Assembly (NCBI GenBank): GCA_041690135.1
Contig: JAWLHY010000001.1
Location: 1,088,001 to 1,152,000 of the forward strand
Origin: Armatimonadota bacterium
GTDB taxonomy: Bacteria; Armatimonadota; SYMT01
Direction: 5' to 3'
DNA: 64,000 bases
Part shown: positions 1 to 64,000 of the stretch, piece by piece
Layout: each line of letters starts with the position of its first letter
How positions within the stretch are numbered: the stretch's first letter is position 1
Notes under the pieces: generated by a model
The model's database searches: none
What the model saw: the letters and a program-made list of their open reading frames with translations, nothing else
What the model was told of the DNA's origin: nothing
Translations under genes and position numbers: made by a program

Positions 1-940
1 TGCTATCGCTCAGCGTCCGGAGTGCCCGGTTTGCCCGGTGGAGCGCCAGCGCCGCCTCCTGGCGCTCCGACTGTCCAATGGCAAGGGCGACCAGATCCGC
101 GAGGGAGCCCGCGAAGTTCTGCTCATCCAGTGACCACTCCCGGGCAGTTTCGATGTGCTCGTGGCAGATCACCCCGATTGTCTGGCCGCCCAGGTGGATC
201 GGCGCATCCAGCAAGGAAGTGATGCCGTGGACGGAGAGATAGGAATTCTGGAACTCTCGCGTGCGGGGGTCCGCGAGACTATCGTGGGCAGCGATCGCCC
301 GATCCTCCTCCAGGGCCCGGAAGTAGGTGGGATAGTCGGCAGGCGCCAACTGTATTCCACTGGTGTGCCGGCTGGAACTCCTCTCGTAGAGATCCAAACA
401 GCGAAGGAAGTGCTGGTCGTGGCAGAGCCAGACCCCGACCCGCTCCACGTCCAGGGTCCGGCTGGCGGTTTCCGTGATGAACCGCAGCGCGGGCTCCAGC
501 TCGCCGGCAATCAAGGCCGGATGCCGGGCCAGTTCACTCAGGGCGGCCTGCTGCTTGCGGAGGCGCTCCTGGGTGAGCTGGTTATCCAGTTCCCCCCGTT
601 TCCGGTGGGTGATGTCCTGGAAGAGAATCGACAGTCCGTCGGGAAGCGGATGGAAATCGAAGGAAAGCCATGTGGCCAGTGGGGCGTAGTAGTCCTCGCA
701 CCCGACCCGGACCCGCTCCGCGACCGCCCTTCTCGCGGCGGAGTCACAGGCTGCGGGGATTCCCTCCGGCAGCACTTCCCAAACGTTCCGGCCCAGAACT
801 TCCTCCCGGTTCCGGCGCGTCATTAGCTCGGCCGTCCGGTTCAAGTAGACGACCCGCCACTGTTGGTCAAGGACGATGAAGCCGTCGCTTATGCCATCCA
901 GGACTCGCTCGAGCGCGGGTGCTTCCCGCGGTCTGTCCAT
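1..940 (-). CDS. PAS-GAF sensor protein (probable histidine kinase or cyclase), runs off the left edge of the window
   Basis: Absent from the ORF track because no stop falls inside the window. Manual translation from ATG 940 gives MDRPREAPALERVLDGISDGFIVLDQQWRVVYLNRTAELM... (PAS), then ...ITSLLDAPIHLGGQTIGVICHEHIETAREWSLDEQNFAGSLADLVALAI (GAF). The frame is open to base 1. Confidence 0.85.
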   Translation of the reverse strand, partial: MDRPREAPALERVLDGISDGFIVLDQQWRVVYLNRTAELMTRRNREEVLGRNVWEVLPEGIPAACDSAARRAVAERVRVGCEDYYAPLATWLSFDFHPLPDGLSILFQDITHRKRGELDNQLTQERLRKQQAALSELARHPALIAGELEPALRFITETASRTLDVERVGVWLCHDQHFLRCLDLYERSSSRHTSGIQLAPADYPTYFRALEEDRAIAAHDSLADPRTREFQNSYLSVHGITSLLDAPIHLGGQTIGVICHEHIETAREWSLDEQNFAGSLADLVALAIGQSERQEAALALHRANRALRTLSDS

Positions 941-1176
941 AGTCCCGTTCCGATCGTGAGAGACGTACGGCACGCAGGTACGGGCTTGCTCGAGAAGATC
1001 GCACCTATTCCCTTATTCCCGGAGAGGGCGGACCCGAACGCGAGTTGCTGATTCCACCGGTTCACGATGATCGGGACTGACGCCGGGTTGGACGAACGGC
1101 CCCGGAGGCTCAAGCTGCGGCTGGGTCAGAGACGGTTATGCGGGCCGGACACTGCTCGCGCGACTCGAGAATCCAC

Positions 1177-1983
1177 TTACCTCCCCACCCTGCAACTCTC
1201 CCATTCCGGCCAAACGGCCTGGATGCGCACAAGGAGCCACGCTCCCGAAACGGTGACGGTGGATTCGTGGGATGCATACAGTAGCCAGTCCAGGCTTTCA
1301 GAGGTCCAGTATCCCTCGGCGCCGTTGTAGATGGGGTCGAGGAGTGCCAGGTCCATCTCATACTCGGGACCGTACTCCCGCAGTTCCCAAACCTTGCTCA
1401 CCCCTGCATCGGCGAGCAGGCTTTGCAACCGGCTTATGGGAAGGTGCTGGTAGAAGGGATCCGCCGCGAACGCGACGGTGTTGGGAGGACGCTCTCCCTG
1501 TAAGGGATACCAGTGTTCATGCGCCTCCAACCCGAAGAGTTGCCCTATCCGGTCCCAGACTTCCCGGCTTTCCTCGTCCAGCAGGGTGCGGCGGTACGGC
1601 AACGGCATGACCTCCTCCAAAGCCTCGGCCTGAAGGTCGTCGACGAACGCAGAGAAGAGGTCGCGTTCCTCCTGGGTGGCGCGTTGCTCGATAGTTCCTC
1701 GCGGGTATTCGGTGCAGTGCCCCTGTGCCGATTGACCGATGCTCCAGAGTCGGTTCCGGAACTCGCGCAGGTCCCGACAAGCCTCCGGCCGCAGGCGTTC
1801 GACCTCGACGAGGATACACTCGAGCACGTTATAGCGAGGGAAGACTTTCTTGTGCCTGTCGGAGTAGTGCCGCCCGTCACGGAAGCCCGGTTGACCCAGT
1901 TGCGAATATCGCTGGTGCCAGTAGTCGATCCGCTCCTGGCAATAGCTGCGGGCGGCGGTGTGCAGGGCTTCGCATGGCGTCAT
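1177..1983 (-). CDS. hypothetical protein (268 aa)
   Basis: Protein-like composition, with GGAGG RBS upstream of ATG 1983. No family recognised. Confidence 0.7.
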   Translation of the reverse strand: MTPCEALHTAARSYCQERIDYWHQRYSQLGQPGFRDGRHYSDRHKKVFPRYNVLECILVEVERLRPEACRDLREFRNRLWSIGQSAQGHCTEYPRGTIEQRATQEERDLFSAFVDDLQAEALEEVMPLPYRRTLLDEESREVWDRIGQLFGLEAHEHWYPLQGERPPNTVAFAADPFYQHLPISRLQSLLADAGVSKVWELREYGPEYEMDLALLDPIYNGAEGYWTSESLDWLLYASHESTVTVSGAWLLVRIQAVWPEWESCRVGR

Positions 1984-2069
1984 GAGGACCTCCTACCCTA
2001 CAATCCTATCCAAGACCATTCCGAAAGGCGTGACCGGCCGGGAAGCATCGCGGCAGATTGGAGGATTGT

Positions 2070-2657
2070 GTGAAGGATGCCGGACCGGAGTGGGGCGAGT
2101 TCGCCCTGGACATGGCCCATACCCGGGAAGAGGCCGCGCGGAGGTTCGCCGAGTGGGAGCAGCGGGCACAGGCGATTCCGGGGGCGGAGGTCAGGGTCAC
2201 GGGTTGGCGGGATGCCGGCGGCGGGGAGACCTACCTGCTCTGGACCCGGTCCGAAGCGCTCGTGCGGAGGCGCCCGGGCGGGCTATTCCCCTCCGCGGGA
2301 CTCATAGCCCACTGGCGGGCCGCGCATGTCCGGCACCTCGACTTCACGCTGCGGCCGTGGCGGGATCGTCCGGCCCTGCGCGCCAGGGGGGATCTGCCGG
2401 TCTACGGTCCGTATGTGGAGAATGAGCCGTACGACCCGGAGCGGTGGGAGCTAGTCCCCAACGCCTGGGACCACGAGCACTGCCTCCTCTGCGATGTTCA
2501 CATCTGCGCGGACGGGGACCACGGGTACACGCAGGCCTACTTCAGCGCCGGCCCTGCCCACTTCGACCCGAACGGAGATGAAGTCTGGATTTGCCCGCCC
2601 TGCTTCGCGCGCTACCTCCACGGCTGGCAGCGCCTCCCGATCGATGAGACCGCATAG
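2070..2657 (+). CDS. hypothetical protein with C-terminal WDHEHCxxC...WICxxC putative metal-binding module
   Basis: GGAGG at 2060-2064 precedes GTG 2070. Motifs WDHEHCLLC and WICPPCF. Confidence 0.65.
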   Translation: MKDAGPEWGEFALDMAHTREEAARRFAEWEQRAQAIPGAEVRVTGWRDAGGGETYLLWTRSEALVRRRPGGLFPSAGLIAHWRAAHVRHLDFTLRPWRDRPALRARGDLPVYGPYVENEPYDPERWELVPNAWDHEHCLLCDVHICADGDHGYTQAYFSAGPAHFDPNGDEVWICPPCFARYLHGWQRLPIDETA

Positions 2658-2703
2658 CGGGAGTTCCGAGGCTTTCGGGGGCAGTGCCTCGCTGCTCACC
2701 CCC

Positions 2704-3852
2704 TCAGCGTCCGAGCCGGGTGAGGGTTCGGGCGTTCATTCTCCAGGCCGCCGGCTCGCCGGCCGTCACCTCCACCCCCTCCCGGCGCATGATCTGGGCC
2801 AGGGAGCGCGGGTCGGCGGCGGAGAGCTTCTCCACGGTGTCGATGCCGTTCTTGACCAGGGCTGTGCGGACTTTCGCGGGGAGCCCGGCCATCCGGTCCA
2901 GCGGCGCCGTCGCCACGCTCTCCGCTTCGGTCTCCAGGCCGAAGGCGGAAGCGATGGCCGCGCTCGCGCCGGAAGTCGTCCGCAGCGCCGCCGCTTCGCG
3001 CTCCGCGACATCTTCGACGAGCTCCTCCAGGGTGCGGTAGCTGGCGCCCTCGGGCAGGATCTCGACCAACTCGCGGAGGGGCGTGCCTCCGGAGGTGACC
3101 ACGGCGCCGTGCCTTGTGACCAGGTCTTTCTTGGTGATCGGCTGACCGGCGGGAAAAGATGTGGTGATCTCGCGGGTTTCGGCAAGGAGCTTGGCGAGCT
3201 CGCCCGCCCGGTTGACCCGGCCGCCGGTGACCGCGTCCACCCCGATGGTGTGGACGGCGGGGAGGAGCATCGTCCCCTGCGCGGTCTTCCAGACCGTCAC
3301 GTCCTTATCCCCGAGCTTGGTGGCGCCCAGGAAGGTTCCGCCGCTCACCAGGCCTCCGAAGTTCGGCATCGGTTCCACGACCGTTCCGGGGAAGGGGGTG
3401 AGACCGCCGTGGCCGCAGCACTCGAAGATGTCGGCGTTCAGGCGGTTCACCTCCGCCTTCAGCTCGTCGAGAAGCTTCCGGATGCTGCCGCGCATCTCCG
3501 CCATGCAGGCGAAGGCCTGGTCGAGGTCCTGCTTGAGGGCGTCCAGGTCTGCTTCGATGTTATGGAAGCGTTCGTTGAACCCGTCCTCCCCCACCGTCTT
3601 CTCGGCCTGAACCACGCTCTCGCCGTCAATCCAGTCCGTATGTTGGAAGCTGCGCTGGAACTTCGCCGCGCAGCCCGGATCGGTGGCCGCAAACGGCTCC
3701 CGATAGTCGAAGGTGCGCTTCGTCCTGCCGAAGTTTTCGAAGATCCAGCCACTCACCAGGATAGCGGCGTCGGAGTGGGACAGCCCCGTGCTCCGGATCT
3801 GCGTGTAGAGCTGGTCCGCCGTCATGCCTTCGATTTCCAGGCGCTCTGCCAT
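2704..3852 (-). CDS. CIS distal protein: fibre-like N-terminal motif, coiled coil, C-terminal helix-hairpin-helix-like domain
   Basis: Start moved to ATG 3852 (MAERLEIEG). Contains HTDWIDGESVVQA...GFNERFHNIEADL, a heptad-rich segment, and HhH-like MAGLPAKVRTALVKNGIDTVEKL. Last gene of the tail operon. Confidence 0.6.
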   Translation of the reverse strand: MAERLEIEGMTADQLYTQIRSTGLSHSDAAILVSGWIFENFGRTKRTFDYREPFAATDPGCAAKFQRSFQHTDWIDGESVVQAEKTVGEDGFNERFHNIEADLDALKQDLDQAFACMAEMRGSIRKLLDELKAEVNRLNADIFECCGHGGLTPFPGTVVEPMPNFGGLVSGGTFLGATKLGDKDVTVWKTAQGTMLLPAVHTIGVDAVTGGRVNRAGELAKLLAETREITTSFPAGQPITKKDLVTRHGAVVTSGGTPLRELVEILPEGASYRTLEELVEDVAEREAAALRTTSGASAAIASAFGLETEAESVATAPLDRMAGLPAKVRTALVKNGIDTVEKLSAADPRSLAQIMRREGVEVTAGEPAAWRMNARTLTRLGR

Positions 3853-3931
3853 CTTTACCCTCCGAAATCCACTACGTGCCACCCGTCTGGATGGCCAAAG
3901 GTCGAACGTGCCCGCGGGGTCGCGCCCGCTC

Positions 3932-6298
3932 TCACTCCTCCGCCGAAAGCAGCGCCGCCGTCTCCCCGCGGTGCCGCTTCCTCCGAAACTGCCGGTAAGT
4001 CCGGAAGACGGAGGGCGAAAGCGGCTCGGGAACCCCGTCGCCATCCAGGTCGACGTGCCGCTGGCGGATGGCGTATGTGTTGACTTCCACTCCCAGCGGG
4101 TAGGCGTGCTGGAGCAGGTTCATCAGGAACTCATACTGGCGGAGGTCCAGCCGCGCGTCGTCGGGCAGCTCCACCCGGAACTCGTACGGGTCCGTGAGGC
4201 CCCGGCGCGCGTAGCCGACCACCACGATCGCGGTGAGACCGGCGCCGGCGGGTACGAAGACGGTGCGGCTGCCGATCGCCTTGATCTCGCCTCCCGGCCC
4301 CTCCAGGGGCACGGCGTACCAGCGGAAGCCGGTGGCGCGACGCGCGGAGAGATTGGTACCGGCCTCCGGGAGGCCGATGGCCCCCGCTACCAGCAGCACC
4401 TCGGAGGGTCCGGTGATCAGGGGCAGCACGGACACCACGTGGTGCTTTTGCAGGATCTCCACCAGGCGGCGCAGCTCCGCACCGGCCGCAACCTGCCCCG
4501 CCAGGATCGCCTGGGCCAGGGGGTCCGGCAAGCGGAGGGTCTCCACCAGTTCCGGCGAGACGCGCTTCAGCCGCTCCACCACCGGTCCCGGTTCCCGCAG
4601 GGCGGGAAGCCCCGCCGCGCCCAGGAGGTTCAGGGCCGGATCACCCGCGGGCCGCGGACCGGCGGCACTCCAGCGGGCCGGCGCCTGCGCATCCGGGATG
4701 ACGGTCCACGCGGCGCCGCCGGAGGCGGTCCACTCCGCCAGGGCGGCCTGCAGCCCCGCCGCGAGCGCTGCGTTCGTGCCGGGATCGCCGGGCGCATGGT
4801 AGTGGGCCTCCAGTTGCACCCCGGCGCCCGGGTTGGCCGTCGAAGGACCGGTGATTGCCAGCCCGAAGGTGGGGAAGTGGCTCACGTAGAGGCGCTGCGT
4901 GTTCACCCGGTGGACCGTTCGAAGCCCGCACGGCTCCAGAAGCCAGCGTCCCTCCGGGTCCTCTGCGGGCAGCGCGGGGACCATCCGCGCGAGCAGCTCC
5001 TCCACCTCCGCGTCGGCGCTCGGTACGCGGTTCGGGTCCAGCAATGCGGAGCGCATCTGGTTCAGGTGGGCCGTCATGGGCGGGCGGAGGTCCACCCCCA
5101 GCCCCAGTTCGTAGCGGCTCCCCGCGCCTCCATCCTGCGCGCGGAGGACCTGCCACGGGGTTGCCACTCCCAGCGCGGCGCGGCAGCGACCCGCGAGGTC
5201 GAGCGCGGAGGCCAGCATGGGCGCCAGGGCCGCGCCGGCGGGGAAGGTGTAATGGGCCGCGAGCCGGTCTCGAAGCGCCTCCTCCTGCTGTCGCCGGGCA
5301 CTGGGGATGAACCGCGCGTCGTGGACCGCCTGCGCGGCGGCGGTGTCCTCCGGCCGGACCAGCCGAACCGCGCGTGTGTGGAGCAGGAAGTTGTCTCGGA
5401 ACTGCGCCCCACCGGCGCCGACCAGGTGGATCGACACCGCGAACTCGTTGTCCGCTTCCACGAGGTCGAACCGGCGCGGTTGGCCGAGCGCCCCGATCGG
5501 CCCGCGGTTCGGGTCCGCCGCGCCGCCGGGCCCGTTCAGCAGTTCGAGCAGCCGGCTCCGCGTCGGCTGCAGGAGGGGCCGGTAGAGCGCCAGGCGGCGG
5601 CGGTACTCGTCGTCCGGCTCCGCCTGCGGGACTCCGGCGCTGTCGAGCCGGGCGCGGGTGACGACCTCTCCGGCCGTGGCGTCCCAGAGGATCTCGTCCG
5701 TGAAGCGGGGCACTCCCAGGTCCGCGCCGATCAGGTCCAGGGCTCCGCCGTCCGCCGTTGCCAGGCAGCGCATCGCCGCCAATTCTCGCGCCTGGCGCCG
5801 CACGCGCTGTTTCTCCGCCCCCAGGACGTAGAGCAGCTTACCCATGTTCCCTTCCACCACGCGGACCTCCAGCCGATCGGCCAGCTCCGCCGCGGGCACG
5901 CTCGTCTCCGTCCCGTCCGGGGCGATGGCGGTGAGGGAGAGGGCAACCGTCACCGGGGCCGCGGTCCGCGTGGCGGGGTCGACCGGCGGCTGGTAGAGCG
6001 GGAGGAACGCCCCCGCTTCCGTATAGCGGAAGAACTGGAGCGGAGGAAGCGGCTCCGCGGTCCCGTCCGGGTCCAGCACTCCCTCCAAACGCAGCGCCTC
6101 CCCCTCCAGCGGCCGGGAAGGGGCGGCCAGCAGCAGCGGCTCGCGGGCGTTCCAGGTCATGCGGACCACGCCCAGCCCATCCGGAAGGAGAGCCGAGTCG
6201 CGCGCCCCTCCGGCGAACGGGCCGGTGAGGTGGGCGATCATATTCCGGTGCGAGGCCGCGCCCCACCCGTCCGGATCCTGCCACGCGGGAGTGCTCAT
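3932..6298 (-). CDS. large baseplate wedge protein (gpI/DUF2612-like core with extra domains)
   Basis: ALDLIGADLGVPR and EPDDEYRRRL are motifs typical of myophage wedge proteins. Follows baseplate-J through a TGATG stop/start overlap at 6298. Confidence 0.65.
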   Translation of the reverse strand: MSTPAWQDPDGWGAASHRNMIAHLTGPFAGGARDSALLPDGLGVVRMTWNAREPLLLAAPSRPLEGEALRLEGVLDPDGTAEPLPPLQFFRYTEAGAFLPLYQPPVDPATRTAAPVTVALSLTAIAPDGTETSVPAAELADRLEVRVVEGNMGKLLYVLGAEKQRVRRQARELAAMRCLATADGGALDLIGADLGVPRFTDEILWDATAGEVVTRARLDSAGVPQAEPDDEYRRRLALYRPLLQPTRSRLLELLNGPGGAADPNRGPIGALGQPRRFDLVEADNEFAVSIHLVGAGGAQFRDNFLLHTRAVRLVRPEDTAAAQAVHDARFIPSARRQQEEALRDRLAAHYTFPAGAALAPMLASALDLAGRCRAALGVATPWQVLRAQDGGAGSRYELGLGVDLRPPMTAHLNQMRSALLDPNRVPSADAEVEELLARMVPALPAEDPEGRWLLEPCGLRTVHRVNTQRLYVSHFPTFGLAITGPSTANPGAGVQLEAHYHAPGDPGTNAALAAGLQAALAEWTASGGAAWTVIPDAQAPARWSAAGPRPAGDPALNLLGAAGLPALREPGPVVERLKRVSPELVETLRLPDPLAQAILAGQVAAGAELRRLVEILQKHHVVSVLPLITGPSEVLLVAGAIGLPEAGTNLSARRATGFRWYAVPLEGPGGEIKAIGSRTVFVPAGAGLTAIVVVGYARRGLTDPYEFRVELPDDARLDLRQYEFLMNLLQHAYPLGVEVNTYAIRQRHVDLDGDGVPEPLSPSVFRTYRQFRRKRHRGETAALLSAEE

Positions 6299-7740
6299 CA
6301 CACAATCTCCAGGCCGGCAATGTCATCCACGAACACGGCGATCTGGTTGGACTGGAGGGCGACGTTCTGGCCCACCTGGAACCGCTCGGCGGTCTCGCCG
6401 GTGCCGGCCCCGAAGTCGATCGAGTCGATGCCGGCCGGGTAGCGGAGCAGGCGCAGCTCCAGCGCGTCGGCAATGCCGGGCTCGTTCATTACGGACCAGA
6501 CGATCTCGGAGTAGCGGACGGGGTCACCCACTTGCAGCGTGTCCACGTAGGTCCGCAGCCGGGAGACGATCCGCTCCTTCAGGTCGATCGCCGCCTGGGA
6601 AGCGTTGACGGATTGGCGGGAGCCGGTGGGCAATGGAAGCCCCCGCACCACCAGCTTCGCCTCCACGCCGATGCCGATCTCCTCTGCCTTCTCCACGCGG
6701 GGGAAGATCCCGATCGGGCGCAGGTCGTCGATCACCGACTCCACGGCCGCCTTCAGCCCGTCCGGTCCTTCCCAGATGGCGGCGGACGTGGGGGCGACCA
6801 GCACCGTGAAGTAGTACGGGCTGCCCAGGTCGCGCTCCGTCCCGAACACCCGCTCGATGAAGTTGAAGTTCCCAAAGATCGACTGGTTGATATCCAGACC
6901 GCCGAACCCGTCCCGGATGATCACCTGCCGCACCCCGGGCACCAGCGAGACCGCGATCCGGATTGCATCCACCGTCCAGACGGAGCGCGGCGCGTTCAGC
7001 AGCAGTTCCCGGTAGCGGAGGTCCGGCCACTGCCGCGCACCGCCGGTGAGGGGGGCGGTGTGCTCGATCGAGACGAGCGGCGTCCCGGCGTCTTCCGCGG
7101 CGATCACCCGTTCCGCGGCGGGGTCCAGCCGGTTGAACCGGTCGATCTTCTGCGGGTGCCCGCCGCCGGAGTCGGTGAAGCTGGGATCGAGGTCGTGCGA
7201 GGGGCCTGGGTAGAAGGCCACCACGGCCGCGTCCCGCTCCTTGTTCTCTGGGGAGAGGGTGACCGTCTCATCCAGGGAGACGTGGTGTCCGCCGGGGGTC
7301 AGCAGCCGAGTTCCGCTGCGCAGCACCAGCTTCTCCTCGCCCGGGTCCAGCGTGCCGGTGAGCTTGAGCTTGATCTTTCCCCGGGCCTGCTCGTAGGGGC
7401 GGGACAGGCCCAGCTCCTCCCCCAGGCGGCTCAGGGCGTCCCCGACCGCGGTGGAGACGTACAGGTTGTCCGACATCGCCGCGAGCGCGGCCCAGGTCCG
7501 CATGTCTTCCAGGGCCGTCAGCTCGAGCAGCTTCCGGATGGCCGAGCCGGACCCGAGGTCCAGGTCGTCTCCGAAGAGGGCGCGCGCGAGAGCCAGCTTC
7601 TCCGCCAGCAGGCGCGCGAACGGCTTGGGTACGAACCCTTCGGCCGTGATCCCGAACTCGCCCGACCCGGTGGAGCGGGTGACCGCCGCATCCACGGCGA
7701 GCACGTCCGCCACGGGAATACTGGTTACTTGCTCAGACAT
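6298..7740 (-). CDS. baseplate J / gp47 family wedge protein
   Basis: FGITAEGFVPKPF N-terminus, STAVGDALSRLGEELGLSR, TGGARQWPDLRYRELL, AVSLVPGVRQV, and C-terminal LQVGDPVRYSEI...EPGIAD. Confidence 0.9.
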   Translation of the reverse strand: MSEQVTSIPVADVLAVDAAVTRSTGSGEFGITAEGFVPKPFARLLAEKLALARALFGDDLDLGSGSAIRKLLELTALEDMRTWAALAAMSDNLYVSTAVGDALSRLGEELGLSRPYEQARGKIKLKLTGTLDPGEEKLVLRSGTRLLTPGGHHVSLDETVTLSPENKERDAAVVAFYPGPSHDLDPSFTDSGGGHPQKIDRFNRLDPAAERVIAAEDAGTPLVSIEHTAPLTGGARQWPDLRYRELLLNAPRSVWTVDAIRIAVSLVPGVRQVIIRDGFGGLDINQSIFGNFNFIERVFGTERDLGSPYYFTVLVAPTSAAIWEGPDGLKAAVESVIDDLRPIGIFPRVEKAEEIGIGVEAKLVVRGLPLPTGSRQSVNASQAAIDLKERIVSRLRTYVDTLQVGDPVRYSEIVWSVMNEPGIADALELRLLRYPAGIDSIDFGAGTGETAERFQVGQNVALQSNQIAVFVDDIAGLEIV

Positions 7741-8245
7741 CCTGCGTCACCTTTCCGAGGTCGACCGCCACCTGGTCTCCGGATACGACCTCGCACACCA
7801 CGCGTACGGAGAGCTCCCGATGCAGTTCCGGAGACGCCCCGGGCTCCACGGCGACCGCCTGTGAAGGGGCGGCGTCCAGGCGGCCGTCATCCAGCTTGAC
7901 ATCCACGATGCGGCGGATCCGGGGCTCCCGCCGGAGGACCTGGATGATGGCGACGCGGACGCGTTCCCGCACCATCACGGGGTTGGTCTCCTCCACCAGG
8001 GCGTTCAGCCCGTCAAAACCGAAGGCGGTATTGAACACGTCGTCGCCCTTCAGGGTGGTCAGGGCTACCTCCAGGCTCTGCGCCAGGTTATCCAGCCCCT
8101 CCACCCGCGCCAGGTCCCGGCCGGTAGCGCCCGGGGTGAGCCGCAGGTCCCGCCCCAGCCCCAGCCTCGGGTCGATGCGCTCGCAGGCCAGCCCCCAGCC
8201 GAGCACTTTCCTTCTGATCAGCTTCTTCTGTTCCTGTTCGGTCAT
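7733..8245 (-). CDS. gp25/GPW-like baseplate sheath initiator
   Basis: NLAQSLEVALTTLKGDDVFNTAFG and IIQVLRREPRI match the gp25 pattern. Position between tip and baseplate J. Confidence 0.85.
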   Translation of the reverse strand: MTEQEQKKLIRRKVLGWGLACERIDPRLGLGRDLRLTPGATGRDLARVEGLDNLAQSLEVALTTLKGDDVFNTAFGFDGLNALVEETNPVMVRERVRVAIIQVLRREPRIRRIVDVKLDDGRLDAAPSQAVAVEPGASPELHRELSVRVVCEVVSGDQVAVDLGKVTQDV

Positions 8246-8574
8246 CTCGCCTTCAACTTGCCCTGGTTGGCGGTGGCGCCGACGCTGCCCGTCGGGTTGC
8301 CGTCAGTGCTCCCGCCAATCGTGTCCTCCAGCATCACCCCGCGCCCTCCCACCTTCAGCTTCGATGCGGCCCCGGAGACCGAGGCCACCGAGGAACATGG
8401 CTTGGTCTTGTCGGACTGCGCGGTGGAGCAGCCGCTCACGCCTTTTCCCTGAATACCTTCCGCCAGCAGCACCGGCCGGCCGCTTACAGTCAGCTTCCCG
8501 TTCCCCGTCACCGCCACGCTCCCAGGCGAATGCCCGCAGGTCACGCGGCTGGATTCGGTCAGCACCTTGCCCAT
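8242..8574 (-). CDS. PAAR-like spike tip protein
   Basis: 110 aa directly after the spike gene. TCGH, SGC and PC Cys/His ligands and the twice-repeated K(L)xVxGRxVLL pattern resemble PAAR-like/DUF4280 tips. Confidence 0.8.
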   Translation of the reverse strand: MGKVLTESSRVTCGHSPGSVAVTGNGKLTVSGRPVLLAEGIQGKGVSGCSTAQSDKTKPCSSVASVSGAASKLKVGGRGVMLEDTIGGSTDGNPTGSVGATANQGKLKAR

Positions 8575-8582
8575 GGCTCTCC

Positions 8583-10586
8583 TCAGCTCACGTCCATGGA
8601 GCCGGAAACCGTGACTTTCACGTTCGCGGCGTCCATTTTGATGTCGCCTCCCGCCTTCAATTCGAGGTCCTGCGCCGCCTCGATCAACACCGTGCCGTCC
8701 TGCTTCACCACGATCCGGGCGCCGCTGGAGTGCTCGATGGTGACCCCGTCCGTCTCCCCGCGGGCCGGGCGCGTCCCCGCGCTGCCGAGCGTGTCCCGGC
8801 CAACGCGGACCGTCAACTCCCCCACCTCGATCACCCGGTTGCCGTCCGCATCGGTCAGGTCATTTGTGACCTTGCCGGTGTGCTCGGCCGGGACGGTATC
8901 CTCCGCGAGCGTGGAGCGCTGTTGCTCCGGCACGCCCACCGGCAGGCTCAGCCACCAGTCGCCCGGCTGCGAATCGGGTCCGTGCCCCGACTCCCACACC
9001 GCGCCGATCTCGATCGGGTCGTCGCGGCGGCCGCCGCGGTGCGTCACCACCACCCGGGTGCCGGGATAGCGGGGCAACACCAGGCCGCACCGCCCCCAGG
9101 CGAACGGAGTGGCATACGGTACGCCGGTGGCCGGTCCGGGGCTGGGCCGCTGGACCGCGAGACGGTGCGCCTGGCCGGACCGGCCGTCCCCCGGCTGGAG
9201 ACCACGCCACACAGTTACCGTCTGCGCGGGGGGCTCCTCCGCGCCCTGGGTGGTCATGCCCCGCACCTCCCCCACCTCCGTGGGGCTGGCGTTGTCCGTC
9301 TCGCGGCGCGCGGCGCGCAGCACGGCGCGGGCGGCCTCCGTCTCCGGGCTCGCGCTCGCGCCCAGGATCTCGGCTCCCGCCGGAGCGCGGCTCGCCGGCG
9401 TGTGGCAGTCCCAGGCGTCCTCGGCGCCGGTCACCTCCACTCCCGTGAGCACCGTCGCGAAGGCGCTGGTCCGGCCGAGCCGGTGCTGCACGGATTGCAC
9501 GTACAGTTGCACCGGGTGGATGATCTCGGCGGTAGGAAGAAGGGGGCTGGAGAGCAGGTCCCCCAGCGCGCCGAGCGCCCCGGCGGTGGTGGTGGAAACG
9601 TCCTCCGGCGGGAGGTCGAACTCGATCAGGTCCCCCGGCTTCAGATCGGGCCGGCCTTTCAGAGTGAGCCGGAACTGCCGCCGCACCGGCGGAGCGCCTC
9701 CGGTGGACGTGTCGAAGTTCGGGTCCGTCGGCACGGGCTCCAGCGCCTCGGTTTCGATGAGGCCCTGCAAGAACGTCACGGGCCGCACTTCGCCCTCCAG
9801 CGGGACCGGCCGCACCCCCAGGTGCAGCACGCCGGAGCGGATCAGCAGGAGCCCCCTTCCATGGCAGCCGCTTTCCGCCTCCATCGCGGCGGCGAGGTCC
9901 CGCAGCGTGTCCAGCACCGTCCGCCCGGCCTCCAGTTCCCGCCGCTCGCTGGCGGGAGGTCCCGCGGTCGGGGGGCAGGCCGGATTGGGAGTGACCCCGT
10001 GGAAGACGTAATCCGCCTCTTTCCGCAGACGCGCGGGGCCCTGCAGGAGCTGGTCCAGCGCCATCTCCAGGGTGTCCCCCGTTACCGCCTGGGGGAGGCG
10101 CGTCCGCTCCGCCAGGTCGAAGAGGCGCTCTCGGGCGGTAATTACGGTCTCATACCGGCGGGAGCCGAGACGGCGGGTGACGGACTGGATCCGCAGCACC
10201 GCCAGCAGCGCCTCGGGAATGTCTTTCCCGCTCAGGCCGAACGCGTCGGTCAGCCCCGACAGGTTCTTCAGGTAGCCGAGCACGCTGGAGTTGGTATCCC
10301 GCCAGAACAGGTAGAGGCGCACGACCGTGGGGGAGTCCGGCTTCCCCTGGGCGATGGCGGCGTAGTGCGCGTCCGTGAGCCCTTCGACGGTAAAGGTGTA
10401 GGCTCCCCCTTCCAGGCCGCCCGGCAGGGTTGCCTGGATTTCCGCGTAATAGTCGTTCCGGCTGATCTCCAGGATCGGCTTGTCGTCGACCGTTCCGTCC
10501 TCCCGCTCGCGGTGAAAGGAGAGCAGCCAGCCCGCGTCGTTCCCGGGGCGCACTTCGCCGGTCAGGGTGGCCGGAGAGAGACTCAT
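8583..10586 (-). CDS. fused baseplate hub + spike (gp27/gp5, VgrG-like)
   Basis: Start moved to ATG 10586 (MSLSPAT). Hub motif LKGRPDLKPGD...YVQSVQHRL, OB-fold PYATPFAWGRCGLVLPRYPGTRVVV...PIEIGAVW, and beta-helix tail GVTIEHSSGARIVVKQDGTVLIEAAQDLELKAGGDIKMDA. Confidence 0.85.
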   Translation of the reverse strand: MSLSPATLTGEVRPGNDAGWLLSFHREREDGTVDDKPILEISRNDYYAEIQATLPGGLEGGAYTFTVEGLTDAHYAAIAQGKPDSPTVVRLYLFWRDTNSSVLGYLKNLSGLTDAFGLSGKDIPEALLAVLRIQSVTRRLGSRRYETVITARERLFDLAERTRLPQAVTGDTLEMALDQLLQGPARLRKEADYVFHGVTPNPACPPTAGPPASERRELEAGRTVLDTLRDLAAAMEAESGCHGRGLLLIRSGVLHLGVRPVPLEGEVRPVTFLQGLIETEALEPVPTDPNFDTSTGGAPPVRRQFRLTLKGRPDLKPGDLIEFDLPPEDVSTTTAGALGALGDLLSSPLLPTAEIIHPVQLYVQSVQHRLGRTSAFATVLTGVEVTGAEDAWDCHTPASRAPAGAEILGASASPETEAARAVLRAARRETDNASPTEVGEVRGMTTQGAEEPPAQTVTVWRGLQPGDGRSGQAHRLAVQRPSPGPATGVPYATPFAWGRCGLVLPRYPGTRVVVTHRGGRRDDPIEIGAVWESGHGPDSQPGDWWLSLPVGVPEQQRSTLAEDTVPAEHTGKVTNDLTDADGNRVIEVGELTVRVGRDTLGSAGTRPARGETDGVTIEHSSGARIVVKQDGTVLIEAAQDLELKAGGDIKMDAANVKVTVSGSMDVS

Positions 10587-11218
10587 CGCCGCACCCCTTT
10601 CTTGATCTTGAACCGGGCCAGCCGTTTCGGCTGCGTGAGACCCAGCAGCGACTCCGTCTTGAACTTCGCTTCCAGCCGGGGGACGACGTTCGGGTTGGGC
10701 GGTGGGGTGGAGAAGCGCTCCACGGCCCGGTCGGCGTAGCGCCACGCCAGTGCGATCCGCGAGCCGAAGTCTCCCGCCCCCCGCATGCTTCCCGCCCGGA
10801 GATCCCAGGAGAGGATCACCACTTCCACCCGGGCGCCGGAGTCCGGCAGTCCCGCGTCCGGAAGGCACCGCCGCAGCCCCGGCACCAGCGGCACCGAGGC
10901 GAGGGTCCGTGTCCCGGAGCGCAGCAGTAGCCGCGCAGGCGGGCGCTCCACGCTCCCGACCGGATCGTCGATCCCCGCTTCCACGGGAGCCAGTCCCTCG
11001 TCACTCCGGCTGACGATCGCCTCGGGGTCCGCGTCCCGCCAGCTCTTCGCGAGTCCGGTCGGCACCAGGAGCACCAGGCGCGTCTCGGGGTCCAGGCGAA
11101 TCGCGTGCGGCAGGCCGTTCAGGATTCGCTCATCCACGACGGTGAACCCTTCCGGAGCAGCCGGTGCGCTCTCGGGAACCAGGTAGTGCTGCACGGGGAT
11201 GCGTCCGAACTCCGGCAT
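10583..11218 (-). CDS. hypothetical CIS protein in the baseplate plug/adaptor position (211 aa)
   Basis: Start moved to ATG 11218 (MPEFGRIP). Coupled to both neighbours (TGATG and ATGA overlaps). Function inferred from position only. Confidence 0.6.
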   Translation of the reverse strand: MPEFGRIPVQHYLVPESAPAAPEGFTVVDERILNGLPHAIRLDPETRLVLLVPTGLAKSWRDADPEAIVSRSDEGLAPVEAGIDDPVGSVERPPARLLLRSGTRTLASVPLVPGLRRCLPDAGLPDSGARVEVVILSWDLRAGSMRGAGDFGSRIALAWRYADRAVERFSTPPPNPNVVPRLEAKFKTESLLGLTQPKRLARFKIKKGVRR

Positions 11219-11718
11219 CAGTTTCCTCCCCAATCGGCCAACGCCCCGACCCCGATACTGGCGACATCCAACAACTTGCCGAGCGCCCCCGGCAGCGGCA
11301 TGTGCACGAGCGAGATCGAGACGTCGATCGCGTCCCGCTTCGCCGCGGAGGCGCTGAAGGAGAGGCTCTGGACCTGCATGTCCGTGCGGATCGTCATCGA
11401 GGTCACCACGATCAGGCCGGAAACCGCGCCTCCGGAGAGCGCCGCGACCGCCCCACCCCGGCGGCTGGTCTCCGCGAGCAGCTCCAGGGCCTGCTTCCAG
11501 GCGTAGCGCTCCGTGCCTACCAGCACGCCCGTCAGGGAGAGCGTGTCGTCGTGCGTTGCGACCACGGCGCGCGCGCCGGAAGAGCCGATTGGCGGCAGGT
11601 GATAGGTTTCGCTGAGGCTCATCGACGTTACCGCCCAGAGGGGGACGGTCACGAGCCCGTCCGAGAGGATCACGGAAGGCACCGCGAGGTATTTCTGAAA
11701 GCTGCTGGTGAGAGCCAT
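11218..11718 (-). CDS. putative tube initiator / Dit-like baseplate protein
   Basis: Beta-rich 166 aa (SMSLSETYHLPPIGS, DTLSLTGVL, MQVQSLSFS, IDVSISLVH) that resembles a tube fold. Lies between the tape-measure slot and the hub. Confidence 0.6.
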   Translation of the reverse strand: MALTSSFQKYLAVPSVILSDGLVTVPLWAVTSMSLSETYHLPPIGSSGARAVVATHDDTLSLTGVLVGTERYAWKQALELLAETSRRGGAVAALSGGAVSGLIVVTSMTIRTDMQVQSLSFSASAAKRDAIDVSISLVHMPLPGALGKLLDVASIGVGALADWGGN

Positions 11719-11721
11719 GGC

Positions 11722-14700
11722 TTAGAAGAACTGCACGATCTCGTCGAAAAACTTCTCGAACTCGTCCAGGAGCGCGGTCCGGTCCGGCCGGGAGAGGATC
11801 TCTGGGCGGTCGAACGCCTGCCGCAGGATCCGCCGCAGCTCGTCCCGCACGGGCTGCAGCTCCGTCTGGGAGTAGCGCGTGCCATCCGGGTGTGACGGCC
11901 AGCGGATGAACCACTTCAGCCGGGCGAGTGTGCGGAAAGGCTTGGGGGGCGGGTCCGCCGCGTGGATCCGCAGGTCTTTCGAGAACTGGTGGACCGCTTT
12001 CCCGGTCTCCAGGATGGTGATATCCACCACCTCCTTGATCTCGACCCGCAGGTACCCCAGCGGCTCCAACGAAGGGAGGTTCAGACGGACGTCCACTTCC
12101 CGTGCCAGCCCGCCGGGACCGGAAACCGGCTCCTCGAAGCGCACCGTCGCGCCGGGGTAGGTCTTCAGCAGGTCGAACGCGGCGCGCAGGGAAGCGAGGC
12201 CGGCGATCTTCAGGTTCGCCGAGGGGCTTCCCAGGTAGGTGATCACCCCATCCAGCCCGCCGGTGGTGTGCGGCTCCACTTCTCGGATCCAGCGGAGGAT
12301 CTCCCGCCCCGTTCGGGCATCGTAGCCGGTGAGGATCGTGGTGACGGAGACCACGGTTTGCCGGCCCCGCAGCTTCGCGATCAACTCGATCGTCTTCACA
12401 TCCTCGGGGGTGAGGTCGCGGAGCCGGGCGAGCATCGCCCGGACGCTAAGGCCTCCGTAGGTGGAGGTGGTGTCCAGGAGACGCGCCAGTGTCTTCGGAG
12501 TCCCGCCCGCGTCGAGGTAGTGGAGGAGACCGCGGAACTGGTCCGCGTGCGACGCCTGCAGATAGCGCCGGATGCCGGCCAGGATCAGCCGGGTGCTTTC
12601 CCGGTCGGTGGAGGCCGCCGTGATCAGCCGTAGCTCCAGCTCCGGCACGGCACTCTGCTGTCGGAGGATCTGGAGACCCTGACGCGAGTAGGTCCGGGGG
12701 GACGCCTCCGCCACCTCGTCCAGCGCCGGCGGGAGCAGGAGCGCCCGGCCCGGAAGCAGCCGGTAGGGAGCGGTGCCGGCCGGCCCCTGCAGGAGCAGGA
12801 TCCCGCTCCCTTCATCGGTGACACGGTAGCCGGCTTTGGTGAGGCGGCTCATCAGGTGGGTGCGGCCGAGGGACGGATCGAACGGGTTGTACTCGTAGCT
12901 GCGCGCGCCCACCGGGACCAGACCGGACCCCAACACCGCGTCGGGCGGGGGCAGGAGCTTGACCGTCGGCGCCCACTCCGCCGCTGCCACCGCTTCGGCG
13001 AACCGGGCCGCCAGCTCCTGCATCTCCTTCACCTGTCCGCGGGTCAGCCCGAGCTGGGCCAGCAGGTCGTCGCTGAAGTCGGCGCTCGCCATCCGCTTGC
13101 AGACCGCCTCCAGCTCCCGGTAGATCCTTGCCTGGCGAGACTGAGCGCTGGCGAATTGCTCCTTCGAGGGTCCTCCCGCCTTCAGGATCGCCTCCATCTC
13201 CGCTCGGAGCAGGAGTTGCTCTTCGTGCAGCGTCATCAGCCTGGCGAGGGTCTCGGTCTGCGCCTCTCGCCGGAGCACCTCCAGCGCCTTCGGACCGGCG
13301 ATCAGCGCCACGATCGCGTGCAGCATCAGGCTGGCCACGACGAACGTCTCCGTCCCTTCCGGCAGCTCCCCCGCCTCCAGGGTGCTCAGCAGCACCGGCA
13401 CGCCGGTCCCGATCACCGCGGTCGAACCGAAGATGAAGACGAGCTGGGCCAGCGCCTTCTGCGGGAAGAGGGCCTTCGCCCCGGCCGAGAGCCCGGCGCC
13501 GAGGACCCGGAACGCGCCAAACAGCGCGACGTTGGTGGTGAACTCCTCGACCACCTCTCCGGGTCCGATCGACTTGTCCAGGACCAGCGCCTGCCCGGCC
13601 AGGTGGACCGTGGTGAAGGCGGCTGCCTCCGCGAGCAGGGTAACGAGGGTGCCAGCCCGGAGGACCGCGAGGCCGCCGCCCACCCCGAGGGTCACCACCA
13701 CGGCCACCAGAGTGATGCCCAGGTTGATCCAAAACTCGCGCCGGGCGCGTCGCTGCATCTCCCCCTGGATCGCCTCCAACTGGTGGACCCAGGTCTCCAG
13801 GCGCGAGCCGATGGTGTTGAAATCCGGATTGGGGAATTCCCGCTCCAGGGCCGCCTCGATCGCGTAAATCCGGTCGAACCAATCTTTCCGCATCGCCCGC
13901 GTACCCAGGTCGTTCGGGTAGCGGATGGGGTCCGTCAGGTCCCGTGCGCCCTGCCACACCGAGACGAGAGAGAGGCGCACCAGCAGCAATGACAACTGCT
14001 CCTCCACGGCTGAGACGGCGGAGAGGTACGCCACGCCGCGCGGCTGCGCCTGCGTGATGCCTAGCTCTTTCTCCAGGGAAGCGAAGAAATCCCGGGTCTG
14101 CCGCAGGTGACGATTGTAGCGGTGGTCCTCCGGCGAGTAGTAGCCGTAGTGGGCCGACTCGTGTAGCCCCCGGAGCCGGGTGCCGAGCTCGTCTAGCGCC
14201 TTCCGGACATTCTCCCACTTGCGGTCCGCTGCCCTGGCCGGCCAGCCGTCGAACGCGGTCTGCGCATCCGTCTTGAGGTCCGCGGCGATCGCGGCGTCCG
14301 GAAACGAGAAATCGACGATCTGCCGCAGCAGCTGGGAGCGTGTTTCCCGGAGTGCCCACACTTCCTCCAGTTGATCCAGGGTTTGCTCGCCGTAAATCAG
14401 CCGGAAGAGGGAGATGAAGTCGTCGATCTGCCGCACGTGCTCCAGCGTGCCGGCGATCCAGGCGTAGTTCTCGATCAGGTCGCGCTGGAGGTCGTAAAGG
14501 AGGGAGCGCCCGTACGCGTTCCCGGCCAGGATCGCGAAGATCCCGGAGATCCTCCTGTACCCGTTGGTGATGGCGGTGATCACGGGTAGCTCCGCCTTGC
14601 TCTCGCTGCTCGCTTCCAGGTAGCGGATCAGGTCGCGTCGGACCGCGATCACCGCCTCTACCAGGTCGAGGAGCGCCCGGGTGCCCCGGCTCGCTTCTTC

Positions 14701-15582
14701 CCACTCCTTCAGCAGCGCCGCCGCCTCCGGGATCCGCCGCGCCACGGTCACGATCGCCGCCGCCAGATCGAGGTCCGGGAAGAGGGAGACGTCGAGATAG
14801 AGCTGGGTTTGCGCCCGCATGAGTGAAGCGGCGATCTGGCTTGCACGCGTCTTCAGCAGCGCGCGGAGGCGCTCGCGGAACTTGCGCGCATCCTTCCGGG
14901 CCAGGTCGGCCAGCGCGCTTAGCGCCGCCTCCGTGGGAGGGGACCCGTCCGGGCGGATGGCACGGAGCACCAGGACCAGCGCGGTATCGTCGCCCGCGTA
15001 GAACTCGTCCAGAACGTCCGCCAGCGCGATGCTTCGTTCGGACACGTTCGAGGATGCCAGCCGCCGGGCCACGTCGACCGCGTCGATCGGAGGCTGCGGA
15101 TCCGGAAGGGCCAGGTCCGCGCCGGGCGGCGCGGAGAACGGGTCGCGCGCCAGGGGTACGTCCACCGGCCGACCGGCGTCCTCGTATTCCGGGATCGTGT
15201 AACGATGCCGGGTGAGCCGGAGCCGGTCCGCGCGCTCCGCCGGGTCTGGTGGGAGCGGCTCCGGCACCTCGCGCCCGTCGACCGCCGTCTCGAGCAGCCC
15301 CGCACCCTCCACGGCGCGCCGGAGCGCTCTCGCGAGTCGCGCCTCGATCTCCGCGCGCTGGGATCGGGGCACCGCATGGAGGCCGTCGCCACGCCATGTG
15401 AACTCCGGCGCCCCGAGGCAGACCCGCGCGTATCCCCCGCGCTCCCGGAGCACCACCTCCCGGGAATTCGCGAGCGCGCGGGCCGCGGCCGTTTCGAGTG
15501 CCTCTTCCAGGCACTCGCGCCGCTCCGTCAGCGCCCGCGCGTCCACCCGGATGCGCGTGGGGATCCGCACCTGCACCGGCAT
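11722..15582 (-). CDS. 1286-aa putative CIS cargo effector / tape-measure-like protein with hydrophobic core and C-terminal PD-(D/E)xK nuclease-like domain
   Basis: Long amphipathic-helical region, then several hydrophobic segments (FWINLGITLVAVVVTLGVGGG... to ...LMLHAIVALIAG). C-terminal VRFEE...REVDVRL...RVEIKEV...HQFSKD. Confidence 0.7.
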   Translation of the reverse strand: MPVQVRIPTRIRVDARALTERRECLEEALETAAARALANSREVVLRERGGYARVCLGAPEFTWRGDGLHAVPRSQRAEIEARLARALRRAVEGAGLLETAVDGREVPEPLPPDPAERADRLRLTRHRYTIPEYEDAGRPVDVPLARDPFSAPPGADLALPDPQPPIDAVDVARRLASSNVSERSIALADVLDEFYAGDDTALVLVLRAIRPDGSPPTEAALSALADLARKDARKFRERLRALLKTRASQIAASLMRAQTQLYLDVSLFPDLDLAAAIVTVARRIPEAAALLKEWEEASRGTRALLDLVEAVIAVRRDLIRYLEASSESKAELPVITAITNGYRRISGIFAILAGNAYGRSLLYDLQRDLIENYAWIAGTLEHVRQIDDFISLFRLIYGEQTLDQLEEVWALRETRSQLLRQIVDFSFPDAAIAADLKTDAQTAFDGWPARAADRKWENVRKALDELGTRLRGLHESAHYGYYSPEDHRYNRHLRQTRDFFASLEKELGITQAQPRGVAYLSAVSAVEEQLSLLLVRLSLVSVWQGARDLTDPIRYPNDLGTRAMRKDWFDRIYAIEAALEREFPNPDFNTIGSRLETWVHQLEAIQGEMQRRARREFWINLGITLVAVVVTLGVGGGLAVLRAGTLVTLLAEAAAFTTVHLAGQALVLDKSIGPGEVVEEFTTNVALFGAFRVLGAGLSAGAKALFPQKALAQLVFIFGSTAVIGTGVPVLLSTLEAGELPEGTETFVVASLMLHAIVALIAGPKALEVLRREAQTETLARLMTLHEEQLLLRAEMEAILKAGGPSKEQFASAQSRQARIYRELEAVCKRMASADFSDDLLAQLGLTRGQVKEMQELAARFAEAVAAAEWAPTVKLLPPPDAVLGSGLVPVGARSYEYNPFDPSLGRTHLMSRLTKAGYRVTDEGSGILLLQGPAGTAPYRLLPGRALLLPPALDEVAEASPRTYSRQGLQILRQQSAVPELELRLITAASTDRESTRLILAGIRRYLQASHADQFRGLLHYLDAGGTPKTLARLLDTTSTYGGLSVRAMLARLRDLTPEDVKTIELIAKLRGRQTVVSVTTILTGYDARTGREILRWIREVEPHTTGGLDGVITYLGSPSANLKIAGLASLRAAFDLLKTYPGATVRFEEPVSGPGGLAREVDVRLNLPSLEPLGYLRVEIKEVVDITILETGKAVHQFSKDLRIHAADPPPKPFRTLARLKWFIRWPSHPDGTRYSQTELQPVRDELRRILRQAFDRPEILSRPDRTALLDEFEKFFDEIVQFF

Positions 15583-15585
15583 CGA

Positions 15586-15861
15586 CTACACGTTCTCCAT
15601 CCCCTGCGCCAGGCGCCGCAGGGTTTCCTGGATGATCGTCTCCGGGTCGATCGGGTCCGGCGCCGCCCGCACCTCGATCTCCACCGGGAAGAGGTACTGG
15701 ATCACGGCCTGCTGGTCTTCCAGCACCCGCTCCGCCTGCGCCTCGCTGCCGGCCGCGGGGAGGATGAGCTCCCCCTCGTGGACGAGCGCGATACCCGTGC
15801 GGCGCACCCGCGCGGCCCGTCGTTCCCCGTCCCCGTTTCCGTCCGCGTCTCTAATCGGCAC
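15586..15861 (-). CDS. 91-aa protein resembling an isolated tape-measure C-terminal module
   Basis: GGGAGG RBS before GTG 15861. TGIALVHEGELILPA resembles the HxGExV/ILP motif near the C-termini of phage tape-measure proteins. Confidence 0.65.
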   Translation of the reverse strand: MPIRDADGNGDGERRAARVRRTGIALVHEGELILPAAGSEAQAERVLEDQQAVIQYLFPVEIEVRAAPDPIDPETIIQETLRRLAQGMENV

Positions 15862-15885
15862 CTCGGCGCTCCTCCCCGCGTCCGG

Positions 15886-16323
15886 TTACGGGATCGAGAC
15901 GGCGGCGCCGCTCTTCGGCTCCGCGGACGCGGCCAAGCTGAAGCCGGAGAAGGTCGCGCTCGGCGCGCCGGAAATACTGGCGGAAGTGGGCGTGGCGCTG
16001 GTGATGATGCACTCCTTCATCACCACCGTTTTGAAGGCCCAGTCGTCCCCGCCATCACTCTCCTGCAGCAGGATGTCGAACCGCTTCCCCTGCAGGGCGA
16101 GGGCTGTCAGCTTGGCCGCGGCGTCCCCGATCGCCTTCACGGTCATCGAAAAGGAGATCGCCTGCGGAGAGTAGACGACGCCGATGTGCGTCTGCTCCAG
16201 GGAGTGCAGCACCTCCGCGTTCAGGGAGAAGGAAGGCGAAAAAGAGTCGATGGGCGTCACGTTGACCGTGTTGCCGTCTTCGTCCGTGTAGGAGACGGCC
16301 AGGCGGGTTTTCCAATCAGGCAT
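15886..16323 (-). CDS. contractile tail tube protein
   Basis: 145-aa beta-rich protein right after the sheath (ISFSMTVK, FDILLQE, VVMKECIITSATP, APSATFSGFSL). Confidence 0.8.
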   Translation of the reverse strand: MPDWKTRLAVSYTDEDGNTVNVTPIDSFSPSFSLNAEVLHSLEQTHIGVVYSPQAISFSMTVKAIGDAAAKLTALALQGKRFDILLQESDGGDDWAFKTVVMKECIITSATPTSASISGAPSATFSGFSLAASAEPKSGAAVSIP

Positions 16324-16336
16324 GGTCGATCACTCC

Positions 16337-16364
16337 GACCGGAGGCCGGGAACAGCCTCCGGTC
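16337..16364. promoter_or_regulatory. perfect 10-bp stem-loop in the sheath-tube intergenic region, adjacent to the tube RBS
   Basis: GACCGGAGGC-cgggaaca-GCCTCCGGTC, with a second smaller hairpin near 16378-16396. Confidence 0.5.
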
Positions 16365-16401
16365 CGCAGTCCGGATGCCGCGGGCTCTCCCCGCGAGCGG
16401 T

Positions 16402-17580
16402 TTAGAAGCTGAGGGCCAGGTTCACCACCAGGCGGTGTACGGCCGGTCCGTACTTGACGGACACGTTCAGATCCACCAACCGGTTGGCCCGGGCCGTGGT
16501 GACGATGCTGTTGTCCGTCGGGGTGCGCGCGCTCTCGGGGATGTTGAGGATGTTCAGGACCGGGATATCCACGGAGTAGCTGTCGATCACTGCGCTCCGC
16601 TGCAGCGGCCCCAGGATCCCCTCCACGCGCGTTTTTACCTGGGTGAGGCCGGCGCGGGTGATGCGCGCGTCGCCCACCAGCCCGATCAGCCCGGCCTTCA
16701 GGCGGAAGTCGATGTCGTCCAGGGTGCGAACCAGGTCGATGTAGAGCAGGCTCGCGTCCGTGGTGAAGGCGCGACCTTCCGCGAAATGGAGGCTCTCCCC
16801 CACGATCAGGTCCGGATCGATGATCGGGAGGATGTTCTCTTCCGACAGCCCGATGATCTCGGAAGGGCTGTACTGGCTCTCCACCGGCATGCTGAGGTCC
16901 CGGATCTTCTTGAGCACGATAGAGACGTGCGGGGGGAAGCCCGCCATGGCCGCCATCGCGGCGGTAGCCGCGTCCCCGGTGGCGCCGCGGGCCGCGACCA
17001 CGACCATCCGGCTGGAGGAGCTTTTCAGCGGGCCCATCGCGGCCTTGACCGTGTCCAGGTACGTGGCGGACTTGGCGGTCGCCGGGTCGACCATCGCCAC
17101 CCCGATCCGCTTCAGCCCGCCGGCCGACATGGCCTCCACATGTGCCTTTAGAGCCGTCAGGTTGGTCGCCGGAGTGGTGCCCGTGGCCGCCGCCCCCACG
17201 CTCACCTCGTTGGCCAGGGAAACGAAGTTGACGTCGTCCGCGGCTTCCAGGGAGGCGAGCGCGGCGGCGTAATTGTCCCCATCTACCCGCACGCCATAGA
17301 TCTTGGACGGACCGGGATTCTGCGCCAGCGCCAGCTTGAGCGACTGATAGAGAACGGTCTCCGCCACCGTGCCGTCCGTGTTCCGTTTCGCGAACAGGTC
17401 CGCCGCCTGATCGAGCGTGTCCACCCGCAGCGGCTTGTTTACCGGGGCGGTGCCGCCGTCCGCGCCCGCCGGCGTCTTGCCGACCACGGCGATCACCCCG
17501 GTCGCGCGCTGCGCCACGGGCACCAGCCCCGAGGTATCGATCTTGACCTCCACGAAGGGGTAGGCTGCTGCAACTGCCAT
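16402..17580 (-). CDS. contractile tail sheath protein (compact, 392 aa)
   Basis: AGGAG RBS. N-terminal YPFVEVKID...GVIAVVGKT. C-terminal sheath domain YIDLVRTLDDI...ITRAGLTQVKTRVEGILGPLQRSAVIDSYSV...RLVDLNVSVKYGPAVHRLVVNL. Confidence 0.88.
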   Translation of the reverse strand: MAVAAAYPFVEVKIDTSGLVPVAQRATGVIAVVGKTPAGADGGTAPVNKPLRVDTLDQAADLFAKRNTDGTVAETVLYQSLKLALAQNPGPSKIYGVRVDGDNYAAALASLEAADDVNFVSLANEVSVGAAATGTTPATNLTALKAHVEAMSAGGLKRIGVAMVDPATAKSATYLDTVKAAMGPLKSSSSRMVVVAARGATGDAATAAMAAMAGFPPHVSIVLKKIRDLSMPVESQYSPSEIIGLSEENILPIIDPDLIVGESLHFAEGRAFTTDASLLYIDLVRTLDDIDFRLKAGLIGLVGDARITRAGLTQVKTRVEGILGPLQRSAVIDSYSVDIPVLNILNIPESARTPTDNSIVTTARANRLVDLNVSVKYGPAVHRLVVNLALSF

Positions 17581-27114: not shown

Positions 27115-28095
27115 TCAGCCCGACGTGAAGATCTGGCGGATCACCTCTTCGGCTTCCATCTCCGCGATGCCGATGTCCGCCACTGGGAGATGGGTCAGTA
27201 CCGCTGCGGCTACCTGCACGCTCTCTCCGCGGGGGACTTCCAGGGTGGCGCTGAGCCCGTCGAACTCGAGGCAGTGGCCAAAGCGTTCCACTTCCTCCCG
27301 CGGAAGCTCTTGCTGGAACACCAGGCGAAGGCGCTTGGTGTGGCTGTGCCGCTGCATGAGGACTCGGAGCTGATCGTCGAACACGATCTGTCCGTGGTTG
27401 ACGATTACCACCCGCTCGCACAGTTCTTGTATGTCCTGCATGTAGTGCGAAGTGAGCAGGATCGTGATCTCCTCGCGACGGTTGTACTCCCGGATGAACT
27501 CGCGGAGGCGCTTCTGGGAAACCACGTCGAGCCCGATGGTCGGCTCGTCGAGAAAGAGGACGCGCGGAGAGTGGAGAAGGGCGGCAACCAGCTCGCATTT
27601 CATCCGCTCCCCGAGCGACATCTTGCGGACCTGCACGTCCAGCAGGGGTGAGATCTCCATCAGCTCCGTCAACTCGTCCAGGCGGCGGCGGTAGTCCGCG
27701 TCCGGAACCTCGTAGATCTCCTTGAGCATCCGGAACGACTCGGAAGGCGGCAGGTCCCACCAGAGCTGGTTCTTCTGGCCCATCACGATGGCGAACCGGC
27801 GCTGGAGCTCCGGGCGGCGCTCCCACGGCACATAGCCCAGCACGGTCGCCTCCCCGGAAGTGGGATAGAGGATTCCCGACAGCATCTTGAGCGCCGTCGT
27901 CTTCCCCGCGCCGTTCGGACCCAGGAACCCGACCAGTTCCCCCGGTTCCACCGTGAAGCTGATCGACTTGACCGCCTCAACCCGCAGGGTTTCCCGGCGG
28001 ACCAGCGATCGGAGCGTGCCGGCGAGGCCGGGCTCCTTCCGGTGCGAGAGGTAGACTTTGGAGAGGTTCCGGACGGAGATCGAAGGCTGGCTCAT
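27115..28095 (-). CDS. ABC transporter ATP-binding protein (ABC-2 type)
   Basis: Start moved to ATG 28095. GPNGAGKTT, MSLGERMK, LFLDEPT and TSH motifs. Confidence 0.95.
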   Translation of the reverse strand: MSQPSISVRNLSKVYLSHRKEPGLAGTLRSLVRRETLRVEAVKSISFTVEPGELVGFLGPNGAGKTTALKMLSGILYPTSGEATVLGYVPWERRPELQRRFAIVMGQKNQLWWDLPPSESFRMLKEIYEVPDADYRRRLDELTELMEISPLLDVQVRKMSLGERMKCELVAALLHSPRVLFLDEPTIGLDVVSQKRLREFIREYNRREEITILLTSHYMQDIQELCERVVIVNHGQIVFDDQLRVLMQRHSHTKRLRLVFQQELPREEVERFGHCLEFDGLSATLEVPRGESVQVAAAVLTHLPVADIGIAEMEAEEVIRQIFTSG

Positions 28096-28260
28096 GAGCA
28101 CCGGGCAGCGAAAACCGGGAGGCGATGGGGCGACCGGCACTTGGTGATGCCGGGCTTCGTAACACCGTATGTTACCATTGCCGAAAGGATTCCCGCCCAA
28201 CCGGACCGAAACAGACCCCGGCCGCCCGTTCCCGCCGCGGCGGCGCAACTGGAGTTCACC

Positions 28261-29436
28261 ATGCGACTGACTGCCTTCCACCGTTGGGGCGCCCTGTGCG
28301 GCGTCACGGCCGCCGCGCTCGCCGGAGCGCGCGCCGGACATTCCCTCCAGGCTAATCCGGAGGGGAGCCCCGCCCTCCCTCCCCTGCTCATCGAAGACTT
28401 CGAGGCTGCGGCACTCGGCTCCCGTCCCTATCTCTGGAAGGAGGGGAAGAGCAACATCGCCGGCGTGACCATCGGCTCGGAGCGGGTGGAGCTGGATGGC
28501 GTGAAGTCCAACAAGGCGCTGAAGTACGAGTACAGCTTCGCCGGTTCCGCCGCCGCCAACCAGGGAGCGGAAGCGGGCCCGCAGGGACAGCCGCTGCCGG
28601 GTAGCCTGAGTGCCGTGACGATGATGGTTCATGGCGACTCCGGCAAGCACAATATCGCGCTGCGGGTGGAAGATCGCGACGGCGAGAGCTTCGAGTGGCA
28701 GGTTCCGGTCACCTGGACCGGGTGGCGCAAAGTGAGCTACCCGATGAACCCGAAGAACGCTTTCCGGGGCGGAAGCAAGGCCAACGGCGCTATCGACCTC
28801 CCCATCAAGCTGGAGGGAGTCCGGCTCGTCCGCACCGCCACCGGGGCTCGCAAGGGCGAGGTGATGGTCGACAACCTCACGGCCACTTGCACCTTCGGCA
28901 AGGTGGAGACGCTCTACGACGCCTCGGGCGGAGCCAAGCCGGAAGGCTGGAAGGCCAACCGCGTGCGCAGCGTGCTCGGCACGTTCGGGGAGACGTTGGT
29001 CCCCCGCGGCGCGGACGACGTGCCGGTGCTTAAGATGGAGTACGAATACGAGTTCGGCGCCGACTCCCAGGTCGAGTTCACCAAGACGCTGCCGACCACG
29101 GCCGGAGGGCACGGCACGCTGATCGCGGAGATCTTCGGCGACGGCAGCAACAACATCATGCGCCTCCGCATGCTGGACGGCGCCGACAAGCCGTGGCAGG
29201 CCGCCATCCCGACGATTCTGGTCGACTGGTCCGGGTGGAAGACGATCTACCTCGACACCCGCTTCCTCCGGGGCGTGGAAGGAAACGACCCCACGGGGAT
29301 GATGGACCGCTTCCCGGCCAAGTTCTACTCGATCATCGTGGACGACGCCTCGGCCAAGGACAATCTGCCGGGCGTGGAGAGCGGCCGCAAAGGGGAGATC
29401 TTCCTGGGCCGCGTGCTCTTCGCTGCGGAGAAGTAG
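28261..29436 (+). CDS. secreted protein with two tandem CBM11/FlaA-like beta-sandwich domains
   Basis: Signal peptide followed by the duplicated motif (H/F)GD(SG/GS)...LRxxDxxx...V(T/D)W(T/S)GW(R/K). Confidence 0.65.
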   Translation: MRLTAFHRWGALCGVTAAALAGARAGHSLQANPEGSPALPPLLIEDFEAAALGSRPYLWKEGKSNIAGVTIGSERVELDGVKSNKALKYEYSFAGSAAANQGAEAGPQGQPLPGSLSAVTMMVHGDSGKHNIALRVEDRDGESFEWQVPVTWTGWRKVSYPMNPKNAFRGGSKANGAIDLPIKLEGVRLVRTATGARKGEVMVDNLTATCTFGKVETLYDASGGAKPEGWKANRVRSVLGTFGETLVPRGADDVPVLKMEYEYEFGADSQVEFTKTLPTTAGGHGTLIAEIFGDGSNNIMRLRMLDGADKPWQAAIPTILVDWSGWKTIYLDTRFLRGVEGNDPTGMMDRFPAKFYSIIVDDASAKDNLPGVESGRKGEIFLGRVLFAAEK

Positions 29437-29539
29437 GGTAAACTCTCCACAGGCGTAGCGGTTTGGGCGCCCTCCATGTTCCGGCTTCCGCCGGCATGCG
29501 AGGGCGTCGCTGCGTTTGGGCGAGTTGCTCCATCCCTAC
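29432..29539. repeat. GTAG-type REP/REPIN-like long imperfect palindrome
   Basis: GTAGGG...CCCTAC ends enclose nested complementary arms (gcgtagcg/cgctgcgt, gcgccctc/gagggcgt, ccggc-ttcc-gccgg). Confidence 0.55.
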
Positions 29540-29626
29540 GGATTGGAGAGAGCCCTACGGACTGCAGAGAGCCCTACGGACTGCAGAGAGCCCTACGGAC
29601 TGCAGAGAGCCCTACGGACTGCAGAG
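29532..29626 (+). repeat. 19-bp tandem repeat: 4 perfect copies plus 1 degenerate copy
   Basis: AGCCCTACGGACTGCAGAG at 29551, 29570, 29589 and 29608. Variant ATCCCTACGGATTGGAGAG at 29532. Confidence 0.95.
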
Positions 29627-29639
29627 AGAAGGAAGATTG

Positions 29640-31145
29640 ATGGCTGACGCACTTGCTGAACTCAAGGCGCGCCTGGCGGACATCCACAACCTCCGCATGG
29701 CGGGCGCGCTGCTGGACTGGGACCAGCAGACTTACATGCCCCCCGGCGGGGTCGCGGCCCGCGCCGAGCAGAAGGCCACCCTGAGCAAGCTCTCCCACGC
29801 CATGTTCGTGGAGGACGAGGTGGGCCGGCTGCTGGACCGCGCCACGGAAGAGGTCGGGGACCTGCAGGCGGACTCCACCGACGCCGCGCTGATCCGGGTC
29901 ACCCGGCGCGACCGGGACAAGGCGACCCGCATCCCGGGCGCGCTGGTGGAGGAGATGGCGCGGGTAACCGCCCTGGCGCAGGAAGAGTGGGCGAAGGCCC
30001 GGGCCGCGGACGATTTCTCCGCTTTTGCCCCCTGGCTGGAGCGCATCCTCGACCTGGAGCGCCGGACGGCCGAAGCCCTGGGTTACCAGGACCGCCTCTA
30101 CGACGCACTGCTCGACCAGTACGAGCCCGGCATGACTTCCGCGGAGCTCGACCGCGTCTTCGCGGAGTTGAAGGAGCAGACCATTCCTCTGGCCCGCGCC
30201 ATCTTCGAGCGCGTCGATCGGGTCGATGCCTCCGTGCTCACCCGCGACTATGACGTGGACGCCCAGCGCCGCTTTGCGGAAGCGGTGCTGAAAGAGTGCG
30301 GGTTCGACTTCCAGCGGGGCCGCCAGGACCGTTCGGTCCACCCGTTCTGCACCAACTTCGCCAAATCCGATGTCCGGATCACGACCCGCTACGACCGCAA
30401 CTTTGTTTCCATGGCGCTCTTCGGCTCGCTGCACGAAATGGGCCACGGCCTCTACGAGCAGGGCACCGCTGACGAGCTGGAAGGCACGCCGCTGGCCGGA
30501 GGCTGCTCGCTGGGCCTACATGAGAGCCAATCCCGCCTGTGGGAGAACCTGGTGGGCCGGAGCCGGCCGTTCTGGAGCCACTACTATCCGAAGTTCCAGG
30601 AGACCTTCCCCGCCGCGCTGGGAGAAGTGGAGCTGGAGACGTTCTACCGCGCCATCAACCGCGTAGCGCCCTCCCTCATCCGCGTCGAGGCGGACGAGAT
30701 CACCTATAACCTCCACATCATCCTGCGCTACGAGATCGAGAACGAGTTGCTGGAAGGCCGGCTGAGTGTGGCTGACGCGCCGGAAGCCTGGAACGCGCGG
30801 ATGGAGTCCTACCTGGGCATCCGTCCGGATACGAACCGCGAGGGGATCCTCCAGGACGTGCACTGGTCCATCGGGATCATGGGCTACTTCCCCACCTACT
30901 CCCTGGGCAACGTCCTCTCCGTCCAGCTCTTCGACCAGGCCGCGCAGGAAGTACCGGCCATCCCGGAAGGGATCGGTCACGGCGAGTTCGCACCCCTGCT
31001 CGGCTGGCTGCGCGAGAAGGTCCACCAGCACGGGCGCAAGTACCTCCCCACCGAGCTGGTGCAGCGGGTCACAGGCCGCCCCCTCGATACGGCCCCCTAC
31101 GTTGCCTACCTGAAGCGGAAGTTCGGAGAGATCTACGACCTGTAA
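29640..31145 (+). CDS. carboxypeptidase Taq (M32) metallopeptidase
   Basis: HPF, DVRITT, HEMGH, HESQS, IRVEADE, QDVHW and GYFPTYSLG motifs. Confidence 0.97.
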   Translation: MADALAELKARLADIHNLRMAGALLDWDQQTYMPPGGVAARAEQKATLSKLSHAMFVEDEVGRLLDRATEEVGDLQADSTDAALIRVTRRDRDKATRIPGALVEEMARVTALAQEEWAKARAADDFSAFAPWLERILDLERRTAEALGYQDRLYDALLDQYEPGMTSAELDRVFAELKEQTIPLARAIFERVDRVDASVLTRDYDVDAQRRFAEAVLKECGFDFQRGRQDRSVHPFCTNFAKSDVRITTRYDRNFVSMALFGSLHEMGHGLYEQGTADELEGTPLAGGCSLGLHESQSRLWENLVGRSRPFWSHYYPKFQETFPAALGEVELETFYRAINRVAPSLIRVEADEITYNLHIILRYEIENELLEGRLSVADAPEAWNARMESYLGIRPDTNREGILQDVHWSIGIMGYFPTYSLGNVLSVQLFDQAAQEVPAIPEGIGHGEFAPLLGWLREKVHQHGRKYLPTELVQRVTGRPLDTAPYVAYLKRKFGEIYDL

Positions 31146-31149
31146 GGGC

Positions 31150-32559
31150 TTAACCGGCGCTCGCCGCAGGCTGCGGGTGGAACAGGGTCTCGCGGGGGCG
31201 CCGGTCCCAGCTCATCAGCCAGATCCGGGGGACGTAGTGGCGGACCGGGACGTCGTTCTCCTGCAAGAAGCGGAGATACTGACGGTGGAGGTCCGGCACC
31301 ACGCCCTTGTTCTTGCTGTAGACGTTCTGTAGCTCATCCGGGTCGGTGGCCCGGTGATAAACTTCGGGCTCGAGCCCGGACCGCCAGCAGACGTAGGTCC
31401 ACTCGTCGTTGCGAATCACGCTCGGGCGGTGGGGGTTCCAGCCCCGGAGTGACCAGGAAGAAACGGCGATATCCCGGACGCGATCCGCGTTGCCTTTGAG
31501 CACCGGCACCAGCGAGGATGCCGTCATGGTCGGGGGCACTTTCACTCCCGCCAATTCCAGCACCGTGGGAGTAACGTCGCCGGGATGCACCATTGCGGTA
31601 CGCCGTCCGGGTGTGACCCCGGGCACGCGGAAGAGCATCGGGACACGGGAGAGCTGTGAGTACGGCGGCCATCCGAGCAGGTCCCGCATCGTCCCTCCCA
31701 TCTTGCCAAGCAGGTTGCGCTCGCCCAGTAGGATGCCGTGATCCGAGAGGAAGCAGACCACGGTGTCGTCGCGGTGCCCGAGGGCGTCGAGCTTCGCGAT
31801 CAGCTTCCCCACCCACTTGTCCATCAGGGTGATTTCGCCTGAGTAAAGGGCCCGCATCCGCCGGATATCGGCTTCCGAGTAGTTTTCCGCCCGCCCGAAG
31901 GCCGGGTAGATGACGTTGTCTCCCGTGCCGTTCGCGTCGTAGAGATCCGTGAACTCCTTCGGCGGGTCCCACGGCTCGTGGGGATCGAACAGGTCCACGT
32001 AGAGCAACCAGCGTCCCCGATGGTGATTCTCTTCCAGCCAATGCATGGCCTCGCGGGCCACGCGCGGGGCAAAGTAATCCTCTTCCGTGCGGAACCCGGA
32101 GACGTTCCGCAGGTACTGCTTCATCCGGCCATCATGCGAGCGCAGCTTCTTGGGCGAGCAGGGCCACTCGAACGGCCCATCCAGAGGCTCCAGGGCGTCA
32201 TACCACTGGCCGCGGATGCGATGGCGCGCGTGGAACCCCCGGTCGTAGCCGTAGCGCTCGCGGCACAGCGGCAGGTTGTCCGTGACCATCGCGCAGGTGT
32301 AGTTCTCTGCCGATAAGGTCTCGGAGAGGATGACTTCCTTCTTCGGAAGCGCGCCCCAGTTGAGGTAGGGGAAGACGAACCGGCCGGTAAACAGCTCGGC
32401 CCGGCAAGGCAGCGTGGGAAAGGAGCCGGAAAACGCCTGGTCGAAGACCACACTCTCCCGGGCGAGCGCGTCCAGAGAAGGGGTTTGAACGACCGGATTG
32501 CCGTAGGGCCCAAGATAGTCGCGACGCAGCGTATCGCTAACAATAACGAGGATATTCAT
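31150..32559 (-). CDS. sulfatase-like hydrolase (Thr at the nucleophile position)
   Basis: SDTLRRD, TLPCRAELFTG, FDPHEPW and SDHG motifs. Confidence 0.9.
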   Translation of the reverse strand: MNILVIVSDTLRRDYLGPYGNPVVQTPSLDALARESVVFDQAFSGSFPTLPCRAELFTGRFVFPYLNWGALPKKEVILSETLSAENYTCAMVTDNLPLCRERYGYDRGFHARHRIRGQWYDALEPLDGPFEWPCSPKKLRSHDGRMKQYLRNVSGFRTEEDYFAPRVAREAMHWLEENHHRGRWLLYVDLFDPHEPWDPPKEFTDLYDANGTGDNVIYPAFGRAENYSEADIRRMRALYSGEITLMDKWVGKLIAKLDALGHRDDTVVCFLSDHGILLGERNLLGKMGGTMRDLLGWPPYSQLSRVPMLFRVPGVTPGRRTAMVHPGDVTPTVLELAGVKVPPTMTASSLVPVLKGNADRVRDIAVSSWSLRGWNPHRPSVIRNDEWTYVCWRSGLEPEVYHRATDPDELQNVYSKNKGVVPDLHRQYLRFLQENDVPVRHYVPRIWLMSWDRRPRETLFHPQPAASAG

Positions 32560-32644
32560 GGTGCAGATGGGGATTCCTGTTAATTATAGCGGCACGTAAG
32601 GCGTCGAACCCCAGTGGAGCGTAGGCCGGTACCACTCGCACGCA

Positions 32645-33292
32645 CTACAGCTTGACCCGCGAGGCGAAGAGGGCCGCCTGCGTACGGTCGTTGCATTCCA
32701 GTTTCCAGAGAATGTTGCTGACGTGGTTCTTCACCGTCTTCTCAGCGATGAAGAGCTCATCCGCGATCTCCCGGTTCCGTTTCCCCTGCGCCAGTAGCTT
32801 GAGCACTTCGCGCTCGCGATCCGTCAGTTGCGCGTAAAGTCGCAGGTCCGCCTCGTGCTGTTCGCTGAGCCGGTGGAACTCGCAGATCACCCGGTTGGCA
32901 ATGGAAGGATGCAGCAGGGCTTCCCCCCGGGCCACGGCCCGGATGGCGGCCACCGTCTGCTCCGGAGGGCTCTCCTTCAATACGTATCCGCGAGCCCCTG
33001 CCTTGATCGCCTCGAACACGTTAGCGTCGTCGTGGTGGATGGTGAGGATGACGACCTGGATGCTCGGAATCTCGCTCTTGATCAGCTTGGTCGCCTCAAT
33101 CCCGTTCATGTCCGGCATCCGGATATCGGTCAGGAGCACATCCGGCATCGCCTTGCGGCACAGGCCCACGGCCACCTTGCCCGTAGGGGCCTGGCCGACC
33201 ACCTCGATGTCGTCTTCCATCCCGATCAGCCGCGCCAGTAGCTCGCGGGTCATCATCTCATCTTCGGCGATCACGACGCGGATCTTTTCCAT
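32645..33292 (-). CDS. NarL/LuxR-family response regulator
   Basis: REC (AEDE, TDIRMPDMNG, GYVLK) plus LuxR HTH (LTDREREVL...KTVKNHVSNI). Confidence 0.97.
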   Translation of the reverse strand: MEKIRVVIAEDEMMTRELLARLIGMEDDIEVVGQAPTGKVAVGLCRKAMPDVLLTDIRMPDMNGIEATKLIKSEIPSIQVVILTIHHDDANVFEAIKAGARGYVLKESPPEQTVAAIRAVARGEALLHPSIANRVICEFHRLSEQHEADLRLYAQLTDREREVLKLLAQGKRNREIADELFIAEKTVKNHVSNILWKLECNDRTQAALFASRVKL

Positions 33293-33406
33293 TGCGGACC
33301 TCCTCGCTATTAGAGGCTATGATTCTGTTTTCCTCGAGCCGGTGGGAACGACTACCCTGTTCGGAGGTTGGTACGTGTTTACCGGCGCTCACCGAATTCA
33401 GAGCGA

Positions 33407-33431
33407 GGACAACCACGGCGGGTGCCCCTAC
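33407..33431 (-). repeat. single GTAG-family REP-like element
   Basis: Minus strand GTAGGGGCACCCGCCGTGGTTGTCC, a GTAG start followed by an imperfect palindrome, between the kinase and the regulator. Confidence 0.45.
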
Positions 33432-33439
33432 GGAAGGGG

Positions 33440-34687
33440 TTACCCGCGTGACTCCAGGTGGCCTTCGCCGGGGAGTTCGGCCAGGACGCGGGTACCTTCC
33501 GGTGAAGACTCGATGGACACCGTACCTTCATACGGCTGGAGACGCTCGCACATTCCGCGCAGGCCGTGCCCCCCACCCACCATGGCTCGTTCCACGTCGA
33601 AACCCCTGCCCCGATCCGTCACCTCTACCGTGACATGCGGGGTCCCCACCGGCGTCTCCGTCACCTCCACGCGCACCTCGGCGCGGTCTACGCCCGCGTG
33701 CCGCATGCAGTTGGTCAGGGCTTCCTGAACCACGCGCGTCAGGTGGTACTGCACGTGCGGCGATAACGGGAGGCGGTTCTCCGGTGCGGTGACCTCCACC
33801 TGCAGCGAGCCACTTTCTCCCAGTTCGGCAGCCATCGTGCGGACCGCGGTCAGCAGATTATAGTCGGTGGTGTCGGTGCGGAGGGTAGCCACCACCTGCC
33901 GCAATTCCTCCATAGCGCTCCGCAGGGCAGTCGCCTGCTGTCCGATCGTCTCCGCCGCGCCTTCGGGATCGCGCGGGCACTGTCGCCGGGCCAGTTCGAG
34001 ACTGAGAATCACGCGGGTGAGCACGTGACCGGCTCCATCATGGAGGTCCCGTGCCAATCGCCGCCGCTCCTCACTGACCGAGAGGGCTTCCTGAAGCGCG
34101 GCGACATCCGCCTGGCGCCGGCGCTCCTCGGAAGCAATCGTCCGCGCAATGGAGGCCACCAGCACCAGGAAGAGCACCCGGGTCAGCAGCATTTCGAAGT
34201 AGGGCTGCGTTGGCTGGACCGGCCAGGTGGCGATGACGTAGCTGACGACGGCAGCCCCGTCCGTAATGAGGAAGCCGCGGGCACTGGCGGCCAGCGTTTC
34301 CGCGATTACGAAGATAAAGTAGACCAGCCAGAGCTCGCTGTAGATCCCCCCCGTAAGGTTTACGCCCAGCGCGATGAAGAGGATGGAGAGGGCATCGAAC
34401 AGCACCCGGTGCCAGCGCGCGTGCCCGTGCCGGATCCCGGTGAGGTACCGGCCGGCCACCCCCGCCACGGCCAGGAAGTACAGTGAGTAGATCTGCCAGT
34501 CCAGGTGCCGAAGATGCGGCCGCACGTAAGAGAAGTGGAGCCAGAGGAAGACGAACGCCACCACGATCCATACGTGCTGCGCGGCGCGGGTGACGGCCTG
34601 CAGGTCGCGCCAATGCCCGGCGCCCTGACTGGAGTGGGTTCGGGGCCGACGGATGCCTGCTCGTTTAGCTCGGTTACTCGATTTCAC
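33440..34687 (-). CDS. membrane sensor histidine kinase (HisKA_3)
   Basis: N-terminal TM helices, ERRRLARDLHD, QEALTN, DRGRGF and GHGLRGM motifs. Confidence 0.95.
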   Translation of the reverse strand: MKSSNRAKRAGIRRPRTHSSQGAGHWRDLQAVTRAAQHVWIVVAFVFLWLHFSYVRPHLRHLDWQIYSLYFLAVAGVAGRYLTGIRHGHARWHRVLFDALSILFIALGVNLTGGIYSELWLVYFIFVIAETLAASARGFLITDGAAVVSYVIATWPVQPTQPYFEMLLTRVLFLVLVASIARTIASEERRRQADVAALQEALSVSEERRRLARDLHDGAGHVLTRVILSLELARRQCPRDPEGAAETIGQQATALRSAMEELRQVVATLRTDTTDYNLLTAVRTMAAELGESGSLQVEVTAPENRLPLSPHVQYHLTRVVQEALTNCMRHAGVDRAEVRVEVTETPVGTPHVTVEVTDRGRGFDVERAMVGGGHGLRGMCERLQPYEGTVSIESSPEGTRVLAELPGEGHLESRG

Positions 34688-34871
34688 TCGGGTGGCGCAT
34701 TGCTCCGGCTGTGGGTTCCGCCGGCAGGGGACTAGTAATGAGGGTATTATAGCCGTTTGCCACGACCCTACGTCTCCGTGGCGGTGTGGACTTTCGCGCG
34801 CTCGCGTGTTTTACTAAGAACGCTCAGTTGCGGCGAATACGCGGACCGCACCCTTTTCTATTGATTTCTGA

Positions 34872-36653
34872 ATGTCTTATAAACTGATCCAAAACGTCAA
34901 GCGACTGCTGGCCGACGAGCGCGGAACCCTGGTCAAACCGCACGGAGACCGGCTGAAATTCGCCCTGGCGTTCCCCAATACTTATCGCCTGGGAATGTCC
35001 AACCTGGGCTACCAATTGGTTTATCGCCTGTTGAACGAGCGAGATGATACCGTTTGCGAGCGGACCTTTCTTCCCGATCCCGCCGACCTGGAAGAGCACC
35101 AGCGCAGCCACACCACGCTGTTCACCTGGGAAAGCCAGCGGCCGGTGGATGAGTTCGACGTCCTCGGGTTCTCCGTCTCGTTCGAGCTGGATTATCTGAA
35201 CGTGCTGAAGATGCTGGAGTTGGCCGCGCTGCCGCTCCTGGCGGAAGAGCGGGACGAGCGGCACCCCCTCGTTATCATGGGCGGTCCGGCCCCGTGGGTC
35301 AACCCGGAGGCGGTGGCGCCGTTCGTGGACGCGTTCATCATCGGCGAAGCGGAGGGGCTGACAGACCTGCTGATCCCCGTGATCCAGGAGTACCTGGACG
35401 CGGGTCGGGAGCGGAACAAGCGGGATCTGCTGGTGAAGCTGTCGCGGATCCAGGGGGTATATGTCCCCAGCCTGTACGAGTTCCGCTACCACGAGGACGG
35501 CACCATCGCGGAGATCCTACCGCAGGAAGACGCGCCCCTACCCGTGCGGCGCTGGGTCGCCCGCGACCTGCATCGCTACAACACCAGCGCGCAGATCCTC
35601 ACGCCCAATACCGAGTTCAGCAATATGATGCTGGCGGAGACGGCGCGGGGCTGCGGCCAGGGATGTCGCTTTTGCTTTGCCGGGTACGCCTATCGTCCCG
35701 TGCGCTACACCCCGCCCGAGCAGCTCGAAAAGGAGTTCGCCGAGCGCCAGGAGCAGGAGACGGAGAAGCTGCGCGTGGGCCTGGTCGGAAGCTCGCTAAC
35801 GGACCACAAGCAGCTCGTCCAGATCACCCTCGGGCTGGCCCAGAAGGCGGATGGCGTGGCGCTGGCGAGCATGCGCGCGGACAACCTCTCCGAGTCGGTG
35901 GCCTGTGCCATCGGCGAAGCCGGGCAGAAGACGGTGACCATCGCCCCCGAAACCGGTTCGGAACGGCTCCGCTACATCGCCCGAAAACACGTCACCGACG
36001 CGGACGTGGTGACGGCGGCGGAGCGGTGCGACGGCGTGGGCGTGGAGCGGATCAAGCTCTACTACATCGTGGGCCTGCCGTGTGAGATGGAGAGCGACCT
36101 GATGGCCATCGCAAACCTCTCCGCCGCCGTGGCGGATGCCGGCAAGTTCCGAAAAGTTACGTTGACCCTGCACCCGTTCGTGCCGAAGCCGCATACGGCT
36201 TATCAATGGGCCGGCTGCGCCCCGCCCGCGGACATGGAGCGCCGCCTGAAGGCCGTCGGCAAGGCGGTTCGCAAGGCCAACCCACGGCTGGAATTTACGG
36301 TCGATAGCGTGCGCGGCTCCTTTGTGCAGGGCGTGCTCTCCATGGCCGACCGTCGCGTGGCGCCGGCCCTGCTGGAAGCGCATCGCAACGGCGGCAACTG
36401 GCGGAATGCCTTCCGCGAAACGGGGATCGACGGAGAATGGTACGTGTGCCGTCCGCGACCCTTCGAGGAGATCCTACCCTGGGAACACATCAACCTGGGG
36501 GTGAAGAAGGAGTATCTCTGGCGAGAGTGGCACCGCGCCCTGGAACTGGACCGGGAAACTCGGGACACCCCCGATTGGAAGTACGGAGAGCACGGCGCCC
36601 AGCGGTCGTCCGATGCGGCCCAGAAGCAGCTCCAGTATGCGAATTGGGGGTAG
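34872..36653 (+). CDS. radical SAM protein with B12-binding-like N-terminal domain
   Basis: FPNTYRLGMSNLG, GFSVSFELD, RGCGQGCRFC (CxxxCxxC), APETGSERLR and FVPKPHT motifs. Confidence 0.92.
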   Translation: MSYKLIQNVKRLLADERGTLVKPHGDRLKFALAFPNTYRLGMSNLGYQLVYRLLNERDDTVCERTFLPDPADLEEHQRSHTTLFTWESQRPVDEFDVLGFSVSFELDYLNVLKMLELAALPLLAEERDERHPLVIMGGPAPWVNPEAVAPFVDAFIIGEAEGLTDLLIPVIQEYLDAGRERNKRDLLVKLSRIQGVYVPSLYEFRYHEDGTIAEILPQEDAPLPVRRWVARDLHRYNTSAQILTPNTEFSNMMLAETARGCGQGCRFCFAGYAYRPVRYTPPEQLEKEFAERQEQETEKLRVGLVGSSLTDHKQLVQITLGLAQKADGVALASMRADNLSESVACAIGEAGQKTVTIAPETGSERLRYIARKHVTDADVVTAAERCDGVGVERIKLYYIVGLPCEMESDLMAIANLSAAVADAGKFRKVTLTLHPFVPKPHTAYQWAGCAPPADMERRLKAVGKAVRKANPRLEFTVDSVRGSFVQGVLSMADRRVAPALLEAHRNGGNWRNAFRETGIDGEWYVCRPRPFEEILPWEHINLGVKKEYLWREWHRALELDRETRDTPDWKYGEHGAQRSSDAAQKQLQYANWG

Positions 36654-36659
36654 GCACAG

Positions 36660-36764
36660 GGAGCGCGGACGTCCCCGTCCGCCAGGTGTTGGGGCGTTCG
36701 GGCACCCCTGTGGTGCGTAAATGTTCGGGTGGTCGGGTGGTCGGGTGGTCGGGTGGTCGGGTGG
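36660..36764 (+). repeat. composite intergenic repeat: REP-like palindrome, CCCTGTGG...TAAATGTTCGGG unit and (TCGGGTGG)x5
   Basis: GGAGCGCGGACGTCCCCGTCCGC, then five 8-mers at 36725-36764. A related copy lies at 49131-49300. Confidence 0.85.
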
Positions 36765-37100
36765 TCAGGCCCCTCGGTGGAGGTGAATATTCGATCCACC
36801 GAGCTAATGGCAAGAATTCAGACAACCATGCCTGATCGTCTTTGCGAGGAGCGGTGGATCGGAAGCAACTTCCTCGACGCTGATGAGCCCTACTTCGAAG
36901 TGGTCAGGCTCTTGCCCCAGATCTGTTGAGCGACGTGGCAAGCCCCCTGGTCAGGGAACTCGTTATGATCCCACACCGCTCGTACCGGTACCGCTTCAGT
37001 AGGCATGTGGAGGTCTCCCGAATCTCGCCCAGCGGCCTGGTCAGGGAAGGCTTGCCTGTACGGATTTCGGCGGTTTCGTAGGGGAAGCAATTAGTACGCT

Positions 37101-37934
37101 ATGACAGAAGGTACGGAAGTGGCGCTGGGTGGGAACGCCCGTCGGGAGGCGGGTGAGGTCGTGTGGTTCGAGCCGGTGGAGGCGCTGGGCGGCGTGGCGC
37201 GCCTGATGATGACCACCCGCCGTGGGGGTATCAGCCGTTCGCCCTACGACTCCCTGAACCTGGGGTTTCACGTTTCCGATGTGGAAGAGCGCGTGCGCCT
37301 GAACCGGCGTACCGTCCGCAGCCTGATGGACCGCGGCCTGCTCGATCCCGTGGTAGGGGAACAGGTGCACGGTACCTGCGCGCGCACCGTCGGCGAGCTC
37401 CATGCCGGCACGCGTTGGCAACAGCGTGAGACAGCCCTCCGAGACACCGACGCGCTGATCACCGGCAGCCGCCGCCTGCCCCTGGTCATCCTGGTGGCGG
37501 ACTGCCTCCCGGTCGCCCTGGTGGACCCCGTCCGGGGGATCGTCGCCGCGGTGCACGCCGGATGGCGCGGCCTGGCCGGCGGCATCCTCGAAAATACACT
37601 CGCACAGATGGAGGCGACCTGGGGCTGCCTGCCTTCCGACGTGATCGCCTGGATCGGTCCGGGCATTGGCCCCTGCTGCTACGAAGTGGGCTCCGAAGTG
37701 GCCCACCAGTTTTCCGGGTTCACTTTACCCGGAGCGCCCGGTGAAGGCGCCCGCCTCGACCTGCGCGCCGCGGCCAACGACCGTCTGTCCCGCGCCGGGA
37801 TCCTGGACGAGAACCTCACCGGTCTGCCCCTGTGCACCTCCTGCGAGCCGGATCTCTTCTTCAGCCACCGCCGTGCCACGAAAGAGGGCCAGTCCACCAC
37901 CGGCCGCCAGGCGATGCTTTTGTGGATGAGTTGA
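37101..37934 (+). CDS. pgeF: PgeF/YfiH family (peptidoglycan editing factor / purine nucleoside enzyme)
   Basis: SLNLG, EQVHG, DALIT, VADCLPV, AVHAGWRG, GPGIGPCCYEV and FFSHRR motifs. Confidence 0.95.
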   Translation: MTEGTEVALGGNARREAGEVVWFEPVEALGGVARLMMTTRRGGISRSPYDSLNLGFHVSDVEERVRLNRRTVRSLMDRGLLDPVVGEQVHGTCARTVGELHAGTRWQQRETALRDTDALITGSRRLPLVILVADCLPVALVDPVRGIVAAVHAGWRGLAGGILENTLAQMEATWGCLPSDVIAWIGPGIGPCCYEVGSEVAHQFSGFTLPGAPGEGARLDLRAAANDRLSRAGILDENLTGLPLCTSCEPDLFFSHRRATKEGQSTTGRQAMLLWMS

Positions 37935-38066
37935 TTCTCCCCTGGGACTACAGGGGGAGGAGCCACAGATTTCACAGATTGAAGATGAGGGAAAGCCGTG
38001 GCAGCGACTGCCGGCGCCGCCCCTCCGGGGACGCTGGGTGCGTTACCGAACAGAACGACGACTGGG

Positions 38067-38525
38067 TCAGTGCCGGAGAATCGATTCCTCGTAGTCCAGA
38101 AGTCCGGCCTCATAACCCTCTGTGAGAAGCCTCGTCACCTCGGCGTAGTCCGCTTCCGGGGGCACGTTAACCGAGATCAGGGAGTGGTGTTCGCTCCACT
38201 CGGACGCACAGCCGCGGGCCTGCAATTGCTCACGAAGGTGCGGCACTTCGGCTCGGTCGAAGAGAACCACTCGCAGGAGTGAGTTTCGTGACCGTTTCCG
38301 GGTGCAACGGTAGTAGGTTTCGCCGTCCACGTAGTCCACTTCCACAACATCGCCGAGGGTCGCTTCCCGAGTGAAGAACGGGATGTTGTCGAGGGTCAGG
38401 GTCCCATCCGCGTTCTGCTGACCCCATACGCTCTCGAATGTCACGGGCGGGTAGCCGTCCTCGTCCGGCTCCAGCCGGAACAGTACCTTCCGGAAGTTAT
38501 CAGCGTTGCCCGGCGGTCTTTTCAT
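38067..38525 (-). CDS. DUF4265-like protein
   Basis: ESVW...LDNIPFF...LGDVV...SRNSLLRV...GCASE...ISVNVPPEADY pattern. Confidence 0.75.
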   Translation of the reverse strand: MKRPPGNADNFRKVLFRLEPDEDGYPPVTFESVWGQQNADGTLTLDNIPFFTREATLGDVVEVDYVDGETYYRCTRKRSRNSLLRVVLFDRAEVPHLREQLQARGCASEWSEHHSLISVNVPPEADYAEVTRLLTEGYEAGLLDYEESILRH

Positions 38526-39001
38526 GGGACTGGCCGGACCTTTGGTTGTTCGACTTCGAACCTGAACAGGAGCACCTGGTCGTCATCGTTGCTGACGGCC
38601 ACAGCCCTGTCGGCTGCCGGATTGTAGAGGACGAACTCGTGGTCGGAGGCCATTTGGTAGATCCCGGCGATCCACTCCGGTGAAGCCGGGACGCGGAGCC
38701 GAGCCCACGGGAGGGCCATGCAGTCCGCATAGAGCAGCTCGGCCTCAGAGCCCAGCCAATCCACCAGCGCCTTCAGGCCGTCAAGCAGTCGTTCCGGCTC
38801 CGAGGAGCCGATGCCGGCCACGAACGGCATGCCGATCTGAATGGAAGGACGAATGATCGCCCACGGTGTCAGGCCGACTTCCTCTTCAAACCCGAGGAAT
38901 TGCAGGTTCGAACAGGACGCCAGGCGGTCCACCAGGTCCAAAATGCGACTACCGTGGCGCTTACCTATCTTGCGGTATCTGAGGGTCGTCAGTCGGTTCA
39001 T
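38522..39001 (-). CDS. hypothetical protein (immunity-like size and composition)
   Basis: 159 aa with an ATGA overlap to the DUF4265-like gene. No family recognised. Confidence 0.55.
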   Translation of the reverse strand: MNRLTTLRYRKIGKRHGSRILDLVDRLASCSNLQFLGFEEEVGLTPWAIIRPSIQIGMPFVAGIGSSEPERLLDGLKALVDWLGSEAELLYADCMALPWARLRVPASPEWIAGIYQMASDHEFVLYNPAADRAVAVSNDDDQVLLFRFEVEQPKVRPVP

Positions 39002-39185
39002 GGGGTGTGGATCACTTAGCTGGCCGCGTGTCCCGCCTTCTCAAGAGCTGCAGTTTAAAGGACGTGAACACACACAGAAGGATATCTCTCCGACGCAAAC
39101 GAATAGTAGACCTACTGCCTGCCTAGCAGATTTCCAAGCGGCCGGTGGGCTGCAAACAGGTCGGCAGTTGATAAGGGGGTCTCGG

Positions 39186-42100
39186 ATGAGTTTCTCGCAG
39201 CCACTTGTTCGCCCATCGAGGATGGTGAGCATTGGTTTGGCACTGCTCTGCCTTCTGGCATTAGCCTCTTTTCCTCGGCGGAGCGCACTTGCATCGCCCA
39301 AACTTGCTTCCGGGCTCGCTCGAGTACCGCTGGTGTTTGTGGAGCGGGCACGGGGGGGCAGCGGAGAAGCATCCTTCACCACGCAGTACGCGGGCCGGGC
39401 CGTCGGGTTCACTCCTCTTGGTCTGGCGATACGGCTACGCGCCCCGAATCGCGGATCGCAACTGCGCCAGGTGCTACGGTCCTCCCGCGACGGCCGTCGC
39501 GGGGAAAACAGGTCCGAACGCAGCTCATTTCGGGCCGGCGAGGAAGAAGAGCGCGCGGAGAACTGGATCGTGGCGCTGGATTTTGCCGGCGCATGCCGCA
39601 GTGTGGAGCCCCAGGGCGAAGATCCGGTAGACACGTCTTTTAGCTTCTTCACGGGTGAACGCCACCAGTGGGAAACCGGCTTATCCGGTTACCGGCGAAT
39701 CCGTTATCCGAGTCTCTGGCCTGGGATCGATCTGGTGTACCAGGGAGTAGCGGGCAAGCTCAAATACGAATTCCAGGTCCGGCCCGGAGCCGATCCATCG
39801 GCGATCCGAATGAAAGTGCGCGGCGCCACTCACGTGACGGTCTCGGATGATGGAAGTCTCCGGTGGGAAACCCCGGTGGGCATCCTGGGGGACGATTCTC
39901 CCTTCACCTATCAGGGAACGGGAGGCCAACAGCGCGAAATTGACTCAGCACACCAGATTCTGAATCGCTTTGGCAACGGGGACGTGGAGATTGGATTTCG
40001 GATTGGACGTTACGACCCCACCCAACTCCTTACGATCGATCCGGCGCTCCTCTTCTACTGCGGCTACGTCGGCGGTTCCGGCGAGGATTATATCCACGGA
40101 ATCACTGTGGATGGCGCGGGCAACGCCTATGTGGCCGGCTCTACCACAAGCTCGGCATTCTCGCTCCCGGTAACCGTGGGGCCGGACACCACGCAGAACG
40201 GTTTCGATGATGGGTTCGTCGCAAAGGTGCGTGCGGACGGTCTGGGCTTCAGCTACTGCGGCTACATTGGGGGCGCCGGGTCGGACGACGCGCAGGACGT
40301 CGCGGTCGATAGCGCGGGGAATGCCTACGTGGTGGGTAGGTCGAGTGGAGAGCTGTCCACCACCGTTGGTCCCGACCTGACTTACAATGGCGGCTATTTC
40401 GACACGTGGGTGGCAAAAGTCGGCGCTGGCGGCAACAGTCTGCTCTATTGCGGATACATTGGAGGCAGTGACAGCGAATACGGGCTGGGAATTGACGTGG
40501 ACGATCAGGGCCGAGCCTATGTTGTTGGCGAGACCTATTCCACGGCTCCCAGCTTCCCGGCACTCGTCGGGCCGGATCTTCAGGAAAATGGAGAGAGCGA
40601 CGCCTTCGTCGCACGCGTGCGAGCGGACGGCTCCGGCCTCGAATATGCCGGGTTCATCGGCGGCACGAGCGTCGAAGCCGCTTATGACGTCGTGGTGGAT
40701 GGTTACTATCACGCCTACCTCTGCGGTGCCACGTTCTCCCCCAGCAGTTCCTTTCCCGTGGTGGTGGGGCCCCTCCTGACGGAGCGCGCCGGATCGGAAG
40801 GCTTCGTGGCCAAAGTCGATCCGACAGGATCCGACCTCATCTACTGCGGTTACATCGGCGGTTATGGGTTCGACGAAGCGAACTCACTGGCCGTCGATGA
40901 TTCCGGCGTTGCCTATGTTTGTGGCACTTCCTCTTCGGACTTCGGGTTTCCACTCGCTGTCGGCCCCGACCTGACGCACAATGGGCAAGGAGATGCCTTT
41001 CTTGCCCAGGTAAGACCCGACGGGTTGGGGTTCCTTTCCTGCGGCTACCTGGGCGGCTCGGATTACGACCTTGCGCAGGGAATCGCCGTGGGGACGGACG
41101 GAGCCATCTACCTGACTGGATCCACCGACAGTGCGAGCGATACCTTTCCGGTGGTCGGTGGCCCGGACCTGACCCACAACGGCGGCCCCGACGCCTTCGT
41201 GGTCAAGCTGCGACCGGGAAGCCTGGTGCGGGACTACTGTGGCTACCTCGGTGGCGCGGGAGTTGATGTGGGGCGCTCGATTGCGGTGGATCCGCGGGGC
41301 AGTGTTTATGTTGCCGGCTACACGACGTCTCCGGCGGCAGAGTTCCCGGTAAAGGCGGGGCCGGACCTGACCCATGGGGGTGGTCCGATGTTTGTGCCCT
41401 ACGACGGCTTTGTAGCCTGCGTTCAGGTGCCGCCTACCCTCGCCCCGGAACTGTCTGTCACCGCTTTGCCGAGCGGTCGAGCGTATCTTGCCTGGACCCA
41501 TTCCAATCCCAACATCAGCGGCTTTGAGATCGAGCGCCGCATCGACGGCGGGGCCTTCCAGCCGCGGGCCGGCGTTGCGGCCAGCGAGAGCACGCTGGAG
41601 GACTCCGGACTGCTGGTCGGTTCCTTCTATACTTACCGTCTCCGCGCCGTGAACGGCGTCGGGGCAACCCCCTACTCGAATGAAGTCCGCGTCCAGGCCC
41701 TGCCGGGAAAGCCGGCCGCACCCTCCGGTCTGGAAGCGCATTACGTCGAAGGCCCCGCCATCGTTCTCTCCTGGAACGATAACAGCAGCGACGAACTGGG
41801 CTTCCGCGTCGAGCGAGCCGTGGGGAGCGGTGGTTTCGTGGAACACCATCTCACTGTCGCCAACTTCTCCAGTTTTGCGGACCTCAACATCCAGGCAGGG
41901 GCGACCTATCGATACCGGGTCTCGGCGTACAACGATGCCGGTGATTCCGCCACCGTGGAGTCTTCCGAAGTCACCGTCCCCATCGAGGTGCCGGACCCGC
42001 CCAAGAGCCTGATTGCCGCGCCCTTCGGTTCGCGTACCATCCGCCTTCTCTGGAGCGAACATAGTAGCGACGAGGCGGGCTTTCGGCTTTACCGCAAAGA

Positions 42101-42569
42101 AGGCGCCGGGGAGTTCACGCTTCAACAAACCCTTCCGGAGGATGCCACGCTTTGTTTCGACAGCGTGCTGCCTTCGCGGACCTACACCTACCGTGTGACA
42201 GTGTTCAACAGCGCGGGCGAATCCCTTCCGGCAACCTCCTTGTCCATTACCACCCCTCAAGATGGGCGCCTCGTGGTGACTCCGAAGAAAGTCACCTTTC
42301 CGCGGACTCGCGTCGGACGGACGGTCCTGAAGACGATCACGCTGCGGAACACCGGACGCGGGCCACTGTGGGTGCGGTGGAGTCAGCTCGGTTCGCCCTT
42401 CGGACTGAGTCCACTGAACGAGAAGGGCGAGGTGTTCCTCGAACCCCGCAAGATATATAAATTAAACGTGTCATACACTCCTGGCTCCCCGGGTCCCGCA
42501 AACAGCCTACTCACCCTCGATACCGATCTCGGCGATGTTGTCGTACCGCTGAAAGGAAACGCTCGGTGA
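39186..42569 (+). CDS. secreted SBBP beta-propeller protein with three FN3 domains and a C-terminal Ig-like domain
   Basis: Signal peptide, YPSLWPGIDLVY...KYEFQVRPGADP...LTIDP N-domain, seven (Y/S)(C/A)G(Y/F)(I/L/V)GGxxxD/E repeats, and FN3 W...GFxxxR...YxYRVxAxNxxG repeats. Confidence 0.9.
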   Translation: MSFSQPLVRPSRMVSIGLALLCLLALASFPRRSALASPKLASGLARVPLVFVERARGGSGEASFTTQYAGRAVGFTPLGLAIRLRAPNRGSQLRQVLRSSRDGRRGENRSERSSFRAGEEEERAENWIVALDFAGACRSVEPQGEDPVDTSFSFFTGERHQWETGLSGYRRIRYPSLWPGIDLVYQGVAGKLKYEFQVRPGADPSAIRMKVRGATHVTVSDDGSLRWETPVGILGDDSPFTYQGTGGQQREIDSAHQILNRFGNGDVEIGFRIGRYDPTQLLTIDPALLFYCGYVGGSGEDYIHGITVDGAGNAYVAGSTTSSAFSLPVTVGPDTTQNGFDDGFVAKVRADGLGFSYCGYIGGAGSDDAQDVAVDSAGNAYVVGRSSGELSTTVGPDLTYNGGYFDTWVAKVGAGGNSLLYCGYIGGSDSEYGLGIDVDDQGRAYVVGETYSTAPSFPALVGPDLQENGESDAFVARVRADGSGLEYAGFIGGTSVEAAYDVVVDGYYHAYLCGATFSPSSSFPVVVGPLLTERAGSEGFVAKVDPTGSDLIYCGYIGGYGFDEANSLAVDDSGVAYVCGTSSSDFGFPLAVGPDLTHNGQGDAFLAQVRPDGLGFLSCGYLGGSDYDLAQGIAVGTDGAIYLTGSTDSASDTFPVVGGPDLTHNGGPDAFVVKLRPGSLVRDYCGYLGGAGVDVGRSIAVDPRGSVYVAGYTTSPAAEFPVKAGPDLTHGGGPMFVPYDGFVACVQVPPTLAPELSVTALPSGRAYLAWTHSNPNISGFEIERRIDGGAFQPRAGVAASESTLEDSGLLVGSFYTYRLRAVNGVGATPYSNEVRVQALPGKPAAPSGLEAHYVEGPAIVLSWNDNSSDELGFRVERAVGSGGFVEHHLTVANFSSFADLNIQAGATYRYRVSAYNDAGDSATVESSEVTVPIEVPDPPKSLIAAPFGSRTIRLLWSEHSSDEAGFRLYRKEGAGEFTLQQTLPEDATLCFDSVLPSRTYTYRVTVFNSAGESLPATSLSITTPQDGRLVVTPKKVTFPRTRVGRTVLKTITLRNTGRGPLWVRWSQLGSPFGLSPLNEKGEVFLEPRKIYKLNVSYTPGSPGPANSLLTLDTDLGDVVVPLKGNAR

Positions 42570-42797
42570 GAGATCAGCAGCCAGGATGGACCGTGTTGGC
42601 GCTCCTTATGGTGTGCAAGAAATCGAGCGCACACCTCGTTTTCACTGTGTAGTGCCTCGATAGCGTCCTTTTTCCATCCCGACCGTGCTCAATGCCGGCC
42701 AGTGCTGTGGAAGAGAGACAGGCGGGAGGCACCCGTGTGCCGCTTTGTCCTGGCAACATCGTGCAGGCCGGTTGCCTGCAACCCGAGGACCATCGAC

Positions 42798-43952
42798 ATG
42801 TGTTCGTTCCCAAGAGGGGTTGCTCTCCTCACGCTAGCCCTCGCGCTGGTCTTCCCGCTCCTTGCTTCCGGGGTCCTTGCCGCTGGACCCACGCCAAAGC
42901 ATGCCGCGGCATTTTCCCGCCTGAAGGGGGAACTGGACGCGGTTGAACAGGCGGGTGCGACGCTCGATCCGGATGCGTACCAGCATAGGCGAGCGGCGAT
43001 TGCGGCTAAGGCAGTGCAGTTGGTGAGAACCGATCCTGCCACCCCGGATGCCGCAGAGGTGCTGCAATGGGTCCTGCAGTATCACTGGGCGTCGGACGCG
43101 GCAGTCGAAGCAGCCGCATGGGTGGCCAAACACCACATTAACTCGGCTCTTTCCCCCGGCTTGACAGCACGGCCGACAGCCTGGACAGGTCCACTGCTGC
43201 AGAAGGCCGTGGACGCCAAACTGCCGCCGATGGATCGAGCGAAGGCGCACTTACTGGCGGCCATGCACCGGCAAGCCACGCTGGATGTATGGGACGCAGT
43301 GCAAGGAGCAACGGCGGATGCGCTCGTCTTGCTCAAGCGAGAGCACGGCGGGCGGTTCGTCGACCAGTTGCGCTCCGCCAACGGAGCGGCTCTCGAAACC
43401 GGGGCCATTCAGGCATTCAAAGAAGCCGCCCGCCAGCATGGCCACGTCAACCTGGGCGGAATGAAGGTGGAGAAGCACGCCGAGGCGGCCCTCTTTGCGA
43501 TCCAGCACTTGCGGCTGGGAAGGACTGCTCCCGAAATTCAGGGCGAGAGTATCGACGGGACCGAACTCAAGCTGAGCAGCTACCGGTCCAAAGTCGTTCT
43601 CTTGAGTTTTTGGGCCACCTGGTGCTCTCCCTGCGTGAGCGACCTGCGAGAAGAGCGGCGACTGGTAGACGAAATGCGAGGTCGGCCGTTCGCGCTGATT
43701 GGCGTCAATCTCGACTCCCGTCGTGACAGGCTCCCCGCGTTCCTCAAGGAACACGGAGTCTCCTGGCCGTCGTTCTGGGACGGAAAGCAACACGCGATCA
43801 GCAACAGGTGGCAGGCTCGGCAGCTTCCCACAATCTATGTCATCGACCACAAACAGACTATCCGCGGTAAGGCCATCTCATTACCCGAAGCGGAGCGGAT
43901 GGTCCATCGCCTGGTGAGAGAGGCGGAGGGCGCAGTGACAGGTCGGGAATGA
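42798..43952 (+). CDS. TlpA-like redoxin (thiol:disulfide oxidoreductase) with N-terminal helical domain
   Basis: Signal peptide, APEIQGESIDG, FWATWCSPC and LPTIYVID. Confidence 0.92.
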   Translation: MCSFPRGVALLTLALALVFPLLASGVLAAGPTPKHAAAFSRLKGELDAVEQAGATLDPDAYQHRRAAIAAKAVQLVRTDPATPDAAEVLQWVLQYHWASDAAVEAAAWVAKHHINSALSPGLTARPTAWTGPLLQKAVDAKLPPMDRAKAHLLAAMHRQATLDVWDAVQGATADALVLLKREHGGRFVDQLRSANGAALETGAIQAFKEAARQHGHVNLGGMKVEKHAEAALFAIQHLRLGRTAPEIQGESIDGTELKLSSYRSKVVLLSFWATWCSPCVSDLREERRLVDEMRGRPFALIGVNLDSRRDRLPAFLKEHGVSWPSFWDGKQHAISNRWQARQLPTIYVIDHKQTIRGKAISLPEAERMVHRLVREAEGAVTGRE

Positions 43953-44229
43953 TGCTTTCCACCCGGACGGCACGCCGGTGCTGTTGCCCGATAGGGAGAC
44001 GGTGGTGAACATCATTGCCCACCACCACACCTCAAGAAGAGATCTCGCCTGTCTCGATTCAGGGGCGCATTTCAGCCGAGGGTACAAGGGGGCGGCTGAA
44101 TCTTTGTTCACCTGGCAGGAAGACGATAGCCTGATAGCGAACAAGTTGGTGATTGCGTCACAACACCGCAATCTTTTATCTCACCGCCCGGCAGGGAGCC
44201 GGGCGGTTACTGTTCTCTTAGAGGCTATC

Positions 44230-47200
44230 ATGCGTCTTTCATCTGCTTTACGCAGAGCCGCCGCCCCGGCTGTGTTGGCGGTGTTGGCTCTGCTCTTAGT
44301 GCTTAGTAACGCATCTGCCGAGACACTCGGCACCTTTCGGGTCAGCAACAATATCGCCAGGGATGTCATGGGGACCTATGCACTTCAGGTCGCGGTAAGT
44401 GCTGATGGGAATACGGTAGCTTACAGCTCTCCCCACCCGAGCCTTGTCCCTGCAGACAACACCGGGTATTACGACATCTTCGTATGGAATCGGGGCACCG
44501 GCGTAACGGAGCTCGTCAGTGTAACCCCGGCTGGACAGGCGGGCAACGGATCCAGCGTGTCTCCGACTTTGAGTGCCGATGGCCGCTACGTGGGGTTTAT
44601 CTCGTATGCCAACGACCTGGTTACCGGTGACACGAACGAAGCGCCGGACATCTTCGTGCGTGACCGGCTGAGAGGTGTCACCGAAAGGATCGAAGCGACC
44701 TTGGGTGATGCGGTGAGCCTCTTCCAAGGTGTTGCCCAGATGAGCGACGACGGACGGTATGTGGTGTTCCACTCCATTGCGTCCAACCTGGTGCCGAGTG
44801 ACGCGAATGGGGTTGAGGATGTCTTCGTTTTTGACAGGCAGCTTCACACCATGGAGCGCGTAAGCGTGAGTGAGGCGGGAGTCGAGGGTAACAGCGGAAG
44901 CTTTTGGCCGAGTATCTCCGCCGATGGGAGGCTTGTTGCATTCACATCTGCGGCCTCCAACCTGGTAGCGAATGACACCAATGATGTCAGCGATGTCTTT
45001 GTCCACGATCGTCAGGTGGGTACAACGTGGAGGTGTAGTGTCAAGGGCATAAACGAGCAGCTTGAGGGTTACTCCTTCAGGCCGGAAATCAGTGCGAATG
45101 GGGAGTTCGTCGCCTTCCTTTCAAGTGCGCCGGGAATCGTTCCAGTCGACAACAACGGGACCACCGACGTTTTCGTTCGTGATCTGATTCGTGGAGTGAC
45201 TGAGCTCGTAAGTGTCAACATTTACGGTGAGACCGGTCCTGGCACGCCGACCAATGAGCACGTCGACATCAGCGCAGATGGTCGCTTCGTGGTCTTCCAT
45301 TCGGGAGCCAGCGATCTAGACTTCTCATTCCCGCCGGGTAGTGGGCGAGGCGTTTTTGTCCGTGATCGTCAGCTGAATACCACCGGAAAGGTGAATGTGC
45401 AGGTAACGCCTAAACAATTCACGACCGGAGCATTTAGCCCCCGGATCAGCGCGAATGGGCAGTGGGTTGTGTTCTGCTCCCCAGATAAACTACTTGTTCC
45501 GGACGATACGGACGAGATGTACGATGCCTTCATCGTCCATCGCAGCCCGTCCAGTTGGAATCTACCTCCCGTCGCCTTTGCGGGTCCGGATCGCCAGATC
45601 GCGCTCCCTCATGACGGCTCTCCCGCATCTGGAGCCGCCCGAGTCGTGTTCGACGGACGGAACTCGAACGACCCGGACGGCACGATCATCTCGTACCAAT
45701 GGTACATTCCGGCACGGGGCGTTTGGGGCACCGGTCCGCGGTTCGAGCAGGATTTCGATCGCGGAACACACCAGGTGATTCTCAAAGTGTTCGACCTTTA
45801 CGGGGCCAGCGATGAGGACGTGATCACCGTGACAGTTGCCGCCGAGCCCAACCTCCCCCCCACAGCTCATGCGGGAGCCGGACAACAGGTCGTCGTTCCG
45901 CACGACGGGGATCCGGGCACGAATACGGTGACGGTCAGCCTGAATGGCAGTTATTCCAGCGACCCCGAGGGCGATGCCCTCGCTTTTCAGTGGCGGGATG
46001 CGCTGGGTGCGCTTTTGTCCGAGGCCGCCTCACTGACACGGACGGTCCCTCCGGGAAAGCACACGTTCCGTCTTCGGGTGACCGACCTGTATGGCGCCTA
46101 CGACGAGGAGAGCGTGAGCGTCCACGTCCTGCCTGAGCCGAATCAGGCGCCCGTGGCCGATGCCGGACCCGACCAACTGGTCCGGGTGTCCCGGGAAACC
46201 GGTGTCGCAGGCGTGGTGCGGGTGCAACTGGATGCTTCTCGTTCCTTCGATCCGGACGGTGACCTCCTCGGGTTCTCCTGGATGGACACTTCCGGAACCG
46301 TTCAGGCGGATACTGCTTCCTGGGAGGTGGATCTGGCCCCCGGCAAGCACAGCTTCCTGGTGCAGGTAACCGATCTCTATGGCGCCGTGGATCAGAGCCG
46401 GGTTACCGTGCTGGTGGCTCCGGCCCGTAATCGTCCGCCCGTAGCTCGCGCGGGGAACGATCAGGATCTTCGTCTGGCTCCGGATGCAACTCCGGAAACG
46501 GGAACGGTCGAGGCCACACTGGACGCCGGGCGCTCGCACGATCCGGACGGGGATCTGCTGGCCTACGAGTGGAGGGACGGTAATGACGCCGTGGTGGGCG
46601 CTGGGACCACTCTGACGTCCAACCTTTCGGCGGGTGTCCACACGTTCTTCCTTACGGTCACCGACCCCTTCGGCGCCACCGGTCAGGATAGGGTCACCGT
46701 GCGGGTACTGCCCGCCAGGAACCGCACGCCCATTGCCCGCGCGGGTGAAGACGTGGCCGTGGCGGAGGGGACCGGCAAAACCACCGGTGTCGCGCTGAAT
46801 GGAACGGCCTCTTCGGACCCGGATGGACACGCGTTGACCTACGAGTGGTCGGTGCTGGAACGTCCGGTCGGCACCGGTCCGGAGCCGACTGTGGATCTGG
46901 AGCCCGGTCGCCACAAAGTCAAGCTCACGGTGACGGACCCCTGGGGCGCCACGGCCACGGACATCGTTTATGTTACGGTGGGTGTGGTCGATGTCACGGG
47001 AGAGGTGCAGATTCGCCGTGGCCGGCTGACCAGGGTGTCCGGTCGCGGGGCATACACGCTCGTTGTTCGGGTCGCAAACCGCACCGCGGGAGTATTGCCC
47101 GGCCCGGTTTCCCTGGTGGTGGACGGCCTCCCCAACACCGTGAAGGTGACCAACGCCGAAGGCCTGACCAGCGAAGCCACCGGGAAGGTGGGAAGCCCCT

Positions 47201-47331
47201 ATGTGACGGAGCGGAAGGACGGGTTGGCGCCCGGCCCATACCAGGCGGTGACCCTGCACCTGAACGTCCGGGGTAAGCCTAACGGCCTTCCCGGAAGCTT
47301 GCGGGTGTTGGCCGGGATTGGGCCGAGGTAA
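44230..47331 (+). CDS. secreted TolB-like/PD40 beta-propeller protein with five PKD/REJ-type Ig repeats
   Basis: Repeats (I/L/M)SADGRYVxFxSxAxNLVxxDTN...DVFVxDR, followed by five NxxPxAxAG...SxDPDGDxLxYxW...VTDxxGA units. Confidence 0.9.
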   Translation: MRLSSALRRAAAPAVLAVLALLLVLSNASAETLGTFRVSNNIARDVMGTYALQVAVSADGNTVAYSSPHPSLVPADNTGYYDIFVWNRGTGVTELVSVTPAGQAGNGSSVSPTLSADGRYVGFISYANDLVTGDTNEAPDIFVRDRLRGVTERIEATLGDAVSLFQGVAQMSDDGRYVVFHSIASNLVPSDANGVEDVFVFDRQLHTMERVSVSEAGVEGNSGSFWPSISADGRLVAFTSAASNLVANDTNDVSDVFVHDRQVGTTWRCSVKGINEQLEGYSFRPEISANGEFVAFLSSAPGIVPVDNNGTTDVFVRDLIRGVTELVSVNIYGETGPGTPTNEHVDISADGRFVVFHSGASDLDFSFPPGSGRGVFVRDRQLNTTGKVNVQVTPKQFTTGAFSPRISANGQWVVFCSPDKLLVPDDTDEMYDAFIVHRSPSSWNLPPVAFAGPDRQIALPHDGSPASGAARVVFDGRNSNDPDGTIISYQWYIPARGVWGTGPRFEQDFDRGTHQVILKVFDLYGASDEDVITVTVAAEPNLPPTAHAGAGQQVVVPHDGDPGTNTVTVSLNGSYSSDPEGDALAFQWRDALGALLSEAASLTRTVPPGKHTFRLRVTDLYGAYDEESVSVHVLPEPNQAPVADAGPDQLVRVSRETGVAGVVRVQLDASRSFDPDGDLLGFSWMDTSGTVQADTASWEVDLAPGKHSFLVQVTDLYGAVDQSRVTVLVAPARNRPPVARAGNDQDLRLAPDATPETGTVEATLDAGRSHDPDGDLLAYEWRDGNDAVVGAGTTLTSNLSAGVHTFFLTVTDPFGATGQDRVTVRVLPARNRTPIARAGEDVAVAEGTGKTTGVALNGTASSDPDGHALTYEWSVLERPVGTGPEPTVDLEPGRHKVKLTVTDPWGATATDIVYVTVGVVDVTGEVQIRRGRLTRVSGRGAYTLVVRVANRTAGVLPGPVSLVVDGLPNTVKVTNAEGLTSEATGKVGSPYVTERKDGLAPGPYQAVTLHLNVRGKPNGLPGSLRVLAGIGPR

Positions 47332-47532
47332 GAGCCTACAGGTAACCCAAAGGGTCAATGTTCCCATGAGGAACGGCCGGATAGGATCACCTTTCCGGCC
47401 GTTTCGCTCTGCTCTGCCTCCCCTTCTGTCTTCCCCCATCCCCACTAACTTCTCTCGACAGTCGGAGTGGGCGTCTGCGCGCCGGGGAAACATAGTGCAG
47501 CCGGCAAACCACGACTCGCCGGTGAGGGTGAG

Positions 47533-48240
47533 ATGAAATTACTGGCCATTAGCGATCTGCACGGAGACCTGGAATCCGCGTGGGAGGCGGTGCGCGCGGC
47601 GGACCCGGACGTGCTGCTCTGCTGCGGGGACTGGGGCGATCCGGAAGAGATCGACCCGGCGGACCTCGAAAAGTTCACGGAAGAACTGCCGGTCTACACC
47701 GTCTACGGGAACCACGACGACCTCCAGGCGCTGGGCGAGTGGCGGAACCGCGACGGCTCGCCGGTGCTGCTGCCCAACGGGGAGGCGGTGGCGGTCGGCC
47801 CGGTGGTCCTGGCGGGAATCAGCGGCATCTGGGCCAAGAGCCACCGCAAGCCGTTCTACATCACCGAGGAGGAAGTGGAGCAGGCGGCGCTGGAGGTGGC
47901 CGGCGCGGGGCGGCCGGTCGACATCCTGCTCACCCACGGGTGCCCGTCCGGCGTGGCCGATCTCACCTGGCAGAACCGCCACGGCGGTCAACGCTGCTTC
48001 CTTCACGCCTTCCAGACCCTCCGCCCGCGGGTCTATCTGACGGGACATCTCCACCGCGCCCAGGAGCACCGGACGCGCGACGGGGAGATCATCCGCAACG
48101 TGGGCCAGACCCCCCGGGGCGACGCTACGCTGATCACGGTGGAGGAAACGGGGATCTTCGTGGAGGGGTTCCGGTGGAATGAACCACGAAGGCACGAAGG
48201 ACACGAAGCTGGAATACGGGAAAGCAGCACAGGCTCGTGA
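47533..48240 (+). CDS. calcineurin-like metallophosphoesterase
   Basis: SDLHG, GD, GNHD, LLTH and GHLH motifs. Confidence 0.93.
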   Translation: MKLLAISDLHGDLESAWEAVRAADPDVLLCCGDWGDPEEIDPADLEKFTEELPVYTVYGNHDDLQALGEWRNRDGSPVLLPNGEAVAVGPVVLAGISGIWAKSHRKPFYITEEEVEQAALEVAGAGRPVDILLTHGCPSGVADLTWQNRHGGQRCFLHAFQTLRPRVYLTGHLHRAQEHRTRDGEIIRNVGQTPRGDATLITVEETGIFVEGFRWNEPRRHEGHEAGIRESSTGS

Positions 48241-48262
48241 ATACGGACGAGCCTGTGCTGCT
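48223..48262. terminator. 16-bp perfect inverted repeat between convergent genes (probable bidirectional terminator)
   Basis: AGCAGCACAGGCTCGT-gaatacgg-ACGAGCCTGTGCTGCT. Confidence 0.7.
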
Positions 48263-48292
48263 GAATGCTGTTGACTGACTTCTGCCGACTGC

Positions 48293-48949
48293 CTACTGTT
48301 CAGTCTTCCGGCGGCGCTTGAGAATACCTATCGCAGCGAGAGCCGGCAGGAAGAGCAACGCGGAGCTGGGCTCGGGGACAGCGGATGGCGCTCTGTCCGC
48401 AGTAAACGAGATGTCGTCCAGTGCAAAATCATTACCGACAAATCCGAGCGATGAGTTGCGAAGCTCCAGCACGGCGGAGGTTGCGGCTCCCGAATTCCAC
48501 TGGCTTTGACCACTGGTCCATTCCCCGAGGTTGGTGGCTGTGAAATCTCCGATCTTGACAGAGTTTACATAGAAATCGATGGTGGAAGCGCCTCCGTGAG
48601 CCACCGCACCCCAACTCCGGAAGTTGTAAATGGTACCTGGGGTCAATCCCGTTACCGTTTGCCGCCAGATCGTTTGCGGCGTAGTTGCACCGTTTACAAT
48701 CATCATCAATCCAGATCCGGTGGTGTGGTCGCCAAAGCCGGCGAACGCACCGTGCCAAAGGCTCGGATTGGTTGTTATCCAGTAAGTAGCCGGGTCGGCG
48801 CTAGCTGTAGTATAGGTGTAATCGGACGTGAAACCGGTATTGCCCGATTCGAAGTTGCCGTTAACCACCGTTTGCGCCTCCGCGGGCCGTCCCCCACACG
48901 CTAGCCCCAGTGCCAGAGCCAGCACGCCCACCCACTCCCATCTTCGCAT
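48293..48949 (-). CDS. PEP-CTERM surface protein
   Basis: Signal peptide, VNGNFESGN beta-sandwich domain, then VPEPSS, a TM helix and KRRRK. Confidence 0.92.
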   Translation of the reverse strand: MRRWEWVGVLALALGLACGGRPAEAQTVVNGNFESGNTGFTSDYTYTTASADPATYWITTNPSLWHGAFAGFGDHTTGSGLMMIVNGATTPQTIWRQTVTGLTPGTIYNFRSWGAVAHGGASTIDFYVNSVKIGDFTATNLGEWTSGQSQWNSGAATSAVLELRNSSLGFVGNDFALDDISFTADRAPSAVPEPSSALLFLPALAAIGILKRRRKTEQ

Positions 48950-49130
48950 TCGTTGACCCTCCAAGAACAAGCAGTCTTCCGACCAGAAGATTGTATCCCG
49001 ATCAGGGTATTTCCTTCCGGCGATCGCAACCATCTTTTCACCCACGCCGGATCAGGGAACTGCTAACCGGTTTGGCGACAGGCGAGAGGTTGGTATCCCC
49101 CAACGGGCGATATGCTTGAGGTGGGCATTA

Positions 49131-49300
49131 GGAGCGCGGACGTCCCGTCCGCCGGTGTTCGGGTGTTCAGGCCCCCCTGTGGGGGGTAAATGTTCGGGCC
49201 CCCCTGTGGGGCGTAAATGTTCGGGTGTTCGGGTGTTCGGGCACTTGGGGTACGGGTGTTCGGCAACTTTCCAACCTTCAACCTTCCAACCTTCCAACCC
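49131..49300 (+). repeat. second copy of the composite intergenic repeat, plus TTC(C)AACC 7/8-mer run
   Basis: GGAGCGCGGACGTCCCGTCCGC, two CCCTGTGGGG(G/C)GTAAATGTTCGGG units, GTGTTCGG 8-mers, and ttccaacc/ttcaacc repeats. Confidence 0.85.
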
Positions 49301-49338
49301 AGATCCCGCTACCGGGAAACGGAACCAGTAACTGAATT

Positions 49339-50193
49339 ATGAAGGGTATTATTCTTACCGCGGGTTACGGTACCCGCTTCCTCCCCATCACGAAGACGGT
49401 TCCGAAGGAGATGCTGCCACTGGGCTCGCGCCCGGCCCTGGACTACGTGGTCCAGGAGTTCATCGACTCCGGCATCCGCGACATCCTGATCATCAACTCG
49501 CGTCGGAAGAAGATCCTGGAGGATTACTACGACCGCGAACCGGAGCTGGAAGCCGTGTTCACGGCGGAAGGCAAGGCGGCCAACCTGCGCAAGATCCAGC
49601 CGCCGGACGCGCAGCTTTACTTCGTCCGGCAGCAGAAGATGGAAGGGACCGGGGCCGCGGTGCTGCTGGCGAAGGAGTTCGCCGGGCAGGATGCGTGCGT
49701 GCTGGCCTTTCCGGACGACCTCCACTTCGGCGAAGTCCCGCTGGCGCGGCAGTTGGTCGAGACCCATGAAGCCTCGGGGCACTCGGTCCTGGCGCTGGAA
49801 GCCCGGCCGGAGAGCGAGGACATCTCCCGGTACGGCGTGGCGGCCGTGGAAGCCGGTGCTTCTCCTCTGAAGGTGACGGGGTTGATCGAAAAGCCGCCGA
49901 CCGGCCAGGAACCTTCCCGCTACATCTCTATCGGCCGGTATCTCATTACCCCGGAGGTCTTCCAGGTGCTGGAAGACGAGCGGCGCTCGCACAGCGGTGG
50001 AGAATTCTACCTTACGGCGGCATTCCACCGCCTGGGGCAGCAGGGGAAGCTGAGCGGCTGTGCCTACACGGGCGAGCGCCTCGATACGGGCGAGCCCCTG
50101 GGCTACTACGAGGCGCTGGTCCGGTTCATGCTCAAGGACCCGGACCAGGGGCCTCAGTTCAGGGAACTGCTGCAGGGGCTGCTGGCGGAGTAG
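49339..50193 (+). CDS. galU: UTP--glucose-1-phosphate uridylyltransferase
   Basis: AGYGTRFLPITKTVPKEMLP, VRQ, LIEKP and GEFYLT motifs. Confidence 0.9.
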   Translation: MKGIILTAGYGTRFLPITKTVPKEMLPLGSRPALDYVVQEFIDSGIRDILIINSRRKKILEDYYDREPELEAVFTAEGKAANLRKIQPPDAQLYFVRQQKMEGTGAAVLLAKEFAGQDACVLAFPDDLHFGEVPLARQLVETHEASGHSVLALEARPESEDISRYGVAAVEAGASPLKVTGLIEKPPTGQEPSRYISIGRYLITPEVFQVLEDERRSHSGGEFYLTAAFHRLGQQGKLSGCAYTGERLDTGEPLGYYEALVRFMLKDPDQGPQFRELLQGLLAE

Positions 50194-51460
50194 TCTGCCG
50201 GGGTTCCGGTAGTCGCGCCAAAAGTACTGCCAAGCAGAGGACCGCGCCCGCGGCGGCGGCGAGGAACAGGGGGGTGTAGCCCATCCAGTTCAGCGCCGCC
50301 CCGCCGGCCAGGGGCAGCAGCACGCGGAACGGTCCCGACAGGGCGTTGAACACCGCGGTGTAGGTCCCGCTCCGCTCCGGAGGGCAGAGCTCCAAAACGT
50401 AGTTCATGGAGCAGACGCTCCACCCCTGGACCGCCAGCTCGTTGAACGCGAAGACGAGGTAGAGCCAGTCCAGGCCCGGCGCTACGGCTGCTGCTCCGGC
50501 CGCGATCAGGCCTCCCACGGTCGCAACCTGCATCGCCAGCCGGTTGCCCCAGCGGTCGCCCATCCAGCCGACGAGCAAAAAAGCCAGCATCTTGGACCCG
50601 GAGACGACGGCCGTGAACCAGGCCACGTCTGTGGGCGTGGCCCGGAACCGGTCCAGCGCGAAGGCCGTGTAGAAAGCGCCGGCCATCTGGTTCAGGCTGA
50701 TCAGGGCGATCGCTACTCCGAGCCAGAACAGGCGACGATCTTCCCAGATCAGGCGGAGAGAATGCCACCCCGGCCGGGGATCCGGCGCATCCGTGGCCCG
50801 CTGGACCGGCTCCCGCATCAGGCCCAGGGGGATCACCGTCACCGTCTGGATCAGGCTGGCCGCCAGGAAGCAGGCCGCGAAACCGCGCGGGAACCCCCAG
50901 CTTCCCAGAAGCCACCCCGCCAGCGCGGCGCCCGCGATACCTATCAGCCCGGAAGCGGCGCCGCCGATTCCATAGAGACGCCCCCGGAGGGATGAGGGGA
51001 TGGTTTTGGCGATCAGCTTGAAGTAGCCGGGCATGTTGGCGCCCATCGCCGCGTTCATCACGAACCAGCAGAGGAAGAATGCCCAGAGCAGCCCGGTACG
51101 ACTCTGCGAGCCCAGCCAGAGGGTGAGTGGGGCCAGGGCAAAAAGGGCGACCCGCTCCAACGCCGCGATCCACATCACGGAGTGCTTCACGCGGGGAAGA
51201 CGCTCCAGCCAGCCCGAAACCAGGATGCCGGGCACGAGCCAACCAAAGAGCATGGTCGCCTGGATCAGCCCGATGGCGAATTTCTGGTCGGTCAACTGCT
51301 GGACGAAGAGGGGTAGGATGGTCGTGGCGGAGACCATCGCCATGCCGACGCCCCAGCCCCCGGCATCGATGACACCGGCGCAGAAATTCCAGCGGAGGTC
51401 ACGGGTTATCTGGTCGCCCGTCCCTGGCTCCGCGCCCTGCGACGCCCGGTTCTCGATCAT
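50159..51460 (-). CDS. MFS transporter
   Basis: About 12 TM segments and the GWMGDRWGNR motif. Confidence 0.9.
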   Translation of the reverse strand: MIENRASQGAEPGTGDQITRDLRWNFCAGVIDAGGWGVGMAMVSATTILPLFVQQLTDQKFAIGLIQATMLFGWLVPGILVSGWLERLPRVKHSVMWIAALERVALFALAPLTLWLGSQSRTGLLWAFFLCWFVMNAAMGANMPGYFKLIAKTIPSSLRGRLYGIGGAASGLIGIAGAALAGWLLGSWGFPRGFAACFLAASLIQTVTVIPLGLMREPVQRATDAPDPRPGWHSLRLIWEDRRLFWLGVAIALISLNQMAGAFYTAFALDRFRATPTDVAWFTAVVSGSKMLAFLLVGWMGDRWGNRLAMQVATVGGLIAAGAAAVAPGLDWLYLVFAFNELAVQGWSVCSMNYVLELCPPERSGTYTAVFNALSGPFRVLLPLAGGAALNWMGYTPLFLAAAAGAVLCLAVLLARLPEPRQTTPPAAPAAVP

Positions 51461-52380
51461 GCGGCCGGGGGGGGCGGCTCCGCGACCGCGCCCTCGGTGT
51501 CCACCTCCAGGGCCATCCAGCGGGCATCGGCGCCGGCCGCCCGGACCGCGGCGACCATCGCCTCGCCCACCGCTTCCTCATTCCCGAGCGTCAGCGCGAG
51601 CATCGTGGAACCGCTGCCGCTGAGACAGGCCCCGGAGGCGCCGGCATCGAGCGCGGCCTGAACTACCGCGTGGAAGCCGGGAATGAGTTCCGCGCGGTAC
51701 GGCTGGTGGATGCGGTCTTGCATGGCCGCCCTCAAGACCGCCGTCTGGCCGGTCAGGAGCGCGGAGACGAGCAGGGCTACCCGGCTGAGGTTGAACACGG
51801 CGTCGGCCCGGCTGTACTGCTGCGGCAGCACCCGGCGCGCGTCGGCGGTGCTGACGGAAACGTTGGGGACGCACACCACCGCCCGCAGTCCGGCCGGTGT
51901 GGGGATCTCCAGGTGCAGGAGACCTTCTTCCGTGTGGGAGGTGACCTGGAAGCCACCCAGTAGCGCCGGGGTGACGTTGTCGGGATGGCCCTCCATCTCT
52001 ACCGCCAGGGCCAGGAGTTGCTCCCGGTCGAGCGGCTCTCCCAGGAGAGCGTTGGCGCCGACCAGCCCGCCGACGATGGCCGTCGAGCTGCTTCCCAGGC
52101 CGCGGCTCACGGGGATGGCATTCACCAGGCGCATGCGTAGGGGCAATGGCTCTCGACCTACTTCCCGGCAGAGACGGGCGACGGCCGTGTAGACGAGGTT
52201 GTCTTCCCCACCAGTAAGCACGCCCTCCCCCTCCCCGGCCACTTCCACCGTGACCGGTCCTTCCGCGATCTGAAAGGTCATGCGGTTGTGGAGTTTCAGG
52301 GCGAGCCCCAACGCATCGAAGCCGGGGCCGAGGTTGGTGGTGCTGGCGGGAACGCGGACAGTAACCTGGTTCAAAGACAT
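51457..52380 (-). CDS. thrB: homoserine kinase
   Basis: VPASTTNLGPGFDALG, IPVSRGLGSSS, EGHPDNV and LSGSGST motifs. Confidence 0.97.
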   Translation of the reverse strand: MSLNQVTVRVPASTTNLGPGFDALGLALKLHNRMTFQIAEGPVTVEVAGEGEGVLTGGEDNLVYTAVARLCREVGREPLPLRMRLVNAIPVSRGLGSSSTAIVGGLVGANALLGEPLDREQLLALAVEMEGHPDNVTPALLGGFQVTSHTEEGLLHLEIPTPAGLRAVVCVPNVSVSTADARRVLPQQYSRADAVFNLSRVALLVSALLTGQTAVLRAAMQDRIHQPYRAELIPGFHAVVQAALDAGASGACLSGSGSTMLALTLGNEEAVGEAMVAAVRAAGADARWMALEVDTEGAVAEPPPPAA

Positions 52381-52625
52381 GGATTTACGGAATGCGGAGC
52401 CGGGAGACCCACCGGAGTGCGAGCCCAGTACTGTATCTCCCCTTCGCGGCGGGGGGCAACTGTCCCACCCTTGCCCTTCCAACGGTTCTCACCGTTTCCA
52501 ACTTTCGACGGAAAACGGCACCAATCAGCGGACGGAACCCTAACCCCGAAAGTCGGAGCAGCCATTATTCCGGTTCGAAAGTAGCTATTCTCTCATCCCT
52601 CTATTTGACGGAGACTGGTAATCCG

Positions 52626-52976
52626 ATGCAGTCCACTGGTTCCCCGATAACGCTGGTCCGCCCCACGCACGACCTGACGGTGGAAACGATGCGCCGCACG
52701 AAGGCAGAACTGGCCGCATTGCTCGAGGAGCCGGGCCACATCCTGCTCGACCTGCGGGCGGTGAGCCTGGACAGCACCGGGCTCGGCGCCGTGCTCTCTC
52801 TACAGCGGCAACTGGAGCTGCTGGAGCGGCGCCTGGCCGTCATCGGCACGGACCCGGCATTCATGACGCTGCTGGACCGGACCGGGGCGTTCGATGCCCT
52901 GACGTTGTTCTCGGAACCCGAACCTGCCGCGGAATACCTGCGCAGCCAGCCGCATCCGGAGATCATGGCGGCCTGA
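52626..52976 (+). CDS. STAS domain anti-sigma factor antagonist
   Basis: ILLDLRAVSLDSTGLGAVL motif. Confidence 0.85.
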   Translation: MQSTGSPITLVRPTHDLTVETMRRTKAELAALLEEPGHILLDLRAVSLDSTGLGAVLSLQRQLELLERRLAVIGTDPAFMTLLDRTGAFDALTLFSEPEPAAEYLRSQPHPEIMAA

Positions 52977-53215
52977 TATTCCGGACAGGACACGCCTACG
53001 ACGTGCCTGTTGAAAGGGTCCTGAGCCCGGGATCATCCACGTCCCCCATTCGGGCCAGAATGCGGGACGTGGAGGTCCGCGATGGCGTGTCCCACTTTGG
53101 GCCGGGGATCCGCGATGAGTTAGGCGCCTTCGCGGAGGAGACGGTCCATATTCGGCGGGCGCGCGTCTGGGTTGTTCGCCGCACCCACCGCCCAGGGAGC
53201 CTGGTTGTCCGTACT

Positions 53216-53362
53216 GAGGATAAGGGGTCCCGCTCCAAGATGAGTTCCCTGGCCAGGGCGAGTGGATTAGGACGAGGATAAGGGATAAAGAGTCCCGCGT
53301 AAGGACGAGTTCCTCGGCCAGGGGCTACCGATCCGTGTAAGGACGAGTTCCCTGAGCAGGGG
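53216..53362 (+). repeat. three degenerate direct repeats in a long intergenic gap
   Basis: Variants GAGTTCCCTGGCCAGGG, GAGTTCCTCGGCCAGGG and GAGTTCCCTGAGCAGGG near 53242, 53307 and 53345, and GAGGATAAGGG twice. Confidence 0.6.
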
Positions 53363-53565
53363 GATGGCCACGTCGCTTATGGCATCAGACCCGGATGGCA
53401 TTGTGCTTCTACGAAGGGCTTATCTGGGCTGAGAAGTTGCCCCGAGTCTATCGCTCCTCGCCAAGATTACCCTGGTCATTTCCTATAAGTCCGGCGCCCA
53501 ACGCCCATTTCATCGGTTAGAATGGCGCAAGGGATACCGGGGAGGGAACGAGGAACAGGCAAGTC

Positions 53566-54153
53566 ATGCGCGAGAAGAAGCGGCGGTTGATCGTGGGAAT
53601 ATCGGGGGCCACGGGGTTCGTCTATGGGGTGCGCCTGTTGGAACTCTTGCGGGAGACGGACGTTGAGACGCATCTGGTGGTGACGAAGGCCGCCGAGATG
53701 ACGCGAGCCCACGAGACGGACCTCACCTCCGAGCAGGTGCGGGCTCTGGCGGACGTGGTCTATCCCATTAGCGATGTGGGCGCGGCGATTGCCAGCGGCT
53801 CTTTCCGTACCCTGGGCATGGTGGTGGCGCCCTGTTCGATCCGGACGCTTTCGGAAATCGCCACCGGAGTTACCAGCAATCTCCTGACTCGCGCCGCCGA
53901 CGTCTGCCTCAAGGACCGCCGGCGCCTGGTGTTGATGGTTCGGGAGACCCCCCTCCACGCCGGGCATCTAAAGAGCATGCTGGCCGTGACGGAGGCGGGC
54001 GGCGTCATCGCTCCCCCGGTCCCGGCCTTCTACTCGAACCCGAAGACCCTGGACGAAATGGTGACTCACACCGTGGGGCGGGTGCTCGACCTTTTCGAAG
54101 TGGATGTTCCCGAGTTGCGTCGGTGGGGCGAAGGTCGATCCGGGAAAGATTAA
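53566..54153 (+). CDS. ubiX: flavin prenyltransferase
   Basis: [31 protein letters not shown] and PAFY motifs. Confidence 0.96.
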
Positions 54154-54273
54154 ACTGGGAAGAAAGGAAAGAGCACCTGGCCATCCAGGGGGTGCAGGGG
54201 TCCCGCGATCCGCCTGGATAAACACCCACCCACACGCTTGCATAGTAGTGTGGAACTTGCGAGGCTGATATCC

Positions 54274-55320
54274 ATGATCGAGCGTCGTTTCGTTACCCGT
54301 GAACCTGAAAACAGCGAGACCCCGCTCCGGGAGGTTCGCTCCTGGATTGTTCCCACGGGCCAGTTTTTTGTACGGAACCACTTCAACGAGCCGGTCCTCG
54401 ACCTTTCGGACTGGAAACTGAAGGTGCACGGGCGCGTGCGGGATCCGAGGACCTGGACCTGGGATGACCTGAGCGTTCTGCCGACGCGGACCATATTTGC
54501 CACGATGGAGTGTGCCGGGAACGGCCGTTCGTTTCTACAGCCGGCGAAGCCGGGGGTGCAATGGGGTGCGGGTGCGGTAGGACACGCAGAGTGGACAGGG
54601 GTGCCGCTGCGGGAGGTTCTCGATCGCTGCGGTCTTCGAGACGGTGCGGTTGAGGTGTTATGCGAGGGGGATGACAGCGGGACCGAGCCTGATCATCCGG
54701 AGCCAATGCGGTTTGCGCGAGGCTTGCCCCTCGCCAAGGCTCTCCATCCGGATACGCTGCTCGCCTACCAGATGAACGGAGAGCCTCTCACCCGCAGCCA
54801 CGGCGCTCCGGTACGCCTGATCGTTCCGGGATGGTACGGCGTGTGCTCGGTGAAGTGGCTGACAAGGCTCGAGGTGCTCGATCGTCCTTTCGACGGCTAC
54901 TTCCAGACGGTGCACTACACGATCCGGGAAAAAGACGCGGCGGGAGAGCGGGTGGTTTGCCTGACCCGCACGTATGTCAAGTCGGAGATTATCCGCCCGG
55001 GTGTCGGAGACGAGTTAGCTCCCGGCGTCCACCAGGTTTCCGGCGTTGCCTGGGCGGGGGAGGAGCCGGTGACCGGAGTTGAGGTGAGCACGGACGCGGG
55101 CCGCACCTGGACTTCGGCTCGCCTGGTCGGCCCACAGGCGCCTTATTCCTGGACGCACTGGGAGTTCCTCTGGCAGGTCGACTGCCCCGGCGAATACTGC
55201 CTGATGAGCCGGGCCACTACGGCCACCGGTGATACCCAGCCCGCTGCTCACGATGATCTGCGGGGCGGCTACGCGATCAACTTCATCCGTCCTCACCCCG
55301 TGCAGGTGCGCTGCGGATAG
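54274..55320 (+). CDS. sulfite oxidase family molybdoenzyme (SUOX fold, no signal peptide)
   Basis: FFVRNH, TMECAGNGR, HGAPVRLIVPGWYG, VKWL and VEVSTDAG motifs. Confidence 0.93.
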   Translation: MIERRFVTREPENSETPLREVRSWIVPTGQFFVRNHFNEPVLDLSDWKLKVHGRVRDPRTWTWDDLSVLPTRTIFATMECAGNGRSFLQPAKPGVQWGAGAVGHAEWTGVPLREVLDRCGLRDGAVEVLCEGDDSGTEPDHPEPMRFARGLPLAKALHPDTLLAYQMNGEPLTRSHGAPVRLIVPGWYGVCSVKWLTRLEVLDRPFDGYFQTVHYTIREKDAAGERVVCLTRTYVKSEIIRPGVGDELAPGVHQVSGVAWAGEEPVTGVEVSTDAGRTWTSARLVGPQAPYSWTHWEFLWQVDCPGEYCLMSRATTATGDTQPAAHDDLRGGYAINFIRPHPVQVRCG

Positions 55321-55462
55321 GCGCTTCGAGACTCCGCACTTCCGAGCCGCCGGTGCGCTGGAGCGGCGAATCCGCTGCCAGTATAGCCCCGGATGCAGGT
55401 GGTTCCGGATCTGATCCGGGAGCGCTCCGACAGCGCCTGCTTTTGAACCTGTGCGGCATTGC

Positions 55463-55500
55463 TTAATCCCCTGTTAAGGACCGCTATACCTCCCGTTAAG
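55463..55500. promoter_or_regulatory. 11-bp-phased TTAA repeats (Pho-box/OmpR-type operator candidate)
   Basis: TTAA at 55463, 55474 and 55496, with TATA at 55485, about 90 bp upstream of ATG 55590. Confidence 0.5.
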
Positions 55501-55589
55501 CCGAAACCCAAATACTCTTCCAGGCAGGCCAGGGACCGGGGAGCCGTCCCCGGACAGGAAGCCTGCATCCAAATCCGAGGGTTTCGGAA

Positions 55590-56387
55590 ATGCCAACGAA
55601 GCAGAAACGACGCGGGTTCACCCTCATTGAGCTCCTCGTCGTGATAGCGATCATCGCCATCCTCGCCGCCATCCTCTTCCCCGTCTTTGCCCAGGCGCGG
55701 GACAAAGCGCGCTCCGCATCATGCACCTCCAACCTGCGCCAGATGGGCAACGCCCTGTTGATGTATCTGCAGGACTACGATGAGACCTTCCACAAGGGCT
55801 CACAAATGGTTTCACTCGGTGAACATGGGTTTGGTCCGGACTCGAGTATCGACGGTTGGACCAATTGGCCCTGGTTCTATGGTCCTTACGTGAAGAACGT
55901 GGGCGTGTTCGACTGTCCCACCAGTCCGGATGGGACAGACCCCGTGCTCACCGGCACGAACTGGGGGAACGACGGGAACTACGGCTACAACTACTCCGGA
56001 CTGACCCGCGACGAGGGTACTCCTCCCCGCAGCCTGGCCGAACTGGATGCCCCTGCGGACGTCTTCGTCTTCTTCGATGCCGGAGACACCCAGGTCCGCG
56101 CCGGCAATAACGACTGGCCCGGTCTTCTCGAGGAGTTGGACATGAACCTGAATTGCGACTCCAATCAGATCAGTCGCTACTCCAAGGAGGGTGCCTTTCG
56201 GCATGCGGGTCGGGTCAATGTCGCCTTTGCCGATGGTCATGTCAAGAGCCTGGACTGGTCCAAGTTCCTGACCCGTCATGCGGACAACGTGGCGCCCTGG
56301 ATGATCGGCTGGAGGGACTGCGCTCCTGGCTGCCCGCCACCTGACGCCGGACCCGGCAAATGCTTCGACCCCACCAAACTGCCCTGA
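55590..56387 (+). CDS. DUF1559 prepilin-type N-terminal cleavage/methylation protein with H-X9-DG motif
   Basis: [29 protein letters not shown]...CTSNLRQ...MYLQDYDE and [16 protein letters not shown]. Confidence 0.95.
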
Positions 56388-56400
56388 GGAGATCCCATCC

Positions 56401-57024
56401 ATGAGAACACTGCGAAAGGGTTTCACGCTAATCGAGTTGCTCGTGGTGATAGCGATTATCGCCATCCTCGCTGCCATCCTCTTCCCAGTTTTCGCACGGG
56501 CGCGAGAAGCGGCGCGTGCCACGAGTTGCGCTTCTAACTTGAAGCAGCTGGGGACGGCGGTGGCGATGTATGTGCAGGACTACGACGGGCGGTTTCTCAA
56601 CGGGGGGCAGACCCCTACCACCTGTCCCCTTTTTAAACTGGAGGCGTACACGAAGAACCGCCAGATCTGGGTGTGCCCTTCTGACGATAACGCCACTGTA
56701 CGAGCGATGACCGATCCGCTCCGGAGCAGCTACAACTTTAACAACCAACTCGCGGGCGACGCGGACGGCGCCATCTACCGCCCAGCGGACCTGGTGGTTA
56801 CCCACGACTCGGACCCGGGCGAACTGGGCTGGACTGAAGGCAACACCTGGGATTCCGGTGCTACCACCGACTGGCCGCATGTGCGGGGCAACGGCAACGG
56901 TCGGAACAGCTATCTGCTCCCCTGGTTCCAGCGACACAACGGCGGCTTCAATGTCCTCTTCTACGATGGGCATGTGAAGAAGGCGCGGGGGCGCGACTTC
57001 CGGGACGACAACTACATCCCCTAG
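56401..57024 (+). CDS. DUF1559 prepilin-type protein (second copy)
   Basis: Same N-terminus, and [16 protein letters not shown]. Confidence 0.95.
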
Positions 57025-57033
57025 GAGACGGAT

Positions 57034-57300
57034 ATGCAGAAGGATCTCAGTCCCGCAGCTATTGCGGGAACGGCGGTGGCGCTGGTGGCGCTGTTGGGTG
57101 GGTTGTTCTGGCTCGGTTCCGGGCGGAAGTCGGCGGCCACGGACTATTCGGATAGCATCGCCAAGCGGGAAGGGACGGCGCAGTTCCAGCAAGCGGCCGA
57201 GAACTACGAGCAGTTCCGGCAGGAAAACAAGGAAGCGCTCCGGAACCAGCGACGGCTGAACCGGGACAAAGAGTATCAGCCCGAGTATGATGGCAATTGA
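57034..57300 (+). CDS. small single-pass membrane protein downstream of the DUF1559 genes
   Basis: AGGAG RBS, one N-terminal TM helix, polar tail. Confidence 0.7.
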   Translation: MQKDLSPAAIAGTAVALVALLGGLFWLGSGRKSAATDYSDSIAKREGTAQFQQAAENYEQFRQENKEALRNQRRLNRDKEYQPEYDGN

Positions 57301-57391
57301 GTTGTTTGCACGAGTCCTGGTCGCGTTGTAAAGCGCCTTAATGGTGCTCGTGATCGAGAGGGCATGTTAGGTTCAACCGTTTCTCTCCAAA

Positions 57392-57435
57392 GTGAAGAGC
57401 CGCTCCACTCGGGGCGGCTCTTCATCTCTGTTTTT
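57392..57435 (+). terminator. intrinsic terminator
   Basis: GTGAAGAGCCGCTCC-actc-GGGGCGGCTCTTCAT followed by a T-rich tract, between convergent genes. Confidence 0.75.
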
Positions 57436-57460
57436 GTATGCTACTTCGTTGACCGGGTTC

Positions 57461-57721
57461 TTACACCGCGGAGCGGCGGGCGCCGGTCAGGAGGCGCAGG
57501 AAGAGCACGAACAGCACCGCCCCAAGAATGGCCGGGATGATCGCGATTCCCGCGACCGACGGGCCGAAACTCAGCAGCATGCTGCCCAGCCACGCGCCGA
57601 TGAAGCCCACCAGCATCGATCCCAGCCAGCCGCCGGGCACCTTCATACCGGCGATCATTTCACCGATCGCACCCACCAGTGCCGCCACGATCAGCAGCAC
57701 GAGTAAACCAAGTAGATCCAT
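57461..57721 (-). CDS. GlsB/YeaQ/YmgE (transglycosylase-associated) membrane protein
   Basis: 86 aa with three TM helices, GGWLGSMLVGFIGAWLG and AILGAVLFV. Confidence 0.9.
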   Translation of the reverse strand: MDLLGLLVLLIVAALVGAIGEMIAGMKVPGGWLGSMLVGFIGAWLGSMLLSFGPSVAGIAIIPAILGAVLFVLFLRLLTGARRSAV

Positions 57722-58053
57722 TCCTTGACTCCCAAATCCCTCGTGAAGATGGGATCCCGAGTGGAAACCCAGCCCTCCACGGAAGGCGTTGTTTACTTGC
57801 CTCTTCGGGGAGTTAGTTGGGGTGGGACCGGACCGCGCTTTCGCCCGGCCCTTCCTTCCGGATGGCCCCACCCCACCCCCCGTGGCTTGTACCCGTTGCC
57901 GGTTCTTTGCCAAACAAGAGGGGCAGGGTGAGAGGTGCGAGGTGGGAATTGGGGGTACGAGAGGCGCGGTGGGAAGTGCGAGATGGGAGTTGCGAAGGGC
58001 GAGGGGGAAGCGAGTATGCGTCAGTTCAGGGCAGTTGCGCCTTGGAAGTGAGG

Positions 58054-58728
58054 TTAGCCGTTGAACCGGTAGCCGACGTTCCGGATGGTCTCGACCATGT
58101 CCTCGTACTCGGCGCCCAGCTTGGCGCGGATGCGGCGGATATGCACGTCCACCGTGCGGATGCCCCCGTAGTAATCGTAGCCCCACACCTGGTTCAGGAG
58201 CGCCTCGCGGGTGAAGACCCGCCCGCGGTGCGCTACCAGGAAGCGGAGCAACTCATACTCTTTGAAAGTGAGGTTGAGACTGCTTCCGCGGATGGCGACC
58301 GAGTAGTTCGCCTGATCGATGACGAGATCTCCGGCGTAGATGAGGTCCTCGCTGCCCACGCGGTGCGACTTCCAGAGCTGCAGCCTTACCCGAGCCAGGA
58401 GTTCGTGGGCGCTGGAAGGGAGCACCAGGAAGTCGTCGATGCCGCAGGAAGGATCGAGACGACCCGCGACTTCTTCCGTAATCAGCCACAGGAGGCAGCA
58501 GTCGTGGTTCGGACACTCCACCTCCAGGATCTCGCGCAGCTCCTTGGGCGTGAGGCGGACGGAAGTGCCGTCCAGGATGAACACGTCCGCCGGGCGAGGC
58601 GAAAACGATTGCAGGAGCGGCTCGCGCGCGGCGGCAGTGCACTGGACCGGATACCCCGCCCGGAGCAGCTCTTGCTGCCAGGGCGCGGCCGTTTTGGGGT
58701 TATCCGTAATGATCAGGATCCGCTGCAT
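58054..58728 (-). CDS. OmpR-family regulator, GlnR-like (atypical receiver)
   Basis: wHTH LTFKEYELL...GRVFTR...VWGYDYYGGIRTVDVHIRRIRAKLG...TIRNVGYRF. The receiver lacks the canonical DD and KPF motifs. Confidence 0.85.
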   Translation of the reverse strand: MQRILIITDNPKTAAPWQQELLRAGYPVQCTAAAREPLLQSFSPRPADVFILDGTSVRLTPKELREILEVECPNHDCCLLWLITEEVAGRLDPSCGIDDFLVLPSSAHELLARVRLQLWKSHRVGSEDLIYAGDLVIDQANYSVAIRGSSLNLTFKEYELLRFLVAHRGRVFTREALLNQVWGYDYYGGIRTVDVHIRRIRAKLGAEYEDMVETIRNVGYRFNG

Positions 58729-58785
58729 GGAAACCCATCCTGCTCCCGTTGCGGTGAAGCCCGAGCGGGAGTGTGTAGTGCGGCG

Positions 58786-60120
58786 CTAGAGAATCGGAAG
58801 GTACTGGTCGAGCTCGAAATCGGTGACCTGCGCGCGGTAGCGGTTCCACTCGAGCTGCTTGTTCTCGAGCAGCTTATGGAAGACGTGCTCTCCCAGGGTT
58901 CGTCGCATGAGCTCACTCTTCTCCGCGCAGCGGATGGCGGCGTGGAGATCTTCGGGAAGGCTCTCGATGCCCTTCGCGGCCAGCTCCCCTGGGCTCAGTT
59001 CGGCGGCGTCGTATTCCGCGGCCGGCGAAAGTTCATACTCCTTCTCGATGCCATCCAGCCCGGCGCTGAGAATGCATGCGAACGCCAGGTAGGGATTGCA
59101 GGCCGGATCGGGAGACCGGAGCTCGACTCGGAAGGAGTCCTCGCGACCCGCCTGGATGGCGGGGATCCGGATCAGGTCCGACCGGTTCTGCCGAGCCCAG
59201 GAAACGAACACGGGGGCCTCGTAGCCCGGGACCAGTCGCTTGTAGGAGTTGACCCACTGGTTCAGCACCAGGGTGATTTCCGGCGCATGGGCCAGGAGAC
59301 CGGCGATATAGTGCCGGGCCGTCTTGGAGAGGTGGTCCGGGGCCTCCCCATCGTAGAGCAGGTTGCGACTGCCCTGGAACAGCGAAGTGTTGATATGCAT
59401 GCCGCTGCCGTTCTGGTTCTGGAGCGGTTTCGGCATGAAAGTGGCGTAGACGCCGTACTTCTGTGCTAGCTCCTTCACTACCAGGCGGAACGACATCACG
59501 TTGTCCGCCATCGTGAGCGCATCCGCGTAGCGGAGATCGATCTCGTGCTGGCTGTGGGCGACCTCGTGATGGCTGAAGTCGACGTCGATCCCCATTTCCT
59601 CGAGCGTCAGGATCGTATCCCGGCGGATGTCGGTAGCCACGTCCTGCGGAGTGAGGTCGAAGTAGCCGCCCTCGTCCAACGTCTCCGGCTTTCCGCGACC
59701 GCTCCGGAAGTAAAAGAACTCCAACTCGGGGCCCACGTAGAACGTGTAGCCCATGGAAGCTGCCCGCTCGAGGGTCCGCCGCAGTACCCAGCGCGGGTCC
59801 CCTTCGTAAGGGGTGCCATCCGGCTTGACGATGTCGCAGAACATCGCAGCCACGGCGGCCTGCTTGTCGTTCCTCCAGGGCAACAACTGGAAAGTCGAGG
59901 GGTCCGGCAGCGCGCGCATGTCGCTCTCTTCGCGCCGGGCGAATCCCTGGATGGAAGAGCCGTCGAAGCTGACGCCGGCTTCCAGCGCATCCTCGAGCTG
60001 GGCGATGGTGACCGCCACGCTCTTGAGAAAGCCCAGGATGTCCGTGAACCAGAGGCGGATGAACTTGACGTTGTGGTCCCGTGCCCGCTTCAGCACGTAT
60101 TCGATATCGCTGCCCTGCAT
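58786..60120 (-). CDS. glnA: type I glutamine synthetase
   Basis: FDGSSI, GPELEFF, HHEVA..QHEI, TFMPKP, NGSGMH, NSYKRLVPGYEAP and ELRSPD motifs. Confidence 0.98.
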   Translation of the reverse strand: MQGSDIEYVLKRARDHNVKFIRLWFTDILGFLKSVAVTIAQLEDALEAGVSFDGSSIQGFARREESDMRALPDPSTFQLLPWRNDKQAAVAAMFCDIVKPDGTPYEGDPRWVLRRTLERAASMGYTFYVGPELEFFYFRSGRGKPETLDEGGYFDLTPQDVATDIRRDTILTLEEMGIDVDFSHHEVAHSQHEIDLRYADALTMADNVMSFRLVVKELAQKYGVYATFMPKPLQNQNGSGMHINTSLFQGSRNLLYDGEAPDHLSKTARHYIAGLLAHAPEITLVLNQWVNSYKRLVPGYEAPVFVSWARQNRSDLIRIPAIQAGREDSFRVELRSPDPACNPYLAFACILSAGLDGIEKEYELSPAAEYDAAELSPGELAAKGIESLPEDLHAAIRCAEKSELMRRTLGEHVFHKLLENKQLEWNRYRAQVTDFELDQYLPIL

Positions 60121-60549
60121 CGTATTACCACCCTAATTCCAGGCCGCGTCGCCGGGATCCGGGCCCCTCCGGTCCAACAGGCGCCGCAACGGAAGCCTTA
60201 CTCCCGGCCGGTGCCCGCCTCCGTAATTGGCTTCCCCTTCCAACCGCGCGGCCAAGAAATCTGCGCATTCGGAAAGAGGAACCGGCTCAGTATGAAAAGG
60301 GAACGCCTAAAGATTAAAGACGTGGGCCTTATATCGCGGCGTGTTGATGTCGGACAACCGCGGCGGGGCCGGTGACGGTTGACAGGCCCCGTGGAAGTCG
60401 GTTATCCTCTCGCCGCCGCGGAAACATCCCTCCCGATCGAGCTTTCTCGTCCGTTTAGGCCAACCCGGATGCCGTGCGTACGGGTGCCTTCCGGCAGTGC
60501 CGGCCCATGGCTGATAGAAGGCCGAGAACGTGCCAATCTGGCCCACCAC

Positions 60550-60578
60550 CGGACAGTCGCACGGAGTTAAGCTATAAT
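60550..60578 (+). promoter_or_regulatory. probable sigma70 promoter for rlpA
   Basis: CGGACA-N17-TATAAT. A second candidate, TTGACA-N18-TATCCT, lies at 60379-60408. Confidence 0.5.
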
Positions 60579-60720
60579 CGTCGGCGGACCGGATGGAATC
60601 GGACAGGACTTTTCCCTTCCGCATTCCGCCGTTCCGGGCACAGTCACCCCCAGGGTGGCGGTGGCACCAGCAATACGGTCCGAGGGCCGAGACCCCTACC
60701 GCAGGAAGGAGGCAACCCCT

Positions 60721-61266
60721 ATGCGTAAAGGCTCGACACCACTCGGGAGTTTGGGTATGGTCCCCGCGGGGACGTGGTCACTCATTCTTCCTTTAGCTGC
60801 GTATCTCGCCGGCAACGTCGTCGTATCGGCGCCGGTAGCCGCAGCACCCAAGGCGTCCAGCAAAGCGTCGCTGACTTCATCGCAGCGGGAGGCGCTCCAG
60901 AGACGTCAGAAGTGGCTTCGCTCGTCCGAGCGGTTGAAAACCGCCGCGAAAGCCACCGAGCCGAAGGCTAAGAAGGTCATCCACACCCGTGCCACCTGGT
61001 ACGGCCCCGGCTTCCACGGACGCCGGACGGCCTCGGGAGAACGATTCAACCGGCACGCCATGACTCTCGCCAGTCGCCATCTGCCCATGGGCACCCGCGT
61101 ACGGGTCGTCAATCCCAAAACGGGTCGCTCCGCCATTGCTCGCGTCAACGACCGCGGACCGTTTGGGCTCCGCGGGGTTACCGTAGACCTGAGCCAGGGC
61201 TTGGCGCGGAAGATCGGGTTGGGCGGAACCGGCCCAGTAAAAATCGAAGTGCTGGCGAAGCGCTAG
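60721..61266 (+). CDS. rlpA: RlpA-family (DPBB) lytic transglycosylase-like protein
   Basis: AGGAGG RBS, signal-like N-terminus, ATWYGPGFHGRRTASGE, LPMGTRVRV, RVNDRGP and VDLS motifs. Confidence 0.9.
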   Translation: MRKGSTPLGSLGMVPAGTWSLILPLAAYLAGNVVVSAPVAAAPKASSKASLTSSQREALQRRQKWLRSSERLKTAAKATEPKAKKVIHTRATWYGPGFHGRRTASGERFNRHAMTLASRHLPMGTRVRVVNPKTGRSAIARVNDRGPFGLRGVTVDLSQGLARKIGLGGTGPVKIEVLAKR

Positions 61267-61428
61267 GACGCGCAGCAGCGCCGGAGCACGGAACACACTA
61301 CTCAGGGAACACACCGCAACCGAGAGGCCGGGCGTACACCGCGTACGCCCGGCCTCTCGACGTACGGGCTCTTCCACGATTGACGCCCCCCTACCCCGTT
61401 GTTAAGATGTCCCGAGGAGCAAACCCCG

Positions 61429-62841
61429 GTGAGTGACAATCCCCAGGCCCTGCTGCGCCAGATCCCCAAGATCGATCGGATCCTGCTTGATCCCGAGTTG
61501 ACCGCACTTGCCGAGCGCTGCGGCCAAGGTCTGGTCACGCGCAGCGCGCGGGAAGCGGCAGAGGCCTTGCGCTCCGCCCTGCTTGAGGGCCGATACGCCC
61601 CCCATTCCGGAAACGGCGACCTTCTGGCGATGCTCCGGGCGGACGTGGTCCGCCGGGTGGAGCGGGCCAGCCGTCCGACCTTACGACGCGCCATCAATGC
61701 CACCGGCGTGGTGCTCCACACCGGACTGGGACGGGCGGTGCTCTCGGAGGTCGCGGCCCAGGCGGTTCACGAGGCAGCTCGCAGCCATTCCCTGCTGGAA
61801 GTCGACGCCGAAACCGGGGAACGTGGCAGTCGCCTCCAGCACATTGCCGCACTCGTGCGCGAGTTGACGGGGGCCGAGGATGCGCTCATCGTCAACAATA
61901 ATGCCGCCGCCGTCTTCTTGGCGATCAGCGCCCTCGCCGCCGGCAAGGAAGTGGTAATCGCCCGCGGTCAACTGGTGGAGATCGGCGGCTCCTTCCGTAT
62001 TCCCGATGTGATCCGCTCGGCCGGGGCCCGGCTGGTGGAAGTCGGCACCACGAATAAGGTCCGACTCTCCGACTACGCCGACGCGGTCACTCCGGATACT
62101 GCCCTGCTGCTGCGGGTTCATCCCAGCAACTTCCGGATCGTGGGCTTCACGGAGGAGCCCGCCCTGGAAGAGATGACGGCCCTGGGGCGCGAGCTCGGAA
62201 TCCCGGTGATGGACGATCTGGGTAGCGGCGCGTTGATCGATCTCTCCCGTTATGGGCTGGTGGCCGAGCCCACCGTGCACGCCAGCGTGGCGGCCCAGGC
62301 CGAAGTGGTCACGTTCAGCGGCGACAAGCTCCTCGGTGGAACGCAGGCGGGGTTGGTGATCGGCCGGAAAGACTTCCTCACCCGGATGAAGCGGCATCCC
62401 TTAATGCGGGTACTGCGGGTGGACAAGCTGACCCTGGCCGGCATGGAAGCCACCCTGCGGATGTACCGGGATGAGGCCACTGCCCTGCGGGAGAACCCCA
62501 CCCTGGCCGCCCTGACCGCGCACCGCGACGACCTCCGGGCCCGTGCGGAAGCCCTGGCGGCGCACCTGCAGGGTTGTGAGGCGGAGGTTGTGCTGGAGAG
62601 TGGAATCTCGCAGGTCGGGGGCGGCTCCCTTCCCGGCGAAGAGCTCCCCACCACCCTCGTCTCCCTGTCGCCGCACACGCTTTCCGCCGCGGAGTTGTCG
62701 CGCCGGCTGCGCGTCGGCGATCCCAGCATCTGGGGGCGGGTCCAGCGGGAGCGTTTCCTTCTCGATTTGCGGACCGTGCGTCCGGATGAAATCACGGAGC
62801 TGGCTACGGGAATCCGTTCCGCCCTGGCGGGCAGCAGTTAG
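61429..62841 (+). CDS. selA: L-seryl-tRNA(Sec) selenium transferase
   Basis: INATGVVLHTGLGRA, VNNNAAAV, LVEIGGSFRIP, EVGTTN, DLGSG and FSGDKLLGG motifs. GTG start after GAGGAG. Confidence 0.97.
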   Translation: MSDNPQALLRQIPKIDRILLDPELTALAERCGQGLVTRSAREAAEALRSALLEGRYAPHSGNGDLLAMLRADVVRRVERASRPTLRRAINATGVVLHTGLGRAVLSEVAAQAVHEAARSHSLLEVDAETGERGSRLQHIAALVRELTGAEDALIVNNNAAAVFLAISALAAGKEVVIARGQLVEIGGSFRIPDVIRSAGARLVEVGTTNKVRLSDYADAVTPDTALLLRVHPSNFRIVGFTEEPALEEMTALGRELGIPVMDDLGSGALIDLSRYGLVAEPTVHASVAAQAEVVTFSGDKLLGGTQAGLVIGRKDFLTRMKRHPLMRVLRVDKLTLAGMEATLRMYRDEATALRENPTLAALTAHRDDLRARAEALAAHLQGCEAEVVLESGISQVGGGSLPGEELPTTLVSLSPHTLSAAELSRRLRVGDPSIWGRVQRERFLLDLRTVRPDEITELATGIRSALAGSS

Positions 62842-62867
62842 CTCACTTCCACTGATGAGGACAGGCC

Positions 62868-63908
62868 ATGTCGATTCGACTGACCGATACGGTCAAGTGC
62901 GGCGGTTGAGCATCTAAAGCGTCCGCACAGGACCTGGCGCAGGTGCTGCGTCAATTGCCGAAACATGTCAGTGATAAGATCCTCGTCGGGCTCGAAACCC
63001 CCGACGATGCCGGCGTGTACCGGCTGAGCGACCAGCACGCGCTGATCCAGACGCTCGACTTCTTCACGCCCATCGTGGACGACCCCTACGATTACGGCCA
63101 GATCGCGGCGGCCAACTCGCTTTCGGACGTGTATGCCATGGGCGGCGTGCCCCTCACGGCGATGAACATCGTCTGCTTCCCCATGGAGGCCTGTCCGCAG
63201 GAGTGGCTGGTGGAGATCCTGCGCGGCGGCCTGGACAAGGTGACCGAAAGCGGCGCCCTGCTGCTGGGCGGGCATACGGTCAACGATGAAACGATCAAGT
63301 TCGGCTTGAGCGTGACCGGCCTCGCCCACCCCACCGAGATCGTGGCCACGAAGGGAGCCCGGCCGGGAGACGTCCTGGTGCTGACCAAGTACGTAGGAAG
63401 CGGCCTGGTAACAACGGCGCTCAAGAGGCAAACTGCGTCGGCGGAGGACGTTGAAGCGGCCGTGCGGTCCATGAAGACCCTCAACGCCGCGGCGGCCCGC
63501 GCTATGGCGAAAACCGGAGTGCACGCGGCCACCGATATCACCGGCTTTGGCTTCTTCGGTCACCTCTTCGAAATGCTGGATCAAAGCGGGGTCTCGGCGG
63601 AGATCGAAACGGGGAGCATTCCCTTCCTTCCCGGCGCATTGGACTACGCTCGCGACGGGGTTAACACGGGCGGCGGAAGAGCCAATGCAGCCTTCCTGGG
63701 GGATCGGGTCCGGTTCGATGTGGGAATTCCGGAAGAAGTGCGGATCGCCTGTTTCGACCCGCAGACCTCAGGCGGCCTCCTCATCGCTGTCGCCCCCGAG
63801 CGCGAAGCCGAGCTTCTCGACCGCCTGGAAGAGGAAGGCGCACCCGTGCGAGCGGTCGTGGGACGGGTGGTGGAGGGGCCAGCCGGCACGATCTTGGGCG
63901 TCGATTAG
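62868..63908 (+). CDS. selD: selenide, water dikinase; selenoprotein with in-frame UGA at 62907-62909
   Basis: MSIRLTDTVKCGG-U-ASK reads in frame into DDAGVY, TLDFFTP, ANSLSDVYAMGG, GGHT, TDITGFG and DPQTSGGLL. Confidence 0.95.
62910..62940 (+). promoter_or_regulatory. candidate bacterial SECIS element
   Basis: Hairpin GTCC-GCACA-GGAC starts after an 11-nt spacer downstream of the UGA, with G as the first apical-loop base. Confidence 0.6.
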
Positions 63909-63970
63909 GGGCCGTTACGGGTACGGCCCCGGTGGGGGCTAAAGTTTGGCCGGACGGGATCTGGATTGCA

Positions 63971-64000
63971 GGTTGGAAGGTTGAAGGTTGAAGGTTGAAG
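63971..64000 (+). repeat. GGTTG(G)AA 7/8-mer tandem repeat, truncated by the window edge
   Basis: ggttggaa-ggttgaa-ggttgaa-ggttgaa is the reverse complement of the run at 49269-49300. Confidence 0.8.

Follow-up and report, generated by a model that had tools for sequence, protein, structure and literature searches.

P0001, the largest open reading frame of its gene cluster, lies between the tube-like and baseplate genes of a conserved 12- to 13-gene contractile-tail operon, and its product is laid out as a docking-type head, a set of membrane-type helices, and a tail whose predicted role is to cut DNA. By analogy with Tme (BN159_7576), the tapemeasure-related effector of the Streptomyces davawensis contractile injection system (CIS) (Nagakubo et al. 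2024, PMC11126660), P0001 probably serves a compact CIS as its large cargo protein and works in the manner of Tme. What we observed in the window (the whole 64,000-nucleotide stretch of DNA analyzed) and in related loci is the architecture of the protein, its fold class, the conservation of catalytic-type residues, the position and synteny of its gene, and the modular fusion and fission of its parts.

P0001 is a genuine gene, as the preliminary description had claimed for this 1286-aa reading frame: its 1286 codons translate without an internal stop, its codon-position GC (GC3 0.89, GC2 0.47) is that of a real gene for this genome, and both full-length and partial homologues were found. It also sits where that description had placed it, in the tape-measure slot, which here lies between the tube-like gene (plus the possible chaperone gene) and the hub/baseplate genes. 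Comparison of four syntenic loci with each other revealed the same gene order in all four, with neighbors that are 41 to 81% identical (Table 1). No tape-measure family in Pfam, NCBIfam, or PHROGs gave a match to P0001; proteins of this kind are well known to diverge strongly in sequence.

The gene downstream of P0001, g166, starts 3 nt past the P0001 stop codon and had been taken for a structural gene, leaving P0001 with no adjacent immunity gene. This assignment was upheld, since g166 is conserved in three other loci that encode differing large proteins. Judging from its position, g166 may be a tube initiator or hub adaptor, and the position and size of g91 are consistent with an assembly chaperone. 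No PDB match was found for g166, no PDB, Pfam, or PHROG match for g145, no Pfam match for g110, and no family match for g91 or g316 in Pfam, NCBIfam, or PHROGs. For the putative sheath, g392, ESM Atlas features gave a lead (0.97 to 0.98) to clusters carrying Phage_sheath_1/1C, and its relatives are named "tail sheath" in their sources; profile searches of Pfam and PDB gave no sequence match. The spike-like protein g761 matched chain 7aef_q, which we take to be an AlgoCIS baseplate entry, with an E value of 1.3e-5 at the C-terminal 52 positions. The wedge assignment of g170 draws on PF04965 (E = 1.2e-5, with 25.4 bits against a higher cutoff of 27.2) and phrog_975 (E = 1e-7). Neither an Afp15-type AAA ATPase nor a DUF4255 terminator was recognized in the conserved module when all open reading frames were compared with Pfam, and no fiber-like gene was recognized with Pfam or PHROGs. 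Large sensor kinases are encoded on the flanks of the operon, and the genes outside the module vary from locus to locus.

Table 1. Coordinates of P0001, its parts, and neighboring genes in the window
Feature	Position (nt)	Strand	Basis
P0001, large cargo/tape-measure-slot protein, 1286 aa	11722..15582	-	translation, GC3, homologues
N-terminal domain, residues 1-127 (MPVxVxIPxRxRVD...RGGY...W.G)	15202..15582	-	BLAST, alignment
Hydrophobic cluster, residues 616-770, ~3-4 membrane-type helices	13273..13737	-	Kyte-Doolittle scan
Residues 872-1252: small alpha/beta part, helical part, and nuclease-like core; module common to eCIS_core (DUF4157) proteins	11827..12969	-	BLASTP
C-terminal domain, residues 1087-1286, restriction-endonuclease-like (PD-(D/E)xK-type) fold	11725..12324	-	AF2, VIA, motif conservation
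Key codon E1150	12133-12135	-	
Key codon D1164	12091-12093	-	
Key codon E1181	12040-12042	-	
Key codon K1183	12034-12036	-	
Key codon Q1199	11986-11988	-	
g316, conserved first gene of module	17730..18680	-	47-52% identity in three loci
g392, putative tail sheath	16402..17580	-	ESM Atlas features, source names
g145, 145 aa, tube-like	15886..16323	-	position and size only; 59-81% identity in three loci
g91, 91 aa, directly upstream of P0001	15586..15861	-	58-65% identity
g166, directly downstream of P0001	11218..11718	-	65-69% identity in three loci
g761, spike-like protein	8583..10868	-	profile match to 7aef_q
g110, small protein after spike, tip/PAAR-like	8242..8574	-	position only
g170, gp25-like baseplate wedge	7733..8245	-	PF04965, phrog_975
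g480, gp6/baseplate-J-like wedge	6298..7740	-	phrog_6, E 7e-35
g789, large baseplate protein	3932..6301	-	phrog_4056, E 2e-4; 42-54% identity in three loci
g446, last gene common with locus L001	2704..4044	-	45% identity

The strings that had drawn attention to the C terminus (RFEE, residues 1148 to 1151; REVDVRL, 1161 to 1167; RVEIKEV, 1179 to 1185; HQFSKD, 1198 to 1203) are present, and they are more than a chance occurrence because their key residues are conserved among relatives. The first three homologues show no substitution at E1150, D1164, E1181, K1183, or Q1199. Across a set of 123 sequences (121 representatives of the C-domain family plus P0001, the window's own member, and P0014), E1150 is retained in 113, R1161 in 119, D1164 in 120, E1181 in 122, K1183 in 120, Q1199 in 91 (with Glu in 24 more), and D1203 in 118. 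The core is covered by 118 of the sequences, and 115 of these preserve a complete D...(D/E)xK motif.

When the last 200 residues (1087 to 1286) were modeled with AF2 (pLDDT 96.3, pTM 0.90), the core adopted an alpha-beta-beta-beta-alpha-beta order (DSSP helix 36-55, strands 60-68, 74-82, and 91-97, helix 110-123, and strand 136-140, in model numbering). D1164 falls on strand 2 (74-82), E1181-x-K1183 on strand 3 (91-97), and Q1199 and D1203 on the next helix, such that the region models as the restriction-endonuclease-like fold that the preliminary description had anticipated, and its D...ExK residues occupy the strands where such residues would be expected. A model of residues 1000 to 1286 (pLDDT 83) has an identical order of core elements; within it, the "long helical body" claimed for the protein extends to about residue 1142 and is followed by the alpha/beta core. 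The best matches in the VIA-wide search were 8zue_A (Z 8.0, 167 residues aligned, rmsd 4.5), 2okf_B (Z 7.8, 109 aligned, rmsd 3.0), and 1y88_A (Z 7.1), followed by a match at 6.9; these scores are middling, and VIA cautions that a Z under 8 can mean merely a common arrangement. Judged by title, 37 of the 50 among the matches listed are nucleases, restriction enzymes, or nuclease-type toxin or defense proteins. Nuclease-bearing entries likewise account for 37 of 43 among the Foldseek matches listed, all of them nonsignificant (none with E at or below 0.001). Residues 1000 to 1286 matched no Pfam family, including Tox-REase and other nuclease families, at E values up to 5, and ESM Atlas gave leads to Tox-REase-7 (0.90) and Tox-REase-2 (0.86). 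Taken together, the model and the motif point to a PD-(D/E)xK-like nuclease-type fold, for which DNA cutting is predicted. The wider module extends into DUF4157 proteins: residues 872 to 1252 align with P0065 by BLASTP (28% identity over 413 columns, E = 2e-21), and P0065 carries PF13699 (E = 9e-32).

Upstream of the nuclease-like fold in the protein, a Kyte-Doolittle scan (19-residue windows, threshold of at least 1.6) located hydrophobic segments at residues 616 to 656, 710 to 735, and 743 to 770, in line with the hydrophobic helices earlier placed at approximately nt 13290 to 13735. These three segments correspond to the "multiple predicted transmembrane helices" that characterize Tme. A comparable segment is found in all 15 members of the N-domain/homologue family longer than 900 aa and in 53 of the 61 C-domain proteins of at least 900 aa.

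The N-terminal domain is the sole part of P0001 conserved across all four syntenic loci by BLAST; between loci, the large protein keeps only its first ~120 to 150 residues, and the body and C terminus are unrelated. It occurs in 16 proteins of 253 to 1585 aa, and 26 of the 61 long C-domain proteins have it. We presume that these ~125 residues serve as a docking or loading adaptor. Pfam gave no match for the domain. In particular, PF13699 was absent from P0001 at E values up to 0.01 and from P0004, P0005, P0009, P0012, and P0014 at E values up to 5; the Pfam scan used for P0001 does detect PF13699 in five C-domain relatives. Identity with DUF4157/eCIS_core was rejected, as hhalign of the domain's profile against eCIS_core regions returned a probability of 0.5%.

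The nuclease module is not confined to proteins with this head. The C-domain forms the C-terminal end of 52 of the 61 proteins (among 123) that reach at least 900 aa, and it is one conserved family, not a hypervariable version of the polymorphic-toxin-like tip that had been proposed. In 5 of the 61, the C-domain is attached to a PF13699 eCIS_core domain (E = 1e-21 to 1e-32). It is found in 5 of the 15 N-domain proteins longer than 900 aa, and the type B large proteins do without it altogether. At locus L007, a separate 459- to 487-aa gene that follows a shorter large protein carries the C-domain (E = 3.6e-8 to P0003), and stand-alone C-domain proteins of ~460 to 505 aa recur; depending on the locus, the module is either part of the large protein or encoded on its own by a gene downstream. 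Other sequence takes its place in a few cases: P0012 departs just past strand 1 of the core, L005_b483 has a different string (E...PGTD...IDNK), and P0005 has an unrelated end. With hhalign probabilities of 8% or less, these alternative ends were not recognized as toxins.

The idea of one protein as ruler, translocon, and DNase is not new in kind, since Tme already combines these features. As described by its discoverers, Tme comprises DUF4157, transmembrane helices, and a C-terminal endonuclease, is encoded immediately upstream of the baseplate genes, copurifies with the spike and tube initiator, is membrane associated, and acts on the producer's own DNA; Tme-like effectors are defined there by relative ORF length, an N-terminal DUF4157, and conserved synteny (PMC11126660). 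Going by that account, P0001 resembles Tme in being the largest ORF, immediately upstream of baseplate genes, with predicted transmembrane helices in mid-protein and a nuclease-type domain at the C terminus, and in having no immunity gene next to it. In contrast to Tme, however, P0001 does not begin with DUF4157/eCIS_core, its nuclease-type domain is restriction-endonuclease-like rather than EndA-like with DRGH/H-N-N motifs, its 1286 residues compare with a Tme C-domain at residues 2030 to 2247, and profile comparisons (Pfam, NCBIfam, and PHROGs) did not connect it with phage tape measures.

The same plan of adaptor head, linker, and (predicted) toxin-type C terminus is reported for eCIS proteins in which an N-terminal DUF4157 (eCIS core domain) adaptor is joined to a C-terminal toxin by a linker, in some cases longer than 1000 aa (Geller et al. 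2021, PMC8213781; Danov et al. 2024, PMC11297309). EAT9, a "restriction endonuclease" toxic to E. coli, and XisH, listed among eCIS-associated domains, appear in these sources (PMC8213781; PMC11297309), and 2okf_B is an XisH-type structure. Five relatives of the P0001 C-domain carry PF13699, whereas P0001 lacks DUF4157. Afp/PVC-type eCIS have the Afp15-type ATPase and DUF4255 terminator that are not recognizable in the P0001 module. In the Streptomyces lividans SLP, as reported, Sle1/Sle2 represents a cargo related to tape measures, in which a transmembrane hairpin is combined with a functional domain that can be exchanged, and a separate DUF4157 protein can take on the role of adaptor (Nagakubo et al. 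2026, PMC13277306), an arrangement comparable with the fused and split nuclease forms found here. Unlike P0001, Sle1 is described as encoded outside the structural operon, as using a DUF4157 adaptor, and as having no nuclease domain, and it is not a ruler because SLP double-mutant particles look normal (PMC13277306). P0001 is set apart from Tme and the eCIS proteins by the non-DUF4157 N-domain, the PD-(D/E)xK-like fold, and the fused or split nuclease module, which also ends five DUF4157 proteins. Phage tape measures are very long, have hydrophobic segments, and can embed enzymatic domains; P0001 shares their gene slot, but it has no family-level sequence match to them and its conserved end is N-terminal. 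Once ejected, such proteins are proposed to build a channel through the membrane with their hydrophobic segments (PMC11126660).

We infer the following course for how P0001 is packaged, ejected, and inserted into a membrane, for its nuclease activity and target, and for its possible role as a ruler. The N-terminal domain would dock P0001 to a conserved core part, e.g., on the hub or tube-initiator side, while the long middle part, its hydrophobic helices shielded, would occupy the lumen of the tube, and g91 may act as its chaperone. Sheath contraction would expel P0001, its helices would enter a membrane, and the C-terminal domain would cut nucleic acid on the far side. P0001 may also determine length, given that no other gene of the module is a candidate for the ruler. 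Several points count against cargo: P0001 has no sequence link to tape-measure or Pfam nuclease families, all fold-search scores are middling, the N-terminal domain matches no known fold or partner, and the conserved end is the N terminus, although canonical tape measures are anchored to the hub by the C terminus. In addition, making a nuclease in the cytoplasm while its active-site residues are intact and an immunity gene is missing calls for an unexplained step of self-protection, and the sheath and tube identities come only from language-model features, source names, and gene position. The missing immunity gene had also been read as a hint of a eukaryotic target or of self-killing; this argument is weak because eCIS toxins are reported to lack immunity genes frequently, as a general feature (PMC8213781).

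Alternatively, P0001 could stay in the producer, with its helices anchoring it, and perhaps the machine, in the cell's own cytoplasmic membrane and its nuclease acting on the cell's own DNA (eDNA release, programmed death, or abortive infection). Tme, which is described as membrane associated in the producer and as driving its eDNA release (PMC11126660), sets a precedent, and the absence of an immunity gene, the lack of a fiber-like gene recognized by Pfam or PHROGs in the module, the flanking sensor kinases, and the defense nucleases among the top fold matches (HamA, Card1, Can2, Avs3, and SduA, which may reflect only a common fold) fit this explanation. Injection into foreign cells fits the same data, however, and ejected phage tape measures are reported usually to have hydrophobic segments too (PMC11126660); we consider retention unlikely.

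We regard it as less plausible still that P0001 is merely a structural tape measure, its C-domain a noncatalytic hub nucleator or plug and its helices the usual hydrophobic segments. Tape-measure C termini normally sit in the hub, where canonical tape measures are anchored; P0001 occupies the classical slot of a 13-gene module with no other candidate ruler, and the nuclease-like module always adjoins a g166 homologue, whether fused or split. Nevertheless, E, D, ExK, and Q/E are almost completely conserved across 123 sequences, as the residues of an active site would be. Moreover, the module can be a separate protein or joined to an unrelated N-terminal domain, it is missing from type B large proteins, and loci with hub, tube, and sheath proteins 41 to 81% identical encode large proteins with unrelated bodies and C termini. 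A strict polymorphic-toxin cassette of the kind seen in CdiA, Rhs, and evolved VgrG proteins, in which a constant head is combined with freely exchanged tips and cognate immunity genes, is the most improbable of these explanations. The constant N-domain with varying bodies and ends, the differing ends of P0012, L005_b483, and P0005, the Tox-REase leads, and the presence of CdiA-CT (4g6v, Z 6.2) and T6SS TseT (7dym, Z 5.3) in the same fold class would suit it, but none of the four loci has an adjacent immunity gene, one C-domain family dominates with 121 representatives (5 of the 15 long N-domain proteins), no Pfam Tox-REase match appeared at E values up to 5, and the alternative ends score 8% or less in hhalign. 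P0001 differs from PD-(D/E)xK toxins such as CdiA-CT, TseT, and Tox-REase in having no HMM membership, no immunity partner, and another delivery machine.

A fuller version of the cargo reading, which we advance only tentatively and consider rather doubtful, would make P0001 the ruler, membrane conduit, and active PD-(D/E)xK DNase of a CIS lineage that is widespread and has no ATPase, with its N-domain a second, previously unrecognized loading adaptor interchangeable with DUF4157 and its nuclease loadable in cis or in trans. If this were true, it would amount to a natural cargo-loading system in two parts for contractile particles, with the nuclease fused or separate. The CIS lineage of P0001, like that of Tme as described, is spread over distant phyla: relatives of g392 that are 56 to 74% identical come, among the 120 matches listed, from cyanobacteria, proteobacteria, Nitrospira, acidobacteria, and others.

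Translation of the gene in the tape-measure position yielded a 1286-residue protein (P0001) with no internal stop codon, and the following features that the preliminary description had read from the sequence were recovered. A 19-residue Kyte-Doolittle scan placed the cluster of hydrophobic helices at residues 616 to 656, 710 to 735, and 743 to 770 (nucleotides 13273 to 13737), all of the C-terminal strings it had cited were found in the translation, and the ORF coordinates put the downstream gene 3 nt past the stop codon. Since the G+C content of the window ranges from 61 to 74%, long chance ORFs are plentiful in it; a chance origin of the P0001 frame was ruled out by its codon-position GC (GC1 0.72, GC2 0.47, and GC3 0.89), which matches that of real genes of the window, and by its homologues. 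P0001 occurs once in this genome, has no match in Pfam, NCBIfam, or PHROGs, and returned only chance-level rows against PDB sequences.

Features of the P0001 operon and its surroundings, with the matches or observations on which their assignment is based
Feature	Coordinates	Strand	Basis or remark
PAS/GAF protein	2-973	-	flanks the operon on the side opposite the hybrid sensor kinase
268-aa ORF	1177-1983	-	distal operon end
199-aa ORF	2058-2657	+	distal operon end
Large baseplate protein	3932-6301	-	phrog_4056, E 2e-4
gp6/baseplate-J-like wedge	6298-7740	-	phrog_6, E 7e-35
gp25-like wedge	7733-8245	-	PF04965, E 1.2e-5 (below Pfam cut-off); phrog_975, E 1e-7
g110, candidate tip	8242-8574	-	size and position
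g761, spike-like protein	8583-10868	-	C-terminal profile vs chain 7aef_q (which we take to be an AlgoCIS baseplate entry), E 1.3e-5
g166, candidate tube initiator	11218-11718	-	size and position
P0001	11722-15582	-	1286 aa
g91, candidate chaperone	15586-15861	-	size and position
g145, candidate tube	15886-16323	-	size and position
g392, probable sheath	16402-17580	-	ESM Atlas, 0.97-0.98 to Phage_sheath Pfam clusters (lead only)
g316	17730-18680	-	
Hybrid sensor kinase, 1347 aa	18941-22984	-	GAF, HisKA, HATPase, two receivers, PAS, second HATPase
Ordinary chromosomal genes past the kinase	23467-31145		cytochrome P450, acyltransferase_3, CBM11-like protein, M32 carboxypeptidase

The P0001 gene sits in a minus-strand operon of 12 to 13 closely packed genes that extends from about 1177 or 2704 to 18680, with PAS/GAF and hybrid histidine-kinase genes on its flanks. 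Seven of its products (g91, g145, g392, g316, g166, g761, and g110) had no match in Pfam, NCBIfam, or PHROGs, profiles of g392, g145, and g166 had none among PDB sequences, and neither an Afp15-type ATPase nor a DUF4255 terminator was found in the conserved module. Some relatives of the sheath-like g392 are named "tail sheath" in their source records. At least 742 relatives were obtained at E ≤1e-5 among 8000 scored candidates, and the 120 that were listed, all 56 to 74% identical to the window's protein, include sequences of cyanobacteria, gamma- and betaproteobacteria, Nitrospira, and acidobacteria. Given that these relatives are numerous, similar, and spread across phyla, the compact contractile-tail lineage is widespread and well conserved. 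No capsid, terminase, or integrase gene was present at 23467 to 31145, and the tail-like module therefore does not belong to an evident prophage. The GTG start of g761 yields an Arg/Gly/Pro-rich leader (the first ~90 residues) that lacks conservation in other loci; BLAST alignments to those loci start at residues 20 to 91, and translation probably begins further downstream.

The same gene order was found in three further loci, one (L001) from a Candidatus Acidoferrum MAG and two (L005 and L006) from genomes of the window's phylum, the latter being 2 of the 400 other genomes sampled. Pattern scans gave one locus from 599 matches in the genome contig collection, three from 174 matches in metagenomes, and none from 408 matches in viral contigs. 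Every structural neighbor of the large gene is 41 to 81% identical across loci, and genes outside the conserved module vary from locus to locus. The large protein itself is conserved only in its first ~120 to 150 residues (38 to 60% identity), measures 1415, 1055, and 1585 aa in L001, L005, and L006, respectively, and matched the P0001 profile in L005 and L006 over the N-terminal ~113 to 145 positions only. The g166 gene just downstream was considered as an immunity gene and rejected, as it is too conserved across loci whose large proteins differ; this conservation bears out the earlier observation that no immunity gene lies adjacent to P0001.

The C-terminal domain (residues 1087 to 1286), which had been proposed to adopt a PD-(D/E)xK fold, gave confident models, with a pLDDT of 83 and a pTM of 0.80 for residues 1000 to 1286 built from four homologues and a pLDDT of 96.3 and a pTM of 0.90 for residues 1087 to 1286 built from a 57-row alignment. 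The modeled core runs helix, three strands, helix, strand, with E1150 in strand 1, D1164 in strand 2, E1181-x-K1183 in strand 3, and Q1199/D1203 in the next helix. In the models, this order and residue placement reproduce the canonical PD-(D/E)xK arrangement as it is established for these enzymes. At the sequence level, the domain had no Pfam match at E values up to 5 and no PDB match, and the ESM Atlas returned leads only (Tox-REase-7, 0.90; Tox-REase-2, 0.86). Foldseek found no match to either model in the PDB at E ≤0.001, and 37 of the 43 matches listed for the 1087-1286 model were nuclease-bearing entries, including Cas4, RecE, TnsA, MspJI, Card1, HamA, the arenavirus endonuclease, and EcoRI. 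A VIA-wide fold search, run independently of Foldseek with the same model, recovered Hachiman (8zue_A; Z 8.0, 167 aligned residues, rmsd 4.5), an XisH-type protein (2okf_B; Z 7.8, 109 aligned, rmsd 3.0), 1y88_A (Z 7.1), Card1 (6wxw_A; Z 6.9), and CdiA-CT (4g6v_A; Z 6.2), values that are middling and, by the tool's own warning, can reflect a common arrangement. By title, the 50 rows listed comprise 37 nucleases, restriction enzymes, or nuclease-type toxin or defense proteins, 8 clearly unrelated proteins, and 5 of unknown function. Taken together, the consistency of these rows, the core topology, and the positions of the key residues make it very likely that the domain has a PD-(D/E)xK-type fold, and the proposed fold thus held up in the models despite the middling Z values.

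A three-sequence C-domain profile, run exhaustively with HMMER against 1.84 billion representatives, identified 121 proteins at E ≤0.001 (59 at E ≤1e-10 and 15 at E ≤1e-30). In a realignment of 123 C-domain sequences, E1150 was kept in 113, R1161 in 119, D1164 in 120, E1181 in 122, K1183 in 120, and D1203 in 118, and position 1199 was Q in 91 and E in 24 more. The D...(D/E)xK motif was intact in 115 of the 118 sequences that cover the core (the exceptions being P0068, P0118, and P0128). Such conservation argues that these residues form an active site. Many of the shorter matches, of which only 35 of 62 have a Met start, are fragments; one of them, P0018, comes from a close P0001 relative. Of the 61 sequences of at least 900 aa, 52 have the end of the domain no more than 60 residues from the C terminus, and 53 contain a hydrophobic segment. 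The domain is internal in 9 long proteins, among them P0033 (1541 aa), where it is followed by a ~270-residue extension (residues ~1276 to 1541) with two similar repeats, conceivably a fused immunity-like or targeting part.

The N termini of these 61 long proteins fall into distinct types. Three local HMM rounds detected the P0001 N-terminal domain (residues 1 to 127) in 26, an HExxH-type motif marked 5, all of which carry eCIS_core (PF13699, the former DUF4157; E 1e-21 to 1e-32), and the remaining N termini (30/61) were of other or unclassifiably divergent type. Residues 872 to 1252 of P0001 are 28% identical (E 2e-21) to one of the eCIS_core proteins, P0065, and the N-domain profile aligned to eCIS_core with an hhalign probability of 0.5%, so that by sequence comparison the two N-terminal domains are not related. 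With the N-domain profile as query, a word-based search gave 16 proteins; N-domain-bearing proteins span 990 to 1585 aa, and with P0002 added, 15 of the proteins gathered are >900 aa, every one of which has at least one strong hydrophobic segment in the Kyte-Doolittle scan. Complex prediction for the N-domain with g166 scored 0.00 in two runs without controls, which has no bearing either way on binding.

Five of these 15 proteins carry the C-domain (P0001, P0002, P0003, P0009, and P0014). P0012 tracks P0001 through the first strand and then diverges, P0005 (1585 aa) ends in unrelated sequence, and eight proteins of ~990 to 1055 aa lack the C-domain (type B). Gene context was at hand for three type B loci (L005, L007, and L008), and in each of them an extra gene separates the large gene from the g166 homologue. 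The L007 gene (459 to 487 aa) encodes the C-domain (E 3.6e-8 to P0003); its L008 counterpart is 99% identical minus the stretch bearing the E and D residues, and the 483-aa gene of L005 is similar in its N-terminal part only and has a different string, E...PGTD...IDNK. The C-domain profile aligned to the ends of P0012, the L005 protein, P0005, and P0004 with hhalign probabilities of 8.4%, 3.1%, 0.3%, and 0.1%, values so low that the PD-(D/E)xK-like strings in these ends are motif-level observations only. Stand-alone proteins of ~460 to 505 aa with the same layout recur (P0019, P0028, P0097, P0100, and P0127). On C-terminal swapping the picture is therefore mixed: the module moves between N-terminal contexts and between fused and split forms, but it is mostly one conserved family rather than a hypervariable tip. 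L007 and L008 are both metagenome loci; compared with the L007 gene (2914 to 4377), the L008 gene (4583 to 5907) is interrupted, leaving ORFs of 347 aa and 114 aa, and the L007 large gene appears split (2 to 2539 and 2316 to 3005); these breaks could be natural inactivation or assembly artefacts.

The closest published parallel is Tme, the tapemeasure-related effector of Streptomyces davawensis. Nagakubo et al. 2024 (PMC11126660) describe it as the largest ORF of its CIS, directly upstream of the baseplate genes, with an N-terminal DUF4157 and multiple predicted transmembrane helices, and as remotely similar to phage tape measures. They report that its EndA-like C-terminal endonuclease is toxic in E. 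coli unless the catalytic His is mutated, that Tme coelutes with the spike and tube initiator, that it is membrane associated, and that extracellular DNA release and sporulation require it. Genes are called "tme-like" by these authors on the basis of ORF length, an N-terminal DUF4157, and synteny, within a CIS group that extends across distant phyla; Sle1/Sle2 followed from the same laboratory in 2026 (PMC13277306). DUF4157-toxin proteins whose linkers exceed 1000 aa are described by Geller et al. 2021 (PMC8213781), as are a "restriction endonuclease" that proved toxic (EAT9) and the frequent absence of immunity genes, and XisH is among the eCIS-associated domains of Danov et al. 2024 (PMC11297309). 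The idea of ruler, translocon, and DNase in one protein is thus already in print as a kind. Unlike Tme, P0001 lacks DUF4157, a defining feature of that family, and its nuclease fold is of the restriction-endonuclease type rather than EndA-like; it is therefore better said to work like Tme than to belong to its family.

What was observed is the architecture of P0001, the class of its fold, the conservation of its residues, its position, and its modularity; we infer the mechanical steps, all of them, by analogy, and hold with moderate confidence that P0001 is a Tme-like cargo. The N-domain would dock the protein, which would be housed in the tube lumen and expelled on contraction; the hydrophobic helices would insert it into a membrane, and the restriction-endonuclease-fold domain would act on nucleic acid. 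P0001 may also be the length ruler, as the module has no other candidate. The preliminary reading is supported in part, for architecture and fold. It is conceivable, if rather unlikely, that P0001 acts instead on the producer's side, in the producer's own membrane and on its DNA, as has been proposed for Tme. The missing immunity gene had been taken to hint at a eukaryotic target or self-killing, yet its absence does not discriminate between targets, and eCIS toxins in general pose the same puzzle of a conserved nuclease site without a neighboring immunity gene. That absence, together with the dominance of a single domain family, makes a strict polymorphic toxin with cognate immunity highly improbable. 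A purely structural tape measure with a noncatalytic C-terminal end seems improbable given the conservation of the predicted active site and the existence of split forms.

Tape-measure-related effectors are a newly recognized class of CIS cargo, so far defined by DUF4157 and studied in Streptomyces only. The P0001 locus presents the same design from other parts, an unrelated N-domain and a dedicated nuclease-fold family (~121 representative clusters) that also ends bona fide DUF4157 proteins. A limited literature search found no description of a CIS cargo with a non-DUF4157 head and a PD-(D/E)xK end; the alternative N-domain, the nuclease-fold family held in common with DUF4157 proteins, and the occurrence of the module in natural fused and split versions are new, and they broaden the search image for CIS cargo past DUF4157. 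Interchange between the N-domain and eCIS_core could reveal how cargo is recognized, and natural cis and trans variants of the nuclease module in a compact 12- to 13-gene machine bear on loading rules.

A plasmid search with the g392 sheath gave a single match, a distant CIS-like cluster with another layout on a Streptomyces canus plasmid (NZ_CP109336.1, 13351 to 33822; sheath 32% identical). It has no large gene between tube and baseplate and encodes a 1313-aa "AHH domain-containing protein" at its 3' end and a "DNA/RNA non-specific endonuclease" upstream; here too, nuclease-type proteins accompany a contractile cluster. In the window, the 268-aa and 199-aa ORFs of the distal operon end had no family match and no counterpart in L001, L005, or L006, and they are candidates if the locus has an immunity-type or accessory gene. 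The flanking hybrid sensor kinase and PAS/GAF protein may regulate the machine; the upstream gene in L001 is instead a sigma-54 activator.
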